NCBI GenBank assembly: GCA_964432275.1 | Contig: CAYSMH010000002.1 | Coordinates: 9,418-73,417, forward strand | Source: an uncultured Candidatus Saccharibacteria bacterium | GTDB lineage: Bacteria > Patescibacteriota > Minisyncoccia > Phycocordibacterales > UBA9973 | DNA: 64,000 nucleotides | Direction of reading: 5' to 3' | Shown: in pieces, positions 1-64,000 of the stretch | Position numbering within the stretch: the stretch's first letter is position 1 | How the letters are laid out: each line of letters starts with the position of its first letter | The notes under the pieces: generated by a model | Told to the model about the DNA's origin: nothing | Seen by the model: the letters and a program-made list of their open reading frames with translations, nothing else | Database searches by the model: none | Made by a program: the position numbers and the translations under genes

Positions 1-282
1 TACCAGGTATCTGTTGGCGACACTATCACTATCGAAAAGCTTGCTGGTGAACACAAAAAAGGTGACACCATCTCTTTTGACAAGGTACTTCTCGTCGACA
101 ACGGCACAGATACAACAATCGGCACTCCCTATATCGATGGCGCAAAAGTCTCTGGTGAAATCACCGTCATCGGCCGCGCTCAAAAGGTAGTTGTCCTCAA
201 ATACAAACAAAAGTCTCGCTACCAAAAGAAAAATGGTCACCGCCAGCCATACTTCAAAGTAAAGATTACTGCGATCAAATAA
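1..282 (+). CDS. rplU: 50S ribosomal protein L21 (5-prime partial; C-terminal ~93 aa)
   Basis: Frame-1 translation ...KVLLVDNGTDTTIGTPYIDGAKVSGEITVIGRAQKVVVLKYKQKSRYQKKNGHRQPYFKVKITAIK* matches the L21 C-terminal consensus (GHRQ..T); runs off window start. Confidence 0.85.
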   Translation, partial: YQVSVGDTITIEKLAGEHKKGDTISFDKVLLVDNGTDTTIGTPYIDGAKVSGEITVIGRAQKVVVLKYKQKSRYQKKNGHRQPYFKVKITAIK

Positions 283-284
283 AA

Positions 285-316
285 ATTCCTCTCATATCGA
301 GAGGAATTTTTATTCT
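285..316. terminator. bidirectional rho-independent terminator between rplU and recR
   Basis: 10-bp stem aattcctctc/gagaggaatt, 5-nt loop, T-run on + strand and A-run on - strand; overlaps recR stop. Confidence 0.6.
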
Positions 317-915
317 CGTTTCTTAAGCGACGCATTGAGGCTCGCTGCATCAGCATACTCGAGTTCGGCACCGGTCGAGAGACCTCGACCGAGACTTGAG
401 ATAGATATTGCATAGGGAGCAAGTGTCTCACGGACGATGGTGTCGGTATGCTCACCGTTGGGTGTAAGTGGGAAGGCAAGGATGACTTCTAGAGACCCTT
501 GAGAAATATCTTTACTATCTTTTTCTACACGAGTCTTGAGTTCAGCAAGGTTGGTGCCCGCCACAATATCTTTTTGTACAATAGCGATCAGTCCTCCAAG
601 TACAAAGAACAGTCCGTGATACTCAGTCTTGGCAAAACTATCGATATCCTGACTTTTTTCTACTACCAAGAGTTGCTGTTGGTTGCGAGTACTGTCGCGA
701 CAGATATCACACATTCCGACAGTGCCTTCATAAATACGTTTACATCGAGTACACGTGTGTGCTTGTCTGCGAGCATCGAGCAGTGCTGCTGCAAGTGATT
801 GTACGTATTGGTCTGGTTGGGTAAGTATGAAATACGCAAGACGAGCCGCTTGTCTGCGACCAATACCAGGGAATTTTAGAAATAGTTGCGCTAAGCGCTC
901 AAGTTCTCGTTGCAT
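310..915 (-). CDS. recR: recombination protein RecR
   Basis: 201 aa; N-terminal HhH (LPGIGRRQAARLAYFIL), C4 zinc finger CTRCKR...CDICRD, Toprim-like region. Confidence 0.9.
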   Translation of the reverse strand: MQRELERLAQLFLKFPGIGRRQAARLAYFILTQPDQYVQSLAAALLDARRQAHTCTRCKRIYEGTVGMCDICRDSTRNQQQLLVVEKSQDIDSFAKTEYHGLFFVLGGLIAIVQKDIVAGTNLAELKTRVEKDSKDISQGSLEVILAFPLTPNGEHTDTIVRETLAPYAISISSLGRGLSTGAELEYADAASLNASLKKRE

Positions 916-929
916 GTAGAAAGTCGTTG

Positions 930-2315
930 TTAGAAATCATCAAACGATACCTTTTTAGGGACATCAATACCTGCAGCATGAGCTTTGTCGAGCGATAAGA
1001 ACGATGTTGTTTTCGCATCAAAGTGAAGCTGTACTGACCCGACTGCACCGTTACGATGTTTTTCAATCAAAATATCGGCAATATTATCCTTTTCGTCTTT
1101 AAATCGATCTTCACGATGAATGAACATCACGAGGTCGGCATCTTGCTCGATAGATCCTGAGTCACGCAGGTCAGAGAGGCGTGGCTTGCCCCCACGAGTT
1201 TCGACCGCACGAGAGAGTTGTGAGAGCGCAAGTACTGGCACGTCGAGTTCACGAGCAAGCTGCTTGAGCGAGCGAGAGACTTCGGTGATCTGGTTGACCA
1301 TAGAATCGTAGTTTTTGGACGTTTGCATGAGCTGGAGGTAGTCGACGACGATCAGTCCAAGTCCGTGTTCACTCTTGAGACGACGTGCGACTGAGCGCAT
1401 TTTGACAATAGAGTTGCCGGCTTGATCATCGATATAAATGGGTGCCTTTTGAAGACGACTTGCTGCTTCTTGAAGCGTAGTGAAGTGCTGGTTGTTGAGT
1501 CCGTGACCTGTACGAATACTCCACGCATCGACACGACTCTCAGCAGAGAGCATACGCTGTACGAGCTGTTGCGCAGACATTTCAAGTGAGAAAATACCCA
1601 CCGGTGTACCCGAGAGTGCTACATTGCGAGCAATATCGAGCGCAAATGTTGTCTTACCCATACTCGGTCGTGCAGCGAGAATGATAAGATCAGACTTTTG
1701 CAAACCAGCCAAAAGGTTGTCGAGATCAGGGAAGCCCGTTGGTACACCACGAATCTCATCTTTGTGATCACGAAGGTGTTCAATCTGCTCAACTGTTTCA
1801 AGGAGTGATTGTTTGATCGAGACAAATGCATTTTTAGTCTGCATACTGGAGGACACTTTAAATATTGCCTTTTCTGCAGTGTCGAGAATATCAGGCGTCT
1901 CCATATCGTTTTCTTCGTAGGCAAGAGTCGCAATAGACTCAGACGCATCGATCAATGAACGGAGGATGAATTTCTTGTAGACGATATCTGCATAGTGGCG
2001 GACGTTGACGGTAGAAGGGACATTAGACATGAGTTCGTTGATGTATGTGTTGCCACCAACATCTGCAAGTTGTTTCTTTTCTTTGAGAGAGTTAGCGATC
2101 GAGAGTACGTCAATTGGTTCATTTTTCATGGATAAATCCATGATATTGCGAAAGATAATCGCATGCTTTTTCGCATAGAACATCTCGGGGATCAGTAGGT
2201 CGACAATCTCATGGATCGCAGCAGGGCGCAGCATGAGTGCACCAAGTACTGCCTGCTCACTTTCGAGGTTGTGTGGGGGGACCCGTAGATGGGCAAGACT
2301 TTGAGCCTTTTGCAT
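930..2315 (-). CDS. dnaB: replicative DNA helicase DnaB
   Basis: 461 aa; N-terminal DnaB domain (PPHNLESEQAVLGALM), Walker A ARPSMGKTTFAL, RecA-like C-terminal motifs. Confidence 0.9.
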   Translation of the reverse strand: MQKAQSLAHLRVPPHNLESEQAVLGALMLRPAAIHEIVDLLIPEMFYAKKHAIIFRNIMDLSMKNEPIDVLSIANSLKEKKQLADVGGNTYINELMSNVPSTVNVRHYADIVYKKFILRSLIDASESIATLAYEENDMETPDILDTAEKAIFKVSSSMQTKNAFVSIKQSLLETVEQIEHLRDHKDEIRGVPTGFPDLDNLLAGLQKSDLIILAARPSMGKTTFALDIARNVALSGTPVGIFSLEMSAQQLVQRMLSAESRVDAWSIRTGHGLNNQHFTTLQEAASRLQKAPIYIDDQAGNSIVKMRSVARRLKSEHGLGLIVVDYLQLMQTSKNYDSMVNQITEVSRSLKQLARELDVPVLALSQLSRAVETRGGKPRLSDLRDSGSIEQDADLVMFIHREDRFKDEKDNIADILIEKHRNGAVGSVQLHFDAKTTSFLSLDKAHAAGIDVPKKVSFDDF

Positions 2316-2414
2316 AGTATTGATTGTACACTAGTGGAACACTGAGACGAAATGCACAAAAAACTACCATTTAAGCCTTATTTTTGATATATTATGCACA
2401 TGTCTTCCACAACT

Positions 2415-3380
2415 ATGGGCACAAAGAAGCGACTTATTTCTGGCGTTAAACCTACCGGTCGACCACACATTGGCAACTACTTTGGCGCGATGAAGCAGTT
2501 TGTAGAGCTCCAAGACCAGTACGATACATTGATATTTATCGCAGATCTTCACGCACTCAATTTCATCCAGAACAAACAAGAAATGCACGAGCTCTCGTAC
2601 AACCTCGTCCTCGACTATCTCGGGATGGGTCTCGATCCTGCCAAAGTCACCCTTTTCAAGCAGTCTGCAGTCCCAGCACACACACAGCTCATGTGGATAT
2701 TTGAGACACTCATCACCGTCCCTTTTATGATGCGCGCACATGCGTACAAAGACGCCGTGGCAAAAGATATCGAACCCACCATGGGACTCTTTGGCTACCC
2801 AGTACTCATGTCGGCAGACATACTCATCTATGACGCAGACGTCGTACCAGTGGGCCAAGACCAAAAGCAGCACATTGAGTATGCACGCGACATCGCAGGC
2901 AAGTTCAACAACGAGTACACCGAGCTGTTCAAACTCCCGAGTGATCTGATCTTGGACAACGTCGCAATCGTCCCCGGCACAGATGGGCAGAAAATGTCGA
3001 AAAGCTATGGCAACACCATTCCATTGTTTGGTACCGACAAGGAAATAGAAAAAGCAGTCATGAGTATCGCCACTGACTCTCGCGGACCTGACGAAGTGAA
3101 GAACCCCGACGACATGGTGCTCTACCAGATCCACAAACTTTTTGATGCTTCAGAAGAACTAAAAGCGCGATACACTCAAGGCCTCGGGTATGGCGATGCC
3201 AAGAAACTATTGATCAAAGACATCATCGCATTTGTTACTCCAATGCGTGAACGTAGAAAGAAATACGAGGATGACCCCAAACTTGTCGAAGAAATCTTAC
3301 TTCAAGGTGCAATGAAGGCAAATGAAGTGGCGATGAAGAAACTGACAAGTGTCTATGAAGCGGTAGGGTTGACAGGGTAG
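2415..3380 (+). CDS. trpS: tryptophanyl-tRNA synthetase
   Basis: Class I aaRS: HIGNYFG (HIGH-like) and KMSKS motifs; ORF extends to 2394, but TrpRS N-termini typically begin near MGTKKRLISG (ATG at 2415); -10-like tatatt at 2383. Confidence 0.85.
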   Translation: MGTKKRLISGVKPTGRPHIGNYFGAMKQFVELQDQYDTLIFIADLHALNFIQNKQEMHELSYNLVLDYLGMGLDPAKVTLFKQSAVPAHTQLMWIFETLITVPFMMRAHAYKDAVAKDIEPTMGLFGYPVLMSADILIYDADVVPVGQDQKQHIEYARDIAGKFNNEYTELFKLPSDLILDNVAIVPGTDGQKMSKSYGNTIPLFGTDKEIEKAVMSIATDSRGPDEVKNPDDMVLYQIHKLFDASEELKARYTQGLGYGDAKKLLIKDIIAFVTPMRERRKKYEDDPKLVEEILLQGAMKANEVAMKKLTSVYEAVGLTG

Positions 3381-3393
3381 CGAAATAATACAA

Positions 3394-5193
3394 ATGACTA
3401 AAACAAAAAGTTTTATAAAAAGATCGCTACATTTTTTCAGACCGTTCTGGAGGTATTTTATTATTACTGTATTACTAATCATTGTTGGTCAGGCTATTTC
3501 GACGTTTACTCCATACTTGTTTGGTAAAGGTGTAGATGCTGTTATTAACGGTAACGTACGTACCACATTTATTTTCCTGGTTGTTTCTTTTTTGCTTACT
3601 ATCTTACAGGCACAGATTATCCAATACATAAAAGAATACATTGATATTAAAAAACTCGATGTAAATATTGAAAAAGCACTTTCAGTTATTTCACTCAACC
3701 GCATGCTCCGGTTTTCTATTGGACAACACATCAACGAACACTCTGGGGTCAAACAAACAATTGTGAACAAAGGTCAAAATGCACTTATCGGTTTTGTAAA
3801 TACTTTGATATACGAAATCTTGCAGATCGGTATTCAAATATTGGTTACACTCACTATTTTGACACTCTTTGATTGGAGAGTCGGAGCAACGGCGTTTGCA
3901 TTTGTTTTACTCCATATCCTCATTTCCAATAGACGTAATAAGAACTTTTATCCCATTATTGACGCTGTGCGGAAAAAGAACCAAAGCCAGTCAAAGCTCC
4001 AATCTGAGCTCTTTCGAAACTCAACACTTGTAATCACAGAGGGACAAGAAGATAAAACTGTACAAGAATTTAATGAATCCTATACAAAAGTTACAAATTT
4101 TACTATTTCCACATGGATCAAATATATAAAGTCTTACTACGGTCAAAAATTTGTATTAATACTTGGTAGGTACGGGACACTCGCAATTGGTATTTATTTC
4201 ATTTTTATGGGCTATCATTCTGTGGGTATGTTTGTTACATTTTATTCATGGACAGGCTCAATTTTTGACAATATAAACAATCTCATGAACACACAACGAC
4301 GTACAATGTCGCAAATTGTTGAGATCAATAAATATTACGATCTTCTTGATATTATTCCTGATATCAACCCCAACATCGGCGGCAAAACTATTGCGGATCT
4401 AAAAGGTGAAATCCAATTCAAAGACGTAAGCTTCGCATATCCATACCGTCAGTCTGCAGAACAAATAGAAAATGAAGAAGAGTCAGAGGGTAACGAACTA
4501 GAGCATACGGTAGAGAACGTAAGCTTCACGATACCCGCCGGAGCAAAAGTAGGATTTGTAGGGGTATCTGGATCGGGCAAAAGTACTATCGTGAACCTCA
4601 TGCGTCGATACTACGACACCACAAGCGGAGAAATACTGATTGATGGTGAACCCCTCAAGGAACTCGATCTCCACTGGCTCCGTAGTCAGATCGGTAACGT
4701 AGAGCAAAAAATTGACCTCTTTGATCGAAGTATCAGAGACAACATATTGTTCGGACTTCCTGCTCATACAGAAATAAGCGATGAGAAGCTACAAAAAGCA
4801 GTCAAAGATGCATCACTGACCGACTTCGTCACCAAACTCAAAGACCACGGGCTCGACACAGTCATTGGTGAAGGTGGTATCAAGGTCTCTGGCGGAGAAC
4901 GACAACGTGTCGGTATTGCACGAGCTCTTGCAAAAGATCCGTGCATTCTGATATTTGACGAGGCGACATCAGCCCTCGACTCGATGAGTGAACACATCGT
5001 GCAGCAGTCGATAGACGAAGCACGGAAAGGAAAGACGGCGATCATCATTGCTCATCGTCTCTCTACAGTGAAAAACTGTGACAAGATCCTTGTGTTTCGT
5101 CACGGTATTCTCCTTGCGCAAGGTTCGCATGATGAACTCATCATGAGTTGCGAATACTATGCCGATCTCGTGGAGCATCAAATGGTTGCGTAA
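3394..5193 (+). CDS. ABC exporter, fused permease/ATPase (MsbA/multidrug-exporter-like)
   Basis: 599 aa; 6 predicted N-terminal TM helices; Walker A GVSGSGKST, signature VSGGERQRVGIARAL, Walker B ILIFDEATSALD. Confidence 0.85.
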   Translation: MTKTKSFIKRSLHFFRPFWRYFIITVLLIIVGQAISTFTPYLFGKGVDAVINGNVRTTFIFLVVSFLLTILQAQIIQYIKEYIDIKKLDVNIEKALSVISLNRMLRFSIGQHINEHSGVKQTIVNKGQNALIGFVNTLIYEILQIGIQILVTLTILTLFDWRVGATAFAFVLLHILISNRRNKNFYPIIDAVRKKNQSQSKLQSELFRNSTLVITEGQEDKTVQEFNESYTKVTNFTISTWIKYIKSYYGQKFVLILGRYGTLAIGIYFIFMGYHSVGMFVTFYSWTGSIFDNINNLMNTQRRTMSQIVEINKYYDLLDIIPDINPNIGGKTIADLKGEIQFKDVSFAYPYRQSAEQIENEEESEGNELEHTVENVSFTIPAGAKVGFVGVSGSGKSTIVNLMRRYYDTTSGEILIDGEPLKELDLHWLRSQIGNVEQKIDLFDRSIRDNILFGLPAHTEISDEKLQKAVKDASLTDFVTKLKDHGLDTVIGEGGIKVSGGERQRVGIARALAKDPCILIFDEATSALDSMSEHIVQQSIDEARKGKTAIIIAHRLSTVKNCDKILVFRHGILLAQGSHDELIMSCEYYADLVEHQMVA

Positions 5194-5211
5194 TGTACTT
5201 TTATTTAACTT

Positions 5212-5240
5212 AAAGCCCGGCAACCCCGGGCTTTTTTTAT
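5212..5240 (+). terminator. rho-independent terminator after ABC exporter
   Basis: gcccgg-caacc-ccgggc hairpin followed by ttttttt. Confidence 0.6.
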
Positions 5241-5269
5241 TGTCCAATTTATGGCACAATGCTGAAACT

Positions 5270-6694
5270 ATGGAACGAACATACATTGGTGATTTGGGCG
5301 CAAAGGCAGGGGAGACTGTACTGATCAAGGGCTGGATCGATGTGCGTCGCGACCAGGGGAAAATGGTCTTTTTTGACTTCAGAGACATGACCGGCACAAT
5401 CCAAGGTGTTGTGCTTCCTATGCGCCCCGAAGTGATCGAGATAGCCAAGACCTGCCGCCCAGAAACAGTGGTAGCCGTCGAAGGTATCGTCAACAAGCGC
5501 CCAGAGAGAAATGTAGTAGCTGATAAACAAAATGGGGATATTGAGCTCGAAGTAACCGGTATCACCATACTCAACCACGCAGAGCCTCTCCCGTTTGAGA
5601 TCAATGTCGACACCAAAGACGTCGGCGAAGAAACACGCCTCACTCACCGATATCTCGACCTACGATCTGCTCGCATGCAACGCAACATTCGTATGCGTGA
5701 TGCAGTGATCAAGCATGCACGAGACTTCTTGCACAATGAAAAGTTCATCGAAGTAGAAACTCCGATCCTTACAAAAAGTACTCCTGAGGGTGCGCGTGAC
5801 TATGTGGTGCCATCACGTATTTATCCTGGAGCATTTTATGCGCTGCCACAATCACCACAACAATACAAACAGCTTCTGATGAGCGGAGGTATCGAGCGAT
5901 ATTTCCAGATCGCAAAATGTATGCGCGACGAAGACGGACGCGGGGATCGTCAGCCAGAGTTTACACAACTCGACATGGAGCTTTCATTTGTGGATCGTGA
6001 AGATGTGATGAAGCTCAATGAAGCACTCCTCATCGATATCGTCACCAAGCTTTTCCCTAAGAAAAAGATCCAAGAAATCCCATTTCCACGTATCTCATAT
6101 GCAGATGCAATGGCAAAATACGGTAACGATCGTCCAGATATTCGCACCGACAAAGAAGACCCGAACCTCCTCGCATTTTGCTGGGTAGTAGACTTCCCAT
6201 TCTTTGAACGCACTGACAAAAGTGACAACCCTCAAGCAGAAGGCGAGTGGACATTTACCCACAACCCATTTTCTCGCCCAATCGAGGATCATATGGAAAA
6301 CTTGATGGAGAAAAAAGATCTCGCATCTATCCTCACTACGCAGTACGATATTTGTCTCAACGGATACGAAATCGGGGGTGGCTCTATTCGTAACCACACA
6401 TTTGAAGCTCTTGCCAAAGTATTTGAAATCCTCGGGTACAAACTAGAAGACATCGAAACAAACTTTGGTCACATGCTCACTGCATTCAAGACCGGTACTC
6501 CTCCACACGGCGGTATTGCCTGGGGTCTCGATCGCTTCTTGATGCTCCTGCTCAATGAACCAAACATCCGCGAAGTCATCGCCTTTCCAAAGACTGGAGA
6601 AGGGAAGGACCCAATGATGCAGGCACCGTCAGAAATTTCTCAGAAACAGTTAGACGAGCTCAATATTGTATTGAAAAAAATTGAGAAGAAATAA
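5270..6694 (+). CDS. aspS: aspartyl-tRNA synthetase, short form lacking the bacterial GAD insertion (possibly non-discriminating)
   Basis: Class IIb motifs: [29 protein letters not shown] (E. coli AspRS has [24 protein letters not shown]), [22 protein letters not shown]; ORF-track start 5159 rejected because it overlaps the upstream gene and terminator; ATG at 5270 (METMERTY). Confidence 0.85.
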   Translation: [474 protein letters not shown]

Positions 6695-6696
6695 AA

Positions 6697-6726
6697 GAAA
6701 CCCGGAATGTTCCGGGCTTTCTTCTG
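6697..6726 (+). terminator. rho-independent terminator after aspS
   Basis: cccgga-atgt-tccggg hairpin with flanking A/T runs. Confidence 0.55.
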
Positions 6727-6727
6727 A

Positions 6728-7075
6728 TTAATTTTCCAATACTATTATTTTCTCTGCAACATATTTAGCGAATAATTTTTCATTCAATATTCGGTAAGTC
6801 CCTGTCATGTTTTTCATTTTCACTGTCCCATTTCTATCATAAACAGCAAGAATTTCTTTTTTAGCAACCTTCTCACTTAAAGATTTATGGCCAACAGCGA
6901 AGTGAAACAGGACGGCGTCGTCTGAGATATTACTCGGACGTCCGATAACAATGCCTGGTGTGTAATTTACATGAGCATGAGGCGAATAGAATATGTATAC
7001 ATGATCTAATGAGAACTGGAATTTCTTGGTTTTTTTGATTGTAAACATCTTTAAAAGTTTTGATATTTTTACCAT
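6728..7075 (-). CDS. hypothetical protein (weak DUF4160-like H-x-H motif)
   Basis: 115-aa ORF with ATG; segment HVYIFYSPHAHVNY loosely resembles the DUF4160 ..MY..EH.PPHFHa.Y motif; no firm assignment. Confidence 0.4.
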   Translation of the reverse strand: MVKISKLLKMFTIKKTKKFQFSLDHVYIFYSPHAHVNYTPGIVIGRPSNISDDAVLFHFAVGHKSLSEKVAKKEILAVYDRNGTVKMKNMTGTYRILNEKLFAKYVAEKIIVLEN

Positions 7076-7491
7076 TTTATATATAAATTGTCAATACATA
7101 ATATATGTAATGCAAAAAAAGCTAGCTCGTCTCTAAAGTGTAGATAGGATAGTATTCTCCATCTACGATTTGTTCATTCCCAAGGGCATATGAACACACT
7201 GAAACTACGAGGGTGATGACATCGATACTCTGTATCTATCTTCACAAAGGAATATATCCTCTCAAACCGGTGTGCTCATAATATGTAATCTTACCCAGAC
7301 TATCTCACGATAGATCTGGCACCAGCGAGCTTTTCTTATTCTGGTATATCTTCTTTACATTCTCTTCTGATATATCTTTTCCACTTTCGCATAGATACAT
7401 TTCTTTGCTCTGTACCCACAACTTCATACCATTGTTCCTTTTAGCCCTTTTCTGACAATCCAATACCACCGCTTATCTATAAGCATCGCCA

Positions 7492-7530
7492 AAGCCCCTC
7501 TTCACTATAGTGATAGGGGCCTTCTTTTTA
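7492..7530 (+). terminator. putative + strand terminator at end of gene-free gap
   Basis: gcccct-(15-nt loop)-aggggc followed by cttcttttta. Confidence 0.4.
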
Positions 7531-7548
7531 TACGTAAAAAATTAAAAA

Positions 7549-7582
7549 GTCTCCTTATAGTAAAAATACTTATAAGGAGACT
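7549..7582. terminator. bidirectional terminator hairpin overlapping stop of the 7570..8313 gene
   Basis: 12-bp perfect stem agtctccttata/tataaggagact with 10-nt loop; A-run upstream and T-rich downstream. Confidence 0.5.
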
Positions 7583-8313
7583 TTGATGGAATGGTCGTTT
7601 TTGAAAACTCGTGCATTTTCCCAAAAATCTTGCGGTGTATTGTGTATCCCGTTGATGAAAATATTTATGATATCAAGATCATACCCGGCTTCATCGCGGG
7701 CATAATTTGTCGATTGTCGAATGGGTTCCTGGCAAGCTTCTGGAATGAAACTTACTAATGTTTTATAGCCCATATCATTAATCAATTTCATAAAAGGGAG
7801 ATACTCACGTGCACAGCCATGTTTGAGATCGCATGCAGCAAACTCAAAGTTTTTCGTATCAAAGCGGTTGCGAAGCAACATTTCCGAGAAAAAATACTTG
7901 TTTCCATGAAAAGAATAGTTCTTTGGTGGGGTTACAAAATTTTTCTCAGTAATATTATAGTTTTCTGCAATCTTCTGAAACGAAATCGGCAGCGACTGGT
8001 TTTCCTTATAAAATTTTTCACGATAAGGATTACCAGGGGCTCCTGAAGAGTTTTTTGGAATGTGCTGCCAATCATTTACCAATATAGCAATTGAAGAATT
8101 TGGTATGCTTGCCAAATTTGCTCCTACTTTGAATGTCTCCACAGGAACAAGTCCTGCATAACTATTGGAACGTACCGCTAGAGCTTTATCTACATCAGTA
8201 ATATCCTGATAAATAGCTGGAACAATTGTTTCTCCAATTGGCATAATGGAAAAGTGACCACACATAATACAGACCGGACCATTTAATTCGGTAATGAGAT
8301 TTTCTAAGAACAT
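7570..8313 (-). CDS. hypothetical protein (no recognisable domain)
   Basis: 247-aa ORF with ATG; ends in a terminator hairpin; composition typical of window. Confidence 0.55.
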   Translation of the reverse strand: MFLENLITELNGPVCIMCGHFSIMPIGETIVPAIYQDITDVDKALAVRSNSYAGLVPVETFKVGANLASIPNSSIAILVNDWQHIPKNSSGAPGNPYREKFYKENQSLPISFQKIAENYNITEKNFVTPPKNYSFHGNKYFFSEMLLRNRFDTKNFEFAACDLKHGCAREYLPFMKLINDMGYKTLVSFIPEACQEPIRQSTNYARDEAGYDLDIINIFINGIHNTPQDFWENARVFKNDHSIKVSL

Positions 8314-8408
8314 AGAGTAATAATTTATTCTTGTACATTATAACAATATAATAATAATTGTCAAATGTCTCAGTAAAATCAATATAAAAAGGTATACTAT
8401 ACCCATCC

Positions 8409-9146
8409 ATGGAACCAACCCTCCAGCAATTCCAGGTTAAACACGATACCTTTGAAGGACCGATCGAAGTCCTTTTGGAATTGATTGAAAAACGTAAACT
8501 TTTTGTCAACGACGTCTCACTGGCATCCGTCACGGATGACTTCATTTCGTACATCCAATCCAAAGGCATGCACCCTGATATGGTTGCAAACTTCTTGGCA
8601 GTCGCAGCAACACTGATATTGATCAAGGCACGATCACTTCTACCAAACCTCGAGCTCACCACAGAAGAATCTGAGTCAATCACAGATCTTGAACGACGAG
8701 TGGCACTCTATCAGATTATTTCGCACATATCAGGCGACCTGATCAAGCAGTATGGCAAAAAAGTCTCCTATGAAGGAACGGGTCTCCAAACAGGTCCTGT
8801 ATTTGCTCCAGACCCAAACCTGCACATAGAAGCACTATCCACACTTATCGATGGACTTGTCGAAAGAATGCCCAAACCTACACCTATCAAACCAGAGGCT
8901 CGAGTAACAGCTACCGTATCTATAGGAGAGGTTATCGATACACTCATAGAGCGCATCTCTCGCATGACATCGGGTACGTTTAACAGTATTCGCATGCATT
9001 CACCAGATGCCGATGATCGAAGTCAAAAAGTCTATACGATCGTATCATTTCTTGGTATGCTAGAGCTTGTCAGACGCGGTCTTTTGGCAGCTGAGCAATC
9101 AAATCAGTTTGAAGATATTCATCTTCAGCGACAACAAACCCTATGA
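8409..9146 (+). CDS. scpA: segregation and condensation protein A
   Basis: 245 aa; N-terminal FEGPIEVLLELIEKRKL matches the ScpA consensus FEGPLDLLLHLI; translationally coupled to scpB. Confidence 0.85.
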   Translation: MEPTLQQFQVKHDTFEGPIEVLLELIEKRKLFVNDVSLASVTDDFISYIQSKGMHPDMVANFLAVAATLILIKARSLLPNLELTTEESESITDLERRVALYQIISHISGDLIKQYGKKVSYEGTGLQTGPVFAPDPNLHIEALSTLIDGLVERMPKPTPIKPEARVTATVSIGEVIDTLIERISRMTSGTFNSIRMHSPDADDRSQKVYTIVSFLGMLELVRRGLLAAEQSNQFEDIHLQRQQTL

Positions 9147-9667
9147 AAAACGCCATCGAAGCCATCCTTCTTGCAACAGGTGAACCGCAGTCATTTGCGG
9201 TCCTTGCCAAACATCTTGATACTGACGTAGATACTATCGGTACAGCGGTACAGGAACTTATCGCAAGTATGGAGGGGCACGGTATTGTGGTCACTGAACT
9301 CAACCAAGTAGTAAGTCTTGTTACTCGTAGTGACCATGCGCCAATCATCGAAAAGATTCGTAAAGATGAACTTTCAAAAGAGCTTTCTAAGGCATCTGCA
9401 GAAACACTTGCGATTATTGCATATAGCCCAGGGGTAACCAAAAGTCAGATTGAGTTTATTCGTGGGGTCAACGTCTCATATAGTTTGAGATCGCTTCAAA
9501 TGAGAGGTTTAATCGAATCTAAAGGTGTAGGGAGAAGTGTCGGATACTACCCAACATCAGACCTACTCAACCATTTTGGAGTGACATCACTTGATGGGTT
9601 GCCTGCCTATACTGAAACCAAGACAAAGCTCGACACCCTCCTTAGCAGTAGCGAACCAGCACAATGA
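9143..9667 (+). CDS. scpB: segregation and condensation protein B
   Basis: 174 aa; tandem winged-helix ScpB pattern (AIEAILLATGEP..., GVTKSQIEFIRGV); ATGA overlap with mraY start. Confidence 0.85.
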   Translation: MKNAIEAILLATGEPQSFAVLAKHLDTDVDTIGTAVQELIASMEGHGIVVTELNQVVSLVTRSDHAPIIEKIRKDELSKELSKASAETLAIIAYSPGVTKSQIEFIRGVNVSYSLRSLQMRGLIESKGVGRSVGYYPTSDLLNHFGVTSLDGLPAYTETKTKLDTLLSSSEPAQ

Positions 9668-10740
9668 TCACGCTTAACGTCATCAAAATTTTCTTACCCA
9701 CTGCACTTGCCTTCCTTATAGGTATTGCGATCACGCCAAGACTCACGGATTTCATGTACAAGCATAAACTCTGGAGACGCCGACCCCGCACCGATGGAGA
9801 AACTATTACCAACACTGATTTTGCAAAACTCAACAACAGCCAAGCTGAAGTTTCAACACCGCGTGTAGGAGGTGTCATTATCTGGCTCTCAGTAACCGCA
9901 ACCATTGCACTTATGTGGATCGTATCACGAGTATTTCCTTCAGACCTTTCTACGAAGCTTGATTTTTATAGTCGTAGCCAAACTTTAGTACCTCTTGCAA
10001 GTCTTGTCTTTGGAAGCTTGCTTGGGCTCCTGGATGACTTTTTTGAAATACGAGGCAGAAGTGGGGTAACTCATGCCAATGACAAAGAGATCAAGTTTCG
10101 GTATATCAAGATTGGATTGATTTGTATCGTGGGGCTCGTTATCGGTGCATGGTTTTATGTGAAGCTTGGTATGACTGGTATTGCAATACCATTTACGGCT
10201 TCTACACTAACGCTTGGTAGTCTGTTTATTCCATTCTTCATTTTGATACTTGTTGCAGTATTTTCAGGAGGGGTGATCGATGGTATGGACGGCCTCGCAG
10301 GTGGAGTGCTTGCCATCATATTTGCTGCATATTCGATTATTGCATTTGGACAAAACCAGATCGACATTGCAGCATTTTGTGGGGTGATTGCTGGGGCAAT
10401 ATTGGCATTTTTATGGTTCAACATCCCACCTGCACGATTCTACATGGGCGAAACAGGTATGATGGGACTCCTTGTCGTACTCACTGTAGTTGCATTTCTC
10501 ACCGATACTGTGTTGTTACTCCCACTTATCGCATTTCCACTTGTTGCCTCAAGCGCATCTTCTCTTATCCAAATCTTTTCATACAAATATTGCGGCAAAC
10601 GACGCGTGTTTCGTGTAGCACCACTTCATCACCATTTCCATGCGATCGGTTGGTCTCGAGAAAAAATCGTTATGAGATACTGGGTTGTTAGTATTATTGT
10701 TGCGATCCTTGGTGTTGTAATCGCACTTATTAGTAATTAA
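9664..10740 (+). CDS. mraY: phospho-N-acetylmuramoyl-pentapeptide transferase (GT4 MraY/WecA family)
   Basis: 358 aa polytopic membrane protein; GLLDDFFEIRG (DDxxD-like), GGVIDGMDGLAGG, C-terminal APLHHHFHAIGW; context with ftsW-murG. Confidence 0.75.
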   Translation: MITLNVIKIFLPTALAFLIGIAITPRLTDFMYKHKLWRRRPRTDGETITNTDFAKLNNSQAEVSTPRVGGVIIWLSVTATIALMWIVSRVFPSDLSTKLDFYSRSQTLVPLASLVFGSLLGLLDDFFEIRGRSGVTHANDKEIKFRYIKIGLICIVGLVIGAWFYVKLGMTGIAIPFTASTLTLGSLFIPFFILILVAVFSGGVIDGMDGLAGGVLAIIFAAYSIIAFGQNQIDIAAFCGVIAGAILAFLWFNIPPARFYMGETGMMGLLVVLTVVAFLTDTVLLLPLIAFPLVASSASSLIQIFSYKYCGKRRVFRVAPLHHHFHAIGWSREKIVMRYWVVSIIVAILGVVIALISN

Positions 10741-10741
10741 T

Positions 10742-11866
10742 ATGCGAACAATTATCACAAAAGAATCTCAAAAACCCTTTGATCGATACTTTCTAGGGAT
10801 TGTGGCAGTTATCACCCTGATTGGCTTGTTTTCATTCGTATCGGCTAGTCTAGGGATTCTTGCAAAAAGTGAGAGCAAGTTTTACGGCGTATTGTTTAAC
10901 CAGTTAGTTCTTGGTCTAGTAGGCGGATCAATAGCGCTATGGGTAACTATGCACATCCCGTATGTACTCTGGCGAAAACATGCCTTTTATATATTCCTTG
11001 CGACACTTATTCTTACACTTCTTGTTTTTATTCCAAGTCTTGGATTTGAGCATGGAGGTGCACAGCGATGGATTTCTATTGGGGCACTCTCTTTTCAACC
11101 AGCAGAATTTCTCAAGCTTGGCTTTGTTATTTATTTTGCGACCTGGCTTGCGTGGACCCACAAACAAAAACAAGAACTACGATTTAAAATTCTACCCCTT
11201 ATCATTCTTTTAGGTATCGTTGCTGCTATTTTACTCAAACAGCCTGATACAAAAAGCCTGATACTGATCACAACCGCTGCATGTGCTATGTTATTTGTCT
11301 CTGGAGTTTCTTGGAAAAAGATAGGGATTATCGTTGCGGTGGGAATTATTGGAATCACTCTACTTGCATTCATTCGTCCATACGTAATGGAACGTATTGA
11401 AACATTTATTAATCCATCATCAGACCCACGCGGTTCATCCTATCAGCTACAGCAATCACTGATCGCTATCGGCTCAGGGGGTATGTTTGGGCGTGGGCTT
11501 GGACAGAGTGTACAAAAATTTGGCTACCTCCCAGAACCACAAGGTGACTCAGTGTTTGCGGTTATAGGTGAAGAGTGGGGGTTTATAGGTTCAGGTATAC
11601 TGGTTGTATTGTATATTTTCTTGGCAGTCCGAGGGCTCAAGATAGCACTGCGTGCACCAGATACCTTCGCACGGTATCTCGTTGTAGGTATCACTACGCT
11701 CATCACTGCGCAGTCATTTCTCAACATCGCATCTCTTCTTGGGCTTTTTCCACTGACCGGTGTGCCACTGGTTTTTATCTCTCACGGAGGTACATCGCTT
11801 GCGATCGCACTTGCAGCAGTCGGTATTATTCTTAATGTGTCAAGATACCAAAAAAAGGTATACTAA
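10742..11866 (+). CDS. ftsW: SEDS-family peptidoglycan glycosyltransferase FtsW/RodA
   Basis: 374 aa; ~10 TM helices; conserved QPAEFLKLGFVIYFATWL and C-terminal SHGGTSLAIA motifs. Confidence 0.85.
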   Translation: MRTIITKESQKPFDRYFLGIVAVITLIGLFSFVSASLGILAKSESKFYGVLFNQLVLGLVGGSIALWVTMHIPYVLWRKHAFYIFLATLILTLLVFIPSLGFEHGGAQRWISIGALSFQPAEFLKLGFVIYFATWLAWTHKQKQELRFKILPLIILLGIVAAILLKQPDTKSLILITTAACAMLFVSGVSWKKIGIIVAVGIIGITLLAFIRPYVMERIETFINPSSDPRGSSYQLQQSLIAIGSGGMFGRGLGQSVQKFGYLPEPQGDSVFAVIGEEWGFIGSGILVVLYIFLAVRGLKIALRAPDTFARYLVVGITTLITAQSFLNIASLLGLFPLTGVPLVFISHGGTSLAIALAAVGIILNVSRYQKKVY

Positions 11867-11873
11867 TAGTCAT

Positions 11874-13010
11874 ATGAAAATCCTACTCACAGGCGGCGGC
11901 ACTGGCGGACATTTCTACCCACTTATAGCGATTGCCGAAGAACTCAACAAGCTGGCAGACGAAGAGCGCATCATCAACATGAAGCTCTATTACATGTCAG
12001 ATAAACCATATGACCCTGATATACTCGAGGAGCAATTCATTACATTTATCCCAATTACTGCAGGGAAGCTGCGCATATATTTCTCGTTTAGAAATATACT
12101 CGACATTGGTAAAACGATCATTGGAGTCATCACGAGCTTGTTCAAGGTGTTTAAACTCTACCCTGACGTTATTATTTCTAAGGGTGGCTATGCAGCATTT
12201 CCAGTACTTGTGGCAGCGAAACTTCTCCGTATACCAACCATTATTCACGAGAGTGATACCGTACCGGGAAGAGTAAACAAATGGTCGGGTACATTTGCTC
12301 GACGTATTGCGCTCTCGTATCCTGAAGCAGCGCAATACTTCGACTCAAAAAAAATAGCAGTAACAGGGCAACCGGTTCGCAAAAACTTTATTCACCCCGT
12401 ACGCGAAGGTGCTAAAGAATTTTTTGAACTTCCCAACAACTTACCTGTAATCGGTATCTATGCAGGATCACTCGGAGCAAAAGCAATCAATGACGTAGTT
12501 GTAAATATCGTTCCTGAGTTAATAAAAAAGTATCAAATTATCCATCAAACAGGGGAGAAAACTTATGACGATGTTACTACTGAAGTACGCATCTCTCTTG
12601 GAGATGACACCAAGCGTAGTCGATACAAGGCATTCAAATCACTCAACAGTGTTCAATCCAAAGTGTTTGCAGGAGCAGTAGATCTCGTCATCGGCCGTGC
12701 AGGTTCTAGTATATTTGAGTTTGCAGCATGGGGTAAACCATCTATTATCATTCCTGGTAGAGGTGAAGTATTTCATGGAGATCATCAACGCAAAAATGCA
12801 TACCACTATGCACGTACCGGTGCTTGTGTAGTCATTGAAGAGACAAACCTTACTGCATCAGTACTATTGAGTGAAATTGAATCTATTTTAAGCAATAAAG
12901 AGCTTTATGAGGCTATGAGTAAGCATGCCCATGATTTCTTTATTCCTACTGCAAGTCGAATGATCGCAACCGAAGCACTAACTATTGCTCTATCTCACGA
13001 GAAACAATAA
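11874..13010 (+). CDS. murG: UDP-N-acetylglucosamine--N-acetylmuramyl-(pentapeptide) pyrophosphoryl-undecaprenol GlcNAc transferase
   Basis: N-terminal MKILLTGGGTGGHFYPLIAIAEEL (MurG G-loop); upstream GTG extension to 11760 overlaps ftsW and is rejected. Confidence 0.85.
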   Translation: MKILLTGGGTGGHFYPLIAIAEELNKLADEERIINMKLYYMSDKPYDPDILEEQFITFIPITAGKLRIYFSFRNILDIGKTIIGVITSLFKVFKLYPDVIISKGGYAAFPVLVAAKLLRIPTIIHESDTVPGRVNKWSGTFARRIALSYPEAAQYFDSKKIAVTGQPVRKNFIHPVREGAKEFFELPNNLPVIGIYAGSLGAKAINDVVVNIVPELIKKYQIIHQTGEKTYDDVTTEVRISLGDDTKRSRYKAFKSLNSVQSKVFAGAVDLVIGRAGSSIFEFAAWGKPSIIIPGRGEVFHGDHQRKNAYHYARTGACVVIEETNLTASVLLSEIESILSNKELYEAMSKHAHDFFIPTASRMIATEALTIALSHEKQ

Positions 13011-13848
13011 AACCTTTTTGCTGTGCGTATACATACGTAAACGATGCTCCCAAGAAAAATATCTGAGCAGAGTAATATATCCATACCAACATACCTACAA
13101 GGGAGGATGCTCCTCCAAAAACGTCTGTGTGTACCAAAAGTTTGATGTACTCTGTAATGAGTATATTTCCTACCATAAACAGTACAGACGTAATACATGC
13201 CCCCATACAGACGACGCTCCACGGCAAGGTACGATTTGGCAGTACTCGATAGATAACCATAAACAAAATAGTACTCAAAACAAGTGGTACAACAACTTGA
13301 AACAGTGAGGCAACAAACGAGAGTTGCGGGAGTAAGTTTACGGTAGACTGTGCAATAGAAATGAAAAAAGTGAGTCCAATTGATACTGCAAGAAGAATTG
13401 CAAGAAGAGGAATGAAGGCTAGTACGGCTATTTTCTCATGAAGAAATATGCCTATCTTGCGAAGGAGAGAAGTATGCTTCTTTTTCAGTAAAGGTGTGAC
13501 ATCCCAAAGTTCATCAAGATCACGATCGAGCTCCGAAAACACACCAATAGCACCGATTAGAAATATTGTCGCACTGACCATGGCTGCACTGACCGAAATA
13601 TCTTGGAGTGGAGTATTGTGAAGTATTTCACTGATATACAACGAAGCATTGCTTCCTACGGTTACTACGAGCTGGTGCATCAATGCATTTTCAACAACAT
13701 CTTTACTAAAAAGTAGTGCTGCAGCACTCACTACCAGCACAATAAGAGGTACGAATGAGAGCATCGCATAGTAGGAGAGTGCTGCACCCATTCTTGGTGC
13801 GTTATGACTATTCCAGTGTCGGAAAGATTTAAGTATGAGAGTTTTCAT
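12982..13848 (-). CDS. YihY/BrkB-family membrane protein
   Basis: Motif GAALSYYAMLSFVPLIVLV followed by multiple TM helices; ORF track extends to a TTG at 13932, but that extension would contain the LexA-box promoter, so ATG 13848 is preferred. Confidence 0.7.
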   Translation of the reverse strand: MKTLILKSFRHWNSHNAPRMGAALSYYAMLSFVPLIVLVVSAAALLFSKDVVENALMHQLVVTVGSNASLYISEILHNTPLQDISVSAAMVSATIFLIGAIGVFSELDRDLDELWDVTPLLKKKHTSLLRKIGIFLHEKIAVLAFIPLLAILLAVSIGLTFFISIAQSTVNLLPQLSFVASLFQVVVPLVLSTILFMVIYRVLPNRTLPWSVVCMGACITSVLFMVGNILITEYIKLLVHTDVFGGASSLVGMLVWIYYSAQIFFLGASFTYVYAQQKGFIVSREIEQ

Positions 13849-13900
13849 ACCTTGTAGTATATATGTTTTTTGAAATTTAGACTTATCCACAGCTTTTTTC

Positions 13901-13929
13901 TTGCATGTGAACGAACGTTCACCTATACT
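13901..13929 (+). promoter_or_regulatory. sigma70-like promoter with an embedded Cheo-type LexA (SOS) box
   Basis: -35 ttgcat (13901-13906), 17-nt spacer, -10 tatact (13924-13929); the spacer is GTGAAC-gaac-GTTCAC, matching GAAC-N4-GTTC; lexA lies ~450 bp downstream on the same strand. Confidence 0.5.
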
Positions 13930-13974
13930 CAATACAGGTCGCGATTATTATAAATAACTTGTCTTACCACTTTT

Positions 13975-14163
13975 ATGACACGACACCAATACACACAAAA
14001 CATTCACAAACAACTACAAGCACTAAACAAAAGGATCGATTATAAAATCATGCACGGACAGAGTTATATAGATGATTCTCGCCGTCACAAAGCACTCTTA
14101 CGTCAAATCAGCCGACAAACAAAGCAAGGATTCCTCGCACGTTTATTTCCAAGTCTCGCATAA
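13975..14163 (+). CDS. small basic hypothetical protein (62 aa), candidate SOS-regulated sORF
   Basis: ATG ORF immediately downstream of the LexA-box promoter; no homology recognised; could instead be part of a long lexA leader. Confidence 0.3.
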   Translation: MTRHQYTQNIHKQLQALNKRIDYKIMHGQSYIDDSRRHKALLRQISRQTKQGFLARLFPSLA

Positions 14164-14168
14164 CTACT

Positions 14169-14354
14169 ATGAACACCCCATTTAAATCACTTATACATCA
14201 AGAAATGCTCCGTCTTGAGCAGTTGGTACACGAAAAAGACTCATTTTCAGGAAGCCTAACCCGATACGCTCGAAAAAACGGTATACTTCTTAACAAGCGC
14301 AAGCCTACATGGGGATGGTTCTCTATGGTTCGCGTTATGCAATTTCTCCTATAA
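14169..14354 (+). CDS. small hypothetical protein (61 aa), candidate SOS-regulated sORF
   Basis: ATG ORF between sORF1 and lexA in a third frame; no homology recognised. Confidence 0.25.
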   Translation: MNTPFKSLIHQEMLRLEQLVHEKDSFSGSLTRYARKNGILLNKRKPTWGWFSMVRVMQFLL

Positions 14355-14368
14355 CAATTATTACCACT

Positions 14369-14932
14369 ATGGATACCGACTACAAGAACAAACTTATCGC
14401 ATTTCATCACAGTCATAAACGTATGCCAACATACACTGAAATGCTGTCACTCTTTGGATTCAAATCCAAAAATGCTGTCGCACGTCTCGTCAATAAAATG
14501 ATTGCAGCAGGTATTGTCACCAAGGATAGGCTTGGAAAGCTTCTTCCTACTTCAATGTTTGATAGTATTCCACTTCTCGGCTCAGTCAAAGCAGGGTTTC
14601 CTTCTGCGGTAGATGAAGTTCTAGAATCGCTCAACCTTGAAGACTACCTAATCAAGAAAAAACGTGAGACGTACATGGTAGAAGTCGACGGAGATTCCAT
14701 GATAGAAGAGCATATCTGTGATGGTGACATTGTAATCGCAGAACGCACCAATATTGCTAAAAACGGTGATATCGTCATCGCAAATATTGACGGAGAATTC
14801 ACTATGAAATACCTACGTATCGATGGCAAAAAAAGTTGGCTCGAACCAGCGAACAAAGCATTCAAAGCTATGCACCCAAAAGAAAGTCTTACGGTGGTCG
14901 CTATTATTAGAGGAGTAATTCGTAAATACTAA
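14369..14932 (+). CDS. lexA: LexA repressor (S24 peptidase family)
   Basis: N-terminal wHTH (PTYTEMLSLFGFKSKNAVARLVNKMIAAGIV), Ala-Gly cleavage site in SVKAGFPSA, Ser in VDGDSMIEE and Lys in FTMKYLR; upstream ORF extension rejected. Confidence 0.85.
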   Translation: MDTDYKNKLIAFHHSHKRMPTYTEMLSLFGFKSKNAVARLVNKMIAAGIVTKDRLGKLLPTSMFDSIPLLGSVKAGFPSAVDEVLESLNLEDYLIKKKRETYMVEVDGDSMIEEHICDGDIVIAERTNIAKNGDIVIANIDGEFTMKYLRIDGKKSWLEPANKAFKAMHPKESLTVVAIIRGVIRKY

Positions 14933-15873
14933 CCGGGAGCTTCAACAGATGCTCGATTTGCAGCCTCCTTCTGTATGACAGGGAGGTTTTCTGTTATCAG
15001 AGTATTGAGTTCATCACTTGTAAGTGTTGTTGCGGTAGGATCTTGGGCAAGTTTTTTCCATGGAGCAGTCTTGTTGTATGCATATTCTCCAAAGACAATA
15101 ACAGGAGTACCTGAGGCAAGTTGTGTACTCTCATCAGATGAAAGAATCCACTGCTTTGCCCAGTCATAGACCCACTGTGCATCTTTTTCTGTCATGCGCA
15201 CACATGAGTGACTTGCAGGGTATCCAGGAAGTTCGTATTGGTGGAGTGAAATACCTTCCATGTTATCGAGGTTGAAATACCACGGCAAAATCCATTCATC
15301 TTGGATACTACTGACAACAAGCTTACCTTTCCAGTTTGTGAAATAGAGTTTGCTTGGAGTGGGGGTGTCTTTTTTGCCAGTACTAGTTACCATCCAGCGT
15401 ACGAGGGTGCCGTTTTCATATGCACCAATTGCTTGAATACGTTGAGAAACAAGCAGGAGTTGTGGGATATCTTTTGCTGCATCAAGGACTTGTGGGAACG
15501 GGGAAAGCGCGTCCCAATTGGTAAGATCTGAAGGAATAGTAATAGTTGTATTTTTAGAAATATGTTTATCATCCAAACGATTAAACGTAAGAACAAACCC
15601 GACATTGGAAAGACCAACCTCACGAGCAATCTCAGCACCTGGAGTATCGGTAGTAACAACTATACTGCGGTACGTAACCTTTGCTGGGGGAGTAATAGGT
15701 GCAGCCGGTTCAATTGGTTTTTCAACCAGCGGAGTATCAAGTACTACCGACACAGCATGATCTGGATGAATAGCTAGAACATACAAACCTGCACCCAGCA
15801 CAACAAGTGCAAGTGTCGAGACGACATGATGTCGTTGTAGCTTTTTATGCTTCATATATGTATTGTAACGCAC
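14929..15873 (-). CDS. L,D-transpeptidase (YkuD domain) with N-terminal membrane anchor and LysM-like segment
   Basis: Catalytic motif SLHQYELPGYPASHSCVRMTEKDAQWVYDWA...GTPVIVFG (His/Cys of YkuD); N-terminal TM helix. Confidence 0.8.
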   Translation of the reverse strand: MRYNTYMKHKKLQRHHVVSTLALVVLGAGLYVLAIHPDHAVSVVLDTPLVEKPIEPAAPITPPAKVTYRSIVVTTDTPGAEIAREVGLSNVGFVLTFNRLDDKHISKNTTITIPSDLTNWDALSPFPQVLDAAKDIPQLLLVSQRIQAIGAYENGTLVRWMVTSTGKKDTPTPSKLYFTNWKGKLVVSSIQDEWILPWYFNLDNMEGISLHQYELPGYPASHSCVRMTEKDAQWVYDWAKQWILSSDESTQLASGTPVIVFGEYAYNKTAPWKKLAQDPTATTLTSDELNTLITENLPVIQKEAANRASVEAPG

Positions 15874-15879
15874 AACGAC

Positions 15880-16491
15880 CTATTTTCTTACACTACGATG
15901 CTCAACCAATTTTCCTGCTGCTATTTCTACTTTGTCAGCCCTGCGTAGTTTGATACCTACTGGGAGAATAGAAATATGAGGACTATCATCAAGATCCGCA
16001 CCAATATCCCACAGATCCTCAACACTCGTGACCCACTCAGTACCGTAGCTGATCAAAGAGAAAGGTTGCGAATAGTCTCGCATAGTCTTTTCGCCTGTAT
16101 CAAGAAAATACTCATGAAAATAAGACAACGCAAGCTCACGAATAGTCTTGTACACAGGTTCTCGATATCGAAGTACTGCATGGTTGGTCTTGGAAATCGC
16201 ACCCCAACATCCATTTTTCTTAAACAGTGCAACAACATGATCAAGATCATTGCGAGTACTGCGCAAATCAAGCAATAGCGGCTTCTCTCCGTGGTACCAC
16301 AACACTGCTGCTGCCAAACATGCCCCCTCCAAACAATGCGCTTTTTTATGAATAAGAACTTCACGAGGAGACCTACAGGTTTCACCATTAGTTTCAAAGT
16401 TATATGGGAGTGTATTGAGAAAATCCTGAATTTTGGCAGGAGTTGAGAGCTTCTTAAACAAACGCTCTTCATCAGATCTAAGACCGAACAT
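15880..16491 (-). CDS. hypothetical protein, possible transglutaminase-like cysteine peptidase fold
   Basis: Cys in HKKAHCLEGACLAAAVL, then DHVVALFKKNGCWGAISKTN resembling the H..W..G.W..DPTN core of transglutaminase-like proteins; tentative. Confidence 0.4.
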   Translation of the reverse strand: MFGLRSDEERLFKKLSTPAKIQDFLNTLPYNFETNGETCRSPREVLIHKKAHCLEGACLAAAVLWYHGEKPLLLDLRSTRNDLDHVVALFKKNGCWGAISKTNHAVLRYREPVYKTIRELALSYFHEYFLDTGEKTMRDYSQPFSLISYGTEWVTSVEDLWDIGADLDDSPHISILPVGIKLRRADKVEIAAGKLVEHRSVRK

Positions 16492-16510
16492 ACTCTAGTA
16501 TAGCAAAAGC

Positions 16511-17215
16511 TTATGCTTTCAGTTGTGCTATATCATTCTCATAGAGCTTTTTCAAAGCACCAGGCTTCATTGTACCTACCAAAAGGTGTCCGATTGCAAT
16601 ACGCGTCAAAGACTCGATTGTAAGTTTACACACATCACACATGCGTCTGATCTGATGTTTACGGCCTTCGTGAAGTGTAATCAAAAATGACGAACGAGAC
16701 TTGCGCACTGCTACCGCCGGCTTTGTTTTTACCTTATCAAGCATGATACCTTTAGCCATTTTTTCTATAGCAGCATCAGAAATGTTTTCTCGGACAACTA
16801 CAAGATATGTTTTTCCAACACGTGAATTGTCTTTAGTTAGTGCCTTTGTCAGCGTTCCATCATTAGTCAGTATAATGAGTCCTGCAGTTTCTTTATCGAG
16901 CCGACCAACAGGTGCAAGATGGCGCAGGGTAGGGAACGTATCGTGTAGATCTTTAGACTTAGGACTTGTTTTAGAGGTTTCGACGCCAATAGGTTTATAT
17001 ACGAGATATGACTCTTTGTTTTTTTGGCCCAAAACTTGTATCACATCTGTACCGACTCTTATACCAAAACCTGGCTCGGTAACAATTTTTCCATTTACTT
17101 GTACCAATTTTTTAGCAATTAGATCTTTTGCCTCGCGTCGTGAAGCTACCCCTTGGTGAGCGATGACTCGCTCTAGTCGTTCGTAACCAAGAGGTAGGGT
17201 AGAGCTAGATTTCAT
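16511..17215 (-). CDS. pseudouridine synthase, RsuA/RluB family (S4 domain + catalytic domain)
   Basis: S4 segment RLERVIAHQGVASRREAKDLIAKKLVQVNG; catalytic PVGRLDKETAGLIILTNDG; start MKSSSTLP at 17215 (ORF extends to 17251). Confidence 0.85.
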   Translation of the reverse strand: MKSSSTLPLGYERLERVIAHQGVASRREAKDLIAKKLVQVNGKIVTEPGFGIRVGTDVIQVLGQKNKESYLVYKPIGVETSKTSPKSKDLHDTFPTLRHLAPVGRLDKETAGLIILTNDGTLTKALTKDNSRVGKTYLVVVRENISDAAIEKMAKGIMLDKVKTKPAVAVRKSRSSFLITLHEGRKHQIRRMCDVCKLTIESLTRIAIGHLLVGTMKPGALKKLYENDIAQLKA

Positions 17216-17289
17216 ACGGTAAGTATAACAAAAATAAAAACATATGTACACAAGAAGTCAAGATGACATACGGTGTATGATACGGCCAT

Positions 17290-17640
17290 ATGCAGACAGA
17301 CACCAATTACAAACCATTTTTAACCGCGCTTATTATCATTGGAATTATCATCATTATCATGCTGGCACGTCCTCGTATAGGGCAGCAGCGCTCATACTCT
17401 ATGAGTGGATACAACCTCAGTGCCAGTACAACGCGCTATATGCCTATAGAGCCTCCACGAGGCACATATAGCGTGATTCGCTACGTTCCTGAGCACCGTA
17501 CCACTCGATACTCTGTACCGACCTCATACAGCTACTCATACACGGACGGATACGCTCCAGATACGAGTGGGACCATGTTTCCAGATGGCTGCACTCTCAC
17601 GAGCCCATACAGTCTCACGACGGGGCTACCGTGTAGCTAA
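17290..17640 (+). CDS. hypothetical small membrane/secreted protein
   Basis: 116 aa; N-terminal TM helix (FLTALIIIGIIIIIML), Ser/Thr/Tyr-rich tail with two Cys; followed by a strong terminator. Confidence 0.4.
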   Translation: MQTDTNYKPFLTALIIIGIIIIIMLARPRIGQQRSYSMSGYNLSASTTRYMPIEPPRGTYSVIRYVPEHRTTRYSVPTSYSYSYTDGYAPDTSGTMFPDGCTLTSPYSLTTGLPCS

Positions 17641-17651
17641 ACATATCAAAT

Positions 17652-17685
17652 AAAAATCCCCGCAATATGCGGGGATTTTTATTAT
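17652..17685. terminator. bidirectional rho-independent terminator
   Basis: aaaaatccccgc-aatat-gcggggattttt; serves the + gene 17290..17640 and the - gene 17682..18260. Confidence 0.65.
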
Positions 17686-18260
17686 GGATTATTGAGCGGT
17701 GCTACATAAGCATTATAGTCAGCACACCAAGCTGCTGCATCTTGTGGTGTACTAAAGTCTGATTTTTTTGCACCTGGTTTAAATTTATAACTACCAAACG
17801 GAAATGCTTTTTTCCATTCTTGCCACCCATAAGTTACAGTGTTACCAACAGCTACACAATGACGTCGATCTGGGCGACTAAAGAAAAGCATTGTTGTAGG
17901 TACTGGGGTAGTAAGGGTTGTTTCAGGGGTCAATACGGAAATACCTCCAATAATTACCGGGGGTGTAAGCACTGTAGATCCTGACGCTGAAAACTTAGAG
18001 CTATTAGTTGAGGTGTTGGTAGTTGTGATTATTGTAGAATTAGAAATATCCACAGGATCTATTGGCTGTCCACTAGATCCAGTGGTCGTGTTCCGCAATT
18101 TTACCGCACCACTGTTATTAGTAGCCGGTTGAATTTTTTGAGAATCTTGCTGTAGTAAGCGACTTGACTGAGCGGGTTGTGCATCAATACCACTAGAGAG
18201 CCCCATAGTAATCACTGCAACTGCAACGATTACAACAATAGTGCCGATTACTTTTTTCAT
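17682..18260 (-). CDS. hypothetical secreted protein (signal/TM anchor, Ser/Thr-rich linker, Cys-containing C-terminal domain)
   Basis: 192 aa; N-terminal hydrophobic helix, low-complexity T/S/N-rich region, C-terminal CVAVG...WCADYNAY. Confidence 0.5.
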   Translation of the reverse strand: MKKVIGTIVVIVAVAVITMGLSSGIDAQPAQSSRLLQQDSQKIQPATNNSGAVKLRNTTTGSSGQPIDPVDISNSTIITTTNTSTNSSKFSASGSTVLTPPVIIGGISVLTPETTLTTPVPTTMLFFSRPDRRHCVAVGNTVTYGWQEWKKAFPFGSYKFKPGAKKSDFSTPQDAAAWCADYNAYVAPLNNP

Positions 18261-18321
18261 TGAAATAAAAACATATTATATTAAACAGATAATGTACATA
18301 TTATACTTTACATGAATAAAA

Positions 18322-18352
18322 CCGTCAAAAAAGCCTCCTAATGTAAGGAGGC
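18322..18352 (-). terminator. rho-independent terminator for the 18370..18852 gene
   Basis: - strand hairpin agcctcc-taatgtaa-ggaggct followed by ttttttgacgg. Confidence 0.5.
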
Positions 18353-18369
18353 TTCAACTCTTGATTATT

Positions 18370-18852
18370 TTAATAAATATAATCAAAAATTTGTACTACG
18401 TTTCGACGTGCTTTCTTAAACAATCTTTTTTTTGACATTAAATGCGTTCGAGCTCTAAGTCTACCAAAAAATAAGAACGTGCGTCTAACTGTGACTACAC
18501 TAACAAACAAACCTTTTGCTTCTATCACATTGTACCCGTCAATTAATAACGCTTGGTGGGTTAAAAACAAATTACAAAATCCAACCGCTTCGTTAATCGA
18601 AAGTGCCGTATCTGGAGAATGATTATACGTCCCAGGAAAATAAAGAATAATTTTTGGTGAAAAAATATTCTTTACTAATGAACCTGAGGGGTGCATTGCA
18701 GCATTTTCCATCATACGCTCCATTTTTCTTCCGTAATCTACGTCCATATTTATAGCCATTTCAGGCAGTACAACAGGGGGTACAACAATGCTGTCTTGAG
18801 CATTTGTTAAAAGCATAGTCAGACAAAGAACTACCGTGAAAAGTGCTTTCAT
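18370..18852 (-). CDS. hypothetical secreted protein with very basic C-terminus
   Basis: 160 aa; cleavable-looking signal peptide MKALFTVVLCLTMLLTNAQD; C-terminal RRTFLFFGRLRARTHLMSKKRLFKKARR. Confidence 0.5.
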   Translation of the reverse strand: MKALFTVVLCLTMLLTNAQDSIVVPPVVLPEMAINMDVDYGRKMERMMENAAMHPSGSLVKNIFSPKIILYFPGTYNHSPDTALSINEAVGFCNLFLTHQALLIDGYNVIEAKGLFVSVVTVRRTFLFFGRLRARTHLMSKKRLFKKARRNVVQIFDYIY

Positions 18853-18952
18853 GATACATAATTTTAGTTTACAACACTATAAAGTGATATAGGTATATTG
18901 TCAATAGATACGCAAATTGCACTGTACGAATACCATTGATACACTTTTATAC

Positions 18953-19618
18953 ATGAACATGCTCATTGTTGAGGATGACGCTGATATACGATCGTATCTT
19001 TGTGAAGCATTTACTGATGAAGGGTTTATAGTCGACGAAGCTTCAGATGGATACGTAGGTCTGCAAAAAGCTCGTATCTCGTCATACGACATAATCGTCC
19101 TTGATTACAACCTCCCACACAAATCTGGTGGAGATATTTGCAAAGAATTACGCCAAAGCAACAGTACGAGTCGTATCATTATACTATCAGTCGTTGGAAC
19201 TATTCCAATAAAAGTTGACTTGCTCAACAGTGGCGCTGATGATTATCTAACTAAGCCGTTTGTATTTGGCGAACTTCTCGCACGAGTACGAGCACTTTTG
19301 CGAAGACCTACCAAACTCAAAGAACGAATGATACGCATCGGCAGTATTACGCTCGATATCGACCGACACCTTGTCACGAAAAAAGACGCTATAGTACTAC
19401 TGACTCCCAAAGAGTTTGCATTACTTGAATATTTTATGTGTCACGCAGGACAAATACTCTCACGCATGACGATACTTGAGCATGTATGGGGAGTAAATGC
19501 AGATCCATGCACCAACACCATCGAAACCCATGTACTAAATCTACGACGGAAGCTCAATGATCAAAACAAAGAGCTTATCCACACGATTCCCGGCGTCGGC
19601 TATAAACTAGTAGGGTAG
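18953..19618 (+). CDS. OmpR-family two-component response regulator
   Basis: REC domain (MNMLIVEDDADIR...DIIVLDYNLP...TKPF) plus winged-helix output (ILSRMTILEHVWG...IHTIPGVGYKL). Confidence 0.85.
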   Translation: MNMLIVEDDADIRSYLCEAFTDEGFIVDEASDGYVGLQKARISSYDIIVLDYNLPHKSGGDICKELRQSNSTSRIIILSVVGTIPIKVDLLNSGADDYLTKPFVFGELLARVRALLRRPTKLKERMIRIGSITLDIDRHLVTKKDAIVLLTPKEFALLEYFMCHAGQILSRMTILEHVWGVNADPCTNTIETHVLNLRRKLNDQNKELIHTIPGVGYKLVG

Positions 19619-19669
19619 TAATACGCTATACTGCACTTATAGAGGATACGTGAGTCCCAAATATGGTTC

Positions 19670-20431
19670 ATGCGCTCCAAAAAACAGGTGCAGACACATA
19701 GTCAGCACACCCGTACACTTGAAAAAATACGCGAACTGTATAAGTTTGCAGAATTTGGCCGATTATCGTCTGGTCTTTTTCATGACATTATCAACCCTCT
19801 TACCGCGATAGTGTTAAACATAGAACAGGCCCGATCAAATCACACCAACATTCCTAAGGTCAAAAAATATTTGGATCAAGCATGTGGAGCAGCGCGACAC
19901 ATGGAACGCTTCGTTGTTGCCATTAAACAACAACTTCACGACACCCAGAAACTTGCATATTTTTGTCCGTGCGCAGAGATTTATTCTGTGGGCAATATTC
20001 TCTCACATAAAGCTCGTGCTGCAAATGTACGATTAGAGTTTTCGCTCAACGCTACTGTACCGCTATTTGGAAATAGTACATATTGGACACAGATCATACT
20101 CAACATTATTAGCAATGCGATTGACGCATACGACAACTCTCACAAGAAAAGTATCGAGCGTGTTGTCACGATCAGCTGCAACAACACTCCAACACTGTTT
20201 TGCTGTAGTATATCTGATCATGGAACTGGAATAGCTCGCTGTCATATACACAAAATATTTAATGCATTCTTTAGTACAAAACTAGGCTGTATGGACAAGG
20301 GGACGGGGGTCGGACTTTCTATTGCAAAACATTTACTAGAAAAAGAATTTAACGGAACTATTACTGTCAAAAGTACCCGTGTTTCAGGAACAACATTTAC
20401 ACTTAGTATTCCCGTACATAGAAAACTTTAA
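19670..20431 (+). CDS. sensor histidine kinase lacking TM/sensor domain (cytoplasmic orphan-type)
   Basis: H-box FHDIINPLTAI, N-box ILNIISNAIDA, G1 DHGTGI, G2 GTGVGLSIAKHL; no hydrophobic N-terminal segments. Confidence 0.8.
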   Translation: MRSKKQVQTHSQHTRTLEKIRELYKFAEFGRLSSGLFHDIINPLTAIVLNIEQARSNHTNIPKVKKYLDQACGAARHMERFVVAIKQQLHDTQKLAYFCPCAEIYSVGNILSHKARAANVRLEFSLNATVPLFGNSTYWTQIILNIISNAIDAYDNSHKKSIERVVTISCNNTPTLFCCSISDHGTGIARCHIHKIFNAFFSTKLGCMDKGTGVGLSIAKHLLEKEFNGTITVKSTRVSGTTFTLSIPVHRKL

Positions 20432-20489
20432 CGAATTTTTATTTTTTATTTATCTTTTCTTTATATCTACAACATATACTTTGTACTAT

Positions 20490-20651
20490 ATGTTGTATAC
20501 CCACGATCTTTATGACTACCGATGCACCTGCGGCAAACTCTTGTGCAAAGGCGCAATTATCCAAGGTATTGTTGAAGTGAAATGTAAACACTGTCACGAA
20601 GTCATGCGCTTTTCTGGAACAACAAAAACACCGTATCCTGTGCTGTATTGA
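20490..20651 (+). CDS. small Com-like zinc-ribbon protein (53 aa)
   Basis: YRCTCGKLLCKGAIIQGIVEVKCKHCHEVMRF fits the phage Mu Com pattern RCpnC.KLL......ieIKCpRC; ORF-track N-terminal extension is low-complexity AT-rich and rejected. Confidence 0.5.
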   Translation: MLYTHDLYDYRCTCGKLLCKGAIIQGIVEVKCKHCHEVMRFSGTTKTPYPVLY

Positions 20652-20705
20652 CTTTATATAATTTTTATGTAAAATACAAAAAAATAAACCCCTTAAATTT
20701 TACGT

Positions 20706-21083
20706 ATGGCTCTTTTACTCAAAGAAATCAAAACACAGAAAATCACAAAAAAACAGTTTGCAGAGTATGTTAAGTGTAAATTATTACCTGAAGAGGAATC
20801 CTACAAACAAGAAAAAATCTTAGAAATTTTTGCATGGTTTGGACCACATTTCTCTGTTCACGTTGCGTGTGTTGTAACATATGGATTACAAGTTACCAGC
20901 TTCCGTACAGTAAAAAGGGAACTGCAGAATTTATTTTTCAGACTCAACCTCAACACGCTCGACAGGTACAAACTTACTGAGACTACAATTGAAACTGTGA
21001 AAAAAGAGTTGCGAATTTGCGCAGCAAATTTTGAAACAAAGGCAAGACAGCAAAAACAATCTGTTGCACAACAAGTAGCCTAA
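20706..21083 (+). CDS. hypothetical protein
   Basis: 125-aa ATG ORF followed by a terminator; no recognised motifs. Confidence 0.4.
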   Translation: MALLLKEIKTQKITKKQFAEYVKCKLLPEEESYKQEKILEIFAWFGPHFSVHVACVVTYGLQVTSFRTVKRELQNLFFRLNLNTLDRYKLTETTIETVKKELRICAANFETKARQQKQSVAQQVA

Positions 21084-21102
21084 GTAACACACCGAAACAA
21101 AA

Positions 21103-21132
21103 TGACCCCGCATCTATGTGCGGGGTTTTATT
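21103..21132 (+). terminator. rho-independent terminator
   Basis: accccgca-tctatg-tgcggggt followed by tttta. Confidence 0.55.
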
Positions 21133-21243
21133 ATGCACACTCTACTGCGTATATAGTGTCGTAAAAGATATATTGTGCGACGTTAGTACTCTAGAGAGAA
21201 CGGGTCTGTAGACCCTCCTCCCTCCTGCAAATATGTCGCGAAG

Positions 21244-22128
21244 TTATCTTGTTTGATATGTCGTTAAACAATCATTAAATGCAGAAACTTGTGCGTTGTA
21301 TTGTTTTATTTTTTCTTGAGAGATGACAAGGGTAGTGTTGTACTGCGAAACAAGTTTGTTGAATGCTTCTACCTCTTTTCTATACTCTTCCCCGCCGGGG
21401 GTACCTGGAGTTTCGAGACGAGCTTTTTCATTTGCAATATATCCTTGTTGAGATTTTAAATCTGCATTCATAGTATCAATTATTTTTTTCAATACCGGAT
21501 CGATCAACGGACACGCACTTCGTCCCGTCCCAAAGTGCTGAACCGCAAACCAAACCTCTCGACCTTGATACTCGGCTTTCATAGTATATACACCTATTTC
21601 TTGATAGTTGGGATTAAGAATGTTGGCACGATGCCCTGGACTTTCCATCCATGCGCGTACCACATCAGCACCGTCTACAAAAGCACCTAGCGCAAGATTT
21701 TCACCCATGACCACATAGTCATACCCTACTTCTCGACCAAGATCAGAGACACCCTTACCTGATGGAGAATCGTGTTCGAAATATTGATAGGTAATCATAT
21801 CCTGTGTTTTCACTGAAGCAGAGGCTTCAAGTTTGGGATTGATTTGTAACGGCAATAGGCCTGCATTTATACGCTCAATGTTGGTTGCATCAACAATCTC
21901 ACTACTTGATATGTTGCCCTGATCATGTTTAGTAAAAAGTGATATGGGCTCAATACTCTGCATGTATGAACGTATCGAACGTGGCACGAGTGCCGATGCA
22001 CGTTCTTTGGGGACGATAGTATCGAGAACTTGGGTGACAACTTGAGTACTAACGTCAGGAACTGCCAAGGTGACGATAAGTATCACAAGAGTGGTACCAA
22101 TAAGAATGTTACTGAATGTTTTATACAT
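21244..22128 (-). CDS. CAP/SCP/PR1-like (YkwD-type) secreted protein
   Basis: N-terminal TM/signal; GENLALGAFVDGADVVRAWMESPGHRANILNPNYQEIGV...WFAVQHFG matches the CAP domain signature (GENIa...W..SpgHr.NIl). Confidence 0.75.
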   Translation of the reverse strand: MYKTFSNILIGTTLVILIVTLAVPDVSTQVVTQVLDTIVPKERASALVPRSIRSYMQSIEPISLFTKHDQGNISSSEIVDATNIERINAGLLPLQINPKLEASASVKTQDMITYQYFEHDSPSGKGVSDLGREVGYDYVVMGENLALGAFVDGADVVRAWMESPGHRANILNPNYQEIGVYTMKAEYQGREVWFAVQHFGTGRSACPLIDPVLKKIIDTMNADLKSQQGYIANEKARLETPGTPGGEEYRKEVEAFNKLVSQYNTTLVISQEKIKQYNAQVSAFNDCLTTYQTR

Positions 22129-22130
22129 AG

Positions 22131-22532
22131 TTAACAGTTGGCGGGTGTATACCCTTGCAGCGTAGCATCTTCTACGGTCTGGAACCAGATACGATTTTCT
22201 GGCTTGATACGTTCAAGTCCTGCACAATCAGGAGTGTAGTACTTAGTCCCATTTTTTGACCCAGCGTATGCTCCTTGGGGAGTATCTGCAGCAGTCGTTG
22301 TAGGTGTAGGAGAGGGTGTTGTGGCTCCCAATACAGTACCTTTTCCCAACTTCTCTACGGGTACAGCGAGGCTTGCGAGAACTTCTGAGGCACAGTGAAG
22401 CTCGACAGTGTCTTGCGCTCGCCCACCCTCAGAACTGCTATATAATATTCCACAATAAAAAGCTAATCCTGCAATAGCTAGGATGAGTATTCCAAAAAGG
22501 GCTTGGTAATACTTACTCAAAAAGGCGTGCAT
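22131..22532 (-). CDS. hypothetical membrane-anchored protein with C-terminal Cys motif (Ada-like Zn-ribbon resemblance)
   Basis: Start MHAFLSKYYQ at 22532 (divergent from rpmA); one TM helix; C-terminal KYYTPDCAGLERIKPENRIWFQTVEDATLQGYTPANC resembles the YC.P.C....eN..fF.s...A...GyrPC..C pattern. Confidence 0.45.
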   Translation of the reverse strand: MHAFLSKYYQALFGILILAIAGLAFYCGILYSSSEGGRAQDTVELHCASEVLASLAVPVEKLGKGTVLGATTPSPTPTTTAADTPQGAYAGSKNGTKYYTPDCAGLERIKPENRIWFQTVEDATLQGYTPANC

Positions 22533-22610
22533 AGTATACCTACTAGTATACCCTACCCTTCTATAGAACGCATTGACAAAAAGCGGTATTTTAGGGTAAG
22601 ATAGGCACCT

Positions 22611-22886
22611 ATGGCACATAAGAAAGCCCAAGGAGCAGCAAAAAACCTTACGGATTCAAATCCACAATATCTCGGCACCAAACTCTATGATGGGCAGTTT
22701 GCAACCGCTGGATCTATCATCGTGCGTCAGCGCGGCACCAAGATTCTTGCAGGTACTGCAGTAGGTATGGGTAAAGACCACACACTCTACGCACTCAAAG
22801 ATGGTACAGTAAAGTTTAGTAGCAAACGCAAACAAAACTTCGACGGTACAGTATCTGTACGCAAAGCAGCAAATATTATTGAATAA
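22611..22886 (+). CDS. rpmA: 50S ribosomal protein L27
   Basis: [12 protein letters not shown]...[34 protein letters not shown] matches the L27 consensus. Confidence 0.95.
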
Positions 22887-22910
22887 CAATACATCCCTCT
22901 GACGAGGGAT

Positions 22911-23357
22911 TTATTGTTGGACGATATCTATCGTAAAGGTAGAGTGATATCCTTCATCAGTAACGTCAACTTGATACTTCCCTACTTTTTTGATCGGGCC
23001 GTGCTGTATCGTCATAAGTTTGGGGTCAAGTGAAATACGGTGGGTATCTACCAAATACGCAGCAATATCAGCTGTATCTATTTTTGAAAAGAGATTGCCT
23101 TGTTCACTTGCCTTGACCCGCATCGTCACTGCCAAATCTCGCACAGTATTGATTGATTCGTCGAGAAGTTTGTGATGCAATGCTCGTTCGCTGGCAACAC
23201 TAGCTTGGTAGCGTTTGAGTTCAGCGAGCGCTTTTTCAGTGGCAAGAATAGCAAGCTTTTTAGGAAACAAAGCATGCTCTGCGTAGCCTTGCGCTACCTC
23301 AACTACTTCGTGCTTTTTACCTACTTTTTGTACATTTTGCTGCAGAATAACTTTCAT
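22911..23357 (-). CDS. rplI: 50S ribosomal protein L9
   Basis: MKVILQQNVQKVGKKHEVVEVAQGYAEHALFPKKLAILAT matches the L9 N-terminus; ORF extension to 23435 rejected. Confidence 0.9.
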   Translation of the reverse strand: MKVILQQNVQKVGKKHEVVEVAQGYAEHALFPKKLAILATEKALAELKRYQASVASERALHHKLLDESINTVRDLAVTMRVKASEQGNLFSKIDTADIAAYLVDTHRISLDPKLMTIQHGPIKKVGKYQVDVTDEGYHSTFTIDIVQQ

Positions 23358-23370
23358 ACTATATCGTTGA

Positions 23371-24603
23371 TTATTTTTTAAACAATTCAATCGCTTTTTC
23401 GAGTTGAATATCTCTTCCATCACTACGCTCCACAAATGGGATCAGTACTGTAGGAGTAAGTCCACTATCTGAAATAGAGACTCCGTTTGGGGTGTACCAT
23501 TTTGCGACCGTGATCTTGAGCGATGTATCCTTGGTGAGTTTGATAACTTCTTGAACCGACCCTTTACCATACGTTTGCTCTCCTGCAAGAATTCCTATTC
23601 CCTGTTCAGAAAGTGCTCCCGCTAAAATCTCAGACGCAGACGCAGACCCCTTATCAACAAGTATCACCAACTTTGACCCTTTGGGAAACAGTGTGGGACC
23701 CTTGCTGGTCTCTACAGATACATCAGCCTCGGTTTTACCAATCTCTTTGACCACCACCTCACCCTCAGGGATAAACCACCCCGCTATTGTCACTGCGGCG
23801 TCAAGATATCCTCCTGGGTTGCCCCGCAAATCAAGCAGAAGGTTAGAATATCCAGAATCACGATACTCACGAAGCGCATCATAAAACAGTTGTGGTGACT
23901 GTGCGGAGAAATTATATAGATGGATTACAAAGGTTTGTGTATCTGCACGCTTTTCGGTGTCTACCGTAGGAAGATCAATATTTTCTCGTGTCACAGTAAA
24001 AACTCGTGGCGCAGTAAACCCTTCGCGAACAATCGTAAGATCAACCGTAGTCCCCGCCTTGCCCCTAATCAGTGAAATAGCTTTGTCGATACCAAGATCG
24101 CTCGTACTTGTTTCCCCGATTGCGATAATCTTGTCCGCAGCACGCAGACCCGCTCGTTCTGCAGGTGTATCCTTCAGTGGAGCAATAACAGTCAATACAC
24201 CATCCTTCTCACCTATTTCGATACCAATACCGTCAAAAGTTCCCGCAATTTCTGATTCAAAAATTTCATTTTCTGAAGGAGTGAAAAACGTAGTGTATGG
24301 ATCATCAAACGATGCGAGCATTCCCTTGATTGCGCCGTACACCCGATCCTCTGGACTCGTTTGATCTGCATCGGCAAACTTCTCATCTACCACAGCCCAC
24401 GCCTTCCAAAACGGGTCAAAATCAGTGGTTTGTGCGACTAATGAGTCTTTGTGAATCACAGAAGTAATGCGTTGTGCAATCGGACGATTTTCATAGCCTA
24501 TATATACACCAACGAAAAATAATACCCCACCCAGAAGAAGAGTCTTGAATACCTGTACTGTTTGGGCTTTTTTATTAGAGTGTTGTTCCATGAATACTCT
24601 CAT
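23371..24603 (-). CDS. ctpA: carboxyl-terminal processing protease (S41 family) with PDZ domain
   Basis: N-terminal TM, PDZ (GIGIEIGEKDGVLTVIAPLKDTPAERAGL), S41 catalytic region (LVILVDKGSASASEILAGAL, GKGSVQ); alternative start 24591. Confidence 0.85.
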   Translation of the reverse strand: MRVFMEQHSNKKAQTVQVFKTLLLGGVLFFVGVYIGYENRPIAQRITSVIHKDSLVAQTTDFDPFWKAWAVVDEKFADADQTSPEDRVYGAIKGMLASFDDPYTTFFTPSENEIFESEIAGTFDGIGIEIGEKDGVLTVIAPLKDTPAERAGLRAADKIIAIGETSTSDLGIDKAISLIRGKAGTTVDLTIVREGFTAPRVFTVTRENIDLPTVDTEKRADTQTFVIHLYNFSAQSPQLFYDALREYRDSGYSNLLLDLRGNPGGYLDAAVTIAGWFIPEGEVVVKEIGKTEADVSVETSKGPTLFPKGSKLVILVDKGSASASEILAGALSEQGIGILAGEQTYGKGSVQEVIKLTKDTSLKITVAKWYTPNGVSISDSGLTPTVLIPFVERSDGRDIQLEKAIELFKK

Positions 24604-24808
24604 CAGTAGGATCTATCGTTTGAGATGCGCCCTGTCGAAGCTCAAAGCGTAGCTTCTTGTATGCGTATCTAAGCCGGTATGTCAGCACAATAAGTAATAC
24701 CCCAATAGCTACTGTAAGCACTGTTTTTACTATATCCACCACACCGAAAAACGGCAGAAAGAGTAGTACGATCCCGATCCAAAGTAGTAGTCGTAATTTA
24801 CCAACCAT
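24575..24808 (-). CDS. hypothetical small membrane protein (77 aa, 2 TM)
   Basis: ATG ORF between rsmI and ctpA on the same strand; two hydrophobic helices; overlaps ctpA N-terminus by ~30 nt. Confidence 0.3.
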   Translation of the reverse strand: MVGKLRLLLWIGIVLLFLPFFGVVDIVKTVLTVAIGVLLIVLTYRLRYAYKKLRFELRQGASQTIDPTDESIHGTTL

Positions 24809-24829
24809 GGTGCCCAGTATACCAAAAAG

Positions 24830-25525
24830 TTAGCCCCTGTGATAGCTTGGAGCAACAACCACCACAAACTCCCCTCTAACCTTGTCTGGATGCTCGGTAT
24901 AGTATGCCAAAAGCTCGACAGCCGTACCCCGAGGATATTCCTCAAATGCTTTGGTCATTTCTCTACCAACCATGAGTTGTCTGTCCCCGAGTATTCCACT
25001 GAGTGCTTCGAGGGTCTTGAGGATCCGATGTGGAGATTCATAAAAAATGACCACATGTTCACTCTCCGCAATATGCGCAAAGAGTGTCTGTCTCCCCTTT
25101 TTGTGCGGAATAAATCCCAAAAATTCAAAATGATTTCCAGGAAAACCTGATACCGACAACGCACTGACGACAGCCGATGCGCCCGGTATTGGCACCACTG
25201 TTGCATCTGGATATGCCTTTCGAAATTCATCTATAAAAAGTGATCCCGGATCAGAGATCGCCGGAGTACCTGCATCAGTCACAAGTACAATATGCTCGTG
25301 TTCGGCACATCGCTCAAGTGCTTTTGTTACTGCTGTGTCACTACTTTGTGCATGACTTGATACATATTCCTTTTTCTCACCGCCAATACCTAAAAGCTTA
25401 AACAACTGCCCAGTCGTACGTGTGTCTTCTGCGAGCACGAGCGTTGCCTGCTCAAGCACTTCTTTTGCGCGAAGCGTGATATCTTTGAGGTTCCCTATTG
25501 GAGTTGCGACAACAGAGAGAATCAT
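24830..25525 (-). CDS. rsmI: 16S rRNA (cytidine1402-2-prime-O)-methyltransferase RsmI
   Basis: MILSVVATPIGNLKDITLRAKEVL...AEDTR...TDAGTPAISDPG (tetrapyrrole-methylase fold, RsmI signature); start 25525 chosen so as not to overlap the tRNA. Confidence 0.85.
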   Translation of the reverse strand: MILSVVATPIGNLKDITLRAKEVLEQATLVLAEDTRTTGQLFKLLGIGGEKKEYVSSHAQSSDTAVTKALERCAEHEHIVLVTDAGTPAISDPGSLFIDEFRKAYPDATVVPIPGASAVVSALSVSGFPGNHFEFLGFIPHKKGRQTLFAHIAESEHVVIFYESPHRILKTLEALSGILGDRQLMVGREMTKAFEEYPRGTAVELLAYYTEHPDKVRGEFVVVVAPSYHRG

Positions 25526-25526
25526 G

Positions 25527-25598
25527 TGCGTGTACATGGAATCGAACCATGGACCTCTGTCTTATCAGGACAGCGTTCTACCACTGAACTATACACGC
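25527..25598 (-). tRNA. tRNA-Ile (anticodon GAU), no encoded CCA
   Basis: Cloverleaf folded by hand: acceptor gcgtgta/tacacgc perfect, D stem gttc/gaac, anticodon stem ctgtc/gacag with loop ctGATaa, T arm catgg-ttcgatt-ccatg, discriminator A. Confidence 0.8.
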
Positions 25599-25659
25599 GT
25601 GGTGGCATTATTATACTTATTTAGATCAAATATTCAAGCTGAGACGAGTGCCGAAGCAT

Positions 25660-26595
25660 TTATTCGTCATCTGCCTCCCCTACTTCTCCAACCTGCATCG
25701 CATCGATAATCTTGTCGATTTTGCCGAGCATGATACCTTCGATGTTGGAGAAATTTTGGCGGATGCGGTGATCGGTGACGCGGTCTTGGGGGAAGTTGTA
25801 GGTGCGGATCTTTTCGGAACGATCAGCAGTACCGATCTGGTTCTTGCGGTCCCCTGAATACTTTGCTGCTTCTTCTTCCTCTTTGAGCTGCTGAAGCTTG
25901 GCAGTGAGGATCATAAGAGCTTTTTCACGGTTATCTACCTGACTACGTTCAGCAGTAGATCGTACATCAATACCTGTTGGTTTGTGAATGAGACGTACTG
26001 CAGTTTCAACCTTGTTGACGTTTTGTCCCCCTGCACCTCCTGAGCGTGAGTACTCCATTTCCAAGTCTGCAGGGTTGATCACAAACTTCACTTTTTTACG
26101 AATCGGCAAAATAGCAATCGATGCAGTCGACGTGTGAATGCGTCCCATCTTTTCAGTGACCGGTACACGCTGCACACGGTGCACTCCTGTCTCAAAACGG
26201 AAAAGTTTGTATACATCTTTACCATGTATTTCAAGCGTATATGGGTCAATATGCTTTGTCTTCCATCCACGTGTGTCCGCAAATCGTTCATACATATCCA
26301 CAAGTTCTGTCGCAAAGAGCGCCGCCTCATCTCCACCAGCACCCGCACGAGCTTCGAGAATGATTTCGTTTGGAAATTCTTCTTCCTCTTTTTCACTTTC
26401 CTCGATCGCTTTGATCTGATCTTCGATCGCAGTTTTTTGCACAGCAAGCGCTGCGAGTTCATCTGCAGCAATATCTTTCATGCTTTCATCACTTGCAATA
26501 AGTGTATGCACTTCTTCTTCTTGTTTCAAAAGACGCTCGTATTCAGATGCGAGGTATTGGGTCTTGTGATTTTTTTTCAGTTCTTCGAGATTCAT
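25660..26595 (-). CDS. prfA: peptide chain release factor 1
   Basis: GGQ motif [18 protein letters not shown]; RF1-type tripeptide region [22 protein letters not shown] (PxT); ATG at 26595 (ORF-track start 26607 is TTG). Confidence 0.9.
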
Positions 26596-26706
26596 AAAAA
26601 TAGACAAGATGCCTCACCAGACATTACTATCTTTTCCGAAAACTCGCTTCGCTCAAACAGTTCTCCAAAGATAGCAATGCCTGCCTCGGCACCTCGTAGT
26701 ATGTCG

Positions 26707-26958
26707 TTATTTCTTTGCAGCTGCCGCACGCTTTTTGAAGCGGTCTACACGTCCTGCGGTGTCGATCACCTTTTCGTTTCCAGTATAGAACGGGTGTGAT
26801 GCACTTGAGATTTCGACGCGGTACGCATCGTACTCTGTGCCCTTGTAGGTCGCCTTTTCAGAAGTTTTGACAGTAGAGCCGATCAAAAACTGAGTATCAG
26901 AAGAGTTGTCGATAAAGACGACAGGTCGGAAGTTGGTTGGGTGGATATCCTTTTTCAT
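26707..26958 (-). CDS. rpmE: 50S ribosomal protein L31
   Basis: MKKDIHP...[24 protein letters not shown] matches L31. Confidence 0.9.
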
Positions 26959-27003
26959 AGGGGCTCAGTATAGCACAGGCGTATTGAAAATCAATACTCT
27001 GTA

Positions 27004-28374
27004 TTATCGCCTAGAAACACCATACTGTACGAGATAGTCAATATCTGCCTGAATCGCTCGAGTATGTGCCATAACAGAGTTACCGTACCCCGCAACAGCA
27101 GCACTTGTTGAGCATGCGCGTCCAGAGTAGTAGCGACATGCTGCGGTTCGCTCATTGGCCTCCCCTCCTACTGCGCCATTTGCCTTGTGCAGCATACCAG
27201 ACGCCATGATCGCATCTCGAGCAATCCATGGGTTTGATGTCGCCTTTCCAAGAGCTGCTGCAACTTTTCCTTGATACATTTCCCAGGTTGAAGGAATAAA
27301 TTGTGACGGCCCCATCGCGCCTCCCCATCCGAGGTTTCCAATACGGCAAGAAATAGGTGTAGTTTCTGGGTTAAGTCCGAGCGCTTTGGTGATACGCAAA
27401 AACGGTGGGATATCTCGAGTAGGATGCATCATAGCTGTATAACTCTTGGATGGTGGGTCCCCCGCTCTGTTACAAGTACCGACATTAGCACCAAGGTTGG
27501 ACTCTTGCTTGAGAGTACCGAGAATAAACGCAGCTCGTACCCCCGTTGCAGCTTCTGCCTCTTTGGCATATGCATATGCTTCTTTAAATGGAATAGCTTT
27601 GGTCGCACCTCCCGCAAAACTAAAAAGTTTACTTTCGATCGCAGAAACTTTCTTTTGCTGTTCTGCTACTGTTGCTGCTACTCGTTGCTCTTCAGTCTTA
27701 CTCGTATCAAGAAGCACCTTTGCTTCTTTTTGAGATGCAGTGAGTTTACTCTTTTCACTTTCAAGTGCATTTTTTGCGTCTTTTGCTTGCTCTTGCTTAT
27801 CGAGAAGTTGAGTTTTTTGTTCTTCGGTAGCTGAACGAATCCGCTTGATTTTATCGAGTGATGCGTAGAGTGACTTTTTGACCGCCATAAAGTCATCGAG
27901 ATCTTGATAGAAATCAGTTACGGACTGAGCTGAAAGTACGACATATGCGGCACCTTTTTGGTCAAGTTCGTTGGTACGCTTGACCAACTGCTCCATAGAC
28001 TGTCGCTCCCGATCAAGTTCCCCTGAAAGACTTGTAATCGCCTTTTCTTTTTCACCAATCTGCTTTGAAAGTGTTCCGATCGACGTGATCTGGTTCTTGA
28101 TCTTGGTTTGTGTACTGTTTATCTGTGAGATGATTTTGTTGACGTTGGACTGGAGCGCGCCACTTTTTGACTTTTGTGCAGCAAGCTGTGTTTGAAGTTC
28201 TTTGAGACGAGCAGTTTCTACTGCATAGTCACGACATGCTTGTGCAATATCTTCTGATGTAGGATTGAGACATACTGCCGGTTGTGTATCTGCAGCTTCA
28301 GTGGGTACAAGCCATAACGCTGAAACCCCGATCGAAACAACAACAAGTACTGCAATAAAAAACTTTTTTACCAT
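27004..28374 (-). CDS. secreted coiled-coil protein with C-terminal MltB-like lytic transglycosylase domain
   Basis: Signal/TM N-terminus, ~250 aa heptad-rich region, then FILGTLKQESNLGANVG and GAMGPSQFIPSTW resembling MltB motifs. Confidence 0.7.
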   Translation of the reverse strand: MVKKFFIAVLVVVSIGVSALWLVPTEAADTQPAVCLNPTSEDIAQACRDYAVETARLKELQTQLAAQKSKSGALQSNVNKIISQINSTQTKIKNQITSIGTLSKQIGEKEKAITSLSGELDRERQSMEQLVKRTNELDQKGAAYVVLSAQSVTDFYQDLDDFMAVKKSLYASLDKIKRIRSATEEQKTQLLDKQEQAKDAKNALESEKSKLTASQKEAKVLLDTSKTEEQRVAATVAEQQKKVSAIESKLFSFAGGATKAIPFKEAYAYAKEAEAATGVRAAFILGTLKQESNLGANVGTCNRAGDPPSKSYTAMMHPTRDIPPFLRITKALGLNPETTPISCRIGNLGWGGAMGPSQFIPSTWEMYQGKVAAALGKATSNPWIARDAIMASGMLHKANGAVGGEANERTAACRYYSGRACSTSAAVAGYGNSVMAHTRAIQADIDYLVQYGVSRR

Positions 28375-28450
28375 ATATGAAATAAGACTCTCAGTATACC
28401 AAGAGTCTTACATCGCGATCTATTGATTTGCTATTGAATCTATTGCGTAC

Positions 28451-29083
28451 TTATTCAGCAGCAGGTTCAGCGTCTTCGTCTTTCTTGCCTTTTTCTACTA
28501 CTTCGATAGCGCTAAGATCCATTGGAGCTGATTCTTTTTCTTCTTGGAATGCCGCAACGAGTGCAACCACTTCTTCACCATCAGTCACCATAGTCACACC
28601 CTTAGGAAGTACAATGTCTTTAACATTGATCTGCATATCAACAGATGCAAGTGAGGTCACGTCGACCTCAAACGCATGTGGTAGGTCTGCAGGAAGTGCG
28701 CGTACTTGTACTTCGTGAAGCACCTTCACAAGTGTGCCGAGTCCACCCTTTTCTGCTTCTGCGAGTCCTGTGAACTCGATCGGTACCGCAACCTCAATCT
28801 CTTTCTTCATGTCGATAACGAGAAAGTCTACGTGTGTTGGCACGTTCATGATCGGGTCAAGCTGCATGTCGTGGATCAATGTGGTCACCTTTTCACCAGC
28901 AACATCAAGTGTCACTGCAGTAGTCTCACCTGCCTGTTTCCATACTTTTGCAAAATCTTTGGAAGATATAGCGATCGATACCGCGTCTTTGCCCATGCCG
29001 TAGTACACAGCGGGGATCTGGTCAGCAGCACGGAGTGTCGCAGGGGTCTCGGTGCCTCGTTTGGTTGCAGTTAATGTAATCAT
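28451..29083 (-). CDS. rplY: 50S ribosomal protein L25 / general stress protein Ctc
   Basis: MITLTATKRGTETPATLRAADQIPAVYYG... L25 N-terminal beta-barrel pattern with Ctc-type acidic C-terminal extension; ATG 29083 (29101 is GTG). Confidence 0.85.
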   Translation of the reverse strand: MITLTATKRGTETPATLRAADQIPAVYYGMGKDAVSIAISSKDFAKVWKQAGETTAVTLDVAGEKVTTLIHDMQLDPIMNVPTHVDFLVIDMKKEIEVAVPIEFTGLAEAEKGGLGTLVKVLHEVQVRALPADLPHAFEVDVTSLASVDMQINVKDIVLPKGVTMVTDGEEVVALVAAFQEEKESAPMDLSAIEVVEKGKKDEDAEPAAE

Positions 29084-29149
29084 AGTGGGGATACTATACA
29101 CAATAAGGCCGGTTTTGTAAAATGAGAAATACTTGACACTATACTCATA

Positions 29150-29551
29150 TTGTTATATTATGATAAAAATTTTAAAATGAAAATAAGTAAAAATACTCAA
29201 GCCTACATTGTTGCTTTTCTTACCCTATTATTTGCAAGCGGTTATGCATCTCTCTTCTACCATGATCAGATGCCTGAATTATTAAAGATTGACTTAAAAC
29301 CTTACCATGAAAATAACCGGTTATTGGCCGACTCAATTACACAAAAAGAGAAAAGGTTGGGAGAAGTTAAAAAACTCCACAAAGCTGCTGAATGTTTAGG
29401 TGAAAGTACGAATGGTATTGACATTGAATCAAAAGAGATTGAACAGGTAATCATCCGCTTGGATAGGAAAATCAAATCAAATAATCGATATATCGATTCA
29501 CTGACAATTCGTCGAAACAAGTATCCTTGGATAGGATGGCTAGTACCGTAA
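29150..29551 (+). CDS. hypothetical membrane-anchored protein
   Basis: 133 aa, one N-terminal TM, AT-rich; followed by hairpin at 29566-29595. Confidence 0.4.
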   Translation: MLYYDKNFKMKISKNTQAYIVAFLTLLFASGYASLFYHDQMPELLKIDLKPYHENNRLLADSITQKEKRLGEVKKLHKAAECLGESTNGIDIESKEIEQVIIRLDRKIKSNNRYIDSLTIRRNKYPWIGWLVP

Positions 29552-29591
29552 ATTATTTTAAAATTAAAAGCACCACATCTGTGGAGCTTTT

Positions 29592-31265
29592 TTATTTCTT
29601 CGTCACCTCTCCGTAGTCCCCTTTCGACAGATACTTCGCGATATCGTCTTTGGCCACGCCCACTTTTTTATGAGGGTTGAAGATATACATAGGGTCAAAG
29701 ATTTCTTTGGTTTCTTGGAAGAGGTTGGTGACGATGGAGCCGTACTGTTTCTCGAGGTATGGTGAGCGAATAATGCCGTCGTTGTGCTCTGCTGTGATAG
29801 AACCCTTGAACTCAAGTACAAGATCGTACACTTCATCAGAGAGCGTCAGGATAATCTCTCGCGTCTTGGGATCCTTGAGATCCATGAGTGGGATAATGTG
29901 AAAGTTGCCATCTCCAGGATGTCCTGCGATCGTGTATGTGAGATCGTATTTTTTCAATATCGTATCGAGTTTGGGCAAGAACTCTGGCAAATACTCAGGC
30001 TTGACCACAAAGTCATCGATAAACGGTGCAGTGTGCTTGCCTTTGACATGCTTGCGCAGGAGGTTGAAGCTCTCGTGACGCACATCCCAGTATTTGCCTT
30101 CTTCGGCTTCACTTTGGGTGACGTGAGTAAGTACACGAAACTGATCTTTGAGTACACGCGAGAGTGATGTTGCCTTTTGTTGGATGACTTCATGATCATC
30201 TCCGGCAAACTCGATGAGTAAGATCATTTTAGGAATACCGCCTGCAAGCGTCATAAAGAACTCAGGGATAAATGAGAACATAAACTTGATCATGCCCCAG
30301 AGCTTCTTTTTCTTGAGGAAGTCTCCAAAGAACTTCACCGCTACTTTGAGTGTGTTGTCATCGTAGCTTTCGATACTTTCGGGATGCTGCGTGAGCGCCA
30401 CGTTTACGATCCGCCCGATATCTTTCATGTCTTTGAGAAAGACAACACACAGTGTAGAGAACTTCTTGACCGGTACGAGCTTGAACGTGATCTCTGTGAC
30501 GATGCCGAGCGTACCTTGTGAACCGACGATAAGTCTGCAGAGGTCAAATGTTTCTGTTGTAGGATCCCAGACGTTCCAGAGGTAGTATCCGGCAGAGTTT
30601 TTAGATACATCAGGCTTTGCACCGGTGATCGTCTTGATATTGTCAGTTATGAGCTTGTACAAACGTCTGTACATATCTGCTTCAAATCCGACTTCCCCCA
30701 CCTTGGTCATGAGCTCTTTGCGCGTCATCGGTCGTACGGTGTACTCATAGCCGTCGGTGAACACGACCTTGAGCTCCTTGATGTAGTTTTCTACCTTTCC
30801 ATAATAAATAGACTTCTCTCCGCCTGAGTTGTTGGCAACCATACCACCAACCGCACACAGATCGCGCGATGCAGTATATGCAGGCATGATGAGGCCTGCT
30901 TTTTTCGTTTCAGTATCAAAATCTCGATAGTACGTACCTGGCAACACTCTCGCCCACTGCTCGACAGCGTTGACCTCCAGTGTCCCTGTCATGTAGCGAG
31001 TCGTATCGATAATGATACTCTCGCCAAGTGCGCCCCCACTCATACAGGTACCTGCAGCACGCATTGTGATCGACAGTGTTGGATCATTCTTTTTCTCAGT
31101 TGCAACGTATTTCACCACAGCTGCAATGTCAGCACTGTCTTTGGGGAAAACCACCACCTGTGGTCGCATTTCAAACAGTGACGCATCACGCGATGCCTTG
31201 TCGAGTGCTAGTTCACTTGTATCGACATCTCCTTTGATTATGTTTTTGATATCGTCTGCAATCAT
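29592..31265 (-). CDS. FAD-linked oxidase (PCMH-type FAD-binding domain; GlcD/D-lactate dehydrogenase-like)
   Basis: 557 aa; FAD-binding segment RAAGTCMSGGALGESIIID...AVGGMVANNSGGEKSIYYG and C-terminal oxidase domain. Confidence 0.8.
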   Translation of the reverse strand: MIADDIKNIIKGDVDTSELALDKASRDASLFEMRPQVVVFPKDSADIAAVVKYVATEKKNDPTLSITMRAAGTCMSGGALGESIIIDTTRYMTGTLEVNAVEQWARVLPGTYYRDFDTETKKAGLIMPAYTASRDLCAVGGMVANNSGGEKSIYYGKVENYIKELKVVFTDGYEYTVRPMTRKELMTKVGEVGFEADMYRRLYKLITDNIKTITGAKPDVSKNSAGYYLWNVWDPTTETFDLCRLIVGSQGTLGIVTEITFKLVPVKKFSTLCVVFLKDMKDIGRIVNVALTQHPESIESYDDNTLKVAVKFFGDFLKKKKLWGMIKFMFSFIPEFFMTLAGGIPKMILLIEFAGDDHEVIQQKATSLSRVLKDQFRVLTHVTQSEAEEGKYWDVRHESFNLLRKHVKGKHTAPFIDDFVVKPEYLPEFLPKLDTILKKYDLTYTIAGHPGDGNFHIIPLMDLKDPKTREIILTLSDEVYDLVLEFKGSITAEHNDGIIRSPYLEKQYGSIVTNLFQETKEIFDPMYIFNPHKKVGVAKDDIAKYLSKGDYGEVTKK

Positions 31266-31267
31266 GG

Positions 31268-32137
31268 TTAGATCATTCGGTTAAACTTCTTGAGCTTCTC
31301 GGTCACAACAGCTTCCATTGCGAGAGATGCATTGGTGCCGTACTTGTATGGAGCAATGTCTTCGGGGTTGTTCTCCATGTACGACTTGAGTGCGCTTGTA
31401 TATGCACGACGTATCTCAGTGTTGACGTGAACGATTGCGATACCCGCTTCGATCGCCGCATCAAAGTCTGCATCTTCTCCACTTCCTCCATGAAGCACGA
31501 GTGGTGTCACAGGGAGTGCAGCAGTAATCTGCTTGATACAGTCAATATCAAGTCGTGGTTTGTTGCCCACTTTCAACATACCGTGGAAGTTACCCACTGC
31601 AGGCGCGAGCATGTCGGCACCTGTCTCTGCTATGAACTTCTGTGCTTCAGCCGCACTCGTAGTCACAGCGACTCCTTCGGGGATAGCATCGCGCATTTTG
31701 GAACCTTCACCGATATACCCGAGCTCGATCTCTACAACAATATCGCGACCAGTTGCAGCGGTCACAGATCGTGCGTACTCGACACACTGTTTGGATACTT
31801 GAACATTTTCTTCGTAGCTATGCGCTGCGCCATCATAGATCACGCTATCAAAGCCTGCATCGATCGCATCCTTCACAGTCGCAAATGAGTAATGATGATC
31901 AGCATTGAGATAGATATCGATCCCCCAGTGTTCACGGATCGTTTGTACCAATGCGACTGCTTGGTGTGTCCCGACTGCTTCTTGCTCACCTTCTGAGAGT
32001 CCGACGATCACCGGTACACCCAAGGTCTTGGCAGCACGAGCGATGGCATAGAGACCTTCGAGGTTGGAGAAGTTGAAATGACCAATAGCGACCTTTTTCG
32101 CTCGAGCTTCAGCAACGCACTGACGGAGGGATTTCAT
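31268..32137 (-). CDS. fba: class II fructose-bisphosphate aldolase
   Basis: MKSLRQCVAEARAKKVAIGHFNFSNLEG..., LNADHH, HGGSG motifs; start 32137 chosen (ORF extends to 32179 across the upstream terminator). Confidence 0.85.
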   Translation of the reverse strand: MKSLRQCVAEARAKKVAIGHFNFSNLEGLYAIARAAKTLGVPVIVGLSEGEQEAVGTHQAVALVQTIREHWGIDIYLNADHHYSFATVKDAIDAGFDSVIYDGAAHSYEENVQVSKQCVEYARSVTAATGRDIVVEIELGYIGEGSKMRDAIPEGVAVTTSAAEAQKFIAETGADMLAPAVGNFHGMLKVGNKPRLDIDCIKQITAALPVTPLVLHGGSGEDADFDAAIEAGIAIVHVNTEIRRAYTSALKSYMENNPEDIAPYKYGTNASLAMEAVVTEKLKKFNRMI

Positions 32138-32149
32138 AGGTGAAGTGTA

Positions 32150-32178
32150 GCATAAAAAAATGGATAAATATTTATCCA
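32150..32178 (-). terminator. rho-independent terminator of 32193..32456 gene (18-nt perfect palindrome)
   Basis: tggataaatatttatcca perfect palindrome followed on - strand by ttttttt. Confidence 0.5.
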
Positions 32179-32192
32179 TTTTTTACATAATC

Positions 32193-32456
32193 CTACAAAG
32201 TTCCACCATATGTTTTATATTTTCTTGACAACCCAAAGGCGCAAATTATCACAAAAACAAAACCAATGATACATACTAACGAAAGATCATTAACTATTTG
32301 ATCTAAGGGTTTATTTTTATTGTCATAAATGGTCTTAAAAAAAATAGTTATACATACAATTACTACAGTGTAGGAGAAGATAATTAATTTATTCATATCC
32401 AAAGATTTCAATAACTTTAAACTATTATTAGATAATATGTCAATAGTATCAAACAC
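32193..32456 (-). CDS. hypothetical small membrane protein (87 aa)
   Basis: AT-rich ORF with two hydrophobic helices; own terminator. Confidence 0.3.
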   Translation of the reverse strand: MFDTIDILSNNSLKLLKSLDMNKLIIFSYTVVIVCITIFFKTIYDNKNKPLDQIVNDLSLVCIIGFVFVIICAFGLSRKYKTYGGTL

Positions 32457-32481
32457 TCCTTATTTCCTCTATAATTGACCC

Positions 32482-33474
32482 ATGGATACCCAAATAGACT
32501 TCCTCGCCATTGGCGACATTGTGACCGATGCATTTATTCGCATCAAAGATGCTGAAGCAACCTGCGACCTCGACAAACACAACTGCAAACTCTGCGTTCG
32601 CTTCGGCGACAAAGTCCCCTACGAGTCTATGACCGAGCTTCGCGCGGTGGGCAACTCCGCCAACGCCGCTGTCGCAGCTGCACGACTCGGGGTGAAAAGC
32701 GCACTCCTGACTCATCTGGGCAAGGATCTCAATGGAGAAAACTGTATCGCCGAGCTCAAGAAAAACAACGTCGACACGCACTTCGTCTACGCCCACGAAG
32801 GCATGAAGACCAACTACCACTACGTACTATGGTACGACGTCGAACGCACGATCCTCATCAAGCATGAGTCCTACCCGCTCGTTTTCCCAAGTATCCCAGT
32901 CGCACCTAAAATGCTCTATCTCTCTTCTCTCGGAGATCACACAGAGAAATACCATCAAGACATCGCAGACTACATCAAGGCACACCCGGATATGAAGGTG
33001 GTGTTCCAACCAGGAACGTTTCAGATCAAGCTCGGTGCCGAGACACTCAAGGATATTTATGCAAACACCTACGCATTCTTTTGCAACCTCGAAGAAGCAA
33101 AACGAATCCTCAACACTGACGAACACGAAATCCCAATGCTGATCAAGGCACTGCACAAGCTCGGCCCCAAGCTCGTATTTATCACCGATGGTATCAATGG
33201 TGCGTATGCATCAGACGGTGTAGAGGCATGGTTTATGCCAGTGTATCCACATGATCCCTACGAGCGCACGGGTGCAGGTGATGCATTTGCATCGACCGTG
33301 TCAGTTGCACTGCTCAAAGGCAAGTCACTTGCAGAAGCGCTATCATGGGGGCCGGTGAACTCGATGTCAGTCGTGCAGTACGTCGGTGCACAAGAAGGTC
33401 TCCTTTCCGAAGAAAAGATTGCAAAATATTTATCAGAAGCACCAGTGAGCTACGCTGCGCAGCCACTTTTTTAA
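32482..33474 (+). CDS. PfkB-family carbohydrate kinase (ribokinase-like fold)
   Basis: 330 aa; C-terminal GAGDAFAS anion-hole motif, N-terminal Gly-rich substrate lid; -10 tataat at 32471. Confidence 0.8.
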   Translation: MDTQIDFLAIGDIVTDAFIRIKDAEATCDLDKHNCKLCVRFGDKVPYESMTELRAVGNSANAAVAAARLGVKSALLTHLGKDLNGENCIAELKKNNVDTHFVYAHEGMKTNYHYVLWYDVERTILIKHESYPLVFPSIPVAPKMLYLSSLGDHTEKYHQDIADYIKAHPDMKVVFQPGTFQIKLGAETLKDIYANTYAFFCNLEEAKRILNTDEHEIPMLIKALHKLGPKLVFITDGINGAYASDGVEAWFMPVYPHDPYERTGAGDAFASTVSVALLKGKSLAEALSWGPVNSMSVVQYVGAQEGLLSEEKIAKYLSEAPVSYAAQPLF

Positions 33475-33484
33475 TTAGTATATT

Positions 33485-33907
33485 ATGAGCATATTTGAAA
33501 ATTTCGAAAATTATTTTAACAACAAAGATGTTAAAAGTGAGAGCGCTCAAGAAGAAATGAATGATCTATTGAAAAATAAACAAGTGCACACAGAAGCTCG
33601 ACATGCTATCTATCAAGAATTTGAAACTCTCCAAACAAATATAGATAGATTAAATAGTGAGATTGATGAACTTATTCCGCAACAAAATAAGGCTGGGGTT
33701 TCTGTAGCTATTGCTCAAAAACATGGAGAGCTTAGTATATATGAAGACAGGTTAGAAGATTTTATAAAAAAATATCCCAAGATGACAGAAATGGAATATT
33801 CTATGATAGACACTATACGTCAAAAACTAGATGAGAAAAAGAAAATTCTCGCAAGTCTACAAAATAACGAAATTGAAAGTGTGAATTCAATAGCTCGCAG
33901 GAACTAG
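33485..33907 (+). CDS. hypothetical coiled-coil protein
   Basis: 140 aa AT-rich ORF, heptad-like pattern; no motifs. Confidence 0.4.
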   Translation: MSIFENFENYFNNKDVKSESAQEEMNDLLKNKQVHTEARHAIYQEFETLQTNIDRLNSEIDELIPQQNKAGVSVAIAQKHGELSIYEDRLEDFIKKYPKMTEMEYSMIDTIRQKLDEKKKILASLQNNEIESVNSIARRN

Positions 33908-34899
33908 CCCTTTCTCTCTATCACTTTCATCACTGCAGCAGTGATCGCATCGCGCCCCATGCCGTAGTGTTCGATGAGCTGGTTTGGTGTACCCGACTGA
34001 CCAAACTGATCTTTAACTCCGACAAACTCCATGGGTACTGGGTATGTCTGTACAAGCACTTCTGCAACAGCGCTTCCTAGTCCTCCTGCGATCTGATGTT
34101 CTTCTACTGTAACGATGCATTTGGTCTCTCGCGCACAAGTCAGAAGCAGATCTTTGTCGATTGGTTTGATCGTGTGAATGTTTACCACAATCACTTTGAT
34201 ATGTTTTGCTTCGAGGTCTTTTGCAACCTTGAGCGCAGTGGCGACAAGTGCTCCTGTGGCAACGATCGTCACATGTGCAATACCTTCTGGACGAAATAGT
34301 ACTTGCCCTTTCCCTATTTCAAATGGAGTTTCTTCTGTAGTAATCACAGGAGTTTTCTCACGAGCAAGACGCAAGTATGCAATACAAGGTTTGTTAGATA
34401 GCGCGAGAGTTGCCCGCTTTGCCTGGATAGCGTCGCATGGAGAGATGACCGTCATCCGAGGGATCACGCGCATGAGCGCAATGTCTTCGACCGCTTGGTG
34501 TGTGCCACCGTCTGGACCCACAGAGATACCAGCATGGGAGCCAACCACGACTGCTGGGCGGTCGTTGTACGCGATCGTGGTGCGGATCTGTTCCCAGTTG
34601 CGTCCGGGGCTAAACATGGCGTACGAAGAAAAGAATGGATATTTACCCATCGCTGCCATACCACTTGCGACTGTTGCCAAGTTTTGCTCCGCAACACCGA
34701 TCTCCACAAACCGCTCTGGGAACTTATTTTTAAACAAGTGCATCTGCGTACTCTCTGTCAGATCGGCACATAGTGCAACAATGTTTTTATGTGTATCTCC
34801 AGCTATCGCCAACCCTTCGCCAAAACCTTTGCGAATAGGAACTTGCTCGACATCGTCGGCAAATACTTTGGGGTTGAGTTTGAGGTCAGGGTTGAGCAC
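33904..34899 (-). CDS. tkt: transketolase, C-terminal (pyrimidine-binding) subunit of split enzyme
   Basis: FVEIGVAEQNLATVASGMAAMG..., GSHAGISVGPDGGTHQAVEDIALMR; probable GTG start. Confidence 0.85.
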   Translation of the reverse strand: MLNPDLKLNPKVFADDVEQVPIRKGFGEGLAIAGDTHKNIVALCADLTESTQMHLFKNKFPERFVEIGVAEQNLATVASGMAAMGKYPFFSSYAMFSPGRNWEQIRTTIAYNDRPAVVVGSHAGISVGPDGGTHQAVEDIALMRVIPRMTVISPCDAIQAKRATLALSNKPCIAYLRLAREKTPVITTEETPFEIGKGQVLFRPEGIAHVTIVATGALVATALKVAKDLEAKHIKVIVVNIHTIKPIDKDLLLTCARETKCIVTVEEHQIAGGLGSAVAEVLVQTYPVPMEFVGVKDQFGQSGTPNQLIEHYGMGRDAITAAVMKVIERKG

Positions 34900-34901
34900 G
34901 A

Positions 34902-35171
34902 TTATCGTCTCGATTTTGCTTCTAATTTGGAAACACGAACTGTAAGTGCGTCAAACTTTTGATTGGAAGGAAACTTATCATGGAGAGCAAGGATATCAGA
35001 TCGAAGCTTTTGCTGACCTTCTTCGAGATTTTGTAGTCGATGTTCAACAGTACTAAATCGGGTATCCATCGTATCTTGTAATGAAGAAAAACCTGTCGCC
35101 ATAGCGCGCGCCAAATTATCAATTTTGTCTTCGAGAGACTTTGGTTTTTTTGTGCCAAATTCTTTTATCAT
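34902..35171 (-). CDS. hypothetical coiled-coil protein (89 aa)
   Basis: ATG ORF inserted between the transketolase halves; AT-rich. Confidence 0.35.
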   Translation of the reverse strand: MIKEFGTKKPKSLEDKIDNLARAMATGFSSLQDTMDTRFSTVEHRLQNLEEGQQKLRSDILALHDKFPSNQKFDALTVRVSKLEAKSRR

Positions 35172-35188
35172 ACATCTAGTATATACCC

Positions 35189-35404
35189 CTACACTTCAGA
35201 AACAAGAACAAATCGTGGTACAGTGCCGCCTTCCCACTCCACATCATTAAAAAATAAATTCATCGGGCGAATATAGATCTTGCCACTATGCATCTGTTCG
35301 TACACAACCATATCTTCTCCTGTTTCAGAATGCTTTCCCAAAATAATGATCTTATAATCATTTCCCTTATAGTGCTTCCAAATTTGTCCGGGTTTGAGTT
35401 CCAT
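35189..35404 (-). CDS. DUF1653-family protein (71 aa)
   Basis: GQIWKHYKGNDYKII...VVYEQ...KIYIRPMNLF matches the DUF1653 pattern KHYKG..Y.v....VvY....RP...F. Confidence 0.55.
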   Translation of the reverse strand: MELKPGQIWKHYKGNDYKIIILGKHSETGEDMVVYEQMHSGKIYIRPMNLFFNDVEWEGGTVPRFVLVSEV

Positions 35405-35406
35405 TA

Positions 35407-35670
35407 CTATGTTCTAATCTTTAGTATAGATCTTATTGATATAAATATAATACCGATATAATAAGGTACTAAAGTTATAGCCCCGAGTAACCAGATAACC
35501 CCTGATTTAAAATCAGGCAAATTTATATTTTTTATAAACACAGGAAGAAAGTAAATAGTAACCATTAGAGTCCAGAAAATAATTCTAGATGAGGGCTTAT
35601 GCGAAGTATACTTTCGGTCAATCACCGTGAGTAGGAAAAATATTACAACTATATAGACTAATAAAATCAT
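35407..35670 (-). CDS. hypothetical small membrane protein (87 aa, 3 TM)
   Basis: Hydrophobic ORF, AT-rich. Confidence 0.4.
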   Translation of the reverse strand: MILLVYIVVIFFLLTVIDRKYTSHKPSSRIIFWTLMVTIYFLPVFIKNINLPDFKSGVIWLLGAITLVPYYIGIIFISIRSILKIRT

Positions 35671-35673
35671 AAT

Positions 35674-36540
35674 TTATTTATGCTCGCTCTTAATCTTGCC
35701 TCCCAATGTACGCAGCTCATCTAGTGCCATGGTTGCTTCTTCTTTGTTGGGAGCTTTGCCATGCCATTCAAACTTTCGTTCAAACTCACGGACGCCGCGA
35801 CCTGGGATCGTGCGCGCAATGATGACTGATGGCTTTTCGAACACTGCTTTTGCTTTGTTCACCGCATTGATCACCGCCTCGATGTTGTTGCCATCTATTT
35901 CTTGGACATGCCAGTTGAACGCTTCCCATTTCTCGGTGAGACTGTCGAGCGGCATGATGTCTTCGGTATAGCCGTCAATCTGTATGTTGTTGCGATCCAC
36001 TATTGCGATCACGTTGCGTAGCTTTTCTTTGCCAGCAAGCATGATAGCCTCCCAGTTGTTGCCTTCGTTGAGTTCACCGTCTCCGAGTAAGCAATAAAAA
36101 TATTTGGACGATGTAACCCCAAAGTCCATGCGATCTGCAATCGCCATGCCCACAGCCTGCGAAAGTCCTGAGCCAAGCGGACCGCTCGAGTTTTCAAGCA
36201 TCGGCAAGTATTCGCGATGCGGATGCCCTTGCAAGCGCGAACCAAACTTGCGCAGTGTTTGCAATTCTTCTAGTGGGAAATACCCTGCATGCGCCATAGT
36301 CGCATAGAGCACTGGGTTGATATGGCCATTTGAGAGTACTAATCTGTCGCGATCTGCCCATGCTGGATCTTCGGGTTTGTGTCGCATGATATCAAAGTAC
36401 AGTGCAGTGAACACATCGGCCATACCGAGTGGTCCCGCAGTGTGTCCACTTCCCGCTTCAAGCAACATCGAGATGATTGATTGTCGTATCTCGTTTGCCT
36501 TGATCTCTAATTCTCTAATGGTGAAGTCGCCTGATGACAT
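35674..36540 (-). CDS. tkt: transketolase, N-terminal (TPP-binding) subunit of split enzyme
   Basis: GSGHTAGPLGMADVFTALYF, GHINPVLYA, CLLGDGELNEGNNWEA (TPP GDG motif). Confidence 0.85.
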   Translation of the reverse strand: MSSGDFTIRELEIKANEIRQSIISMLLEAGSGHTAGPLGMADVFTALYFDIMRHKPEDPAWADRDRLVLSNGHINPVLYATMAHAGYFPLEELQTLRKFGSRLQGHPHREYLPMLENSSGPLGSGLSQAVGMAIADRMDFGVTSSKYFYCLLGDGELNEGNNWEAIMLAGKEKLRNVIAIVDRNNIQIDGYTEDIMPLDSLTEKWEAFNWHVQEIDGNNIEAVINAVNKAKAVFEKPSVIIARTIPGRGVREFERKFEWHGKAPNKEEATMALDELRTLGGKIKSEHK

Positions 36541-37220
36541 ATAGATTTGAACTTCTGTATTGTACCGTGCAAATCATTTGATTGAAAGATAGCAGAGCCC
36601 ACAACAAGCATGTCGGCACCTGCTTGGACCAATGTCGCAGCGTTATCAAGTGATACCGCACCATCAACTGCAATATGTTTATCTGGGAAAAGTTGTCGCG
36701 CCTTTTTCACTTGCTCAATAACGCGCGGATCAAATGCTTGCTGCTGGAAGCCGACGTTTTGTATTCCCATACACTGCACGGTATTGATATATTCACTATA
36801 GGGTTGTACCAAGGCAAGATCAGTATCAACACCAACCGCTATTCCAAACGATACAGTAGAGCGCACAATCTCTGGCAAGTGTTGAAAATACGCAAGCATC
36901 TTTTCTGTATCGAGTCCTTCTGCATGGAAAATGATCTTGGATGGACCAAGCGCGATAAACGTATCGATATGTGTGAGCGGGTCCTTGATCATGAGATCAA
37001 ATTCGTAATCAATTTCTTCCCAATGCGGCAAGCCTTCTTCTTGGGTGAGAAATGCTTCGAGTACGTCTTCGTTTTTGTTGTTGAACCACCAGGTGCGGTT
37101 GGTTGCAAAGTGTCCATCCACAAAGTCGACCTGTACGGTGTGCACGGCACCATATATTTTCTCGACACCATCTTTGATGTCGTAGTAGCGCATGGGTAGT
37201 ATAGCGGGGATTATTTTCAT
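36507..37220 (-). CDS. rpe: ribulose-phosphate 3-epimerase-family protein
   Basis: VDFVDGHFATN, C-terminal AVDGAVSLDNAATLVQAGADMLVVGSAIF (RPE pattern); contains an insertion relative to canonical Rpe. Confidence 0.7.
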   Translation of the reverse strand: MKIIPAILPMRYYDIKDGVEKIYGAVHTVQVDFVDGHFATNRTWWFNNKNEDVLEAFLTQEEGLPHWEEIDYEFDLMIKDPLTHIDTFIALGPSKIIFHAEGLDTEKMLAYFQHLPEIVRSTVSFGIAVGVDTDLALVQPYSEYINTVQCMGIQNVGFQQQAFDPRVIEQVKKARQLFPDKHIAVDGAVSLDNAATLVQAGADMLVVGSAIFQSNDLHGTIQKFKSICHQATSPLEN

Positions 37221-37221
37221 A

Positions 37222-37659
37222 TTAAAACTTGCTTATTCTCCGCACATGTCGCTCTTCATTGGTAAATGCTGTCGCAAGCCATAGAGTGACTGCTTGTATA
37301 GATTCTTGGGGTGTTATAAACCGCGCACTGAGTGAGAGCATGTTGGCACCGTTATGCTCACGCGAGAGTGTGAGTATCTCTGTCGGACCTCCATAGTACA
37401 CTGCACAACGTACACCAGATACACGGTTGGCACACATTGCCTCACCTTGACCTGAACCACCAAACACTATACCCATACTCTCTATATCACTAGCCACGGC
37501 TTGCGCGCACGGCAACACATAGTCTGGATAATCATCCCCTTCGACAAGCTCATTTGCACCATGATCCACGACTTCCACACCTTCTTGCGCAAGCAAGAAT
37601 TCTTTTACCGCTTCTTTGTGTGCATATCCTGCGTGATCGGTAGCGAGATGAATGATCAT
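37222..37659 (-). CDS. rpiB: ribose-5-phosphate isomerase B (RpiB/LacAB family)
   Basis: MIIHLATDHAGYAHKEAVKEFL...DYPDYVLPCAQAV...GIVFGGSGQGEAMCANRVSGVRCAV...HNGANMLSLSARF. Confidence 0.85.
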   Translation of the reverse strand: MIIHLATDHAGYAHKEAVKEFLLAQEGVEVVDHGANELVEGDDYPDYVLPCAQAVASDIESMGIVFGGSGQGEAMCANRVSGVRCAVYYGGPTEILTLSREHNGANMLSLSARFITPQESIQAVTLWLATAFTNEERHVRRISKF

Positions 37660-37660
37660 A

Positions 37661-38308
37661 TTATCGGATAGGTACAGTCACGCGCAACTCTACTGTCTCG
37701 TTTGCAAATGTCTGGTCGATACCAAACTGTTTCAGATCAAGAGTAAATGTCGCTGCAAGCTCGTTTGCACTACGAGTCACCGGGAATGAAACTGCCTTGG
37801 TCACACCGTGGATCGTGAAGTTGCCCGAGAGAAATGCTGCCTCACAGATATCTGCAGGACCACATGAGGAGAGGTCTGCCATTGTGTTGTCCTTGGTCAC
37901 AACAAATGTTGCAGTTGGATACTTTGCGGTATCAAAGAAGTCATCTGTTTTCAAATGCTCAGTCACTTTTTCAGTATCAGTCGAGAGGCTGTTTACATTG
38001 ACCACTATCTTGCCGCTGATTGCACCCTTGGCATCTAGCGCAAGGCTGGAGTTCACTACAGCAAATGATCCGACATGTTTCTTGCCAGGACCAAAGCCGG
38101 TGAACCCGACAGTAACCTTGCTGTTGTCGACTTGCTTGCCTGCACTACTGACAGGAGTCGTAGGTGTAGGTGTTGTACTATCCCCTGTTGCAGGTGTTTC
38201 CTCAGTAATAGTAGCTGCTGGGGTTGCAGCGTCAGGCTGTGTCTGGATCTTTTGCCATCCGAAATAGCCGAGTACTGCGATAATAACGATAAGTAAAAAT
38301 GTTTTCAT
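37661..38308 (-). CDS. YceI-like domain secreted protein
   Basis: Signal/TM N-terminus, Thr/Pro-rich linker, then ...HLKTDDFFDTAKYPTATFVV...GNFTIHGVTKAVSFPV matching the YceI fold signature. Confidence 0.75.
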   Translation of the reverse strand: MKTFLLIVIIAVLGYFGWQKIQTQPDAATPAATITEETPATGDSTTPTPTTPVSSAGKQVDNSKVTVGFTGFGPGKKHVGSFAVVNSSLALDAKGAISGKIVVNVNSLSTDTEKVTEHLKTDDFFDTAKYPTATFVVTKDNTMADLSSCGPADICEAAFLSGNFTIHGVTKAVSFPVTRSANELAATFTLDLKQFGIDQTFANETVELRVTVPIR

Positions 38309-38319
38309 AAAAATAGTAT

Positions 38320-38400
38320 ACCTTATTTAGTAATAGTCTTCCCTGTCTTAATCACATGATCAACGAGCGTATACGTATATATCATTTCGTTATCATACCA
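38320..38400 (-). pseudogene. duplicated fragment of gap 3-prime end (encodes WYDNEMIYTYTLVDHVIKTGKTITK*)
   Basis: ~80% nt identity to 38713-38790, including an identical 26-mer gtcttccctgtcttaatcacatgatc; lies immediately downstream of the MazG-like gene. Confidence 0.55.
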
Positions 38401-38402
38401 TG

Positions 38403-38708
38403 TTACTGGTATGACCCTTTTAGTATAATTTTCTGATCAAATCCTCCTCGTTCTTCCTTTTTCTTCAATCGAATCGCTTCGACACCTGAGTATTCAGGAA
38501 GTTGTTTAAGGGCTTCAATCACTTCTACAATATCTGCCAATTCTTCCAAATCACCAGCTTCAGCAAATTCCTTAATTTCTTCACCAAGTTTTTTTATGAG
38601 CTCAGTTTTATATTCCTCTGGAGAAGCAAGTCGCTTTTCGTAAGAAATATTCTTTGCATCTAGAATTTCTGGAATTTTATCTCTGACTAATTTGTTGTAG
38701 TTTTCCAT
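38403..38708 (-). CDS. MazG-like nucleoside triphosphate pyrophosphohydrolase domain protein (101 aa)
   Basis: NYNKLVRDKIPEIL...EFAEAGDLEELADIVEVIEAL...KKKEERGGFDQKIIL, typical of short MazG/PRA-PH-like house-cleaning NTPases. Confidence 0.65.
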   Translation of the reverse strand: MENYNKLVRDKIPEILDAKNISYEKRLASPEEYKTELIKKLGEEIKEFAEAGDLEELADIVEVIEALKQLPEYSGVEAIRLKKKEERGGFDQKIILKGSYQ

Positions 38709-38712
38709 AAAA

Positions 38713-39738
38713 TTATTTTATCGTCTTCCCTGTCTTAATCACATGATCTACCAACGTATACGTATACCCCATTTCATTGTCGTACCACCCCATGACTTTC
38801 ACGAGGTTGCCGCCGACGACGCGAGTCATTTCGAGATCAGCGATCGATGCATGTGAGTTACCGAGAATATCGCTCGAGACGAGTGGTTCATTGGTCACTG
38901 CAAATATCCCTTTCCAACGGTCAGTCATTGACGCCTTGGTCAGTATGTCGTTGACCTCTGCTGCAGTCGTATCCTTTTTAGAAATAAATGTCACGTCGAC
39001 AATCGAGCCCGCAGGTACTGGTACTCGGATAGAAATACCATCGAACTTGTCAGTGAGCTCAGGGTACGCCTTGGTCACTGCGATCGCAGCTCCGGTAGAT
39101 GACGGCACGATGTTTTGTGCAGCGGCGCGGCCTTCACGCAAGTCTTTCTTGCTTGGGCCATCGACGAGTGACTGTGATGCAGTGTAGCCGTGGACTGTGT
39201 TGAGGATCGCCTTTTCGATACCAAGTGCGTCGTGGAGGATACCGATCAGTGGAGATGCAGCGTTGGTGGTACAGGATGCATTACTCGTGATATCGCAGGT
39301 ACCAAATTTCTCTTCGTTGACACCGAGCAGTATCGTCTCACCTGGAAATGACCCGTCACCTTTGCTTGGTGCAGAGATCACGACCTTTTTTGCACCTTGG
39401 TCGAGATGGAACTTCGCCTTTTCGTATGCAGTAAAGAGACCGGTGGATTCGACGACGACATCAATACCGAGCTCGCGCCATGGCAACTTGGTTGTGTCTT
39501 TTTCAGAGATGAACTTCACGGTCTTGCCATCGATCACCAGATCGGTGCCACTGACTTCTACCTTGTGTCCCCACTTCCTATACACTGTGTCGTATCGCAA
39601 GAGATATGCGAGACTTTCGATCGAACCGAGGTCGTTGACCGCGACGATCTCGATCTCGGGGCGCTCCCATGCGATCTTGAGAAATGCTCGACCAATGCGT
39701 CCGAAACCGTTGATAGCTACCTTGATTGTTTTATCCAT
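38713..39738 (-). CDS. gap: glyceraldehyde-3-phosphate dehydrogenase
   Basis: MDKTIKVAINGFGRIGR (NAD-binding), ASCTTNA active-site Cys region, C-terminal WYDNEMGYT. Confidence 0.9.
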   Translation of the reverse strand: MDKTIKVAINGFGRIGRAFLKIAWERPEIEIVAVNDLGSIESLAYLLRYDTVYRKWGHKVEVSGTDLVIDGKTVKFISEKDTTKLPWRELGIDVVVESTGLFTAYEKAKFHLDQGAKKVVISAPSKGDGSFPGETILLGVNEEKFGTCDITSNASCTTNAASPLIGILHDALGIEKAILNTVHGYTASQSLVDGPSKKDLREGRAAAQNIVPSSTGAAIAVTKAYPELTDKFDGISIRVPVPAGSIVDVTFISKKDTTAAEVNDILTKASMTDRWKGIFAVTNEPLVSSDILGNSHASIADLEMTRVVGGNLVKVMGWYDNEMGYTYTLVDHVIKTGKTIK

Positions 39739-39828
39739 AGCTAGAGTATACCAGAAATAAAAAGAGCGCTTCTTTAGAAAAAGATGCGCTCCTTACCCAG
39801 TGTGCTGCCAAAAACGGCATTAGAGCTA

Positions 39829-41259
39829 TTAAATCATTTCTTTGAGTATTTGCAAGGTGAGCGCTGGGTTTGCTGCACCTTTGGTTGCTTTCATCACCTG
39901 CCCTACCAGACCTTGGAGCGCGGCTTCCTTTCCAGACTTATAGTCTGCAACTATTTTTTCGTTGTCTTTGATGACTTGTTCGATGATAGGTTTCAGGTCG
40001 TCCGCGTTGTTTTGCTGAAGAAGGCCTTTATCTTCTGCGATTTTTCTTGGTGATGTTTGTCTATCTGCAGGAAGTCTAGATTCTTCAGAAAGAATAACCA
40101 TGATATCTTTTGCACCACGAGAAGAGATCTCGTTTTTTGCAATCAAGTTAATGAGTTCTGCAAAATGCTTTTCATCTGGATAAAATAGCATCTGATCTTT
40201 TTTCATAAGAGATAAATAATCAGTAAGCATGTAGTTTGCAAGCAATTGAGCTGAAGACTTGTCTTCCAAAAGTGATGCTGCTTTTTTAAAATAATCCCCA
40301 CCAGCCTCATCCACCACAAACTGTTCAGCATCTTCAGATTTTATACTGTAATCTTTTGCAAATATTTCTCGCTTCTCCCATGGCAACTCTGGCAAATCTT
40401 TTTTCATTACATCGAGATCAAATGCGCTATGCAGCTGCATTTTTGGCAGATCTGGGTCTGGGAAGTAGCGATAGTCATTTGCATTTTCTTTGGAGCGCTG
40501 ACTAAAGGTGGTTTGTTTGTTCTCGTCCCATCCGCGCGTCTCTTGGACGATCTCATCTTGTCGTCCTGCTTCGTAGAGCGCCTGCATGCGTGCGAGCTCA
40601 TACTCGATCGCTTTTTCTACTGACTTAAATGAGTTGAGATTTTTTACTTCTACTTTCGTTCCAAACTTCTCAGGATCATCGCTCAGTGAGATATTGGGCT
40701 CGACACGCATCTCACCCTTTTCAAGGTTGGCTTCGGACACACCAAGCGTACGCAGCAGTAGCTGCAACTCTTTTGCAAAATCTGCAGCATCCTTTGCAGA
40801 GTGAATGACTGGCTCAGTGACAAGCTCCATCAGTGGCACCCCTGCGCGGTTGTAGTCGACAAGTGTGAAGTCTCCTCTATCATGTTTGGACAGTCCAGTG
40901 TCTTCTTCGAGGTGTACACGAGTAATTTTGAAACCATTGAGCGCTCCACCTGAAACGATCGGGTACTTGTATTGAGAGATCTGATAGCCTTTGGGAATAT
41001 CAGGATAAAAGTAGTTTTTGCGGTCAAACTCTGAGAAGTCTGCAATCGTAGAGCCGAGTGCAAGCCCAACCTGGATCACCTTTTTGATCGCGTCATTGTT
41101 TGCCACAGGTAGGGTACCCGGGTGTGCCATACATATAGGACAAATATTTACATTTGGTCGAGTCTCATCGGGGTCGTTTTTGCACCCGCAAAACATCTTG
41201 CTCTGGGTTGCAAGCTCAGCGTGTATTTCCAAGCCAATAACGGGATAGTACGTCTTCAT
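39829..41259 (-). CDS. gatB: aspartyl/glutamyl-tRNA(Asn/Gln) amidotransferase subunit B
   Basis: MKTYYPVIGLEIHAELATQSKMFCGCKNDP...NICPICMAHPGTLPV (GatB N-terminus), C-terminal YqeY-like tail. Confidence 0.9.
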   Translation of the reverse strand: MKTYYPVIGLEIHAELATQSKMFCGCKNDPDETRPNVNICPICMAHPGTLPVANNDAIKKVIQVGLALGSTIADFSEFDRKNYFYPDIPKGYQISQYKYPIVSGGALNGFKITRVHLEEDTGLSKHDRGDFTLVDYNRAGVPLMELVTEPVIHSAKDAADFAKELQLLLRTLGVSEANLEKGEMRVEPNISLSDDPEKFGTKVEVKNLNSFKSVEKAIEYELARMQALYEAGRQDEIVQETRGWDENKQTTFSQRSKENANDYRYFPDPDLPKMQLHSAFDLDVMKKDLPELPWEKREIFAKDYSIKSEDAEQFVVDEAGGDYFKKAASLLEDKSSAQLLANYMLTDYLSLMKKDQMLFYPDEKHFAELINLIAKNEISSRGAKDIMVILSEESRLPADRQTSPRKIAEDKGLLQQNNADDLKPIIEQVIKDNEKIVADYKSGKEAALQGLVGQVMKATKGAANPALTLQILKEMI

Positions 41260-41356
41260 AAGGCCTCAGTATAGCATATGCTGTAAAGGACTTGACTTTT
41301 TATAGAATATAGGTAGTATAAAGAAAAATTAAATTTCATTCTTTAAAACTACATTT

Positions 41357-42769
41357 ATGGCAGCAACACTTTTCAAAATCACCGACGAAGCAAAACGGGA
41401 AATGCAAAAACCAAACCATGCACTTTCCTCTCTAAATGGTAAGAGCAAAGAAGCCGAGCAGTACATCGTACCTAAAAAGTTTTCTAATGCTATTGAAATT
41501 GAAACAGCATTGAGAGATTATTCTGGAAACGCAGTAGGTGCAATGGCATTCAACAACGAAAACAATTACCTGGGTGAGGCTCCACTGATCAAGAGTGAGC
41601 TCATGCCCCACATGACACCAAAAGCATCTTTTGATTTCTTGAAAGCAAAAGATGACGTTACGAAAAAAGAAATCATTGAAAAAGTGATTAGCTTTTTAAC
41701 TGCCCTGGATTCTGCTGAATCCGAATCTGAAAAAACAAAACAATCTAAAGAATTGGCGGAAAAAGCAGTTAAATCTGCTCAAGAAATTTTGAGCAAAGTA
41801 CGTAATGCTGATCCTGGTATTGAAAAAAAGGTTTTAGATGCAATCAAAAACCTCAATACTGAGATTAGTGCCGACCAACCCAGTTCCGCAAAACTGAAAA
41901 GCCTTACAGGTATCCTGGATACCATTGCTGGTGAACTCACTGACGACACGCAGATCACAGACGCTCGTGGAAAGGCTACAGAGTTCATCTTGTACACAGA
42001 AAAACAGCTGGAAGCAAGCGACCTCCCTCCTGGTACAAAAGAATTTTTTGTACCGAAGTTAGAAAACCTAAAAGAGCTGGCAAAAAGGAAAAACCCTTTT
42101 GCTATTGAAGCTGAGATTGAAAACCTAGGAAAAGAACTTCATCAAAAAACCTCAAAAGAGTTGTTGACGAAAGATATTTGCCTGGATTTCATCATCGCTT
42201 CAATGGTGCGTATGATTGTACAAAGTTTATTCAAAATCACCGATCAGACGACCTTTACCGGGGTAATGCAGGGACTTCTTAGTAAACACATTAAGCCACA
42301 ACACACTCAATACATAGCAGGGTTGGGTCGGGTGGCAAAAAGTAGCACCAAAAAAGAAGAAGTGTACGCGGACATTTGTTTGCACACATTTCGTCTTATT
42401 GTTGACGAATTACTAAAAGTACTCAACGGGAACAAGGATTTATCTATTACACTCGAGATACCGCATGAGGTACCGTTTAATGTGGTAGACAAAATCTTCA
42501 GCGATCTTCAGATTGTTATTCTTGAATTAAAACCTGACCAGATCGATTCGGATACCCACAGGTACACGGCATCTGTGAAATTACTCGATGAAACACGCAC
42601 TTTCATCGCTAAAGATTTCACAGACCATGCGAACCTGGCTAAGTCACAAATAGATATCCTAATCAATGGGCCAGCATTTGAAAAAGCATTAAAATCAATT
42701 CCTCAGTATGTCTCAAATATTTTCATGGAATCTATAGAGCCTGCCGAGAAAAAAGAAGCTGTATCATAA
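41357..42769 (+). CDS. hypothetical large alpha-helical protein (470 aa)
   Basis: Long ATG ORF, Lys/Glu-rich, no recognised motifs; terminator downstream. Confidence 0.5.
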   Translation: MAATLFKITDEAKREMQKPNHALSSLNGKSKEAEQYIVPKKFSNAIEIETALRDYSGNAVGAMAFNNENNYLGEAPLIKSELMPHMTPKASFDFLKAKDDVTKKEIIEKVISFLTALDSAESESEKTKQSKELAEKAVKSAQEILSKVRNADPGIEKKVLDAIKNLNTEISADQPSSAKLKSLTGILDTIAGELTDDTQITDARGKATEFILYTEKQLEASDLPPGTKEFFVPKLENLKELAKRKNPFAIEAEIENLGKELHQKTSKELLTKDICLDFIIASMVRMIVQSLFKITDQTTFTGVMQGLLSKHIKPQHTQYIAGLGRVAKSSTKKEEVYADICLHTFRLIVDELLKVLNGNKDLSITLEIPHEVPFNVVDKIFSDLQIVILELKPDQIDSDTHRYTASVKLLDETRTFIAKDFTDHANLAKSQIDILINGPAFEKALKSIPQYVSNIFMESIEPAEKKEAVS

Positions 42770-42788
42770 GTGTACAACCTACACTTCC

Positions 42789-42820
42789 AAAACCGTCTTT
42801 ATCTAAGGACGGTTTTTTAT
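42789..42820 (+). terminator. rho-independent terminator
   Basis: aaaaccgtc-(10 nt)-gacggtttt followed by tt. Confidence 0.55.
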
Positions 42821-42904
42821 TCCCCTATTGACGAAAACCATAAAAAAAGTATAGTAAAAGAAAGTACAGCCCATTCTTTCACCTTTTAACCCCTCCTAGT
42901 TTTT

Positions 42905-43111
42905 ATGGCTAAAAAATCGTCACCAAAACCGATTAAAAAGTATGGCCCTTTGTGCCAGGAATTAGTCCTGAGCGCACTCGAGTCAAAGTTTAGAAGAATG
43001 TTTTCTGAAGAAACCGTTGTACAACAATCGAAACAATCGTTTACAAAAAGGAGAACTGATTTCAACTATGACATGAGTCGCCTGCCAAATGTGCGCCTTG
43101 GAATTCATTAA
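42905..43111 (+). CDS. hypothetical small basic protein (68 aa)
   Basis: ATG ORF bracketed by terminators on both sides with a putative promoter (ttgacg ... atagta) upstream. Confidence 0.3.
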   Translation: MAKKSSPKPIKKYGPLCQELVLSALESKFRRMFSEETVVQQSKQSFTKRRTDFNYDMSRLPNVRLGIH

Positions 43112-43138
43112 TTACAATGATTTTTAGCTCTTAAAATC

Positions 43139-43170
43139 TACCCCGGTGTTGCCGGGGTTTATTTATTTTT
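43139..43170. terminator. bidirectional rho-independent terminator
   Basis: ccccgg-tgttg-ccgggg followed by tttatttattttt; overlaps obg stop. Confidence 0.6.
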
Positions 43171-44134
43171 GGAGAAACTTCACGAGTTCATCTTTGAAAC
43201 CTTTTACTACTCCTTCATCAAACAGTGTCACGGTATACACCTTTTTACCCAATGCTTCAAACTTCTGCTTCATCGCGGTGATCGTTGCCTCATCTACGAC
43301 GTCTGTTTTTGTAAGCAAAATAATTTCTTCTTTTTCATCGAGCCCATTGCCATACTTGGCAAGCTCTGCGCGAATAGTCTCATAACTTTTCATCATGTTC
43401 ATCCCGTTTTCAAATGAGATCAGGTGTAGGAGTACCTTGGTACGAGAAATGTGTCGGAGGAACTTGTGCCCCAAACCTTTGCCTTCACTTGCGCCCTCGA
43501 TGATACCAGGGATGTCTGCGATGATGTACCCGTACAAATCTCCGAGGTTGGGGTCAAGTGTCGTAAATGCATAGTCACCTACTTTGGCTTGTGCGTTGGT
43601 CAGCGCGTTCAGTAGTGAGCTCTTGCCTGCGTTGGGGAAACCTACGAGTCCGACATCTGCAATAAGCGATACTTCAATATGCAGCTGCGCTGCTTCACCT
43701 GGTTTGCCAAGTGTTGATTCAGTCGGTGTCTGGTTCGTAGAAGCCTTGAAGTGTTCATTGCCGTAGCCACCTGCTCCACCATGCAGTATTTCTATCTCTT
43801 CTTTTTCTTTTGTAAGGTCGTACTTGATACCAGTATCGATATTGGTTATTGTGGAACCGATTGGAAACTCGAGGTACAGATCTGCACCGTTGCCACCCTT
43901 GAGCGAGCGACTACCCCCTTCTTGACCATCCTCTGCGGCGTACTCTTTCTTGCCTTTGTACAGATCAAGCACACGCAAACTGCGCACTGCACGGATATAG
44001 ACGTTGCCACCTCGGCCGCCATCACCACCAGCAGGTCCACCCTTGGGGATGAACTTCTCCTGTCTCCAGCGTACGACACCGTCGCCTCCTTTACCTGCAG
44101 CTGCATGAATTGTGATTTCGTCGAGAAATGCCAT
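43163..44134 (-). CDS. obg: GTPase Obg (short form without C-terminal extension)
   Basis: N-terminal Obg fold MAFLDEITIHAAAGKGGDGVVRWRQEKFIPKGGPAGGDGGRGGNVYI; G1 GFPNAGKSSLL, G3, G4 LLTKTD. Confidence 0.9.
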   Translation of the reverse strand: MAFLDEITIHAAAGKGGDGVVRWRQEKFIPKGGPAGGDGGRGGNVYIRAVRSLRVLDLYKGKKEYAAEDGQEGGSRSLKGGNGADLYLEFPIGSTITNIDTGIKYDLTKEKEEIEILHGGAGGYGNEHFKASTNQTPTESTLGKPGEAAQLHIEVSLIADVGLVGFPNAGKSSLLNALTNAQAKVGDYAFTTLDPNLGDLYGYIIADIPGIIEGASEGKGLGHKFLRHISRTKVLLHLISFENGMNMMKSYETIRAELAKYGNGLDEKEEIILLTKTDVVDEATITAMKQKFEALGKKVYTVTLFDEGVVKGFKDELVKFLQK

Positions 44135-44138
44135 AGAC

Positions 44139-45023
44139 CTATGTTATAGCAGCTTTTTGTGCAAGCGCATAGGCACCATCTTTAGTGCGCGCAACAGCAA
44201 TGAACCCCCCGTCGTGACAAAAGACCGCATCAGTGACTCCTGATACTTGGGCAAACTCTTGATCTCGAAGACCTCGCCAACTTTCGGGAAATGCTTTGCG
44301 GGGAGCAAATTCAACTGGATTGATACGGGTTGTTTTTGCGCTCCATTTTCCATCGCTTCGTTCATAGATAACAAAAAGAGGTTCTGGGTGTCGAGCCATT
44401 GCTTCATACCATCCTGGATACTCTGTACCTATCTCAATAATCTGCTTGTTTGGAGCGCGATCATATGCATCTTCGAGAAGCTGTTCTGCATTTTTAAATG
44501 CAACTGCATGGTTTACAAGTCGTACAATCACAGTGCGTGCAAATGCAACTGCTTCTAGAAATGCATTGAACAACGATTTCTTTTCTTGCCACGTGGGACG
44601 AAATGCAATAATCGTATCGATAATCGAATACGTGTAGACACCGTTGTCAGCGACTTTATCTACCACTCCAGTATCTGCACCATCGATACCTTGTACGAGT
44701 TGCTCATCGATGAATGCCGCGTTTTCCACGCTCCCCGCAACCATGTGTCCATATTCTTTCCATACAAGCCCAAACGACGCGTACGGTATGCCATTTTCTC
44801 GTGCACCTGCACCACCCTTTTGGTGATGATCAAACCTGCCAGCAGCAGGATCATATACACCGCCAACATCAAAGACGATGTTACCTCGAGCGATATCTCG
44901 CTCATCACGCGAACGAACAATTTCTATATCATGATCAGCAAATATCAACGAAAGAGTTGCGTACGCAAAAACATCGTCGGTGTGAAATGTACCGTCATGA
45001 GTTACTACTGTCAGCTTCTTCAT
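44139..45023 (-). CDS. MYG1/UPF0160-family metal-dependent hydrolase
   Basis: VTHDGTFHTDDVFAYATL...VRSRDERDI...FDVGGVYD...FDHHQKG matches the MYG1 signature. Confidence 0.75.
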   Translation of the reverse strand: MKKLTVVTHDGTFHTDDVFAYATLSLIFADHDIEIVRSRDERDIARGNIVFDVGGVYDPAAGRFDHHQKGGAGARENGIPYASFGLVWKEYGHMVAGSVENAAFIDEQLVQGIDGADTGVVDKVADNGVYTYSIIDTIIAFRPTWQEKKSLFNAFLEAVAFARTVIVRLVNHAVAFKNAEQLLEDAYDRAPNKQIIEIGTEYPGWYEAMARHPEPLFVIYERSDGKWSAKTTRINPVEFAPRKAFPESWRGLRDQEFAQVSGVTDAVFCHDGGFIAVARTKDGAYALAQKAAIT

Positions 45024-45032
45024 ATAGGTGTA

Positions 45033-45368
45033 CTAATCGTTGACGAAATGACTAACGATCCAGTTGATCACCGAGATCACAAGTGCGCCGACTACCGCTG
45101 CGGTGAACGATACAACCGTGAAGCCTGAAATGATCTGTGCGACGAACCAGAAAAATACCCCATTGAGTACGATAGAGAAAAGTCCAAGCGTGAGAATATT
45201 GATCGGGAGCGTGAGTATAGTCACGATCGGCTTGATCACCATGTTGATAAAGACGAGACACGCTGAAACGATGAGTGCAGTAACGATCGATTGTACTGCG
45301 ACCCCATCGACAAAATATGGTAATGCAAATATAGCGAGCGTTGTTATAAACCAGCGAAGTAATATCAT
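45033..45368 (-). CDS. YvlD/DUF360 (phage holin 4_2 superfamily) membrane protein
   Basis: 111 aa, 4 TM; INMVIKPIVTILTLPINILTLGLFSIVLNG closely resembles the B. subtilis YvlD core (NTLIRPILLVLTLPFTILTLGLF). Confidence 0.75.
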   Translation of the reverse strand: MILLRWFITTLAIFALPYFVDGVAVQSIVTALIVSACLVFINMVIKPIVTILTLPINILTLGLFSIVLNGVFFWFVAQIISGFTVVSFTAAVVGALVISVINWIVSHFVND

Positions 45369-45381
45369 AGGGATAAGTATA

Positions 45382-45834
45382 TTATAGAAATAGATCTTCG
45401 ACTACTTTTTTCACCAGTACACCATCTGCATTACCCGCGCACTCTTTCATCACTGCACCCACAAGTATGCCGAGCTTGCTCGTATCGGTTACACCGAGCT
45501 CTGCTTTTTTCTTTTCGGCGATTGCCTTGATATCGGCCTCACTCATCTGTGCTGGCATGAACACTTCAAGAAGTGCGAGCTGCGCTCTGTCTGCATCTGC
45601 CAGATCAGTACGTCCTGCTGCGTCAAACTGAGCGATCGCATCTTTGCGTTGTTTGATTGTTTTCTTGATCACGGAGAGCGCGATGTCGTCAGAGACTTCG
45701 TCTTGTGGAGTTTTGCCCGCAGCAACTAGCTCGTTGGTAAATGCAGTGATCAGTCCGCGATAGGTATCAAGTGCGGTCTGGTCCTTATTTCTCATAGCGT
45801 CTTTGAGTTTTTCTCGGATGTCGGTGGAGATCAT
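45382..45834 (-). CDS. GatB/YqeY-domain protein
   Basis: MISTDIREKLKDAMRNKDQTALDTYRGLITAF... typical YqeY; ORF-track extension to 45921 is hydrophobic junk overlapping the divergent promoter. Confidence 0.8.
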   Translation of the reverse strand: MISTDIREKLKDAMRNKDQTALDTYRGLITAFTNELVAAGKTPQDEVSDDIALSVIKKTIKQRKDAIAQFDAAGRTDLADADRAQLALLEVFMPAQMSEADIKAIAEKKKAELGVTDTSKLGILVGAVMKECAGNADGVLVKKVVEDLFL

Positions 45835-45910
45835 GTATCTATCATACCATATACATAATTGTTGTTGACAAAATACATTTTTAATGTAAATTACATAAAA
45901 ATATAAAACT

Positions 45911-46522
45911 ATGGTAAACAAGAAAAATTGGCTTGAAGGTTTTGTTTCCGATTACAAAGGAACTATTATTGAAGTACTTTCTAAAAACAATAACGGAAAA
46001 ATCAGAGAAGTTGCTCGCAGAGCTCCGGGTGTACGGGCAATAGTTGTCACGAAAGACAACAAATTCATTATTACCCGTGAGTACCGCGAATATCTTGAAA
46101 AAGAAATTGACTATCGACTTCCAGGAGGAAAAGTTGTTGATACACTATCCGAATATCACGGACTACTCGCACGAAATCATCTCGCAAGCCATATTCGATA
46201 TGCAGTCAATAAGGAGCTTGAAGAAGAAACTGGCATACGTGCAAAATCAGTAGAAAAATTTACTGTTTCAAATTCAGGTGGAACAATTGATTGGGATCTT
46301 CACTACTTTGAAATGAAAGATCTTTCATTTGGTGAATCTCGCCCAGAAGACGATGAGAAAATAGAAGTGCTCCAGCTCACCGTAAAAGAAACAGTCGACA
46401 TTATAGTGCTAAAACAAATGTCTGAAGACCGTAGTAGGATAATACTGATGGATTATTTATTACAACATTATCCAATGGAAGTGACTGAACGTATCCAGGA
46501 ACTAAACACAAATGATGCTTAA
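45911..46522 (+). CDS. NUDIX hydrolase
   Basis: Nudix-box-like LPGGKV...ARNHLASHIRYAVNKELEEETGI (contains an insertion); size consistent with ADP-ribose pyrophosphatase-like enzymes. Confidence 0.65.
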   Translation: MVNKKNWLEGFVSDYKGTIIEVLSKNNNGKIREVARRAPGVRAIVVTKDNKFIITREYREYLEKEIDYRLPGGKVVDTLSEYHGLLARNHLASHIRYAVNKELEEETGIRAKSVEKFTVSNSGGTIDWDLHYFEMKDLSFGESRPEDDEKIEVLQLTVKETVDIIVLKQMSEDRSRIILMDYLLQHYPMEVTERIQELNTNDA

Positions 46523-46530
46523 TTTTTTAC

Positions 46531-46566
46531 CGAACCTGCAGATTATATCTGCAGGTTCTTTTTTGT
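46531..46566 (+). terminator. rho-independent terminator
   Basis: 12-bp stem gaacctgcagat/atctgcaggttc, 3-nt loop, tttttt. Confidence 0.6.
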
Positions 46567-46578
46567 TATACTACCCCT

Positions 46579-47295
46579 ATGAAAATCTACTTTTTCGACA
46601 CCGAAACTACAGGCAACACCCACGACGATCGACTGTGTCAGCTCGCGGTCAAGGAGCACGGTGTGACGGAGCCATTGATCAATGAGCTGTTCAAGCCACC
46701 ACTCTCTATCCCCTACGAAGCAAGTGCAGTCCATCACATCACCAACAAAATGGTTGCTGACAAACCGAGCTTCCGGGAGTCTCCACGCTACAACGAAATC
46801 AAAACACTCTTTGAATCCCCTGACACCATAGTCGTCGCACACAACGCATCGTTTGATGTGGGTATGCTGATTGCCGAAGACATACACCCAACCAACGTCA
46901 TCTGTACGTACAAAACCGTACACTTTCTCGACGGACACGGGCAGTTCAAGCAACACAAGCTCCAGTACTTGCGCTACGCACTCGACATGGAGCTCGACGT
47001 CCCTGCACACGATGCATTTGCCGACGTACTCGTGCTTGAGCAACTCTTTGACTACCTCCTCGCTCGTCTCATAAAAGACGGCAAGACTGAACAAGAAGCG
47101 CTCGATGAAATGCTGCGTATCAGCAGCGAGCCGATGTTTATGCGAGAGCTCACCTTTGGCAAGCACAAAGGTATGCGCGTCGAAGACGTGGCACATGTCG
47201 ATCCAGGGTATCTCTCATGGCTGTTGTCAGAGAAGCTCAAGAATCCAAGCGGCGAAGAAGACTGGATCTATACATTGAAAAAGTTTGTGAAGTAG
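46579..47295 (+). CDS. DEDDh 3-prime-5-prime exonuclease (DnaQ/ExoX-like) with C-terminal DUF3820-like tail
   Basis: Exo I YFFDTETTG, Exo II VVAHNASFDVGML, Exo III HDAFADV; C-terminal LTFGKHKGMRVEDVAHVDPGYLSWLL motif. Confidence 0.75.
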   Translation: MKIYFFDTETTGNTHDDRLCQLAVKEHGVTEPLINELFKPPLSIPYEASAVHHITNKMVADKPSFRESPRYNEIKTLFESPDTIVVAHNASFDVGMLIAEDIHPTNVICTYKTVHFLDGHGQFKQHKLQYLRYALDMELDVPAHDAFADVLVLEQLFDYLLARLIKDGKTEQEALDEMLRISSEPMFMRELTFGKHKGMRVEDVAHVDPGYLSWLLSEKLKNPSGEEDWIYTLKKFVK

Positions 47296-47344
47296 TTTGA
47301 CAAAACTCTAAAAATATGTAAAGTAGAATAAAACTATTTTACAT

Positions 47345-47818
47345 ATGAACAATGATACGATCATCGGATACTCCGGTATAACTTTTACAAAAAGTAAACT
47401 AACTTTCGAACAAGCATTGGATAAGTACGTAAATAAACGCCTCGAATTTGATGAATTTCTAATTTATCCAGAGCGTACTACGGTGGAACCACATCCCCCG
47501 TCTTGCACATATCATCTTTTAGATTTTAAAGCAGATAAGGGTATGCGTGGGGTGCATTTGGTGGTGGAAACATTTCCATTTATTCAAGAACAATCTGCAA
47601 AAGCCGTACACGTCGGCATGAGTAATCATTTTGAGATTAGCTTTGGCGACGGTTTTTGCACTCATACACCTCAAGAAATTGCGCAAGCGATACGATCTGT
47701 CGAAAAAAAGGTTATTACTCAAAATGAATTTGAAGCCCCCCTTTTCTCTGGTAGAAATGGGTACGAGTTTTTTTATTGGGGATTAATGTTCCAACTTGAT
47801 CGTGTATTAAGAAAATAA
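47345..47818 (+). CDS. hypothetical protein (157 aa)
   Basis: ATG ORF between exonuclease and rmuC with own terminator; no motifs recognised. Confidence 0.4.
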   Translation: MNNDTIIGYSGITFTKSKLTFEQALDKYVNKRLEFDEFLIYPERTTVEPHPPSCTYHLLDFKADKGMRGVHLVVETFPFIQEQSAKAVHVGMSNHFEISFGDGFCTHTPQEIAQAIRSVEKKVITQNEFEAPLFSGRNGYEFFYWGLMFQLDRVLRK

Positions 47819-47835
47819 CACACAGTAGCTGCACC

Positions 47836-47864
47836 TGCCGGACTTCATCAGTCCGGCTTTTTTG
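47836..47864 (+). terminator. rho-independent terminator
   Basis: gccggact-tcatc-agtccggc followed by tttttt. Confidence 0.6.
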
Positions 47865-47883
47865 CGCATGGTACAATCCTCGT

Positions 47884-48933
47884 ATGCAAATCATATTGAT
47901 CATTATTGGTATCGCTATCGGAGGCCTCGTCGTATACCTCCTCACGCGCAAACCTGCGGCACCTGCTGCCGACACCACCGGTTTCTCGCTACTCATGCAA
48001 CAAGTCGCCGATCTCCAGAAGGTCGTTGATCACAAGCTCTCACAAAGTGAGCAGTCTATGCGCGAGAGTATGCGCGATCAAAGTACACAGAGCGCGCGTA
48101 TCATTTCTGATATCACGGAACGTCTGACACGACTCGATGAGGGCAACAAACAAGTACTCGGATTTGCCGAAGGACTCCAGCAACTCCAAGACATTTTGAA
48201 AAATCCGAAACAGCGCGGTGTACTCGGTGAGTACTATCTCGAGACATTGCTCAAGAACATCTTGCCGCCGTCTGGCTACATGATGCAGTACAGCTTCCCC
48301 GACGGCACAATCGTCGACGCAGCAGTGTTTGTTAAAGACAAAGTGATCCCTGTTGATTCCAAGTTCTCGCTCGAGAACTACAACCGCATGACCGAGGAAA
48401 AAGAACCTGCTCGCAAACGAGACCTCGCAAAAATATTTGAAAACGACCTCAAGAACCGCATCGCCGAGACATCCAAATACATTCAGCCCGAGAACAACAC
48501 CATGGACTTCGCATTTATGTTCATCCCGCACGAAGCGATCTACTACGATCTACTCGTCGGTACTGTCGGCGCAGGCGAAGAAGCCGAGAACCTCATCCAG
48601 CGTGCAGCATCCAAATACCGCGTGATCATTGTCTCCCCCACCTCGTTCCTTGCGTATCTCCAGACCGTCCTCCAGGGACTCAAGGCGCTCCAGATCGAAG
48701 AGAGCGCCAAAGAGATCCGCAAGCGAGTCGATGAGCTCGGTCGCCACTTGGCAAGCTATGAGGAGTACCACAACAAGCTCGGTACAACACTCAAGACAGT
48801 AGTAAACCACTACAACAGCGCTTCCAAAGAACTCAAAAAGGTGGACAAAGATGTCATGCGCATCGCCGGTACCGAAGCGGCACTGGAGCCATTGATCCTC
48901 GGAGAAAGTGAGATCGAGCGAACCATAGAATAA
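47884..48933 (+). CDS. rmuC: DNA recombination protein RmuC
   Basis: N-terminal TM, long coiled-coil, C-terminal RmuC nuclease-like core (KQRGVLGEYYLETLL..., VIPVDSKFSLENY, FMFIPHEAIY). Confidence 0.85.
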   Translation: MQIILIIIGIAIGGLVVYLLTRKPAAPAADTTGFSLLMQQVADLQKVVDHKLSQSEQSMRESMRDQSTQSARIISDITERLTRLDEGNKQVLGFAEGLQQLQDILKNPKQRGVLGEYYLETLLKNILPPSGYMMQYSFPDGTIVDAAVFVKDKVIPVDSKFSLENYNRMTEEKEPARKRDLAKIFENDLKNRIAETSKYIQPENNTMDFAFMFIPHEAIYYDLLVGTVGAGEEAENLIQRAASKYRVIIVSPTSFLAYLQTVLQGLKALQIEESAKEIRKRVDELGRHLASYEEYHNKLGTTLKTVVNHYNSASKELKKVDKDVMRIAGTEAALEPLILGESEIERTIE

Positions 48934-49040
48934 TAAAAAATAAAAGAGCTTTTGGAGTCGCGTAATTTTCTAGTGAAAATTCGCTGATACTCGGACCAGT
49001 CGTCCTGCGTAACACTCCAAAAGCTCTTTTATTTTTTATC
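48932..49040. repeat. ~110-nt inverted-repeat element between convergent genes (27-bp near-perfect arms, structured 55-nt core)
   Basis: Arms ataaaaaataaaagagcttttggagt / actccaaaagctcttttattttttat (17 bp perfect, 26-27 bp with flanks); core contains sub-hairpins gcgtaattttc/gaaaattcgc and ggac-cagtc-gtcc. Confidence 0.5.
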
Positions 49041-49804
49041 TATTTAGCGAACAATTCCGGATTGGCAATACCTTTAAATGCTGAGGTCGGCACGAGTATA
49101 CTCTGTGTACCTGCTGAGTACGGTGCAACCTGATATGCATCAAATATAAACGTTACGCCGTTGTCGATGATAACGAAGTTCTGGTAGTTGTCAGTGACCG
49201 GACGAGTACCTTCGGCGATCCACGATGCATCACTGATATTTTTCTTGACGAGTTCTCGTTCTACAAATGTCGCAATAGTCTCGAGCCCTTTGGCACCGTT
49301 GGTAAAGAGCTTCTCAAGTGTGATGACTTCCCCTTTTTCATTAAATGCGTACGTACGAGTCGCCTGCAGTCCGTGTGCACCACCAGTGTATGATGCAATC
49401 GTAAACACATAGGTGTTGGCTCGAGTCGCAATTGTTTCTTGATACGTAATATCGAGCGAAAGTACACCTCGTGAACTACTATCTATTGATGGATCCATGA
49501 CCCACGACGTATCCTCTATAAACTGAGCGATCTGGTCTTCTACAAACGCCTTCAAAATATCGCTTGTACGCGCATCACGTGTGACGGGATACTCCGCCGT
49601 TATTGCATAGTACTGGTTATCTTGACGAAGTATTTCTTTGCGTACTTGTAGTGACGGCCAGCTCGCAACCTGATCACTCGGTGATGGGACTGCAGCTGGA
49701 TCAGGGGTACGATGCTTGCCAACCATGACCAGCCACACGACAAGCCCTACGACAACAATCGTAATCAATATACTTATAACAGATGGTTTATGTGTAGTAT
49801 TCAT
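49040..49804 (-). CDS. DUF3298/DUF4163 (RsiV/PdaC-like) domain membrane-anchored protein
   Basis: N-terminal TM; SYTGGAHG motif characteristic of DUF3298. Confidence 0.65.
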   Translation of the reverse strand: MNTTHKPSVISILITIVVVGLVVWLVMVGKHRTPDPAAVPSPSDQVASWPSLQVRKEILRQDNQYYAITAEYPVTRDARTSDILKAFVEDQIAQFIEDTSWVMDPSIDSSSRGVLSLDITYQETIATRANTYVFTIASYTGGAHGLQATRTYAFNEKGEVITLEKLFTNGAKGLETIATFVERELVKKNISDASWIAEGTRPVTDNYQNFVIIDNGVTFIFDAYQVAPYSAGTQSILVPTSAFKGIANPELFAK

Positions 49805-49812
49805 ACAGATAT

Positions 49813-50283
49813 CTAGAGTGTGATTTGCACTTCAAGCGAGTCATCAAACTGTGGCTCACCGCTTGCGTTATTTTTTTTCAATATAAGAAAGCCGCGACGA
49901 TACGGTGTCTCAGATGGCAGCGTGTACTCGATACTCGCCGTAAACGGTACGTACTCAGTTGTCATCCACTCCCCTTGTGCAGTGGCATACCCTTCGGCAA
50001 TGATGAGTCCGTCCCAGTTGGTAAGGATAATAGGAAACGATCCCTCAAAGAACCAGTTACCTCGAGCCTTACCCTTGATCACCAACGGTGACGTTACAGT
50101 TGCTTGTGGACGTGGAGTCTCGAGAATGATCAGGTCACCCTTTTGTGCAGGCGGAGCCTCAGGAGCGAGTGTCGGCTGTGGCAGAGGTTGTATTACCACC
50201 GGTGCACTTGCATCACGCAACAGTGCCCAAAATACTGCTGCAAACCCTATAATCAGTACTAGTACTAGATATCGTTTTTTCAT
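49813..50283 (-). CDS. Gmad2 immunoglobulin-like domain secreted protein
   Basis: Signal peptide; GKARGNWFFEGSFPIILTNWDGLIIAEGYATAQGEWMTTEYVPF matches the Gmad2 pattern. Confidence 0.6.
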   Translation of the reverse strand: MKKRYLVLVLIIGFAAVFWALLRDASAPVVIQPLPQPTLAPEAPPAQKGDLIILETPRPQATVTSPLVIKGKARGNWFFEGSFPIILTNWDGLIIAEGYATAQGEWMTTEYVPFTASIEYTLPSETPYRRGFLILKKNNASGEPQFDDSLEVQITL

Positions 50284-50347
50284 ACCCTTGAATTATACAC
50301 CTCTGTCGGATATAGTATGCAAGCACTTATATATGTCGCCACACACT

Positions 50348-50422
50348 GGCCCTATCGTCTATCGGTTAGGACGGAAGCTTCTCAAGCTTCAAAGCGGGGT
50401 TCGATTCCCCGTAGGGTCACCA
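50348..50422 (+). tRNA. tRNA-Glu (anticodon CUC) with encoded CCA
   Basis: Hand-folded: acceptor ggcccta/tagggtc (one G-U), D stem gtct/ggac, anticodon stem gaagc/gcttc with loop ttCTCaa, T arm cgggg-ttcgatt-ccccg, discriminator A then CCA. Confidence 0.8.
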
Positions 50423-50433
50423 TTTAGAGCTAG

Positions 50434-50447
50434 CCCGAGAAGGCTCA
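50434..50447 (+). repeat. att-like repeat copy 0 (cccgagaaggctca) 11 nt after tRNA-Glu
   Basis: Degenerate copy of the tRNA 3-prime end ccccgtagggtcacca. Confidence 0.45.
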
Positions 50448-50494
50448 TTAAGAGGTATTCTTGATTTAATTAAAATGCTAGGATTCCATTTGTA

Positions 50495-52885
50495 ATGAAA
50501 TTCCTAATTAACGAAATTAAAGAATGGAAGCATGGTTGGCTTCAATACCTCAAATACAGCTGGAAACTCACTGTATGGCTCTATATAAGCAGGTGGCGAC
50601 GACTTACCACTTTTCTCAATAAGCACTCTGGTCTAATACGGCGTAGCTTGTTTTTAGTAGTTGGTCTAATTGTGGCACTAGTTGTAAATCGTTTCAGTGG
50701 CATAAACTTCACACAAGACATATTGAGTAATTACCTGATTGCTCTTGGTGCAATGATTGGTGGCACAATTGCGATTGTATTCACGATTTCCATCTTTCTC
50801 ATTCAGAGCGCCGCGGAACTTTACTCATCGCAGTACTTTGAAGTATTTATACACGATTGGAGAGAAAAGTTTGTGTATTTTGTTGTAATAATAATCACAC
50901 TCGCTTTCTTTGGAGGCGGTCTATACATTGGAAGCCTGGTGGCCATTTCACTACTGGTTAGCTCTATTACTGTAATTGGATCCCTTATCCTGACAGGTGC
51001 AGTGTTTGCCTTGATAGACTGGCAATATAAAAATGTTCGTCAAAAACTGAACCCTTCCGAAGCAATAGCTTTCTTGGAAAAAGAAGGTGTGCGCTTCTTA
51101 AATAAATTACAATCTGATGCAGAAAAATTGGCTGATATCTTGCGCGCGAGGAATAGCGAGATAACTAAAGATATGGCACTCGCACAAGCATATAATCAGT
51201 TCTTACAGTCATTCATAACCAATCTCGATAGACAGCTTGAAAACCTCGTAGAAATATCTATGAAGCTTGCCGATAAACAGGAAGTTGCTACAACGAAGAG
51301 AGGTTTTACCGCAATTTACAATATCCTCGCGCGTTTCTTCGAGGCTAGAAAAACATCATCCTTAATTATTCCTTCGGGTATCGCATTTTTGGCTGTAGCA
51401 AGCGACAGTCAAACATTCTTGAATAAGAATTTTGAAAGACTAAACAAGGCTGGCGAAAAGTTTATAAAAGAAGGTAAGGATGAAGTAGCAACCTATATAA
51501 TCGACGTATACAAAGCTCTAGCCTTGAAAGCAAAGGATATTAACTTTGTCAGTGGCAGAAATGAGAACCCTGTACTCGAACAATTGGTCGGCAATCTCGA
51601 TTTCTTTATTCAAAACGGCGAAAGAGCAAAAAATGTGGAAGTTGTATTTCAAGGCGCACGTGTTCTTACCGATATCGCTGTAATTGCTGCTGACAAAGGA
51701 CTTGATGCAATGCTGCGAGGTATTCAACAGAAGTTATTGCGAATAGCTATCTTTGCAATTACAGAAAAGCAAGGTGTCATTATAGATAGATGTAATACCT
51801 CATTCCAAACAATAATCGGCGCAGTTTTTGGAAGCTCTCGAATTGCTCGTAGATTTCATTTTGATGACAGCTTGAAGAATATCGCTACCATAGCAACATA
51901 TCTTTCTAATTTTATAAAAAGCGGGCTGTACCCAAATGATATAGGTTCAAAGTTTACATTAAGTAAGGCATACGATGAGTTGTACGTCCTTATTGTGAAT
52001 ATATACAATCACTACCCCGAGATTACAGGAGTCAGAGAAAAAGACAGATACCGAGGTGACTTTGTGGAATTTCTTGAAGAACTATACTCAAGCTTGAGAA
52101 ACCTATCAGAGAAAATAAAAACTGCCGACAATACGCTCACAGACAGTATTGGACGACTACTTTTCAATATAAATAATCTTATTGCTGTCGCCATTGAAAA
52201 CCCAGAATATGCATCAAATAAAGTCGAGCTATTAAGACGATTAAGCTGGAATATCTATCTTCCAACTTGGTTCGCGAGTCACAGCGATAAATTCGATGCT
52301 GGTTCAAACGCATTTAATACGTTTGTGGATGGTATAGCAAAAATAGGTATTATAGCTGCACAAAATCTTGGCGACAAAAAAGTAGTAAGCGCTTGTGTCG
52401 AAAGTATTTTTTCACTTACAAAAACAAGCCTAGAGAAAAATACCGACAGTCACGGCTACGATGAGCCTCGTATTCTGGAAAAAGCGTGCTATCTAGGGAT
52501 TCTAGCTCTTAAAAAAGATTGGGATGATATTTTTGTTGATGTTGCAATGAAGATATATGAATTTGAGCCGCTCTACGCAGCAAAGTACTTCTCAAACATT
52601 CCTGCTGGTATCGATCCAGAAAGACTTTCCCCGAAAAAGAAGCAGTTGACTATCGAGCTTTGGAAGTGGCGACACGATTTCGATAGAGAGCTTATGAACG
52701 GTATGTTGCGGATAAGAGACGATGCCGAAGCAATGATGTATGAAGTAATTGATACTTACGACATAGATAAATTTATTTTTAAGGTTTGGCAAACTTATGA
52801 TGTAAATACGAAATTTGGACAAGAAATGGAGTTAAAATTAGCAAGAGAAGCACTTATCAAGGTTCTGAAAAAACTTAAGAAGTAG
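50495..52885 (+). CDS. hypothetical large membrane protein (796 aa): N-terminal 4-5 TM helices plus ~600-aa helical cytoplasmic domain
   Basis: ATG ORF, AT-rich; first gene of island; no recognised catalytic motifs. Confidence 0.55.
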   Translation: MKFLINEIKEWKHGWLQYLKYSWKLTVWLYISRWRRLTTFLNKHSGLIRRSLFLVVGLIVALVVNRFSGINFTQDILSNYLIALGAMIGGTIAIVFTISIFLIQSAAELYSSQYFEVFIHDWREKFVYFVVIIITLAFFGGGLYIGSLVAISLLVSSITVIGSLILTGAVFALIDWQYKNVRQKLNPSEAIAFLEKEGVRFLNKLQSDAEKLADILRARNSEITKDMALAQAYNQFLQSFITNLDRQLENLVEISMKLADKQEVATTKRGFTAIYNILARFFEARKTSSLIIPSGIAFLAVASDSQTFLNKNFERLNKAGEKFIKEGKDEVATYIIDVYKALALKAKDINFVSGRNENPVLEQLVGNLDFFIQNGERAKNVEVVFQGARVLTDIAVIAADKGLDAMLRGIQQKLLRIAIFAITEKQGVIIDRCNTSFQTIIGAVFGSSRIARRFHFDDSLKNIATIATYLSNFIKSGLYPNDIGSKFTLSKAYDELYVLIVNIYNHYPEITGVREKDRYRGDFVEFLEELYSSLRNLSEKIKTADNTLTDSIGRLLFNINNLIAVAIENPEYASNKVELLRRLSWNIYLPTWFASHSDKFDAGSNAFNTFVDGIAKIGIIAAQNLGDKKVVSACVESIFSLTKTSLEKNTDSHGYDEPRILEKACYLGILALKKDWDDIFVDVAMKIYEFEPLYAAKYFSNIPAGIDPERLSPKKKQLTIELWKWRHDFDRELMNGMLRIRDDAEAMMYEVIDTYDIDKFIFKVWQTYDVNTKFGQEMELKLAREALIKVLKKLKK

Positions 52886-52899
52886 AAAGCTTCAACTTC

Positions 52900-53349
52900 T
52901 TATTCCTCAACCCCACCATCTGAGGAGTAAATCTTCTCGTATAGAATTGTGAGAAAGCGTTTGGTGTGTTCAGGTATAGAAATAGATTGAAGTGTCTCCT
53001 TGAATACCTCTGGAAGCATTGTCATACCTAGCAAATCCATTTTCGCATTTGTACTATCAGGACCATTCTGATTTGCAGTCAAGAAGTGGTTAATTGCGAT
53101 TAAAAATTCATGAGAAGTAATGATGTCTTTGGAACGATACTGATCAAGCACGGCGGCAAGTTCACTCTCCATGTCTTGAGTTGTTTGATACACCATCTCA
53201 AGGTCATTAATTTCTTTGGTATCGAGCTGCCCCTGTTCAAGTAGCTTTTTAGCGCAGTCATTTAGCACAAAGCGAAATTCAGCCTTGATGCTTGGAATAA
53301 CCTCTATCTTTGCTTGATCTATCTGATATTGTTCAAATTTTGGATTCAT
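52900..53349 (-). CDS. hypothetical protein (149 aa), downstream partner of the 1008-aa ORFan
   Basis: ATG ORF 5 nt downstream of the large gene on the same strand, implying an operon. Confidence 0.4.
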   Translation of the reverse strand: MNPKFEQYQIDQAKIEVIPSIKAEFRFVLNDCAKKLLEQGQLDTKEINDLEMVYQTTQDMESELAAVLDQYRSKDIITSHEFLIAINHFLTANQNGPDSTNAKMDLLGMTMLPEVFKETLQSISIPEHTKRFLTILYEKIYSSDGGVEE

Positions 53350-53354
53350 AGGAT

Positions 53355-56327
53355 TTATGCAGCTATTGATTCAACTTCTCTAGTAACTCGTTGCACTCCT
53401 TTATGCTGAAGCAATTTGTCCATATGATGATTGAAGCGATTGAGCAATATCTGCGATTTATGAATAATCATTTCTTCTGACGCTCCTTGCGTATAGTAAT
53501 ACCCCTCTCGCAAGGCACCTGTATCAAAGATTGATTGCTGTGGACTGCCGTCCATAATATCTCCATAATTTTCTTGCTTCATAGTATCGAGGACAGCTTT
53601 TGCATTAACGGGACTATTACTATCTTCCTGTGGCGGCTTCAAGAAGAAGTTATTGATATGAGTGAGCGCGTTCACAAAAGACTCGGTCTGTCTTCCGAAC
53701 ATATCACCACCGACTATCTGTATAGTAGCTGTAATATCCTTAACTTCTTTTCCTTCGGTGAGCTTTCTATTGCGTACAATATCAATATGCTCAGCTGTAT
53801 CAATATAGGAACCGTCCTTGGTAAGAACGTATCCATTGAGTTCGCTATCCACAAAAGAGGTGTTGTGCTGTTTAATAGCCTCCACAGTATCTGTCACTAA
53901 AGAAACCCATTCATAGAGAATGTCTCGCTCCTGGTCACTTTCAAATGGCTGTTGCAGCCAGCCATTATCAACCAGCATTTTCTCAAATTGGTCTGCAGTA
54001 GTAGGTATAGTGCCAAGGTCTGCAGTTTCTGATATGTATTTGTTGGCAATCTGCATGGCAATACCCGCATGATGTGACGTGAGAATTGCCTTTTCAAACT
54101 GCTCTACACTATCGGTTGCCATACCCTTGATTTCACAGCGACGACCTTTTTGTTCGCTATCCTCAAAATGATCAAAGTTCTTACTATGGATATCTTTTGT
54201 GTTGTTCACATCCTTACCAGCAGTTATTCCTGTAAGCTGTGCCATAGTCATAACGTTGTTCAAGAAATACATTTGACCATCTACTTCTAGCCCTCCATCC
54301 CCAACGAGTGATAGGTGGTACCCTCGAGCAGCCTTATCATACCGATCAAAATTAAAATCAAGGAAACCTGCATCTTGTAAAAGCTTAACCTCCGCCATGA
54401 GCATGTAGGGATTATAGTTAGGTCGTAGAGCAATTTCGTGAATACCATCATTACCTCTTCCAATATTTGCGCTCTTGCTCACTAGTTGGATATCTTTTTT
54501 GTATCCCAACATGCTCGTATTGCCATATTCCTCGCCAACAGACCCTGTGACTTCATATTCTATACCCATCGAAACTCTGGCATCTTTCGGGATTGCGTCG
54601 TGGTTATATTTGTTGAGCACGGTTTCTATTGATTCCATTTTCCCGACGAATTGATCAGGATTCTCTGTGCCGTACGCAGACAGTGCAATAGCGATCAGGT
54701 TCTGCCCCTTTTTGCCGTGTTGACTCTCAAACCGCTCCAAGATTTCCAAAATGCTTTTTGGCAGTCGCTCTCTATTTTCAGACGCCCAAAAAGATTCTTG
54801 AATGTGTTTATTGTTTAGTATCTTTTCCTCATTATTAATTCCGTTTTTTTCTTTATCCTGTATCTTTTCAAAGGCAATGTCATATACGGTAGACTGCTCT
54901 GAATAGCCATCTCTAAGGAATGGGAAGTTCTCGATAGTTCGTGCAGCTTCCTCAAAGTTTAACTCTTGCGCACGTATGTCTAATACATTCTTTATTTTCT
55001 CTTTGACTTCTTCAGACTCAAGAATCTCCTGCGGGATGCCATAGTGATCAATAAAATCAACTAATGTTTCTGGTCGTATAGATGCAATGCTTGGCAGAGA
55101 ATTGTATATGGTTTTTGTTATAACTTCTTTTTGTAAATCGAATTTCCTAATGATGTCATCAATGTCGCTACGGACAGAACTATCAGACCCATATTGTGTG
55201 ATTCTTGCCTCTATACATTTCAAGGCAGATCCCTGCATCTCCGGAGATGCAAGTGCTTCTCGAGAAAAATCAAAATATTCCAAAATCCTCTTTGTTTGGA
55301 AATAATGCTCTCCTCTTGGTAGAAATTTTAGCAACCCTTCCAATACTTTACTCTTGGTCTCTTCTGAGTTTTTCTCTTTTTCAAGGTTCTCAAATTTTGT
55401 AGCGATATTGAAGAAATCATAAAATCTACCTGTTGTTAGATAATCATTCAGAACATGCTTCAAAATTTCAGTTTTTACTTCACTGCTGAGATTCTTTGAT
55501 TTTTTTACGTATTCTATGGTTGCTTCAACTCGGCCATCTTGTATATCATTCTTGAGTACAGTAAAATCTTCTGCATCGATGCCTTGGAACTTATCCACAA
55601 ATTCCATTACATACCTTCCATATCCGAGCGCAGCAAGTTGATGAAATGCATCTTTGCTGTATTTGCCATCTGGCGCATTTTCAAGCGCACCATCAACTTG
55701 ATAGGTGTTTCTTTCTTTTGATTCCGCAAGTGCAATAAGAAATGACTCCGGTGCTGTGGTACAGGTACCATAACTTCCGAAGTAATTACCATGATCGGAA
55801 TCAGTGAGATTATTTTTGAATTTCGTCTTCAGCAGCGCCTCAATGTCTGATTCTGAGAATCTGTGTTTCTCCCCGTATCCCACTACATAGTCCCGAATAT
55901 CGCGTATGTTCCAGTTCTCATTTTCATAACTTTTGCTATATTTTTTTACATCGGAATAGTCCTCCTCATAGAGTAGCGCAATTTTTGCTTTCTTTACTAG
56001 CTCAGGATCAACTGGGATCTTTCTCGTGTAGTCACGACTATCTTCCAGTACTTTTCTAATTCTAAAATTCAACAAGTCTTTTGCCGCTACAATAGTTTCT
56101 TCCGGACCTTCGGTAAGTTGGTTATCTGCGGTCTGGATCGTCTTTACGTCCTCATACAAGCGATCCATAGTCTCCTGCTCATACTGCTCGAGCGATACTC
56201 CATCTGGTTTCATAATCTCCAAAAGTGGAACTATTTCTTTGTGATATATGGCTTCCGCCCTATCTGCAGCCGTTTCTTGGCTTTCCAGAGGGGTAATTTC
56301 TTCGAGCTGAGGGAGTGATTCTTTCAT
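53355..56327 (-). CDS. hypothetical very large soluble protein (~990-1008 aa); weak, unverified resemblance to GS-like amidoligase strands in one segment
   Basis: Continuous ORF to 56381 (alternative ATG; the first 18 codons look non-native, so MKESLPQ at 56327 is preferred); no Walker, HExxH or GxSxG motifs; segment RVSMGIEYEVTGS...NDGIHEIALRP...GYHLSLVGDGG has a GxExE-like pattern. Confidence 0.55.
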   Translation of the reverse strand: MKESLPQLEEITPLESQETAADRAEAIYHKEIVPLLEIMKPDGVSLEQYEQETMDRLYEDVKTIQTADNQLTEGPEETIVAAKDLLNFRIRKVLEDSRDYTRKIPVDPELVKKAKIALLYEEDYSDVKKYSKSYENENWNIRDIRDYVVGYGEKHRFSESDIEALLKTKFKNNLTDSDHGNYFGSYGTCTTAPESFLIALAESKERNTYQVDGALENAPDGKYSKDAFHQLAALGYGRYVMEFVDKFQGIDAEDFTVLKNDIQDGRVEATIEYVKKSKNLSSEVKTEILKHVLNDYLTTGRFYDFFNIATKFENLEKEKNSEETKSKVLEGLLKFLPRGEHYFQTKRILEYFDFSREALASPEMQGSALKCIEARITQYGSDSSVRSDIDDIIRKFDLQKEVITKTIYNSLPSIASIRPETLVDFIDHYGIPQEILESEEVKEKIKNVLDIRAQELNFEEAARTIENFPFLRDGYSEQSTVYDIAFEKIQDKEKNGINNEEKILNNKHIQESFWASENRERLPKSILEILERFESQHGKKGQNLIAIALSAYGTENPDQFVGKMESIETVLNKYNHDAIPKDARVSMGIEYEVTGSVGEEYGNTSMLGYKKDIQLVSKSANIGRGNDGIHEIALRPNYNPYMLMAEVKLLQDAGFLDFNFDRYDKAARGYHLSLVGDGGLEVDGQMYFLNNVMTMAQLTGITAGKDVNNTKDIHSKNFDHFEDSEQKGRRCEIKGMATDSVEQFEKAILTSHHAGIAMQIANKYISETADLGTIPTTADQFEKMLVDNGWLQQPFESDQERDILYEWVSLVTDTVEAIKQHNTSFVDSELNGYVLTKDGSYIDTAEHIDIVRNRKLTEGKEVKDITATIQIVGGDMFGRQTESFVNALTHINNFFLKPPQEDSNSPVNAKAVLDTMKQENYGDIMDGSPQQSIFDTGALREGYYYTQGASEEMIIHKSQILLNRFNHHMDKLLQHKGVQRVTREVESIAA

Positions 56328-56469
56328 ATTTTCTCTGGTGACCTCAGTATAACAACAGAGTATAAAAACACCATAAGGCATTAAAAGTCTCTATCTGTTA
56401 TAGGCTCACCTTTTAGAGAGCGCTCGAGTAGTGTCAAAGTTCTCTTATTTTATCTGTCTAAGATATAAT

Positions 56470-56904
56470 ATGTTTATGGAAATAATTGAAATGACATCAG
56501 AGCAAGAATCTGAATTAAAGATTTTCAAAGGACTTGTATGGCCTGAAGCCGACAAGGACCATTATGGCGAAAATCAACCAAATTTTTCTCGAGATGAATT
56601 TACATTGATTGCAAAAGAAGACAGTGAAATTGTCGGATACATCTCAGTTGTTATTGACACTGGTGTTGCACAAATTGAACCACTTATGGTTAAAACTGAT
56701 TTGAAAGGAAAAGGGATAGGAACAAAACTACTTCAAAGTGCTGAAGAAAAAGCAAAGGAGTTGGGGGTTCATAAGGTGTGGCTTGAAACCGGTTCTGACT
56801 GGCAAGCGAAAGGCTTTTATGAAAAACATGGCTATCAAGTTCGTAGTGTACTACCAAACCATTCAGGAGGAAAAGAATTTGTGTTAATGGATAAAATGAT
56901 CTAA
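56470..56904 (+). CDS. GNAT-family N-acetyltransferase
   Basis: IVGYISVVIDTGVAQIEPLMVKTDLKGKGIGTKLLQSAEEKAKELGVHKVWLET (acetyl-CoA-binding motif A); tataat immediately upstream; ORF-track GTG extension to 56431 rejected. Confidence 0.7.
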   Translation: MFMEIIEMTSEQESELKIFKGLVWPEADKDHYGENQPNFSRDEFTLIAKEDSEIVGYISVVIDTGVAQIEPLMVKTDLKGKGIGTKLLQSAEEKAKELGVHKVWLETGSDWQAKGFYEKHGYQVRSVLPNHSGGKEFVLMDKMI

Positions 56905-56907
56905 CAC

Positions 56908-56921
56908 CCGAGAAGGGTCAA
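56908..56921 (+). repeat. att-like repeat copy A (cccgagaagggtca)
   Basis: Identical to copy 0 except one base; lies right after the GNAT stop codon. Confidence 0.45.
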
Positions 56922-57056
56922 TTTAAAATCCAAGATAATAGTGAAATAACCTTACAGGGTAATGGATCAAAAGGTTCTATCTCGAAAAGGTTCACAGAAT
57001 CTGAGAAAGAAAAAAGCCGAACGGTTAGGTTCGACAAAAAATAATTAATTCCATAT

Positions 57057-57638
57057 CTACTCTGGTGAAAGCTGCAATCCTGCCTCTACTAACGCTTGGC
57101 TTATCTCGCTTGCAAACCGTTGCGCAAAGTTTCTGAATTTTATCAGGTCACTTTCTTTGTACTGAACTAAATCTCTCAGTTGAAATATTTTTGCCGAATT
57201 TAAGCAATTCTTTGCACGTACTGATATATTCAGATCATCGATCGTTAGCTTAGCAAGGATGTCTTCCTGTTCCTGAGTAAATCCATCTTCTGATAGTACC
57301 GAAGTCCAGAAACCACTTGGACGATTAAATGAGTACACAAAGCAACTTACCCTTTCAGCTGTAGGAATTTTGTGTTGAATAACAGTACCCAGAGCTTTGG
57401 CAAGCTTTTGTTTGACTGTAGAAGTACACATCGGTTTTTCGAACACCGTCGCTTCAACGACAATATCTGTTCCGAGACCGTATTGCATCAAATCAGATGG
57501 GTACAAGAGCGTCATATCTTTTTCGCTTTTGTAACCGAGTTCTTCAATACTGACAACTGCCGCAACAAGTGCGTTATGGAGGTCGTGCAGTTCCTTTTCT
57601 TCCATTTTCGGAAGACACCATGTTTTGATTACAGGCAT
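57057..57638 (-). CDS. fusion protein: tautomerase-superfamily-like N-terminal region (Pro-1) plus RNA polymerase alpha-CTD-like HhH domain
   Basis: Starts MPVIKTW...KELHDLHNALVAAVVSIEELGYKSEKDMTLLYPSDL (4-OT-like beta-alpha-beta with a Pro after Met); C-terminal LNISVRAKNCLNSAKIFQLRDLVQYKESDLIKFRNFAQRFASEISQALVEAGLQL matches the alpha-CTD pattern. Confidence 0.45.
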   Translation of the reverse strand: MPVIKTWCLPKMEEKELHDLHNALVAAVVSIEELGYKSEKDMTLLYPSDLMQYGLGTDIVVEATVFEKPMCTSTVKQKLAKALGTVIQHKIPTAERVSCFVYSFNRPSGFWTSVLSEDGFTQEQEDILAKLTIDDLNISVRAKNCLNSAKIFQLRDLVQYKESDLIKFRNFAQRFASEISQALVEAGLQLSPE

Positions 57639-57741
57639 ATAGAATAGTTTTGAGTTTAAAATGAATTTGCTCCCACTCTACCGTATTTATTGACAAAGTC
57701 AAGGTTGGGTTGTAATGTAATAAAAACTAAAACTTTTACAT

Positions 57742-58332
57742 ATGGTTAACGCAAGCAAAGTAAAGCAGCAACGCTTCTGGAATATGTGGCGCACATCTGG
57801 CGCCATAGGCACCATTACCACCTACCCCTCTGCGGTAGTTCGGGAAATTGACGGCCAATTAGTATTAGATGATCCAATGGCAGCCGCAATGATCCGGGCG
57901 ATAGAAAAGGATAACTGTAAAAATACATTCATCGTTCAAAAAGATCGGGTTGAACATTTCAAAAATAGAATGGCTCAAAAACAACTATCTCCGCAGGATG
58001 CAGTGATTGTACTGATTAATGCTGATGATGTTCACGGCACCGACCTTGCGGAGCACTTAATGCCTGGGACTGATTGGCAAGCCATGCGTGATAACGGCGA
58101 AATACCGTTCGCACACGGACTTACTACAAAGGAAGGTATGGTGGGCATCCTAAAACTCTTTGACAAAGAAGCATCAAAGAAATTAGAAAGAATGACGACC
58201 ACAGCTGTTGTGGTTGTCGATCACGGAGTTGCGGAGGTTTTTGATGCAGATAACCCGAATGGCGAAACAGTTATTCCATCTAGGCTGCCTGGGAGAATGA
58301 GACAGTTTATGAACGGCGACGGCGATTGGTAA
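57742..58332 (+). CDS. hypothetical protein (196 aa), divergent partner of the tautomerase/alpha-CTD gene
   Basis: ATG ORF; promoter ttgaca-17-taatgt with palindrome ttgacaaagtcaa in the shared 100-bp intergenic region. Confidence 0.4.
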   Translation: MVNASKVKQQRFWNMWRTSGAIGTITTYPSAVVREIDGQLVLDDPMAAAMIRAIEKDNCKNTFIVQKDRVEHFKNRMAQKQLSPQDAVIVLINADDVHGTDLAEHLMPGTDWQAMRDNGEIPFAHGLTTKEGMVGILKLFDKEASKKLERMTTTAVVVVDHGVAEVFDADNPNGETVIPSRLPGRMRQFMNGDGDW

Positions 58333-58457
58333 AAAGCCAAACAAAAATTTTGAGCCTGATTTTTTAGTCAGGCTCTTTTTATTGAAATATGGATTGTGAC
58401 AGATAGGTCTAACTTTATAAGGCAATTCCGTGTCACTTTTGTCACTTTTTATAGACG

Positions 58458-58471
58458 CACGAGAAGGGTCG
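58458..58471 (+). repeat. att-like repeat copy B (cacgagaagggtcg)
   Basis: Shares the 11-mer cgagaagggtc with copies A and C. Confidence 0.4.
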
Positions 58472-58516
58472 GTACGGAATATGGAAAATGGTAGAACGGG
58501 CATTGTGGGGCAAGGC

Positions 58517-58553
58517 GGAGCGGGGTTCTATCTCGAGAAGGGTCACCATTTTA
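58517..58553 (+). repeat. att-like repeat copy C / degenerate tRNA-Glu 3-prime half (gcggggttctatctcgagaagggtcacca)
   Basis: Aligns to the tRNA T-arm and acceptor 3-prime strand plus CCA (gcggggttcgattccccgtagggtcacca), but the T-stem no longer pairs; preceded by a D-arm-like tggtagaacg at 58488. Confidence 0.5.
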
Positions 58554-58565
58554 GAAAAAAAATCC

Positions 58566-58590
58566 TCACGAGGAGGATTTAAAAAATTTT
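58566..58590 (-). terminator. terminator hairpin downstream of 58589..59002 gene
   Basis: tcctc-acgag-gagga flanked by A/T runs. Confidence 0.4.
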
Positions 58591-59002
58591 ATTTCTTTTG
58601 AGTAGTAAAAACACCTGACAAGCTATAATATAGTACAGCTATAATCGAACTCCCAAAAAACAATGCCTTCAGTATGTTGAAAAAGTCCAGAGAATGAAAT
58701 AATTTTTCAATACTTACATTCATAATAAACATACTCCATAAACCAAACAAAATTATAGCTATACTCAATACATATAAGAGACTCCGAAATAACCTTGCTG
58801 TTGTCGATCGTTCTTTTTGATTCTTTTTTATTTTTGGAGACCCGTACACGACTATTGAAATGGTGATTATACAATAATTGAGTACAAAAAATAATGCAAC
58901 AATTTCCGCAATGTTTTGATTATTGGTAATATATGCAAATATTGCAACTATAATACTTAAACAAAAGAAAAATACACTGATATAAAACTGTTTAATGTTC
59001 AT
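58589..59002 (-). CDS. hypothetical small membrane protein (137 aa, 4 TM)
   Basis: AT-rich hydrophobic ORF. Confidence 0.4.
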   Translation of the reverse strand: MNIKQFYISVFFFCLSIIVAIFAYITNNQNIAEIVALFFVLNYCIITISIVVYGSPKIKKNQKERSTTARLFRSLLYVLSIAIILFGLWSMFIMNVSIEKLFHSLDFFNILKALFFGSSIIAVLYYSLSGVFTTQKK

Positions 59003-59095
59003 TTTTTATTTTTTTATAACACTATCATTTTTCTTGCATAAGTCAACACCATTCGACATCTGGAAGGAAAATCAAAAAATGAGTCCGCAAAAAAA

Positions 59096-59121
59096 CAAAC
59101 CCCCTTTTAAAAGGGGGTTTA
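59096..59121 (-). terminator. rho-independent terminator (24-nt perfect palindrome)
   Basis: aaacccccttttaaaagggggttt. Confidence 0.55.
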
Positions 59122-59139
59122 TGTAATCATGTTGTTCGG

Positions 59140-59562
59140 TTAGGCAACGGCCTGATGAGGGGTTGATTCATATTCTTCGATTTCTGTAGTAAATACCACT
59201 CTTCCCTTTTGCCATTTCGCAGTAGGAACAGTAGCAAGTATGAGCTCGGTAAACGAACGTTTGACGTACGGACCAATAGTGATACTTTGAAGTTGAAAAT
59301 AAAAATCGATAACCGTCGTAGGATCCGTAGCAGCATGTGATTTTACAAATCTTTTTGCTGCGGATATCCCACTGGTGCGAATCATATGTTCGATCGATAA
59401 AAAAAGTACTCCTATGGCAACGATATTGCATAGTATGGACACGATTATGGGGTGAATGAGTCCAATACGGATATTCAAAAGTGTTACCAATAGTATCGAA
59501 ATACCGAGTGAAATGCTAGAGCGATACCGCAGCAGACGAATGATTGTTTTCTCTGTATTCAT
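59140..59562 (-). CDS. hypothetical membrane protein (140 aa; 2 TM plus C-terminal soluble domain)
   Basis: ATG ORF with terminator; no motifs. Confidence 0.4.
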   Translation of the reverse strand: MNTEKTIIRLLRYRSSISLGISILLVTLLNIRIGLIHPIIVSILCNIVAIGVLFLSIEHMIRTSGISAAKRFVKSHAATDPTTVIDFYFQLQSITIGPYVKRSFTELILATVPTAKWQKGRVVFTTEIEEYESTPHQAVA

Positions 59563-59682
59563 GTTGTTAATAAGGGGTTTAAGGTTTGTTTCCTCTACAT
59601 TATCATATTATATTTATTTGTCAAGTATTCCCTGTCTCACTTTTTGACAACCGTTATTTATACGATATAGTAAAGAAAAACA

Positions 59683-60150
59683 ATGCTCATGGAAAATCAA
59701 ATAGAAAAACCTGTATACGAAACTGAATCTGCTATTCTTTCTTTTTCAGGAAGTGGTAACCTTTTTCTTTGTGACGACTATAATGCACCTATAAAAATAG
59801 GTAGCATCGTCTATCAATCAGTGCGCGCTGCAATGTTAGCGTACAAAACGAAAAACCCTCGTATAAAAACAAAAATTCGTAACGCAATCACTCCTGCAGA
59901 TCTTAAGGTACTAGAAAGAAGTATTAGTACCCCTTCATATTGGACCAAGGAGTACATTATTGCAAAAATGACTGAGCTTACAATACAAAAATTTATTCAA
60001 CATCCTCAGTTAAAAGCAAAATTCCTTGATACAAAACCTAAATCACTAAAAAACAAAACTGAACCAACACTTCAACGATTTGAGATCGATGAGGTGTGCG
60101 ACGAACAAACATACGCAGACATACTGATGAATGTTCGTGAACAACTCTAA
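59683..60150 (+). CDS. NADAR/YbiA (DUF1768)-like domain protein
   Basis: SIVYQSVRAAMLAYK, YWTKEYIIAKMTELTIQKFIQHPQLKAKFLDT and C-terminal YADILMNVREQL fit the NADAR pattern (yQA.Kf ... W...vM...l..KF.q...L...Ll.T ... LG.iLM.vR..L); promoter with 7-bp inverted repeat ttgtcaa/ttgacaa upstream. Confidence 0.55.
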   Translation: MLMENQIEKPVYETESAILSFSGSGNLFLCDDYNAPIKIGSIVYQSVRAAMLAYKTKNPRIKTKIRNAITPADLKVLERSISTPSYWTKEYIIAKMTELTIQKFIQHPQLKAKFLDTKPKSLKNKTEPTLQRFEIDEVCDEQTYADILMNVREQL

Positions 60151-60153
60151 ACC

Positions 60154-60178
60154 AAAACCGCCTTTCGGCGGTTTTTTA
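60154..60178. terminator. bidirectional rho-independent terminator
   Basis: aaaaccgcc-tttc-ggcggtttttt. Confidence 0.6.
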
Positions 60179-60179
60179 A

Positions 60180-60860
60180 TTATGCAATATTTGCTTCTTT
60201 GAGTTCAGTAGGAAGTTCGGTGACAGGTTCCACAGTGATATCTTCGGTACCTCGGCGAGTAAGTGTGCGATACAGGTATGCGAGGAGAAGTGTCGCAAGT
60301 GGGTACGCGACGATGATACCAATACCAAACAGCACCATCCCTACTATCACCAGACACACAACAACAAGTATAGTCAGTAACACCGTCCAAAACACATCTC
60401 GACTGACAAGTCTCCATGAATCCTTGATCGCAGCGATTGCACCGCCTTTGTTATCCACAAGTGAGAGCTGAGAAAACACAAATCGCGTCATGAAATAAAT
60501 ACCAGGAATAATCAAAAGAAAGAATCCACCAATCACCATCAGTGCAGTCAAAAGTGCGACTTTAACAAGAAGAATAAATTGACGAAATGTCGGCAAATGT
60601 TTGCCTAGTGCACGAAACGAAAGCAGATCATGCTTGGCATCTACCGCAGCAAGCGACACAGATAGCCATACGTACGAAAAAATCAGAGACAGTATCATCC
60701 CAGCTATTTGCAAAAGAATATAGCGACCATCCTCGATTTGACCAGGTGCACTAAGAACAATAAGTATCACTGTCATACCTATGTAAAACCAAGGTCGTTC
60801 TTTAAATATGCCCCAGCAGGTACGGAGCGCTGTTTTGATAGAAAAGGTAAATGGAGTCAT
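60180..60860 (-). CDS. hypothetical polytopic membrane protein (DUF975/YciC-like topology?)
   Basis: Start MTPFTFSIK at 60860 (4-nt overlap with ftsI stop); ORF-track extension overlaps ftsI and is rejected; ~6 TM helices. Confidence 0.5.
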   Translation of the reverse strand: MTPFTFSIKTALRTCWGIFKERPWFYIGMTVILIVLSAPGQIEDGRYILLQIAGMILSLIFSYVWLSVSLAAVDAKHDLLSFRALGKHLPTFRQFILLVKVALLTALMVIGGFFLLIIPGIYFMTRFVFSQLSLVDNKGGAIAAIKDSWRLVSRDVFWTVLLTILVVVCLVIVGMVLFGIGIIVAYPLATLLLAYLYRTLTRRGTEDITVEPVTELPTELKEANIA

Positions 60861-60864
60861 AAAT

Positions 60865-62583
60865 TTAGCGGTCAGGTGGTAGCTCGTAATAGTTACCCAA
60901 GAATTGTACCATATCAAAGAATGGATCACCGAGGGTTTGTATTGCAAAGAGTGCTTCTTTGGGGTAGACGTTAAACAAGTACAAGACAAAACGAGGCTGT
61001 GATGCAGGGAAAAATCCGATAAGTGAGTGTAGGTTACGGTCAGTATAGTAGCCCGTACCATCAGGACGTGCTATCTGTGCGGTTCCTGTCTTTGCGGCCA
61101 CACTATAGTGTGGCAGCCCTCTATCATAGCCTTCATCCACGACTCGCACAAGCATACTTCTAATTGTAGTAATCGTCTCGGGTTTGAGTAACTGCTTACT
61201 CGATGGCTCTGGTTCTATAGTGCGTTCATAACCGCTTTGTTCTATGATCGATGTTGCAATATGTGGCGTTACGAGCTTGCCACCATTGGCAAGTGTTGCA
61301 AATCCGCGCACGATATTGATCGGGCTCGTCGCGATACCCTGTCCAAATGATGCGGCTGCAAAGTTGATATCGTTGCCCCCTTTAATACTACCCACTGAGC
61401 CGTTGACTTCTCCCGGGAGATCGATACCTGTTTTTTCTCCGAGCTTGTATCTATCGACAATATATTCACGGAACTTTTCCTTGCCCATTTTTTGCTCGAC
61501 AAAGATCATGCCAGTGTTGAGAGATTCGTTAAGCACCTGTTGCATAGATACGCCATTACCGCGACCCTTTTTGTCAAAGTTGTTAAGCGTCTTGCCGTCG
61601 ATTGTGACTGACCCCGAGTCGTTATAACTCGTCGTCGGCGTGACAACACCCTCATTAATCGCACCCGCCATTACGAGTGGCTTTACGATGGACCCCATTT
61701 CGTATCGAGCCTGCGCAAAAGGGTTGGTATAGACACTTGGATTTTTAACTCCCCCGTACTCATTGAGATCAAAGGTTGGAACTCCAGCCATAGCAACAAT
61801 CTCCCCGGTATACGGATCCATCACAATACCACCTACTACATCACTACTCCACGCGCGCTCAATACTAGCGATGGTTTGTTCAAGTTGTGACTGTACGGTT
61901 GGCTCAATAGATGTAACCACATCTCCAGTAGATGTTGTGTTTTTAAATACACCACTTTTTACATTGGCAAATATTTCTGCGAAAAAGTTTACATAAAAGT
62001 TGTTCGCATCGCGAGAAAGTATATCGTTGTAGTACTCCTCAAGCCCGTTGTTACCCGAGAGCAGATCCTTCTTGTACGAAACAAAGCCGATCACGCGGGC
62101 CGCTAGATCGTTGCCTGGATAAAAGCGCCATTTCTCTCGATAGAGCGAGACACCTGGGAGTCCGAGCTCAGTGAGACGTGCAGCATTATCTTCAGTAATA
62201 CGGTTTTCTATTTCTTCGTATGGGTCATTTTTCTTGGCAGCTTTGGCAAGAAATACATCACGATCGATTGGAACAATCGCATTGATCAAGTCATACGCAC
62301 GCTCGGGATCAACCAATGTACTTGGATTAATCGCAAGCTTAAACCCGCTCACAACAGTCGCAGCCGCAACTGTTGTCGCGTCTTTGGTAGTCATATAAAT
62401 ATTACCCCGATCAAAACTAGCCGTGGTCGGAGTTATATAGTTGCGCTGTGCTTTTTCTTTATATCCAGTTGTGTTGATGATTTGTAATACAAAAAGACGC
62501 ATCACAACAACAGCTCCGATGCATACAACAACACCAATAAGAGTACGAATACGTGATCGATGTATCGTATTAGCGTCCGACAT
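60865..62583 (-). CDS. ftsI: penicillin-binding protein 2 / FtsI-type peptidoglycan D,D-transpeptidase
   Basis: N-terminal TM, dimerisation domain, transpeptidase motifs (SIVKP region for SxxK, SYN for SxN, KTGTAQ for KTG); ATG 62583 (MSDANTIHRSRIRTLIGV). Confidence 0.85.
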   Translation of the reverse strand: MSDANTIHRSRIRTLIGVVVCIGAVVVMRLFVLQIINTTGYKEKAQRNYITPTTASFDRGNIYMTTKDATTVAAATVVSGFKLAINPSTLVDPERAYDLINAIVPIDRDVFLAKAAKKNDPYEEIENRITEDNAARLTELGLPGVSLYREKWRFYPGNDLAARVIGFVSYKKDLLSGNNGLEEYYNDILSRDANNFYVNFFAEIFANVKSGVFKNTTSTGDVVTSIEPTVQSQLEQTIASIERAWSSDVVGGIVMDPYTGEIVAMAGVPTFDLNEYGGVKNPSVYTNPFAQARYEMGSIVKPLVMAGAINEGVVTPTTSYNDSGSVTIDGKTLNNFDKKGRGNGVSMQQVLNESLNTGMIFVEQKMGKEKFREYIVDRYKLGEKTGIDLPGEVNGSVGSIKGGNDINFAAASFGQGIATSPINIVRGFATLANGGKLVTPHIATSIIEQSGYERTIEPEPSSKQLLKPETITTIRSMLVRVVDEGYDRGLPHYSVAAKTGTAQIARPDGTGYYTDRNLHSLIGFFPASQPRFVLYLFNVYPKEALFAIQTLGDPFFDMVQFLGNYYELPPDR

Positions 62584-62911
62584 TCCACGCAACAGCACGC
62601 TGAGATGGTGCAAATGAAATTGTTGAAGGTTCGACAAACCCTTTTTCTCGAGCGTAGCTTTCGGTCAACACTTTTTGTGCAGAGAGAAACTCCAGCTCTT
62701 CTGCTCCCATTGATGAGATAAGTGCGCGTGTTTCCTGCTGCAATTCTTTTTCTTTCACCACTGAAAATGTGATTGCTCCAACGAAATACACATACCCGAC
62801 AAAGAGTACGCCAGCGGCGATCCAAGTATAGAGCGTGATTGATTTCAATGTTTTGTTGATATCAAATGCTCCGTGATGAGCGGTATGGGTATGTCGGAGT
62901 GTGGTGTTCAT
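62570..62911 (-). CDS. ftsL: FtsL/DivIC-like cell-division protein (single TM plus coiled coil)
   Basis: 113 aa; TM helix ITLYTWIAAGVLFVGYVYFVGAITF then coiled-coil; position between rsmH and ftsI. Confidence 0.5.
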   Translation of the reverse strand: MNTTLRHTHTAHHGAFDINKTLKSITLYTWIAAGVLFVGYVYFVGAITFSVVKEKELQQETRALISSMGAEELEFLSAQKVLTESYAREKGFVEPSTISFAPSQRAVAWNVGR

Positions 62912-63780
62912 GCGAAAGTATGTTTTTCTATAATACGAAGTTTTGCGCTTCGTGAACGAGGGTTAGTTGATAATTCAAGAGTACTAGGAATAATAGGTTT
63001 TTTTGTGATAACGCGTTCATGCGATTTCATCCAGTGCTTTACGATACGATCTTCGAGACTATGAAAAGTAATTACGGCGATACGTCCACCTTCGGACAAT
63101 ACGTTCCACCACGCAGTAAGCGCAGTTTCGATCACTGCGAGCTCATCGTTGACCGCGATACGCAGAGCCTGGAAGGTTTTGGTTGCAGGATGTAGCTTGC
63201 CTCGTCGTGGCACACGAGCCAGAATAACTTGTGCAAGGTGTGCAGATGTAGTGATGGGTCCATTTATACGAGCCTCAACTATAGCTTTTGCTATTTTGCG
63301 AGAAGCTCTATCTTCACCATAGGCATAGATAATGTCAGCAATAGACTCTTCGCTCCATTCGTTGACAATATCCCATGCGGTAAATCCAGTGTGCGATCCA
63401 TCCACTGAAAACGTCATACTAAGTGGTGTATCAGACATAAACGAAAATCCTCTTGTATCATCTAGTAGTTGAAATGTGCTCGTCCCTAAATCGAGCAACA
63501 CCTTATCTACCTGTGAGAGTCCTGCTTGTGTGAGGATAGTATCTACGTCTTTGAAGTTGGTATGGACAAAGGTTGCCCGTGATCCAATACGTGTCTGGAA
63601 ACGCTCTCTCGCTGCTTCATCGAGGTCAACACATACGAGTGTAATACCAGGATGTCGCTCAAGTATGGCAGTAGAGTGTCCTCCACCACCAAACGTACCA
63701 TCAACTACTCGATCACTCTCAGAAAGTGCGAGTCCATCAATACTTTCTTCTAAAAGAACCGAGATATGGTGAGTCTGCAT
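62908..63780 (-). CDS. rsmH: 16S rRNA (cytosine1402-N4)-methyltransferase RsmH (MraW)
   Basis: HISVLLEESIDGL...VVDGTFGGGGHSTAIL. Confidence 0.9.
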   Translation of the reverse strand: MQTHHISVLLEESIDGLALSESDRVVDGTFGGGGHSTAILERHPGITLVCVDLDEAARERFQTRIGSRATFVHTNFKDVDTILTQAGLSQVDKVLLDLGTSTFQLLDDTRGFSFMSDTPLSMTFSVDGSHTGFTAWDIVNEWSEESIADIIYAYGEDRASRKIAKAIVEARINGPITTSAHLAQVILARVPRRGKLHPATKTFQALRIAVNDELAVIETALTAWWNVLSEGGRIAVITFHSLEDRIVKHWMKSHERVITKKPIIPSTLELSTNPRSRSAKLRIIEKHTFA

Positions 63781-63781
63781 A

Positions 63782-64000
63782 CTAGAGCACTCCTATTCCA
63801 CCAAGTCTCTCTGCGAGTTCGTCTGCACGAGTCTCCACAGTACGCTTGTACATCTTCCATGTATCTTCGTCCCAGAGTTCGACACGAGTATGAACACCGA
63901 CCACTGCTATCTTGCCACTGAGCCCTGCCCTATCCCGCAAGAAATCCGGGATAAGTATGCGTCCGTTTTGATCGACCGAGACTTCAGTTGCACCTCCGAG
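63782..64000 (-). CDS. mraZ: transcriptional regulator MraZ (3-prime partial in window)
   Basis: Reverse translation ...GRILIPDFLRDRAGLSGKIAVVGVHTRVELWDEDTWKMYKRTVE... matches the MraZ second repeat; runs off window end. Confidence 0.8.
   Translation of the reverse strand, partial: LGGATEVSVDQNGRILIPDFLRDRAGLSGKIAVVGVHTRVELWDEDTWKMYKRTVETRADELAERLGGIGVL

Follow-up and report, generated by a model that had tools for sequence, protein, structure and literature searches.

Gram-positive bacteria with an autoregulated lexA gene carry a Cheo/DinR-type operator, CGAAC-N4-GTTCG, over the promoter of the lexA unit itself. The locus described here, from an uncultivated member of the Paceibacteria (Patescibacteria/CPR), has the same palindromic core over the promoter of its own lexA unit, and its LexA has the same Ala-Gly cleavage site and Ser/Lys dyad. 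It departs from the Gram-positive arrangement in that the operator has T/A flanks (GTGAAC...GTTCAC) rather than C/G flanks and lies 455 bp away (operator center to lexA ATG), with one or two small genes coming first. Patescibacteria are uncultivated, have genomes of less than 1 Mb, and encode very few regulators. Their LexA network was reportedly published by Sanchez-Osuna, Barbe and Erill in 2017 (Environ Microbiol 19:3465), for the same superphylum and the same regulator, and the box analyzed here may already be described there. A paper that cites this work places the published Patescibacteria motif among direct-repeat motifs; the present site, by contrast, is strictly palindromic.

In Gram-positive bacteria, SOS division-inhibitor genes are small, diverse in sequence, and characteristically located beside lexA (PMC6851548). 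The products of the present locus resemble YneA, SosA, ChiZ/Rv2719c, and DivS in being small, lineage-specific proteins encoded beside lexA under a LexA box. Genes of the YneA/SosA/ChiZ type, however, are divergent from lexA, and their products have a single transmembrane segment and often a LysM domain, whereas the genes here are co-directional with lexA, lie upstream in its transcript, and encode proteins lacking a transmembrane segment, a LysM domain, or sequence similarity to those inhibitors. Another precedent is the Pseudomonas lexA-sulA operon, wherein lexA and the gene for a division inhibitor form one transcript under LexA repression. There, sulA is downstream of lexA and encodes an alpha/beta protein of ~160 amino acids that binds FtsZ, whereas here 60-aa helical hairpins are encoded upstream. 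In Bacillus subtilis, the SOS-induced operon yneA-yneB-ynzC adjoins lexA and has ynzC in third place. The product of ynzC (UPF0291/DUF896, PDB 2HEP) is also a small helical hairpin tied to lexA and SOS, with no assigned function, but it lacks the amphipathic tail of the first small protein described below.

The Escherichia coli SOS promoters of uvrB, recN, and dinJ are under dual control by DnaA and LexA (PMC6015884). As in the present case, boxes for both proteins occur in one SOS promoter region. The arrangement here differs in that the promoter is that of the master repressor itself, that there is just one consensus DnaA box, placed in phase 5′ of the −35 element and not overlapping the LexA box, and that this box is preserved throughout an entire bacterial class. 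We know of no lexA gene for which the integration of DnaA and LexA inputs at the promoter has been described.

A predicted LexA operator fills the promoter spacer ahead of a lexA operon

The window, meaning the whole 64-kb stretch of DNA that was analyzed, includes the features compiled in Table 1. An earlier note on this DNA had described a near-perfect Cheo-type operator filling the 17-nt spacer of a promoter. This description is borne out, and the palindrome is in fact perfect. Both inspection of the sequence and a repeat finder identify a 7+2+7 structure whose arms, GTGAACG (13907–13913) and CGTTCAC (13916–13922), are 100% complementary and 2 nt apart, and the palindrome fills the spacer (13907–13923). 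A generic promoter scan made no call at positions 13901 to 13929 because the −35 hexamer agrees with TTGACA at only three of six positions.

Table 1. Features of the lexA locus, with positions in the window.
Feature	Positions	Strand	Basis
Divergent brkB/yihY, corrected start ATG 13848, 288 aa, outside the operon	12982..13848	−	Orthologue starts, Pfam
DnaA-box consensus 9-mer TTATCCACA	13883..13891	+	Exact match, 9 nt upstream of −35
−35 hexamer TTGCAT	13901..13906	+	Sequence reading; promoters of relatives
LexA operator GTGAACG-AA-CGTTCAC, core GAAC-N4-GTTC	13907..13922	.	Palindrome; kept in relatives
−10 hexamer TATACT	13924..13929	+	Promoters of relatives
Predicted transcription start (about 13936) and conserved initial transcribed sequence AGGTCGCGATTA	13936..13947	+	Leaderless relatives; GTCG enrichment
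sORF1, first gene of the operon, 62-aa basic helical-hairpin protein with amphipathic C-terminal tail KQGFLARLFPSLA	13975..14163	+	Conservation, dN/dS, AF2
sORF2, 61-aa basic protein, N-terminal coiled-coil-like helix (TPFxxLxxxExxRLE), hydrophobic or amphipathic C-terminal tail	14169..14354	+	Conservation, dN/dS
lexA, 187 aa from the conserved Met	14369..14932	+	Peptidase_S24, TIGR00498, PDB 3k2z
Terminator-like hairpin and T-run after lexA (weak)	14967..14996	+	Terminator scan

Motif scans covered the 64-kb window, which is without recA or uvr genes, plus 593 kb of sequence flanking the loci of relatives. Within the window, GAAC-N4-GTTC is no more frequent than expected by chance (one observed, 1.0 expected; with up to two mismatches, two observed, 2.8 expected), and scanning the 64 kb with a position-specific scoring matrix (PSSM) turned up no further LexA box. 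The significance of the operator therefore derives from its conservation among relatives and not from counts in the window.

Among 80 related GTDB lexA loci, the box occupies the identical −35/−10 spacer in 75. In the other five, the upstream sequence is truncated at the end of a contig or N-masked, and so the box is kept in all 75 readable promoters; it is also in register at three further loci (L081, L083, and L085). Flanking genes vary between relatives while the promoter architecture stays identical. The family operator consensus is GTGAACGnnCGTTCAC, and the flanks are TGAAC...GTTCA at 98% of sites in place of the C/G flanks of the Cheo box (CGAAC...GTTCG); six of the 75 boxes have GTAC in one arm. 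In the 73 full promoters, the −35 element abutting the box is TTGCAT (33 promoters), TTGACT (14), or, in most of the rest, another TTGnnn, and the −10 element, always 1 nt past the box, is TATACT (57 of 73) or TATAAT (12 of 73). The earlier proposal of a LexA operator set inside a sigma-70-type promoter and suited to occlusion is thus upheld by a register that is fixed in 73 of 73 cases. For motif searches in Paceibacteria genomes, the pattern CGAACGnnCGTTCG can be paired with this consensus.

Elsewhere in the 593 kb of flanking sequence, GAAC-N4-GTTC has only five matches, of which two are the promoters of a second lexA paralogue. This second lexA carries the motif in its own promoter spacer, with CGAAC...GTTCG flanks, and at one locus (L066) it is followed by a gene for a Y-family polymerase. 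In loci with the two-gene layout, repair genes begin 1 to 39 nt past lexA; these encode a PIF1-type helicase (assigned by Pfam in L083), a 3-methyladenine glycosylase (L085), and, as read from sequence only, MGMT-type and RarA-type proteins. The box of the second lexA and the repair genes that ride on the lexA operon both support a link of the motif to the SOS response.

The third gene of the operon has the hallmarks of lexA. Its product contains a Peptidase_S24 domain (Pfam, E 8.8e-26), reaches 115.1 bits against the TIGR00498 lexA equivalog cut-off of 110.95 (residues 15–186), and matches Thermotoga maritima LexA (3k2z) over its full length (E 1.8e-26). LexA chains in the PDB align from residues 10 to 13 of the window protein, and the Pfam LexA_DNA_bind model gives no score on its N-terminal domain. 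The match takes in the N-terminal winged-helix DNA-binding domain and is to LexA in full length, not to UmuD. The cleavage site A75-G76 (VKAG), S110, and K147 do not vary among 31 homologues; in the alignment, A75-G76 falls on AAG in E. coli LexA, and the S110 motif GDSM aligns with GESM in T. maritima and GMSM in E. coli. Judged by these matches, the gene encodes a bona fide LexA.

sORF1, sORF2, and lexA lie in three different frames separated by gaps of 5 and 14 nt, and a scan found no plus-strand terminator between them. This tight spacing agrees with the earlier suggestion that the promoter serves lexA by way of two intervening ORFs. No Shine–Dalgarno sequence is visible before any of the three genes. 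Where sORF1 directly precedes lexA, its stop codon is at most 15 nt from the lexA start in ~30 of 42 two-gene loci, including 12 with a 3-nt gap and two with an 8-nt overlap. The operon adjoins mraY-ftsW-murG. Overall, the reading as LexA operator, promoter, and operon is very probably correct, and autorepression by promoter occlusion is a well-supported prediction of the regulatory mechanism.

A conserved DnaA box and a predicted transcription start

An exact DnaA box is present in 63 of 73 related promoters, in the same orientation in 60 and inverted in three. Its distance from the −35 element clusters at 9 to 10 nt (40 loci), 19 to 20 nt (eight loci), and 1 nt (five loci). As many as 65 of the 75 exact copies in the 593 kb of loci fall at the lexA-operon promoter, and the gene upstream of the box differs from locus to locus. 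We infer that DnaA binds at TTATCCACA, in which case the phased box just 5′ of the −35 element would probably add an input from replication status. An operator of this kind and the autoregulation of LexA are textbook matters; a consensus DnaA box phased beside a promoter predicted to be occluded by LexA is a new finding. The conserved DnaA box is absent from the earlier note.

In five relatives, the sORF1 ATG lies 6 nt past the −10 element, such that the gene appears leaderless, which puts the predicted start of transcription 7 nt beyond the −10 element. The tetranucleotide GTCG occurs 8 to 10 nt past the −10 element in 32 of 76 promoters, compared with a background of 2.8%. An RNA element in the 5′ UTR was considered and rejected, as there is no covariation among eight close relatives, a mean folding z-score of +0.25 over 62 UTRs, and no Rfam match.

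Two small genes precede lexA

In every one of the 77 loci whose upstream sequence is complete, each from a species-level genome, a homologue of sORF1 is found directly 5′ of lexA or of sORF2-lexA. Likewise, three of three look-ups begun from members of the sORF1 family led to an adjoining lexA. The gene occurs only beside the primary lexA, and the second lexA paralogues are without it. An orphan small protein as the first product of a lexA operon is, to this extent, new. The family comprises 382 clusters at 50% identity, all of them stand-alone proteins of 48 to 106 aa (the size range given for the related basic hairpin proteins is 60 to 70 aa). In public annotations, both ~60-aa genes are unnamed or labeled “hypothetical protein.”

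The AF2 model of sORF1 (pLDDT 89) contains helices at residues 3 to 26 and 32 to 57. The whole 60-residue hairpin is conserved, and the polar residues N18, D22, and Y31 are invariant. In Foldseek comparisons with the PDB, the fold is a generic helical hairpin that carries no functional information, and no relatives were found in Pfam, NCBIfam, PHROGs, or the PDB using single sequences and, for Pfam, 96 family members. A resemblance to XseB or CsoR was dropped since no score supports it. Both small proteins are basic (net charge +9 for sORF1 and +6 for sORF2). None of 78 sORF1 and 27 sORF2 proteins has a transmembrane segment, with the best 19-residue Kyte–Doolittle window reaching at most 0.94 against a threshold of >1.6. 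Their tails are instead amphipathic, with median moments of 0.5 to 0.6. E. coli MinD has a C-terminal membrane-targeting tail, KGFLKRLFGG (PMC5471200). The sORF1 tail KQGFLARLFPSLA (GFLARLF) may follow the same pattern, basic-G-F-L-x-basic-L-F; its pLDDT is lower, at 57 to 72, and the median hydrophobic moment of the family tail is 0.59 versus 0.45 for the MinD tail.

A counterpart of sORF2, of 54 to 75 aa, alignable and at the same position, exists in 27 of 27 loci with the three-gene layout. Its AF2 model is of low confidence (pLDDT 65), its database matches are all labeled “hypothetical protein,” and searches with 27 family members in Pfam and in NCBIfam, PHROGs, and PDB profiles returned no known family. 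Comparison of the two families by hhalign gives 68% probability (E 4.7e-5) with the proteins aligned start to start. sORF2 is probably a clade-specific, faster-evolving paralogue of sORF1, which would make the duplication of the sORF1 gene in one clade a further new feature.

Several known systems were compared and set aside as identities for the small proteins. Homology of sORF1 to YnzC is rejected by an hhalign probability of 0.2% and by the absence of YnzC from the Foldseek PDB matches; DUF896 is also not among the best 25 of 29 Pfam families matched by 96 sORF1 family members. A division inhibitor of the transmembrane type is rejected because there is no transmembrane segment. A type I toxin such as TisB or DinQ, in which a transmembrane peptide of <40 aa is paired with an antisense RNA, is rejected on length (61–62 aa), the lack of a transmembrane segment, and the lack of an Rfam match.

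Possible roles of the small proteins

The operator and both ORFs might be given other explanations. If the palindrome served some regulator other than LexA, or had arisen by chance, lexA would not be autoregulated here; this would agree with a window count equal to chance expectation and with the lack of any other SOS gene in the window that carries the motif. We consider this very improbable given that the box is in register in every readable orthologous promoter, that its core is identical to that of the Gram-positive LexA box, that the second lexA, too, has this core in its promoter spacer, upstream of a Y-family polymerase, and that hardly any other copies of the motif occur in the 593 kb. 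The earlier note had left open whether the ORFs were SOS-induced effectors or a long leader, and had proposed conservation and Ka/Ks as the check. Both proved to be conserved and under purifying selection. The dN/dS values in the closest pairs are 0.04 to 0.09 for sORF1 and 0.04 to 0.12 for sORF2 (pN is below pS everywhere), and amino acid conservation runs over the full length in 77 sORF1 and 27 sORF2 loci while synonymous sites are saturated. Conservation, with pN far below pS, excludes the leader, and the effector reading fits, with the product function inferred. A leader, or uORFs with irrelevant peptides, would account for the lack of a visible Shine–Dalgarno sequence and of matches to known families, but lexA too is without a Shine–Dalgarno sequence here, and the dN/dS range of 0.04 to 0.12, the confident sORF1 model, and the leaderless sORF1 mRNAs predicted in five relatives make such an explanation scarcely credible. 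Both ORFs are almost certainly coding.

We propose that these bacteria possess an autoregulated SOS operon, sORF1-sORF2-lexA, whose small proteins are membrane-docking SOS effectors, a reading that we regard as evenly balanced between right and wrong. A LexA dimer on GTGAACG-nn-CGTTCAC would fill the −35/−10 spacer, an architecture that is evident in the sequence, and would thereby exclude RNA polymerase. Upon DNA damage, RecA-stimulated self-cleavage of LexA, for which A75-G76 and S110/K147 are present, would free the promoter. One transcript would then give rise to a pulse of both small, basic, helical proteins together with fresh LexA, which would restore repression. Through the MinD-like amphipathic tail, with no transmembrane segment involved, sORF1 and its probable paralogue sORF2 might dock on the membrane, and they would most likely delay division or envelope synthesis until repair is done. 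This last step draws on the parallel with lexA-sulA and with the small division inhibitors encoded beside lexA in Gram-positive bacteria, with the neighboring mraY-ftsW-murG genes as context, and a membrane-acting, division-delaying function is accordingly a tentative, rather doubtful assignment. It is awkward for a potent division inhibitor that a location on the lexA transcript implies basal synthesis, and the tight coupling of sORF1 to lexA fits a partner of LexA equally well as an effector. The contrast with YneA, SosA, and ChiZ in orientation and transmembrane segment, the uninformative fold, the single box in the 64 kb, and the placing of the published motif among direct repeats also count against the proposal.

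Such a partner, in the form of sORF1 with or without sORF2 as a co-repressor, anti-repressor, cleavage tuner, or membrane tether made in fixed proportion to LexA, is the main rival and is possible, if on the unlikely side. The occurrence of sORF1 only beside the primary lexA (77 of 77 complete loci and three of three look-ups started from sORF1), its absence from the second lexA paralogues, gaps and overlaps as short as those typical of translationally coupled partners, and an upstream position on the lexA transcript, such that sORF1 is made whenever LexA is made, are all consistent with it. Yet sORF1 has no homology to known modulators of LexA or RecA, sORF2 stands between sORF1 and lexA in 27 loci, and an amphipathic, membrane-type tail is unexpected for a DNA-bound co-repressor. 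The small size, strong positive charge (+9 and +6), amphipathic helices, and LexA-controlled promoter could also describe SOS-induced, membrane-active toxins or persistence factors that, like TisB or DinQ, depolarize the membrane when strongly induced. We find this improbable, as neither protein has a hydrophobic transmembrane helix, obligatory co-transcription with an essential repressor implies constant basal synthesis, and the conserved hairpin with its invariant N18, D22, and Y31 suggests a specific partner rather than lipid disruption. Moreover, neither an antisense RNA nor an antitoxin is in evidence; a promoter scan gave two weak minus-strand candidates, both within lexA.

Returning to the membrane-docking proposal, we advance with reserve, as a possibility short of an even chance, the broader idea that sORF1 is an undescribed obligate component of the SOS response that docks on the membrane in a fixed ratio with LexA and either signals to division or the envelope or tunes LexA, and that the master SOS promoter joins DnaA and LexA inputs through phased sites. 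The locus thus offers a concrete candidate for the DNA damage response of tiny-genome CPR bacteria, and its small proteins could turn out to be SOS effectors or LexA modulators not described before.

Genes bordering the operon

The terminator-like hairpin after lexA lies inside the 3′ end of a convergent ykuD gene and may be a chance occurrence. On the other side, the TTG-extended start annotated for the divergent YihY gene, which the earlier note had doubted, is wrong indeed, and its correction accompanies the recognition of the two small genes as real. In nine of nine orthologues, brkB starts at a Met aligned with M29 of the extended form (ATG 13848), and in each of the nine an in-frame stop codon comes before the LexA box is reached; the Pfam BrkB domain begins at residue 42 of the extended form. 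The “conservation” that tblastn reports for the extended N terminus is most likely promoter DNA of the opposite strand in translation, since all relatives have in-frame stops. A minus-strand TATACT is located 7 nt before the brkB ATG, and brkB is itself a candidate leaderless gene.

A LexA-type operator in the promoter of the lexA operon

The plus strand upstream of lexA reads TTGCAT-GTGAACGAACGTTCAC-C-TATACT, wherein the 17-nt spacer consists of a palindrome plus one base. A repeat finder gave the two 7-nt arms, GTGAACG and CGTTCAC, as 100% complementary with 2 nt between them, which bears out the claim of an earlier note that a LexA operator fills the spacer of a ttgcat/tatact promoter. The −35 hexamer agrees with TTGACA at only three of six positions, which explains why a generic promoter scan did not report this promoter.

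Taken by itself, the window does not raise the box above chance, and its support is comparative. GAAC-N4-GTTC occurs once in the window (1.0 expected), the 16-mer with up to two mismatches occurs twice (2.8 expected), and no second LexA box was found in the 64 kb by a PSSM scan using a matrix from related sites. Close relatives of the LexA protein number in the thousands and carry the labels Paceibacterota, Nomurabacteria, or Patescibacteria, and we compared the best 80 GTDB species-representative loci (LexA identity 59–88%; “L” numbers below denote these and further related loci). GTG(A/T)ACGnnCGTTCAC is present upstream of lexA in 75 of the 80, and in the remaining five the site is cut by a contig end or N-masked. 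Among the 73 promoters with full flanks, the hexamer abutting the box is TTGCAT in 33, TTGACT in 14, and another TTGnnn in most others; one base past the box lies TATACT (57 promoters) or TATAAT (12). The same promoter heads three loci reached independently via the small protein described below (L081, L083, and L085). Only five other matches to GAAC-N4-GTTC occur in 593 kb of related loci, two of which are promoters of a second lexA paralogue. Comparison of these loci shows that a predicted LexA-type operator occupies the promoter spacer of an operon whose last gene is lexA. Neither this type of operator nor autoregulation by LexA is new.

In 32 of 76 related promoters, GTCG lies 8–10 nt past the −10 hexamer, which places it near +2 to +4 of the predicted transcript; the background is 2.8%. 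No RNA structure that accounts for it was found in the related leader sequences.

Features of the lexA operon region and related loci (window positions unless a locus is named)
Feature	Position	Strand	Remark
scpA-scpB-mraY-ftsW-murG	8409–13010		adjoins lexA operon
brkB/yihY, most likely extent	12982–13848	−	ATG 13848 (M29)
TTG-extended brkB/yihY ORF	12982–13932	−	316 aa
TATACT before brkB	13856–13861	−	7 nt before ATG
TTATCCACA, DnaA-box consensus	13883–13891		9 nt upstream of −35
Promoter	13901–13929	+	TTGCAT/TATACT
Palindrome arms	13907–13913, 13916–13922	+	LexA-type box
AGGTCGCGATTA	13936–13947	+	GTCG at 13938–13941
sORF1	13975–14163	+	62 aa
sORF2	14169–14354	+	61 aa
lexA, S24-peptidase protein	14369–14932	+	187 aa
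lexA/ykuD stop codon overlap	14929–14932		4 nt
Further exact TTATCCACA	19575–19583, 55591–55599, 60451–60459	+
Small ORF with hydrophobic segment	17290–17640; L016:7076–7423	+ (window)	115–116 aa
Long ORF	53355–56381	−	1008 aa
Second lexA paralogue	L016:7460–8060, L066:1830–3701
Helicase downstream of lexA	L026, L030, L045, L049, L054, L059, L063, L068, L071, L074, L076, L079, L083

Organization of the operon

On sequence evidence, the lexA product is a true LexA. It matches Peptidase_S24 (E = 8.8e-26), scores 115.1 against the NCBIfam lexA equivalog TIGR00498 (cut-off 110.95), and aligns over its full length, in profile searches, with LexA proteins of solved structure, of which that from T. 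maritima ranks first (3k2z, E = 1.8e-26). Residues A75-G76, S110, and K147 are invariant among 31 homologues, and a profile alignment pairs the cleavage-site and Ser motifs with their E. coli counterparts. The N-terminal domain is divergent, because the Pfam model LexA_DNA_bind gives no score on this protein.

Two small ORFs, sORF1 and sORF2, separate the box from lexA. Each of the three genes occupies its own frame, with gaps of 5 and 14 nt, and no terminator-like site lies between them on the plus strand; one is found directly past lexA. The operon in the window appears to stop there, because the convergent L,D-transpeptidase gene ykuD comes next. The order box-sORF1-sORF2-lexA is present in 27 loci, the window included, and box-sORF1-lexA in about 50. 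In this two-gene layout the sORF1 stop is mostly within 15 nt of the lexA start (3 nt in 12 loci, an 8-nt overlap in two). The gene immediately preceding sORF1, in the same orientation, is murG in five relatives (L008, L011, L012, L015, and L046).

In two relatives, a second lexA paralogue that lacks a small ORF lies near the primary locus. The spacer of its promoter contains CCGAACGnnCGTTCGG, with CGAAC as box flanks (CCGAACGAACGTTCGG in L066), which suggests that some genomes encode two LexA proteins whose operators differ slightly in their flanks. The ORF that comes after this paralogue in L066 has 415 aa and was interpreted as a Y-family polymerase. At least 12 loci of the two-gene clade encode an approximately 560-aa helicase 14–27 nt past lexA; Pfam assigns it to PIF1 in L083. 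Other genes succeed lexA elsewhere, namely genes whose sequences were read as MGMT-type methyltransferase or RarA-type (L027, L043) and a 3-methyladenine glycosylase gene (L085). The operon probably extends into these repair genes, which would then share its box. Because the second lexA with its polymerase and the repair genes all follow box promoters, the box would govern repair functions in relatives.

The small proteins encoded upstream of lexA

By tblastn, sORF1 lies directly upstream of lexA in 68 loci (E = 1e-35 to 2e-6). The earlier note had proposed the conservation and Ka/Ks of the small ORFs as a check, and both speak for genes. ORF extraction with alignment recovered an sORF1 homologue in 77 of 77 loci with complete upstream sequence, as well as partial copies at two contig ends, and sORF2 is alignable in all 27 three-gene loci. 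In the closest pairs dN/dS is 0.04–0.09 for sORF1, 0.04–0.12 for sORF2, and 0.01–0.05 for lexA; pN is well below pS in every pair, with synonymous sites saturated in most. Thus, comparative analysis shows sORF1 and sORF2 to be conserved protein-coding genes upstream of lexA in the operon. In five relatives (L058, L061, L063, L072, and L078) the sORF1 ATG is only 6 nt past the −10 hexamer, and their operon mRNAs are probably leaderless. For the window, this spacing supports the promoter, the start codon assigned to sORF1, and transcription from about 13936.

The sORF1 consensus is M-x-x-x-Q-Y-x-K-x-I-E-x-E-L-x-x-L-N-x-x-I-D-x-K-I-x-x-G-x-x-Y-x-x-E-A-R-x-H-K-x-L-L, followed by a basic stretch and a tail such as F-F-x-R-L-F, wherein N18, I21, D22, I25, and Y31 are invariant in the family alignment. 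AlphaFold2, given 96 family sequences, predicts a helical hairpin (helices 3–26 and 32–57, mean pLDDT 89) with a less confident tail. Common to the sORF2 proteins are TPFxxLxxxExxRLE, a basic middle of variable sequence, and a tail that is hydrophobic (e.g., LLARVFGN or FLLQLF); the sORF2 model is poor (pLDDT 65) and shows a helix at either terminus with disorder between them. Profile–profile comparison aligns the two families from their starts (68% probability, E = 4.7e-5), and this match, along with the shared design, suggests that sORF2 is a diverged duplicate of sORF1.

Both families are strongly basic with amphipathic tails, and neither has a transmembrane segment. The window tail KQGFLARLFPSLA resembles the E. 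coli MinD membrane-targeting sequence KGFLKRLFGG (PMC5471200). Searches of family libraries and solved structures with sORF1 and sORF2 gave no meaningful match, and database members of both families are all unnamed or “hypothetical protein.” An exhaustive profile search gathered 382 sORF1 clusters (50% identity), every one made up of stand-alone proteins 48–106 aa long.

From established knowledge of LexA, the repressor would occlude RNA polymerase at the operon promoter, and RecA-stimulated self-cleavage would leave the operon derepressed and later re-repressed. One tentative reading is that sORF1 and sORF2 act as membrane-docking SOS effectors and hold back division or envelope synthesis. 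It draws on analogy with the SOS division inhibitors of Gram-positive bacteria, which are small, sequence-diverse, and typically encoded beside lexA (PMC6851548), as sORF1 and sORF2 are small and encoded beside lexA; the operon also adjoins mraY-ftsW-murG. However, known SOS division inhibitors contain a transmembrane segment and are transcribed in the opposite direction, whereas sORF1 and sORF2 lie upstream on the lexA transcript and are tightly coupled to lexA, which counts against such effectors. This placement fits a LexA partner or modulator about equally well, a possible role that we would also advance only with reserve. That the small proteins are toxins, that the box is not a LexA site, or that the ORFs are noncoding is, even jointly, improbable. 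The finding would be of greater interest should the small protein prove to be a new SOS component.

A conserved DnaA-box sequence

An exact TTATCCACA is found in 63 of 73 related promoters, in the same orientation in 60 and inverted in three. Its distance to the −35 hexamer clusters at 9–10 nt (40 loci), 19–20 nt (eight), and 1 nt (five), values that differ by about one helical turn. The 593 kb of related loci contain 75 exact copies, 65 of them at the lexA-operon promoter. The upstream neighbor varies: about 10 loci have brkB there, others have murG, and still others have unrelated genes; the putative DnaA site is therefore assigned to the lexA operon. In E. coli, uvrB, recN, and dinJ are co-regulated by DnaA and LexA (PMC6015884). 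The window holds four exact copies against 0.5 expected; of the additional three, one lies where the 3′ end of a response-regulator gene is, with a histidine-kinase gene beginning 95 nt farther on, and two are inside minus-strand genes. We know of no report of DnaA and LexA co-regulation for lexA itself.

A literature search, with the content of a 2017 Patescibacteria study outside its reach, found no description of the small-protein families, their fixed place heading the lexA operon, or the phased DnaA box. That study reportedly described the LexA network in Patescibacteria, and its motif is said, in a citing paper, to fall among direct repeats; by that grouping it differs from the present site, which is a strict palindrome.

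The divergent brkB/yihY gene and other ORFs

The TTG-extended BrkB/YihY ORF would cross the −10, the LexA box, the −35, and the DnaA box. The earlier note had taken the box as an argument against this start, and the orthologues agree: all nine divergent brkB genes begin at a Met aligned with M29, with an in-frame stop before the box in each. The start is thus most likely ATG 13848. Because of the TATACT just before this codon, an arrangement shared by relatives, brkB may be leaderless.

Elsewhere in the window, the 1008-aa ORF has no Pfam match at E ≤0.001. The 115–116-aa ORF, present also in L016, carries a hydrophobic segment at its N terminus and, at its C terminus, the conserved motif DGCTLTSPYSxTTGxPCS.

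Follow-up and report, generated by a model that had tools for sequence, protein, structure and literature searches.

Two copies of the 3′ terminus of gap flank a single 306-nt open reading frame (ORF) in the window (the whole 64-kb stretch of DNA that was analyzed), and these termini probably represent an attL/attR-type pair, with the interval between gap and rpiB serving as a site of recurrent integration. The proposed attachment site spans ~75 bp at the end of gap, beginning with the Trp318 codon of the conserved WYDNEMGY motif and running through the stop codon. On this reading, a feature previously regarded as a decaying duplication is reclassified as an attachment-site pair.

Organization of the gap locus

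All genes of this region are encoded on the minus strand; their order is gatB, gap, a 101-aa ORF, yceI, rpiB, rpe, and the N-terminal half of a transketolase gene. The features described below are as follows (window coordinates).

39829–41259, minus strand: gatB, the upstream neighbor of gap
38713–39738, minus strand: gap, type I glyceraldehyde-3-phosphate dehydrogenase (GAPDH), 341 aa, intact (Pfam Gp_dh_N and Gp_dh_C; TIGR01534)
38713–38787, minus strand: copy 1, attL-like, the functional gap terminus from Trp318 to the stop codon (repeat alignment; comparison with relatives)
38723–38748 and 38336–38361, minus strand: 26-nt block GATCATGTGATTAAGACAGGGAAGAC, exact in both copies (read from the sequence)
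38403–38708, minus strand: 101-aa cargo ORF, 306 nt, of the COG4997-type 'house-cleaning NTP pyrophosphatase, MazG superfamily' group
38383–38403, minus strand: putative element-type arm (P arm) of copy 2, ACATGGTATGATAACGAAATG (exact 21-mer match to a prophage attR)
38323–38400, minus strand: copy 2, attR-like, a displaced gap terminus of 25 codons plus stop, untranslated (repeat alignment; relatives)
37661–38308, minus strand: yceI-family gene (Pfam YceI, E = 5e-28)

The gap gene stays intact despite the insertion, and its 341-aa product scores 378.7 bits against TIGR01534, above the cutoff of 367.2. The cargo ORF starts 4 nt past the gap stop codon, copy 2 begins 2 nt past the stop codon of the cargo ORF, and yceI follows 14 nt beyond copy 2. 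The P arm overlaps the final base of the cargo ORF stop codon. Because it starts only 4 nt after the gap stop codon, the cargo ORF is probably co-transcribed and translationally coupled with gap and would be expressed from the gap signals. In agreement with a preliminary description of this DNA, the gap terminus is repeated downstream of the 101-aa gene. Positions 38333–38400 align with 38720–38787 over 68 nt, ungapped, at 85% identity (repeat search and alignment), and the 94-nt spacer between the cargo ORF and yceI gives a local alignment score of 48 against gap, compared with 9.6 ± 1.2 for 1000 shuffles (z = 31). Copy 2, which translates as WYDNEMIYTYTLVDHVIKTGKTITK followed by a stop, has one additional codon (ACT) relative to copy 1. 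When the 64-kb window was scanned for direct repeats (≥40 nt, within 6 kb), this pair was the only one detected. A variant of the population that lacks the insert was also sought; the one contig recovered, a Logan contig of run SRR12762275 that corresponds to window positions 37414–39148, has base-for-base the same arrangement. The possibility that translation of the cargo ORF continues into copy 2 by a frameshift was discarded, as the frames differ and the internal ATG is unconserved among the displaced copies.

One explanation for copy 2 is that it is kept because it serves yceI, be it as a terminator, a promoter, a region for ribosome loading, or a small RNA, with the resemblance to gap being secondary. 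In the ancestral arrangement, the downstream gene begins 0–15 nt after the gap stop codon, and the end of gap may therefore carry translation signals for that gene. Codons 325–341 of the displaced copies are also well conserved. However, neither a terminator nor a promoter match is present in the repeat on the coding (minus) strand, and the RNA folds no better than shuffled sequences (z = 0.59). In addition, the displaced copies are more decayed the farther they lie from gap, and most cargo is not followed by one. A retained function of this kind is considered extremely improbable.

The cargo ORF has a GC content of about 34%, and that of the neighboring genes is about 50%. Its family is very large (7648 matches, many of which are at least 80% identical) and highly conserved. 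Its earlier designation as MazG-like is plausible, if weakly supported. In favor of this label, the acidic residues E43, E44, E47, E56, D59, and E62 are invariant in 27 homologs and match the conserved acidic metal-binding residues (ExxE ... ExxD), although the spacing between the two acidic motifs is shorter than in canonical MazG. The JGI database names the homologs 'house-cleaning noncanonical NTP pyrophosphatase (MazG superfamily)', and these COG-type names, together with the NCBI names, are the sole support for pyrophosphohydrolase activity. On the other hand, Pfam and NCBIfam searches return no family at E ≤ 0.001, with Pfam PRA-PH falling short of its cutoff of 21.3 bits at a score of 16.4 (E = 0.012). 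Searches of PHROGs and of PDB sequences likewise yield nothing above threshold, and a fold search did not establish a MazG identity. On viral contigs (IMG/VR), the cargo ORF has one distant match (43% identical) and no close relative.

For comparison, a one-genome-per-species scan provided 80 Patescibacteria loci with GAPDH identities of 82–95% to the window; these genomes are labeled Paceibacteria, Nomurabacteria, or, through automated naming, Saccharibacteria. In the closest relative (L010, 95% GAPDH identity), gap is followed directly by yceI, with a single terminus and no insert. The same organization, with one terminus and no MazG-like ORF, is observed in L014, L032, L025, and L056. These empty sites bear out the earlier proposal that a small gene was inserted at the gap end. 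The gap–yceI adjacency is found in L010, L014, L017, L025, L032, L045, and L056, and yceI is, judging from this comparison, the original downstream neighbor of gap in the clade. The terminus of the empty sites ends in ...ACT ATT ACT/ATC/AAC CAA/AAA TAA and is one codon longer, as in copy 2 of the window. The MazG-like ORF itself is located 3–7 nt past gap in many lineages (L001–L009, L059, L062, L094).

Divergence and hybrid structure of the two termini

The two copies differ at 11 nucleotides across 8 codons. Seven of these 8 codons are synonymous, and only one (GGG to ATA) is non-synonymous. When neutral decay of one copy was simulated, 4.6–8.6 non-synonymous codons were expected. With at least 80% of the changes in the free copy, the probability of observing one or fewer is <1e-4; with half of them there, it is 0.02. 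Because nearly all of the differences are synonymous, the copies did not decay in place; rather, the termini diverged while both were coding, in different lineages, and were later joined.

This pattern bears directly on the origin previously assigned to the repeat, a ~75-bp duplication of the target site (or a local duplication in tandem) after which the downstream copy decayed. Such an event would account for the direct repeats that flank the insert, and the copies of one relative (L048) match over about 63 nt at 100% identity. In the window, however, the single non-synonymous codon is at odds with decay, and the additional codon of copy 2 is common to the empty-site relatives and not to copy 1. 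Repeat and Pfam searches detected neither inverted repeats at the insert ends nor a transposase, and copy 2 carries an arm that is foreign to the target. Duplication with subsequent decay is thus regarded as highly improbable.

The 3′ part of copy 2 contains the additional codon and the ACT ATT ACT AAA TAA ending seen in the empty-site relatives, and it is contiguous with yceI. This segment looks like the old native gap terminus. Copy 2 as a whole is best read as a hybrid, in which the first 21 nt (ACA plus the codons for W318–M323) are non-native and the 3′ part is native-like. From the earlier idea that the old terminus was left behind as a decaying remnant, the displaced native 3′ part is retained, whereas the decay is contradicted by the synonymous differences, and the first 21 nt correspond to a phage-type arm. 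The 3′ part of copy 1, in turn, reads ACG ATA AAA TAA, followed by TTTT ATG GAA AAC, and matches the termini that precede the MazG-like ORF in L001, L003, L007, and L092. Copy 1 looks native in its 5′ part and imported in its 3′ part. At informative sites, the window sides with L010 over L001 by 128:46 up to gap column 899, compared with 9:11 in the last 160 columns (Fisher p = 0.017). A sliding-window identity analysis of gap for a foreign tract reveals no breakpoint, and the shift in affinity is confined to the last ~35–160 nt. The assignment of the halves of both copies rests on few sites (p about 0.02), and the identity of the arm beyond ACA involves only three synonymous positions. The hybrid-junction pattern of attachment sites (attL = B-O-P′, attR = P-O-B′) is thus found at the window, though on few sites, and the 26-nt block at 38723–38748 is a candidate for the crossover region.

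Phage attachment sites and recurrent insertion at the gap terminus

A search of IMG/VR for the terminus motif identified five stretches. In the 40.5-kb contig 3300014208_001117, gap is followed by ~38 kb of phage genes, an integrase, a 62-aa HTH ORF, a gap-terminus copy, and rpiB. The gene content includes an AAA_24 ATPase, a PD-(D/E)XK nuclease, a DnaC-like loader, a 2069-aa structural protein, and a peptidoglycan-binding-domain protein. Its key features are as follows.

L139, 255–1292: prophage gap, a complete gene that carries attL
L137, 8831–10003: prophage integrase (Phage_integrase, PF00589, E = 4e-21)
L137, 10352–10444: prophage gap-terminus copy with the Trp318 boundary, between the HTH ORF and rpiB

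This contig holds a prophage integrated at the 3′ terminus of gap in a distantly related member of the Patescibacteria, with attL in gap. The 21-mer that begins copy 2 of the window, ACATGGTATGATAACGAAATG, is exactly that of the prophage attR (L137 10373–10393), and it occurs nowhere else in the window or among the 148 loci searched. The GAPDHs of the window and of the prophage host share 58% identity, and the phage hosts overall range from 58 to 75%. A related phage contig (L141), the integrase of which is 65% identical, has no gap gene and shows the order integrase, 79-aa ORF, TGACA-TGG-TAC-AGC-AAT-GAA...TAG, hairpin, and early genes. L141 represents the unintegrated attP form of this phage family. 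Three further viral contigs start with gap and continue into early genes of the type seen in the prophage and in L141 (attL sides). In addition, the arms of L048 and L092 have AGC/AGT at codon 320 in common with the L141 attP.

In the phages, the replacement terminus is followed by a terminator and not by a coupled ORF. An attP or free form that carries the MazG-like gene was not found in the contigs searched, and none of the small cargo ORFs of the cassettes has a homolog on phage contigs. Between the two copies of the window, the 101-aa ORF is the sole gene, with no integrase, excisionase, or phage gene, and a homolog of the prophage integrase is absent from the 64-kb window and from the 4 kb around gap in the 80 relatives. 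Four matches to a degenerate arm pattern (L143–L146) were set aside as they correspond to 'TWYDNE'/'TWYNNE' inside unrelated phage proteins, and IMG/VR scans for CGT-type and AAT-AAC-type arms returned chance matches only. Within the literature searched, no paper was found that links gap to a phage attachment site in Patescibacteria.

Among 76 species, the distance between gap and rpiB varies from 0 to 3345 nt, with the two genes abutting in 11. By Pfam, the intervening cargo includes YceI, a PemK toxin, and an IS30-type transposase; other cargo comprises MazG-like ORFs, membrane proteins, many orphans, and, by eye, HD-, Nudix-, and Fic-like proteins. By this comparison, the gap–rpiB junction is a major site of gene-content variation in the clade and is therefore a natural place to seek accessory functions. 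In at least 12 other relatives, a second gap terminus that starts at the Trp318 codon encloses unrelated small cargo. These copies are listed below; L091–L093 are metagenome contigs.

L020, L037, L050, L054, L057, L070, L083, L087, L011, L001, and L092/L091: second copies from nhmmer model position 16–19 (Trp318)
L048: second copy, aligning from profile position 27
L093: further copy, preceded by TCC and not ACA

Between the copies, ORFs of 57, 81, 93, 115, 119, and 170 aa are observed, as well as inserts of 1.35 kb and 2.3 kb. An excess of cargo ORFs start with ATG-GAA. The preliminary description had treated the window as the footprint of a single-gene insertion, and had named a duplicated arrangement without a MazG gene in related genomes as evidence to the contrary. 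One small ORF does lie between the copies, but the event is not a one-off, as the Trp318 boundary recurs and the gap–MazG adjacency is widespread. Duplicated arrangements without a MazG gene do exist, but always with other cargo between the copies, which generalizes the insertion reading. L050 and L057 possess a third terminus copy that is farther from gap and more decayed than the second, and in L092 an insert and a further terminus separate gap from the MazG-like ORF. The same boundary around different cargo, together with these decayed outer copies, indicates that the insertions were repeated, polar, and always at the functional terminus.

The displaced copies show a two-part structure similar to that of copy 2. 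Their non-synonymous changes are concentrated in codons 318–324, and several are common to genomes with different cargo, such as GAC to CGT in L070, L054, L037, and L050, and GAY to AAT plus AAC in L083, L020, and L011. Codons 325–341, in contrast, are coding-like, and their lineage-specific states match the gap gene of the same genome. Among 15 displaced copies and att sites, about 8 have ACA immediately before Trp318, compared with none of the 84 functional gap termini, where GGN or GCN is found instead. Across the full 72 nt, the displaced copies do not group as a separate lineage: the mean identity among second copies is no higher than that among first copies, and shared derived states are restricted to the 5′ arm.

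The recurrence of the boundary is also relevant to a single, phage-independent event of homology-facilitated illegitimate recombination, in which gap anchored a foreign gap 3′ end with its MazG-like gene and a chance join took place immediately before the Trp318 codon. This event predicts the exact footprint seen in the window (an intact gene, cargo, and a displaced native terminus), and the low GC content of the cargo ORF would agree with it. Nevertheless, the same boundary is found at more than 12 loci around different cargo, and all 21 nt of the arm match the prophage attR exactly, even in the ACA that does not derive from gap. A chance join of this type is considered very unlikely.

A further possibility is that terminus–MazG–terminus DNA was imported from a relative through RecA-dependent crossovers in gap/copy 1 and in copy 2/yceI, in the manner of a minimal mobile element. 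No integrase would then have acted in the lineage of the window, and the phage-type arm would stem from an older event in the donor. Several observations are in line with this proposal: the gap–rpiB interval is hypervariable between conserved flanks, the gap–MazG adjacency with its TAA-TTTT-ATG-GAA junction is found across the clade, no integrase is nearby, and the identical core, at 26 nt, is close in length to a minimal recombination segment. In L050 and L070, moreover, the cargo is 81% identical compared with 68% for the gap genes. However, homologous import leaves unexplained how each different cargo was first bracketed at the Trp318 boundary, and no foreign tract is detectable in gap upstream of the last ~35 nt. 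It is also compatible with an att-site origin as a means of secondary spread rather than an alternative to it. As an explanation for the window in its own right, import is judged rather unlikely.

Proposed mechanism and relation to known systems

In the favored att-site model, a Patescibacteria temperate phage family encodes a tyrosine integrase with an adjoining attP that mimics the end of gap. Upon integration, the element would bring a replacement gap terminus, and GAPDH would therefore remain intact. The old terminus would be displaced downstream, prefixed by the element's own arm (ACA-TGG-TAT...). In the window, copy 1 would act as attL and copy 2 as attR, with the one 306-nt ORF between them. 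The cassette of the window would have arrived by integrase-mediated recombination, with the integrase acting in trans or later lost. Some features do not fit a plain prophage scar: the insert consists of one ORF that comes to within 4 and 2 nt of the junctions, it lacks an integrase and any phage gene, and the ORF has no close viral relative. This integrase-less 306-nt cargo may have been inserted by an integrase provided in trans, may be what is left of a decayed larger element, or may have come by homologous recombination from a relative. In L092, where the order is gap, ~750 nt (X), terminus, and MazG-like ORF, the junction 'AAA TAA TTTT ATG GAA AAC' belongs to the host (B′) side of an attR, and the pairing of this terminus with the MazG-like ORF can therefore also be a resident arrangement.

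The temperate phages of Patescibacteria (Candidate Phyla Radiation) and their integration sites are poorly known, and the present result gives a concrete attB/attP pair and an integrase family for this phylum. A second WYDNEMGY-coding terminus preceded by ACA could serve as a sequence marker for integrated elements or their remnants in these small genomes. The integrase and the gap site could, moreover, become a genetic tool for organisms that have none.

Several known systems share features with this locus. Islets at tRNA and tmRNA sites and degraded prophages likewise leave direct repeats of a gene 3′ end, reuse of the site pushes older remnants outward, and integrase-less remnants are common. 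Here, in contrast, the target is protein-coding, and the cargo is packed within 2–4 nt of both junctions, which is unexpected from simple random deletion. Minimal mobile elements of Neisseria are variable genes that lie between two conserved housekeeping genes and are exchanged between lineages, and they need no repeats or integrase. The gap–rpiB interval similarly holds a variable gene set between conserved housekeeping genes that is exchanged between lineages, but the insert in the window is bracketed by att-type copies with a phage-derived arm.

The resemblance to integron cassettes lies in promoterless single ORFs that are each followed by a recombination site, in serial insertion next to a fixed site with new cassettes proximal, and in the use of upstream expression signals. 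A solved relative of the cargo ORF, iMazG (PDB ID: 2q5z), is integron-borne. By analogy, an integron-like capture system in Patescibacteria can be envisaged, in which one-ORF cassettes with a ~75-bp mimic of the gap end are serially inserted at Trp318 by an integrase of the phage family supplied in trans. The newest cassette would reside next to gap, older ones would be pushed towards rpiB, and expression would depend on translational coupling to gap as a glycolytic gene with high expression. The tight packing of the cargo and the ATG-GAA starts are signatures expected of such a system, which is put forward as a speculative and unlikely scenario. The locus also differs from integrons in several respects: no intI is located at the site (the upstream gene is gatB, and no integrase is found within 4 kb of gap in 80 genomes), copy 2 is a gene-end mimic with only a short GTATAC repeat and not a folded palindrome like attC, and no free cassette circle was observed.

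Integration of phage 21 or e14 supplies a replacement 3′ end for icd. The use of icd as an integration site by these elements is documented in Escherichia coli (PMC12803456, PMC9580842). At icd and at gap alike, a tyrosine-integrase element inserts inside the 3′ end of an essential gene of central metabolism, the gene-end mimic of the element keeps the enzyme intact, and the native end is shifted to the distal junction. Differences between the two ends are mostly synonymous, and many different elements use the site. At the locus described here, the target is instead the WYDNEMGY motif of gap in Patescibacteria, a segment of about 75 bp is shared, the 'element' of the window is a single 306-nt non-phage ORF without an integrase, and serial displaced termini occur in several relatives. 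Elements that integrate at the 3′ end of housekeeping genes and provide a replacement terminus are a known phenomenon, of which the gap terminus offers a new example in a little-studied phylum.

Variable spacing and contents between gap and rpiB

Across 76 species-level relatives (L010-L089), the spacing between gap and rpiB is highly variable, ranging from 0 to 3345 nt. The two genes directly abut in 11 of these genomes, and the remaining intervals hold unrelated small genes, many of which lack any Pfam family. At one locus, L087, the two gap termini enclose a 2.3-kb insert with genes for an IS30-type transposase (HTH_38 + rve) and for a PemK/MazF-type toxin.

Window 37659-38713: gap-rpiB interval
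L087 2816-3817: IS30-type transposase
L087 4446-4832: PemK/MazF-type toxin
L071 5774, L026 5482 and L052 5484: longer genes with a MazG-like domain, also within the gap-rpiB interval
L093 87-428: region of the 113-aa ORF and displaced gap terminus

In the three relatives with longer genes, the MazG-like domain forms the C-terminal half of 190-203-aa proteins that have a hydrophobic N-terminal region. On the metagenome contig L093, a 113-aa ORF precedes the displaced gap terminus, which itself lies upstream of a MazG-like ORF; inspected by eye, this 113-aa product resembles a HepT/DUF86 toxin.

A 57-aa membrane-protein cassette found in two relatives (L050 and L070) shares 81% DNA identity, whereas the gap genes of the same genomes are only 68% identical. 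Because of this difference, the sequences suggest that the cassette moved between genomes more recently than the hosts split.

Sequence features at the gap terminus

The first ORF 3′ of gap was compared in approximately 30 loci (for example, window 38706-38708, L011 5029, L037 5023, L057 5035 and L083 5026). Of the independent cargo families whose start lies no more than 8 nt from the gap stop, roughly half open with ATG-GAA (Met-Glu). Among the 79 long ORFs of the window, Glu falls outside the eight commonest second residues. The Met-Glu excess in first post-gap ORFs could reflect a shared junction sequence or a translational-coupling requirement.

A perfect 12-nt palindrome, GTATACGTATAC, is also observed within the functional gap terminus, in codons Gly324-Thr328.

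Window 38756-38767: palindrome GTATACGTATAC

It is positioned immediately 3′ of the point matching the end of the element-type arm in the displaced terminus, and its conservation does not extend to every lineage.

Transketolase and phage loci

The transketolase of the window is present as a separate N-terminal half of 288 aa, and the first 34 nt of this gene are shared with the 3′ end of rpe.

Window 35674-36540: transketolase N-terminal half
Window 36507-37220: rpe

Relatives with the same split encode the C-terminal half in a second ORF.

In the phage host, a gene of the PF05635 family (23S rRNA intervening-sequence protein) lies between the prophage attR and rpiB. A near-identical motif, AAAGGTCGAAATTATTAACCAA, recurs in four phage contigs, in each case 3′ of the hairpin that follows the gap-terminus copy.

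L137 (prophage right end) 10506-10895: PF05635 gene
L141 (unintegrated attP form) ~4750-4790: AAAGGTCGAAATTATTAACCAA motif
L136, L135 and L138, shortly after the gap stop: AAAGGTCGAAATTATTAACCAA motif

This motif is not present in the window and may represent a phage regulatory site.

Follow-up and report, generated by a model that had tools for sequence, protein, structure and literature searches.

Recombinase-less modules in a probable tandem array at the tRNA-Glu(CUC) end of a CPR bacterium

A 9.1 kb block of DNA (50421–59568) lying directly 3' of tRNA-Glu(CUC) in a CPR bacterium raises the questions of how it came to be there, what its tRNA-like repeats are, and which type of recombination they reflect. 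We analysed it within the window, i.e. the whole stretch of 64,000 nucleotides from which it was taken. The block probably represents a tandem array of three recombinase-less modules, built by successive site-specific insertions at the tRNA-Glu(CUC) end through recombination of the large serine recombinase (LSR) type.

Results

The block is missing in the close relatives L003 and L009 (98% and 80%, respectively, by RmuC). Nucleotide homology to L003 (blastn) ends at 50420, within the final bases of the tRNA-Glu gene, and restarts at 59569. Both relatives keep the Gmad2–tRNA-Glu flank and lack every island gene; the tRNA is followed by a gap of 2.1 kb in L003 and 0.65 kb in L009, and then by the NADAR gene, the membrane gene, ftsI, ftsL and mraW. 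This synteny supports the original prediction that the block was acquired horizontally, as an island with its anchor at the 3' end of tRNA-Glu. The variable block stops at 59568 rather than at 60178 as first proposed, the NADAR and 293-aa genes being native by synteny (Table 1). The predicted AT-richness holds only modestly: the GC content is 0.39 versus 0.436 for the remaining window, about 1.3 standard deviations apart (0.034 for 1-kb windows), and 18% of the 1-kb windows outside the island also have a GC content of 0.40 or less.

Table 1. Coordinates of the features at the tRNA-Glu(CUC) locus
Feature	Position	Strand	Details and evidence
tRNA-Glu(CUC), live	50348–50422	+	ARAGORN; Rfam tRNA, 56.8 bits
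Junction A, right arm (M1)	50421–50447	+	c-atttagag, then S motif CTAGCCCGAGAAGGCTCA, which copies part of the core motif
Module 1 (M1)	50421–56409		5989 bp; three ORFan genes
796-aa protein (M1)	50495–52885	+	N-terminal membrane domain; ORF
149-aa protein (M1)	52900–53349	-	ORF
1008-aa protein (M1)	53355–56381	-	ORF; start possibly at 56327
Junction B	56385–56437	+	degenerate tRNA-end-like arm aagtctctatctgttataGGCTCAC, cttttagag, then agcgctCGAGTAGTGTCa; TCAC at 56406–56409
Module 2 (M2)	56410–56995		586 bp; lone GNAT gene and terminal composite site
GNAT acetyltransferase (M2)	56470–56904	+	Pfam Acetyltransf_1, 4.6e-20; mechanical ORF start 56431
Composite site C	56904–56995	+	11-mer 56909–56919, 53-nt spacer with GGGTAATGGAT, then GGTTCTATCTCGAAAAGGTTCAC at 56973–56995; nhmmer 8e-20
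Module 3 (M3)	56996–58546		1551 bp; two genes, one terminator each
193-aa protein (M3)	57057–57638	-	C-terminus RNA polymerase alpha-CTD-like; Pfam RNA_pol_A_CTD 1.7e-17; PDB matches
196-aa protein (M3)	57742–58332	+	ORF
Composite site D, distal att site of array	58455–58546	+	11-mer 58460–58470, 53-nt spacer, then GGTTCTATCTCGAGAAGGGTCAC at 58524–58546
Variable tail	58547–59568	-	two small membrane-protein genes; GC 0.336
Presumed original attachment-site right half	58547–58588	+	cattttagaaaaaaaa and hairpin terminator shared with the 137-aa gene; terminator scan
137-aa membrane protein (tail)	58589–59002	-	ORF
140-aa membrane protein (tail)	59140–59562	-	ORF
Native DNA resumption	59569–61061		tblastn and blastn synteny with L003, L009; Pfam
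NADAR-domain gene, native	59683–60150	+	syntenic in relatives
293-aa membrane gene, native	60180–61061	-	syntenic in relatives; ftsI, ftsL, mraW next

Four composite junctions (A–D) delimit three modules, M1, M2 and M3, with borders at the TCAC cores at 50420, 56409, 56995 and 58546. The repeats thus mark tandem modules as predicted, with different borders and with the GNAT gene forming a module alone. Family searches with the M1 proteins gave no match, and the M1 pair encoding the 1008-aa and 149-aa proteins is found again in L139/L140, at an unrelated locus. The GNAT gene of M2 is annotated at 144 aa on Logan contigs. The cassettes carry their own terminators and mixed gene orientations (terminator scan). 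For the variable tail of about 1 kb, no att-like right border was found, and relatives share no sequence with it. Searches of the island ORFs against Pfam, PHROGs, NCBIfam and PADLOC identified no recombinase domain and no integration or transfer genes, and tblastn with an LSR query found no LSR in the whole window, in agreement with the claim that the island contains neither a tyrosine nor a serine recombinase.

The live tRNA-Glu ends in ...GGGTCAC, with TCAC at 50417–50420, and these last bases make up the attachment site's left half; the putative core TCAC includes the discriminator base together with the first C of CCA. All four junctions lie on the + strand and terminate in TCAC. At junction A the tRNA retains its own sequence, and the layout of tRNA-CCA, 7 nt and CTAGCNCGAGAAG is also present 3' of tRNA-Glu in L014 and L044, with two occurrences in L080. 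Junction B matches A at 24 of 33 ungapped positions with the same internal spacing, a value reached by none of 1000 shuffles. The distance from core to S motif is 28 nt in both A and B, and the 11-mer starts are 74 nt apart in both C and D. The 11-mer CGAGAAGGGTC has exact copies at 56909, 58460 and 58534 and a copy with a single mismatch at 50436, all on the + strand; four matches compare with 0.53 expected, none of 100 shuffles contained four, and no exact copy was found across 1.2 Mb of related loci. The last copy (58517–58553) aligns over 37 nt to tRNA positions 46–76 plus 6 nt, from the T-arm through CCA into tttaga (score 37; shuffle maximum 23). The 23-mers at 56973–56995 and 58524–58546 are identical at 21 of 23 positions (shuffle maximum 17). 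The reconstructed M2 site, CTATCTCGAAAAG-gttcac-CTTTTAGAGAGCG, is 10/13 symmetric by eye, with weaker symmetry at the M3 and M1 sites and few sites to compare. The proposals of a shared 11-mer distinct from the live tRNA and of a final copy running from T-arm to CCA both hold. The four predicted repeats contain real 11-mer copies but belong to composite junctions rather than simple repeats, and two further copies, at 56385–56437 and the 23-mer at 56973–56995, had been missed. Together, the data support the assignment of the repeats as att-type sites sharing element-borne sequence, and not as decayed copies of the local tRNA.

Comparison of strains provides a view of one module in both states. 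The Logan contig L133, from a near-identical strain, shows 99.4% identity in M1 and M2 and lacks exactly 1551 bp, corresponding to M3. Its junction retains both C-specific bases (cgaAaaggTtcac) followed by the right flank of D, which places the exchange within TCAC; the cattttagaaaaaaaa right flank comes after TCAC at site D in the window and at site C in L133. The longest run of identical bases between C and D is 13, so a k=31 assembly could not have collapsed the two sites. An independent assembly, L131, has the arrangement of the window at 100% identity over 9371 nt. The SNPs between L133 and the window are grouped in patches, and divergence is greatest in the 137-aa gene. The units thus appear to be excisable or insertable at their att sites, as seen in the precise presence or absence of M3, by loss or gain.

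An exact search of a metagenome collection with the 23-mer returned only three contigs, L128, L129 and L130, in all of which it is identical. Each carries the whole composite of ~93 nt in an unrelated context with different neighbouring genes. A 3' remnant of an LSR gene adjoins the composite in both L129 and L130, the point of fusion being ...GGGTCAC/caagagagacattcgcg, and the caagagagacattcgcg sequence also occurs 3' of the live tRNA-Glu in L007. Intact LSRs, with Resolvase, Recombinase and Zn_ribbon_recom domains, adjoin tRNA-Glu at TCAC in L007, L077, L136, L137 and L138. The far end of these LSR elements is ...AATTAGTTCAC/flank, and only TCAC is common to both element ends.

Discussion

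The recombination at this locus looks like that of the large serine recombinase type rather than the classical tyrosine-integrase type, because the shared core is 4 nt long and an LSR lies at the same nucleotide in relatives. The common attP origin proposed originally is retained in so far as the sites are att-type and share element-borne sequence; the tyrosine-integrase type that it implied is not, given the TCAC core. The most likely catalyst is an LSR of the family found at exactly this tRNA-Glu TCAC in related Paceibacteria. Its gene would be located elsewhere in the genome or on a co-resident element, or would have been lost since. For mobilisation by the recombinase of a related element, the fusion of the composite to an LSR-gene remnant in L129 and L130 is indirect evidence. 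A circular module would have a single attachment site, with a tRNA-end-like left arm and a module-specific right arm. The left arm of M2 and M3 would be the conserved ~93-nt composite, with GGTTCTATCTCGAGAAGGGTCAC at its end, and the right arms would start c(a/t)tttAGAG... or agaatctGAGA.... Exchange with the tRNA end would leave the tRNA intact and place the right arm of the module directly after it, and each insertion would push the left arm of the module and all earlier insertions downstream, which would make M3 the oldest, M2 the next and M1 the newest. A module would be excised precisely if two left arms recombined, as for M3.

Several observations count against this proposal. Neither the island nor the remainder of the 64-kb window encodes a recombinase according to the searches above. 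Canonical LSRs recombine attP with attB only, and array-building requires recombination with hybrid sites, which Ccr recombinases tolerate. In the LSR elements the left arm, AAAGTGTATAATTAGTTCAC, is unlike the tRNA-like arm of the cassettes except for TCAC, so that recognition of both arms by one LSR is hypothetical. The composite, moreover, is known from only three other contigs.

It is unlikely that these are classical tyrosine-integrase tRNA islands, in which elements with a duplicate of the tRNA 3' end in their attP became integrated one behind the other and subsequently lost their integrase genes by deletion. Tyrosine-integrase attP sites more typically have a tRNA-like arm, which counts against an LSR; the likeness of the distal repeat to a 37-nt stretch of the tRNA is a footprint that such islands usually leave, and the several direct motif copies per att site recall arm-type binding sites. 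However, the element-borne arm has 6 differences to the tRNA in 23 positions and is unable to rebuild a functional T-arm, as cgggg/tcgag cannot pair into a T-stem, and all inferred exchanges lie 3' of every difference, inside TCAC. Furthermore, no tyrosine recombinase was found in the island or beside the composite on L128–L130, and LSRs are the only recombinases tied to this tRNA-Glu nucleotide in relatives.

A fixed variable region, now immobile, in which the repeats are relics of old events and strain differences such as the loss of M3 result from homologous recombination or replication slippage involving short repeats and the conserved flanks, is quite unlikely. The SNP patches between L133 and the window are as expected from gene conversion between strains, the tail varies among relatives without an att border, with homology restarting in a shared promoter region, and the degeneracy of junction B, which lacks the upstream 11-mer, both fits a fixed region and counts against the array. 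Slippage or homologous exchange between the 23-mers could in principle have removed M3; a random crossover in the 23-mer would reach its last 4–5 nt about one time in five. Against a fixed region, unrelated genomic contexts share the identical 23-mer core and a conserved 93-nt composite, the same TCAC terminates all junctions, and the M3 indel has its breakpoint at TCAC, although further 5' the 23-mer offers no more than 13 bp of uninterrupted identity.

A role of the repeats as functional RNA or in regulation, for example as terminators, processing signals or tRNA-like RNAs, is very improbable: they are intergenic, at the ends of transcription units, and one spans a tRNA-sized 74 nt, but there was no Rfam match or tRNA call for them, the consensus fold (-5.8 kcal/mol) has no compensatory pairs, the acceptor-like strands are direct copies rather than complementary, and both the absence of the block in relatives and the precise M3 indel would be left unexplained.

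A tandem array of LSR-type insertions may be compared with several known systems. Integron cassettes are short, mostly of one or two genes, have no recombinase of their own, carry one site each, and are stacked newest first at a fixed site. The modules are similar in being short recombinase-less units with one recombination site each, stacked at a fixed chromosomal site, whereas no IntI tyrosine recombinase, attI or common promoter is present here, the site has no conserved hairpin, and the units have their own terminators and mixed orientations. An integron identity was rejected on the missing integrase, the composite without a conserved fold and the terminators of the cassettes. The SCC elements of staphylococci use the large serine recombinases CcrAB or CcrC to target the 3' end of orfX/rlmH, and their cassettes build up as tandem arrays at a single site in the chromosome; recombinase-less psi-SCC with the same short flanking repeats persist and can be moved by the recombinase of another cassette. 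The array shares with these its tandem recombinase-less cassettes and same short repeats at one site, but differs in target gene, host and site sequences, and we know of no counterpart in SCC elements of the ~93-nt composite arm with its duplicated core motif.

CIMEs have att sites on both sides and no integration or transfer genes, and form tandem arrangements with related elements at a target gene's 3' end; they are described as decayed ICEs or IMEs, which use tyrosine integrases and conjugation, with site-specific accretion of the ICESt1/ICESt3 type (PMC5704250). The units of the array are likewise att-flanked in direct orientation without integration or transfer genes, but no sign of conjugation genes is seen here, and the modules have the look of minimal cassettes, not of products of decay. 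The ssrA islands of Dehalococcoides are arranged in tandem 3' of a small stable-RNA gene, with a direct repeat of its 3' end at their borders and, beside the repeat, a conserved element-borne motif that does not match the RNA gene; they encode a serine recombinase of ~540 aa on the reverse strand beside attL, and about half lack an integration module and are read as cis-mobilizable (McMurdie et al., 2011, PMC3146451). The tandem units, 3'-end repeats, element-borne motif and units without an integration module are all shared with the present array; the serine recombinase beside attL is a further likeness by description. In Dehalococcoides, however, the target is tmRNA, with insertion in the T-loop and a 20-bp repeat, whereas here it is the tRNA-Glu 3' terminus with a 4-nt core, in a CPR host, with modules down to 0.6 kb and an array without any integration module. 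By analogy, the array resembles psi-SCC, CIMEs and the Dehalococcoides ssrA islands, and would represent a known kind of island build-up in a new host, a CPR bacterium, and at a new target, the tRNA-Glu end.

Locus and Comparison with Relatives

The window is from a patescibacterial genome of the Paceibacteria/Nomurabacteria type, and the loci that best match the flanking RmuC protein all come from MAGs of this group. In the close relatives L003 (RmuC 98% identical) and L009 (80%), the gene order after Gmad2 and tRNA-Glu is NADAR, membrane gene, ftsI, ftsL, mraW, with a tRNA-to-NADAR gap of 2.1 kb and 0.65 kb, respectively. Nucleotide homology between the window and L003 ends at 50420, the C after the discriminator base of tRNA-Glu, and restarts at 59569, just past the start codon of a 140-aa gene; the variable block therefore spans 50421–59568. 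Synteny thus confirms the island at tRNA-Glu of the original prediction, since it is absent from the L003 and L009 loci with the flanks kept, but moves its end from 60178 to 59568, the NADAR and 293-aa membrane genes being native and outside it. The block is AT-richer, as had been claimed (GC 0.39 versus 0.436 in the remaining window), although the shift is modest, ~1.3 standard deviations of 1-kb windows, and composition alone is therefore insufficient as a case for insertion.

The same position in L003 holds other DNA, in which an ATP:guanido phosphotransferase is encoded together with two small ORFs. The former (12655–14091, − strand) is arginine-kinase-like (Pfam 1.4e-72), an unusual gene for a bacterium of the candidate phyla radiation (CPR); an adjoining 105-aa ORF gave a weak deaminase-toxin match. 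Several MAG and Logan contigs end at or beside this tRNA-Glu, as expected for a strain-variable spot. Across the tRNA-Glu 3′ ends of relatives (L003, L010, L020, L026, L027, L034 and others), most have TCAC continued by A and hence no encoded CCA. Where CCA is present, the genomes include some with an insertion starting “ca” (the window, L007, L044), in which the apparent CCA may be contributed in part by inserted DNA. In the right flank, the ftsL-sized ORF encodes 113 aa without a Pfam match, and the mechanically called ORFs of the 293-aa membrane gene (60180–61061) and the transpeptidase (60865–62637), both on the − strand, overlap by ~200 nt (60865–61061); the true start of the 293-aa gene is probably further downstream.

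Features of the tRNA-Glu locus, and recombinase ORFs of relatives that read into tRNA-Glu (X, core arm; S, partial copy)
Feature	Position	Strand	Description
RmuC, DUF3298 protein, Gmad2-domain protein	upstream of tRNA-Glu		
tRNA-Glu(CUC)	50348–50422	+	ARAGORN, Rfam
Junction A			live tRNA end ...GGGTCAC, then catttagag, then S (50430–50447)
Junction B	56385–56437		aagtctctatctgttataGGCTCAC, then cttttagag, then agcgctCGAGTAGTGTCa
Junction C	56904–56995		11-mer, then X 74 nt on (11-mer start to start); X with two substitutions
Junction D	58455–58546		11-mer, then X 74 nt on (11-mer start to start), then cattttag
M1	50421–56409		proteins of 796, 149 and 1008 aa
M2	56410–56995		one GNAT gene
M3	56996–58546		193-aa protein with RNA polymerase alpha-CTD-like domain; 196-aa protein
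NADAR-domain gene, 293-aa membrane gene, transpeptidase (ftsI type), ftsL-sized ORF, mraW	from 59.7 kb onward		
LSR ORF, L007	3074–4675	−	reads into tRNA-Glu
LSR ORF, L077	3–845		reads into tRNA-Glu
LSR ORF, L136	6465–8066		reads into tRNA-Glu
LSR ORF, L137	10001–11602		reads into tRNA-Glu

Paired Repeats Delimit Three Modules

The four places at which degenerate copies of the tRNA end had been noticed do share an 11-mer, CGAGAAGGGTC (exact at 56909, 58460 and 58534, one mismatch at 50436, all on the + strand); four matches compare with 0.53 expected and were never reached in shuffles, and 1.2 Mb of related loci contain no exact copy. More repeat copies exist than those four, however, and they occur in pairs, built from a core arm X, GGTTCTATCTCGAGAAGGGTCAC, and a partial copy S, CTA(G/T)CNCGAGAAGGNTCA. 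Junction B has the architecture and spacing of junction A (24/33 positions ungapped, reached by 0 of 1000 shuffles), and junctions C and D can be aligned over their full length, including a GGG(T/C)AA(T/G)G block. All four junctions end in TCAC, at 50420, 56409, 56995 and 58546, and thus define three modules, M1–M3, which replace the borders and number of modules originally proposed. The copy at 58517–58553 aligns to the tRNA from the start of the T arm through CCA and six further bases (score 37, shuffle maximum 23), in agreement with the description of the last copy as retaining T-arm-like sequence and CCA. X, which departs from the tRNA at 6 of 23 positions, could not form the T stem, and the site recurs beside other genes (below); the attachment site is one that mobile DNA carries and is no derivative of the local tRNA. 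A pseudo-tRNA or structured RNA was also considered for the 74-nt unit between the motifs of a pair, but neither ARAGORN nor Rfam gave a match, and its consensus fold was weak, without covariation.

Between junction D and the restart of homology lies a tail (58547–59568) with two small membrane-protein genes, the lowest GC (0.336) and no att-like right border. It is not common to the relatives, and homology after it restarts in the promoter region shared with NADAR. The small membrane ORFs beside NADAR in the window, L003 and L009 were compared as possible orthologues, but BLASTP detected no similarity, and the tail is therefore taken as variable DNA. It may have been replaced via homologous exchange between the conserved flanks.

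Precise Absence of M3 in a Second Strain

Exact-protein look-ups led to two independent Logan assemblies. One (L131) reproduces window positions 50344–59714 at 100% identity; the other (L133), assembled from a different sample, matches M1 and M2 at 99.4% identity, whereas exactly the 1551 bp of M3 are missing. Its junction (slash), ...ctcgaAaaggTtcac/cattttagaaaaaaaatcc, keeps both C-specific bases and continues with the right flank of D, placing the exchange within TCAC. Since the longest identical run shared by C and D is 13 bases, assembly collapse does not explain the absence. The att sites and tandem build-up that had been proposed are both supported.

L133 otherwise differs from the window only in a few dense SNP patches, which implies that the M3 event is recent. 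The differences are concentrated in three patches of 175–225 nt (53230–53454, 55575–55749, 58739–58958) that are 6–13% divergent, with identity elsewhere, a pattern suggestive of short-patch recombination among strains or else of mosaic Logan contigs.

The Composite Site in Other DNA

An exact search for GGTTCTATCTCGARAAGGKTCAC in a metagenome collection returned three contigs (L128, L129 and L130), each with the entire ~93-nt composite site of junctions C and D: the partial copy, the same spacing with GGGTAATGAAT, and the identical 23-mer. The genes beside it are unlike those of the window; L129 and L130 have a small ORF, and the end of the neighbouring gene in L128 encodes a product that, judged by eye from its sequence, reads like sigma-factor region 4. 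An nhmmer profile of the composite found no further copies in 1.4 Mb of loci. In viral contigs, the 15-mer CGAGAAGGGTCACCA had 45 matches, none extending past the pattern and hence attributed to chance, and the 19-mer core had none.

Large Serine Recombinases at tRNA-Glu

The composite of L129 and L130 runs at ...GGGTCAC/caagagagacattcgcg... into a 3′ gene remnant. In L007, caagagagacattcgcg... comes after the live tRNA-Glu, within an intact large serine recombinase (LSR) gene encoding Resolvase, Recombinase and zinc-ribbon domains. This LSR family has very many members in Paceibacteria (6823 matches at E <= 1e-30). LSRs at 87–90% identity abut tRNA-Glu of the UUC isoacceptor at ...GGGTCAC/ccaaagaaacg (L136–L138), and a 44%-identical LSR likewise abuts tRNA-Glu in L077. 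The far end of the LSR element is AAAGTGTATAATTAGTTCAC/flank (L136, L137 and the remnant in L129), so that its two ends have TCAC alone in common, the same four bases that close every window junction. Right arms start c(a/t)tttAGAG... in the cassettes, caagAGAGAC or ccaaAGAAAC in the LSR elements, and caatcGAAAC at the unoccupied L009 site; an AGA-rich motif 4–6 nt from TCAC is common to all three and is weakly suggestive of a single recombinase family. No tRNA-end repeats were found within the LSR elements of L136 and L137. The window encodes no LSR, and family scans of the island ORFs gave no recombinase match, as anticipated in the original prediction; its likely recombinase class is corrected here to the LSR type.

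The LSR ORF does not stop at the P′ arm but crosses it and then, in antisense, the tRNA-Glu gene, so that the integration target, the tRNA, provides the final ~20 codons of the ORF; gene callers give 533 aa. In L007 (3132–4798), L136, L137 (7581–11544) and L138 the LSR gene is flanked by perfect 130–131-nt inverted repeats. In L137 a 297-nt inverted repeat (99%) also brackets the adjoining cargo, a PemK toxin gene and a 380-aa gene; the two inverted-repeat pairs meet at a TCAC core. The resulting three recombination sites alternate in orientation, an arrangement that resembles a double invertible-segment architecture beside tRNA-Glu.

In L044 an LSR lies 3 kb downstream of tRNA-Glu, with no repeat structure marking element ends. 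There (12455–20482), a perfect palindrome, CTCGTGCTAGCACGAG, downstream of tRNA-Glu precedes genes for a reverse transcriptase and its DUF3223 partner, a 439-aa LSR, an APH-type kinase and the large subunit of a terminase; tRNA-Glu is here the target of a larger mobile element or prophage remnant. A displaced tRNA-end copy of another kind, gtgACCGAnTTCCCGGTAGGGTCAC, occurs in L080 (6798–6965, − strand), L034 (+131 and +3354 after tRNA-Glu) and L078 (+161), in gene-less mini-insertions only 115–160 nt downstream of the live tRNA-Glu. In L080 it is followed by a near-palindrome, GTCGTGCTAGCACGAG, with a second junction of that type 0.9 kb further.

Cargo of the Modules

The modules carry their own terminators. 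The 796-aa protein of M1 has several N-terminal membrane helices and no family match. For the 1008-aa and 149-aa pair only three relatives were detected, none at a tRNA or with att-like sites, and the pair recurs at an unrelated locus of another MAG with 48% and 46% identity. In other CPR genomes (L139 4317–7998, L140, L141 4370–8071), the 1008-aa/~148-aa pair stands as a unit amid housekeeping genes with no tRNA or att-like site nearby, indicating that it moves by another route as well. M2 encodes a GNAT acetyltransferase. Beside the alpha-CTD-like protein, M3 encodes a member of an uncharacterised, common CPR family (196 aa, 347 detected homologues), one homologue of which, in L142, lies downstream of tRNA-Glu without the composite. 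When all island ORFs were scanned for defence-system, phage and NCBI families, only GNAT, alpha-CTD and NADAR were returned, with no defence-system model matched, and a PDB sequence search with the four largest proteins without assignment returned nothing but alpha-CTD. Accessory envelope or regulatory functions are a tentative guess.

Proposed Mechanism and Significance

From the demonstrated insertion, junction anatomy, site common to several contexts and precise M3 indel, we infer the remainder of the mechanism. Each module would once have been a circle with the site X-TCAC/right arm, whose partner for recombination at TCAC was either the tRNA-Glu end or, where a module had already been inserted, the junction next to the tRNA. 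The tRNA would be left intact, with the incoming right arm next to it and the X arm and all older DNA pushed downstream, giving the insertion order M3, M2, M1. Such insertion would make A and B look like “tRNA/X + right arm” and C and D like “left arm + X”, and would place the composite of L129 where L007 has the tRNA. Recombination of X(C) with X(D) would yield the L133 chromosome and an M3 circle. The model predicts an empty site ...GTAGGGTCAC/CATTTTAGAAAAAAAATCC, an M3 circle junction ...CTCGAGAAGGGTCAC/AGAATCTGAGAAAG and an M2 circle junction ...CTCGAAAAGGTTCAC/CTTTTAGAGAGCG.

Site-specific tandem insertion is very probable. The LSR family is a catalyst that we favour by a small margin of confidence, and the combined explanation, tandem insertion with an LSR as likely catalyst, is reasonably probable. 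It is doubtful, though conceivable, that the array is a working cassette-capture platform and not a set of decayed islands, with a Paceibacteria pool of minimal 0.6–6 kb cassettes, each with a dedicated ~93-nt site, inserted and excised in trans at the tRNA-Glu TCAC by widespread tRNA-Glu-specific LSRs. Hosts with ~1-Mb genomes, in which few mobile elements are known, would then possess a serine-recombinase counterpart of the integron.

Genomes of CPR/Patescibacteria are very small and their gene exchange is poorly documented, and a search of one paper library for serine-recombinase integration at tRNAs in Patescibacteria found no relevant paper. The locus provides a concrete testable case, with a 4-nt exchange point at tRNA-Glu, a recognisable site for finding more cassettes, a strain pair one cassette apart and a candidate recombinase family with thousands of members. 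Were the recombinase link true, a main route of accessory-gene flux in these bacteria would be identified, and a compact tRNA-Glu-specific LSR with its sites would be a candidate genome-engineering tool.

Comparison with Known Systems

A classical tyrosine-integrase island does not fit, since the array lacks an integrase and its element arm fails to rebuild the tRNA. Unlike an integron, the array has no IntI, attI or attC hairpin, and its cassettes have their own terminators. The closest described case is that of the Dehalococcoides ssrA islands, and the recombinase-less psi-SCC elements of staphylococci are a further analogue. The Dehalococcoides islands lie in tandem where the tmRNA gene ends, with repeats of its 3′ end as their borders, and have a conserved element-borne motif unmatched by the RNA gene and a ~540-aa serine recombinase beside attL; 15 islands without an integration module were read as cis-mobilizable (PMC3146451). 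The definitions of cis-mobilizable elements (CIMEs) and of accretion (PMC5704250) likewise fit the window modules. New here are the host group, the target (the terminal TCAC of tRNA-Glu), the minimal module size and the conserved 93-nt composite.
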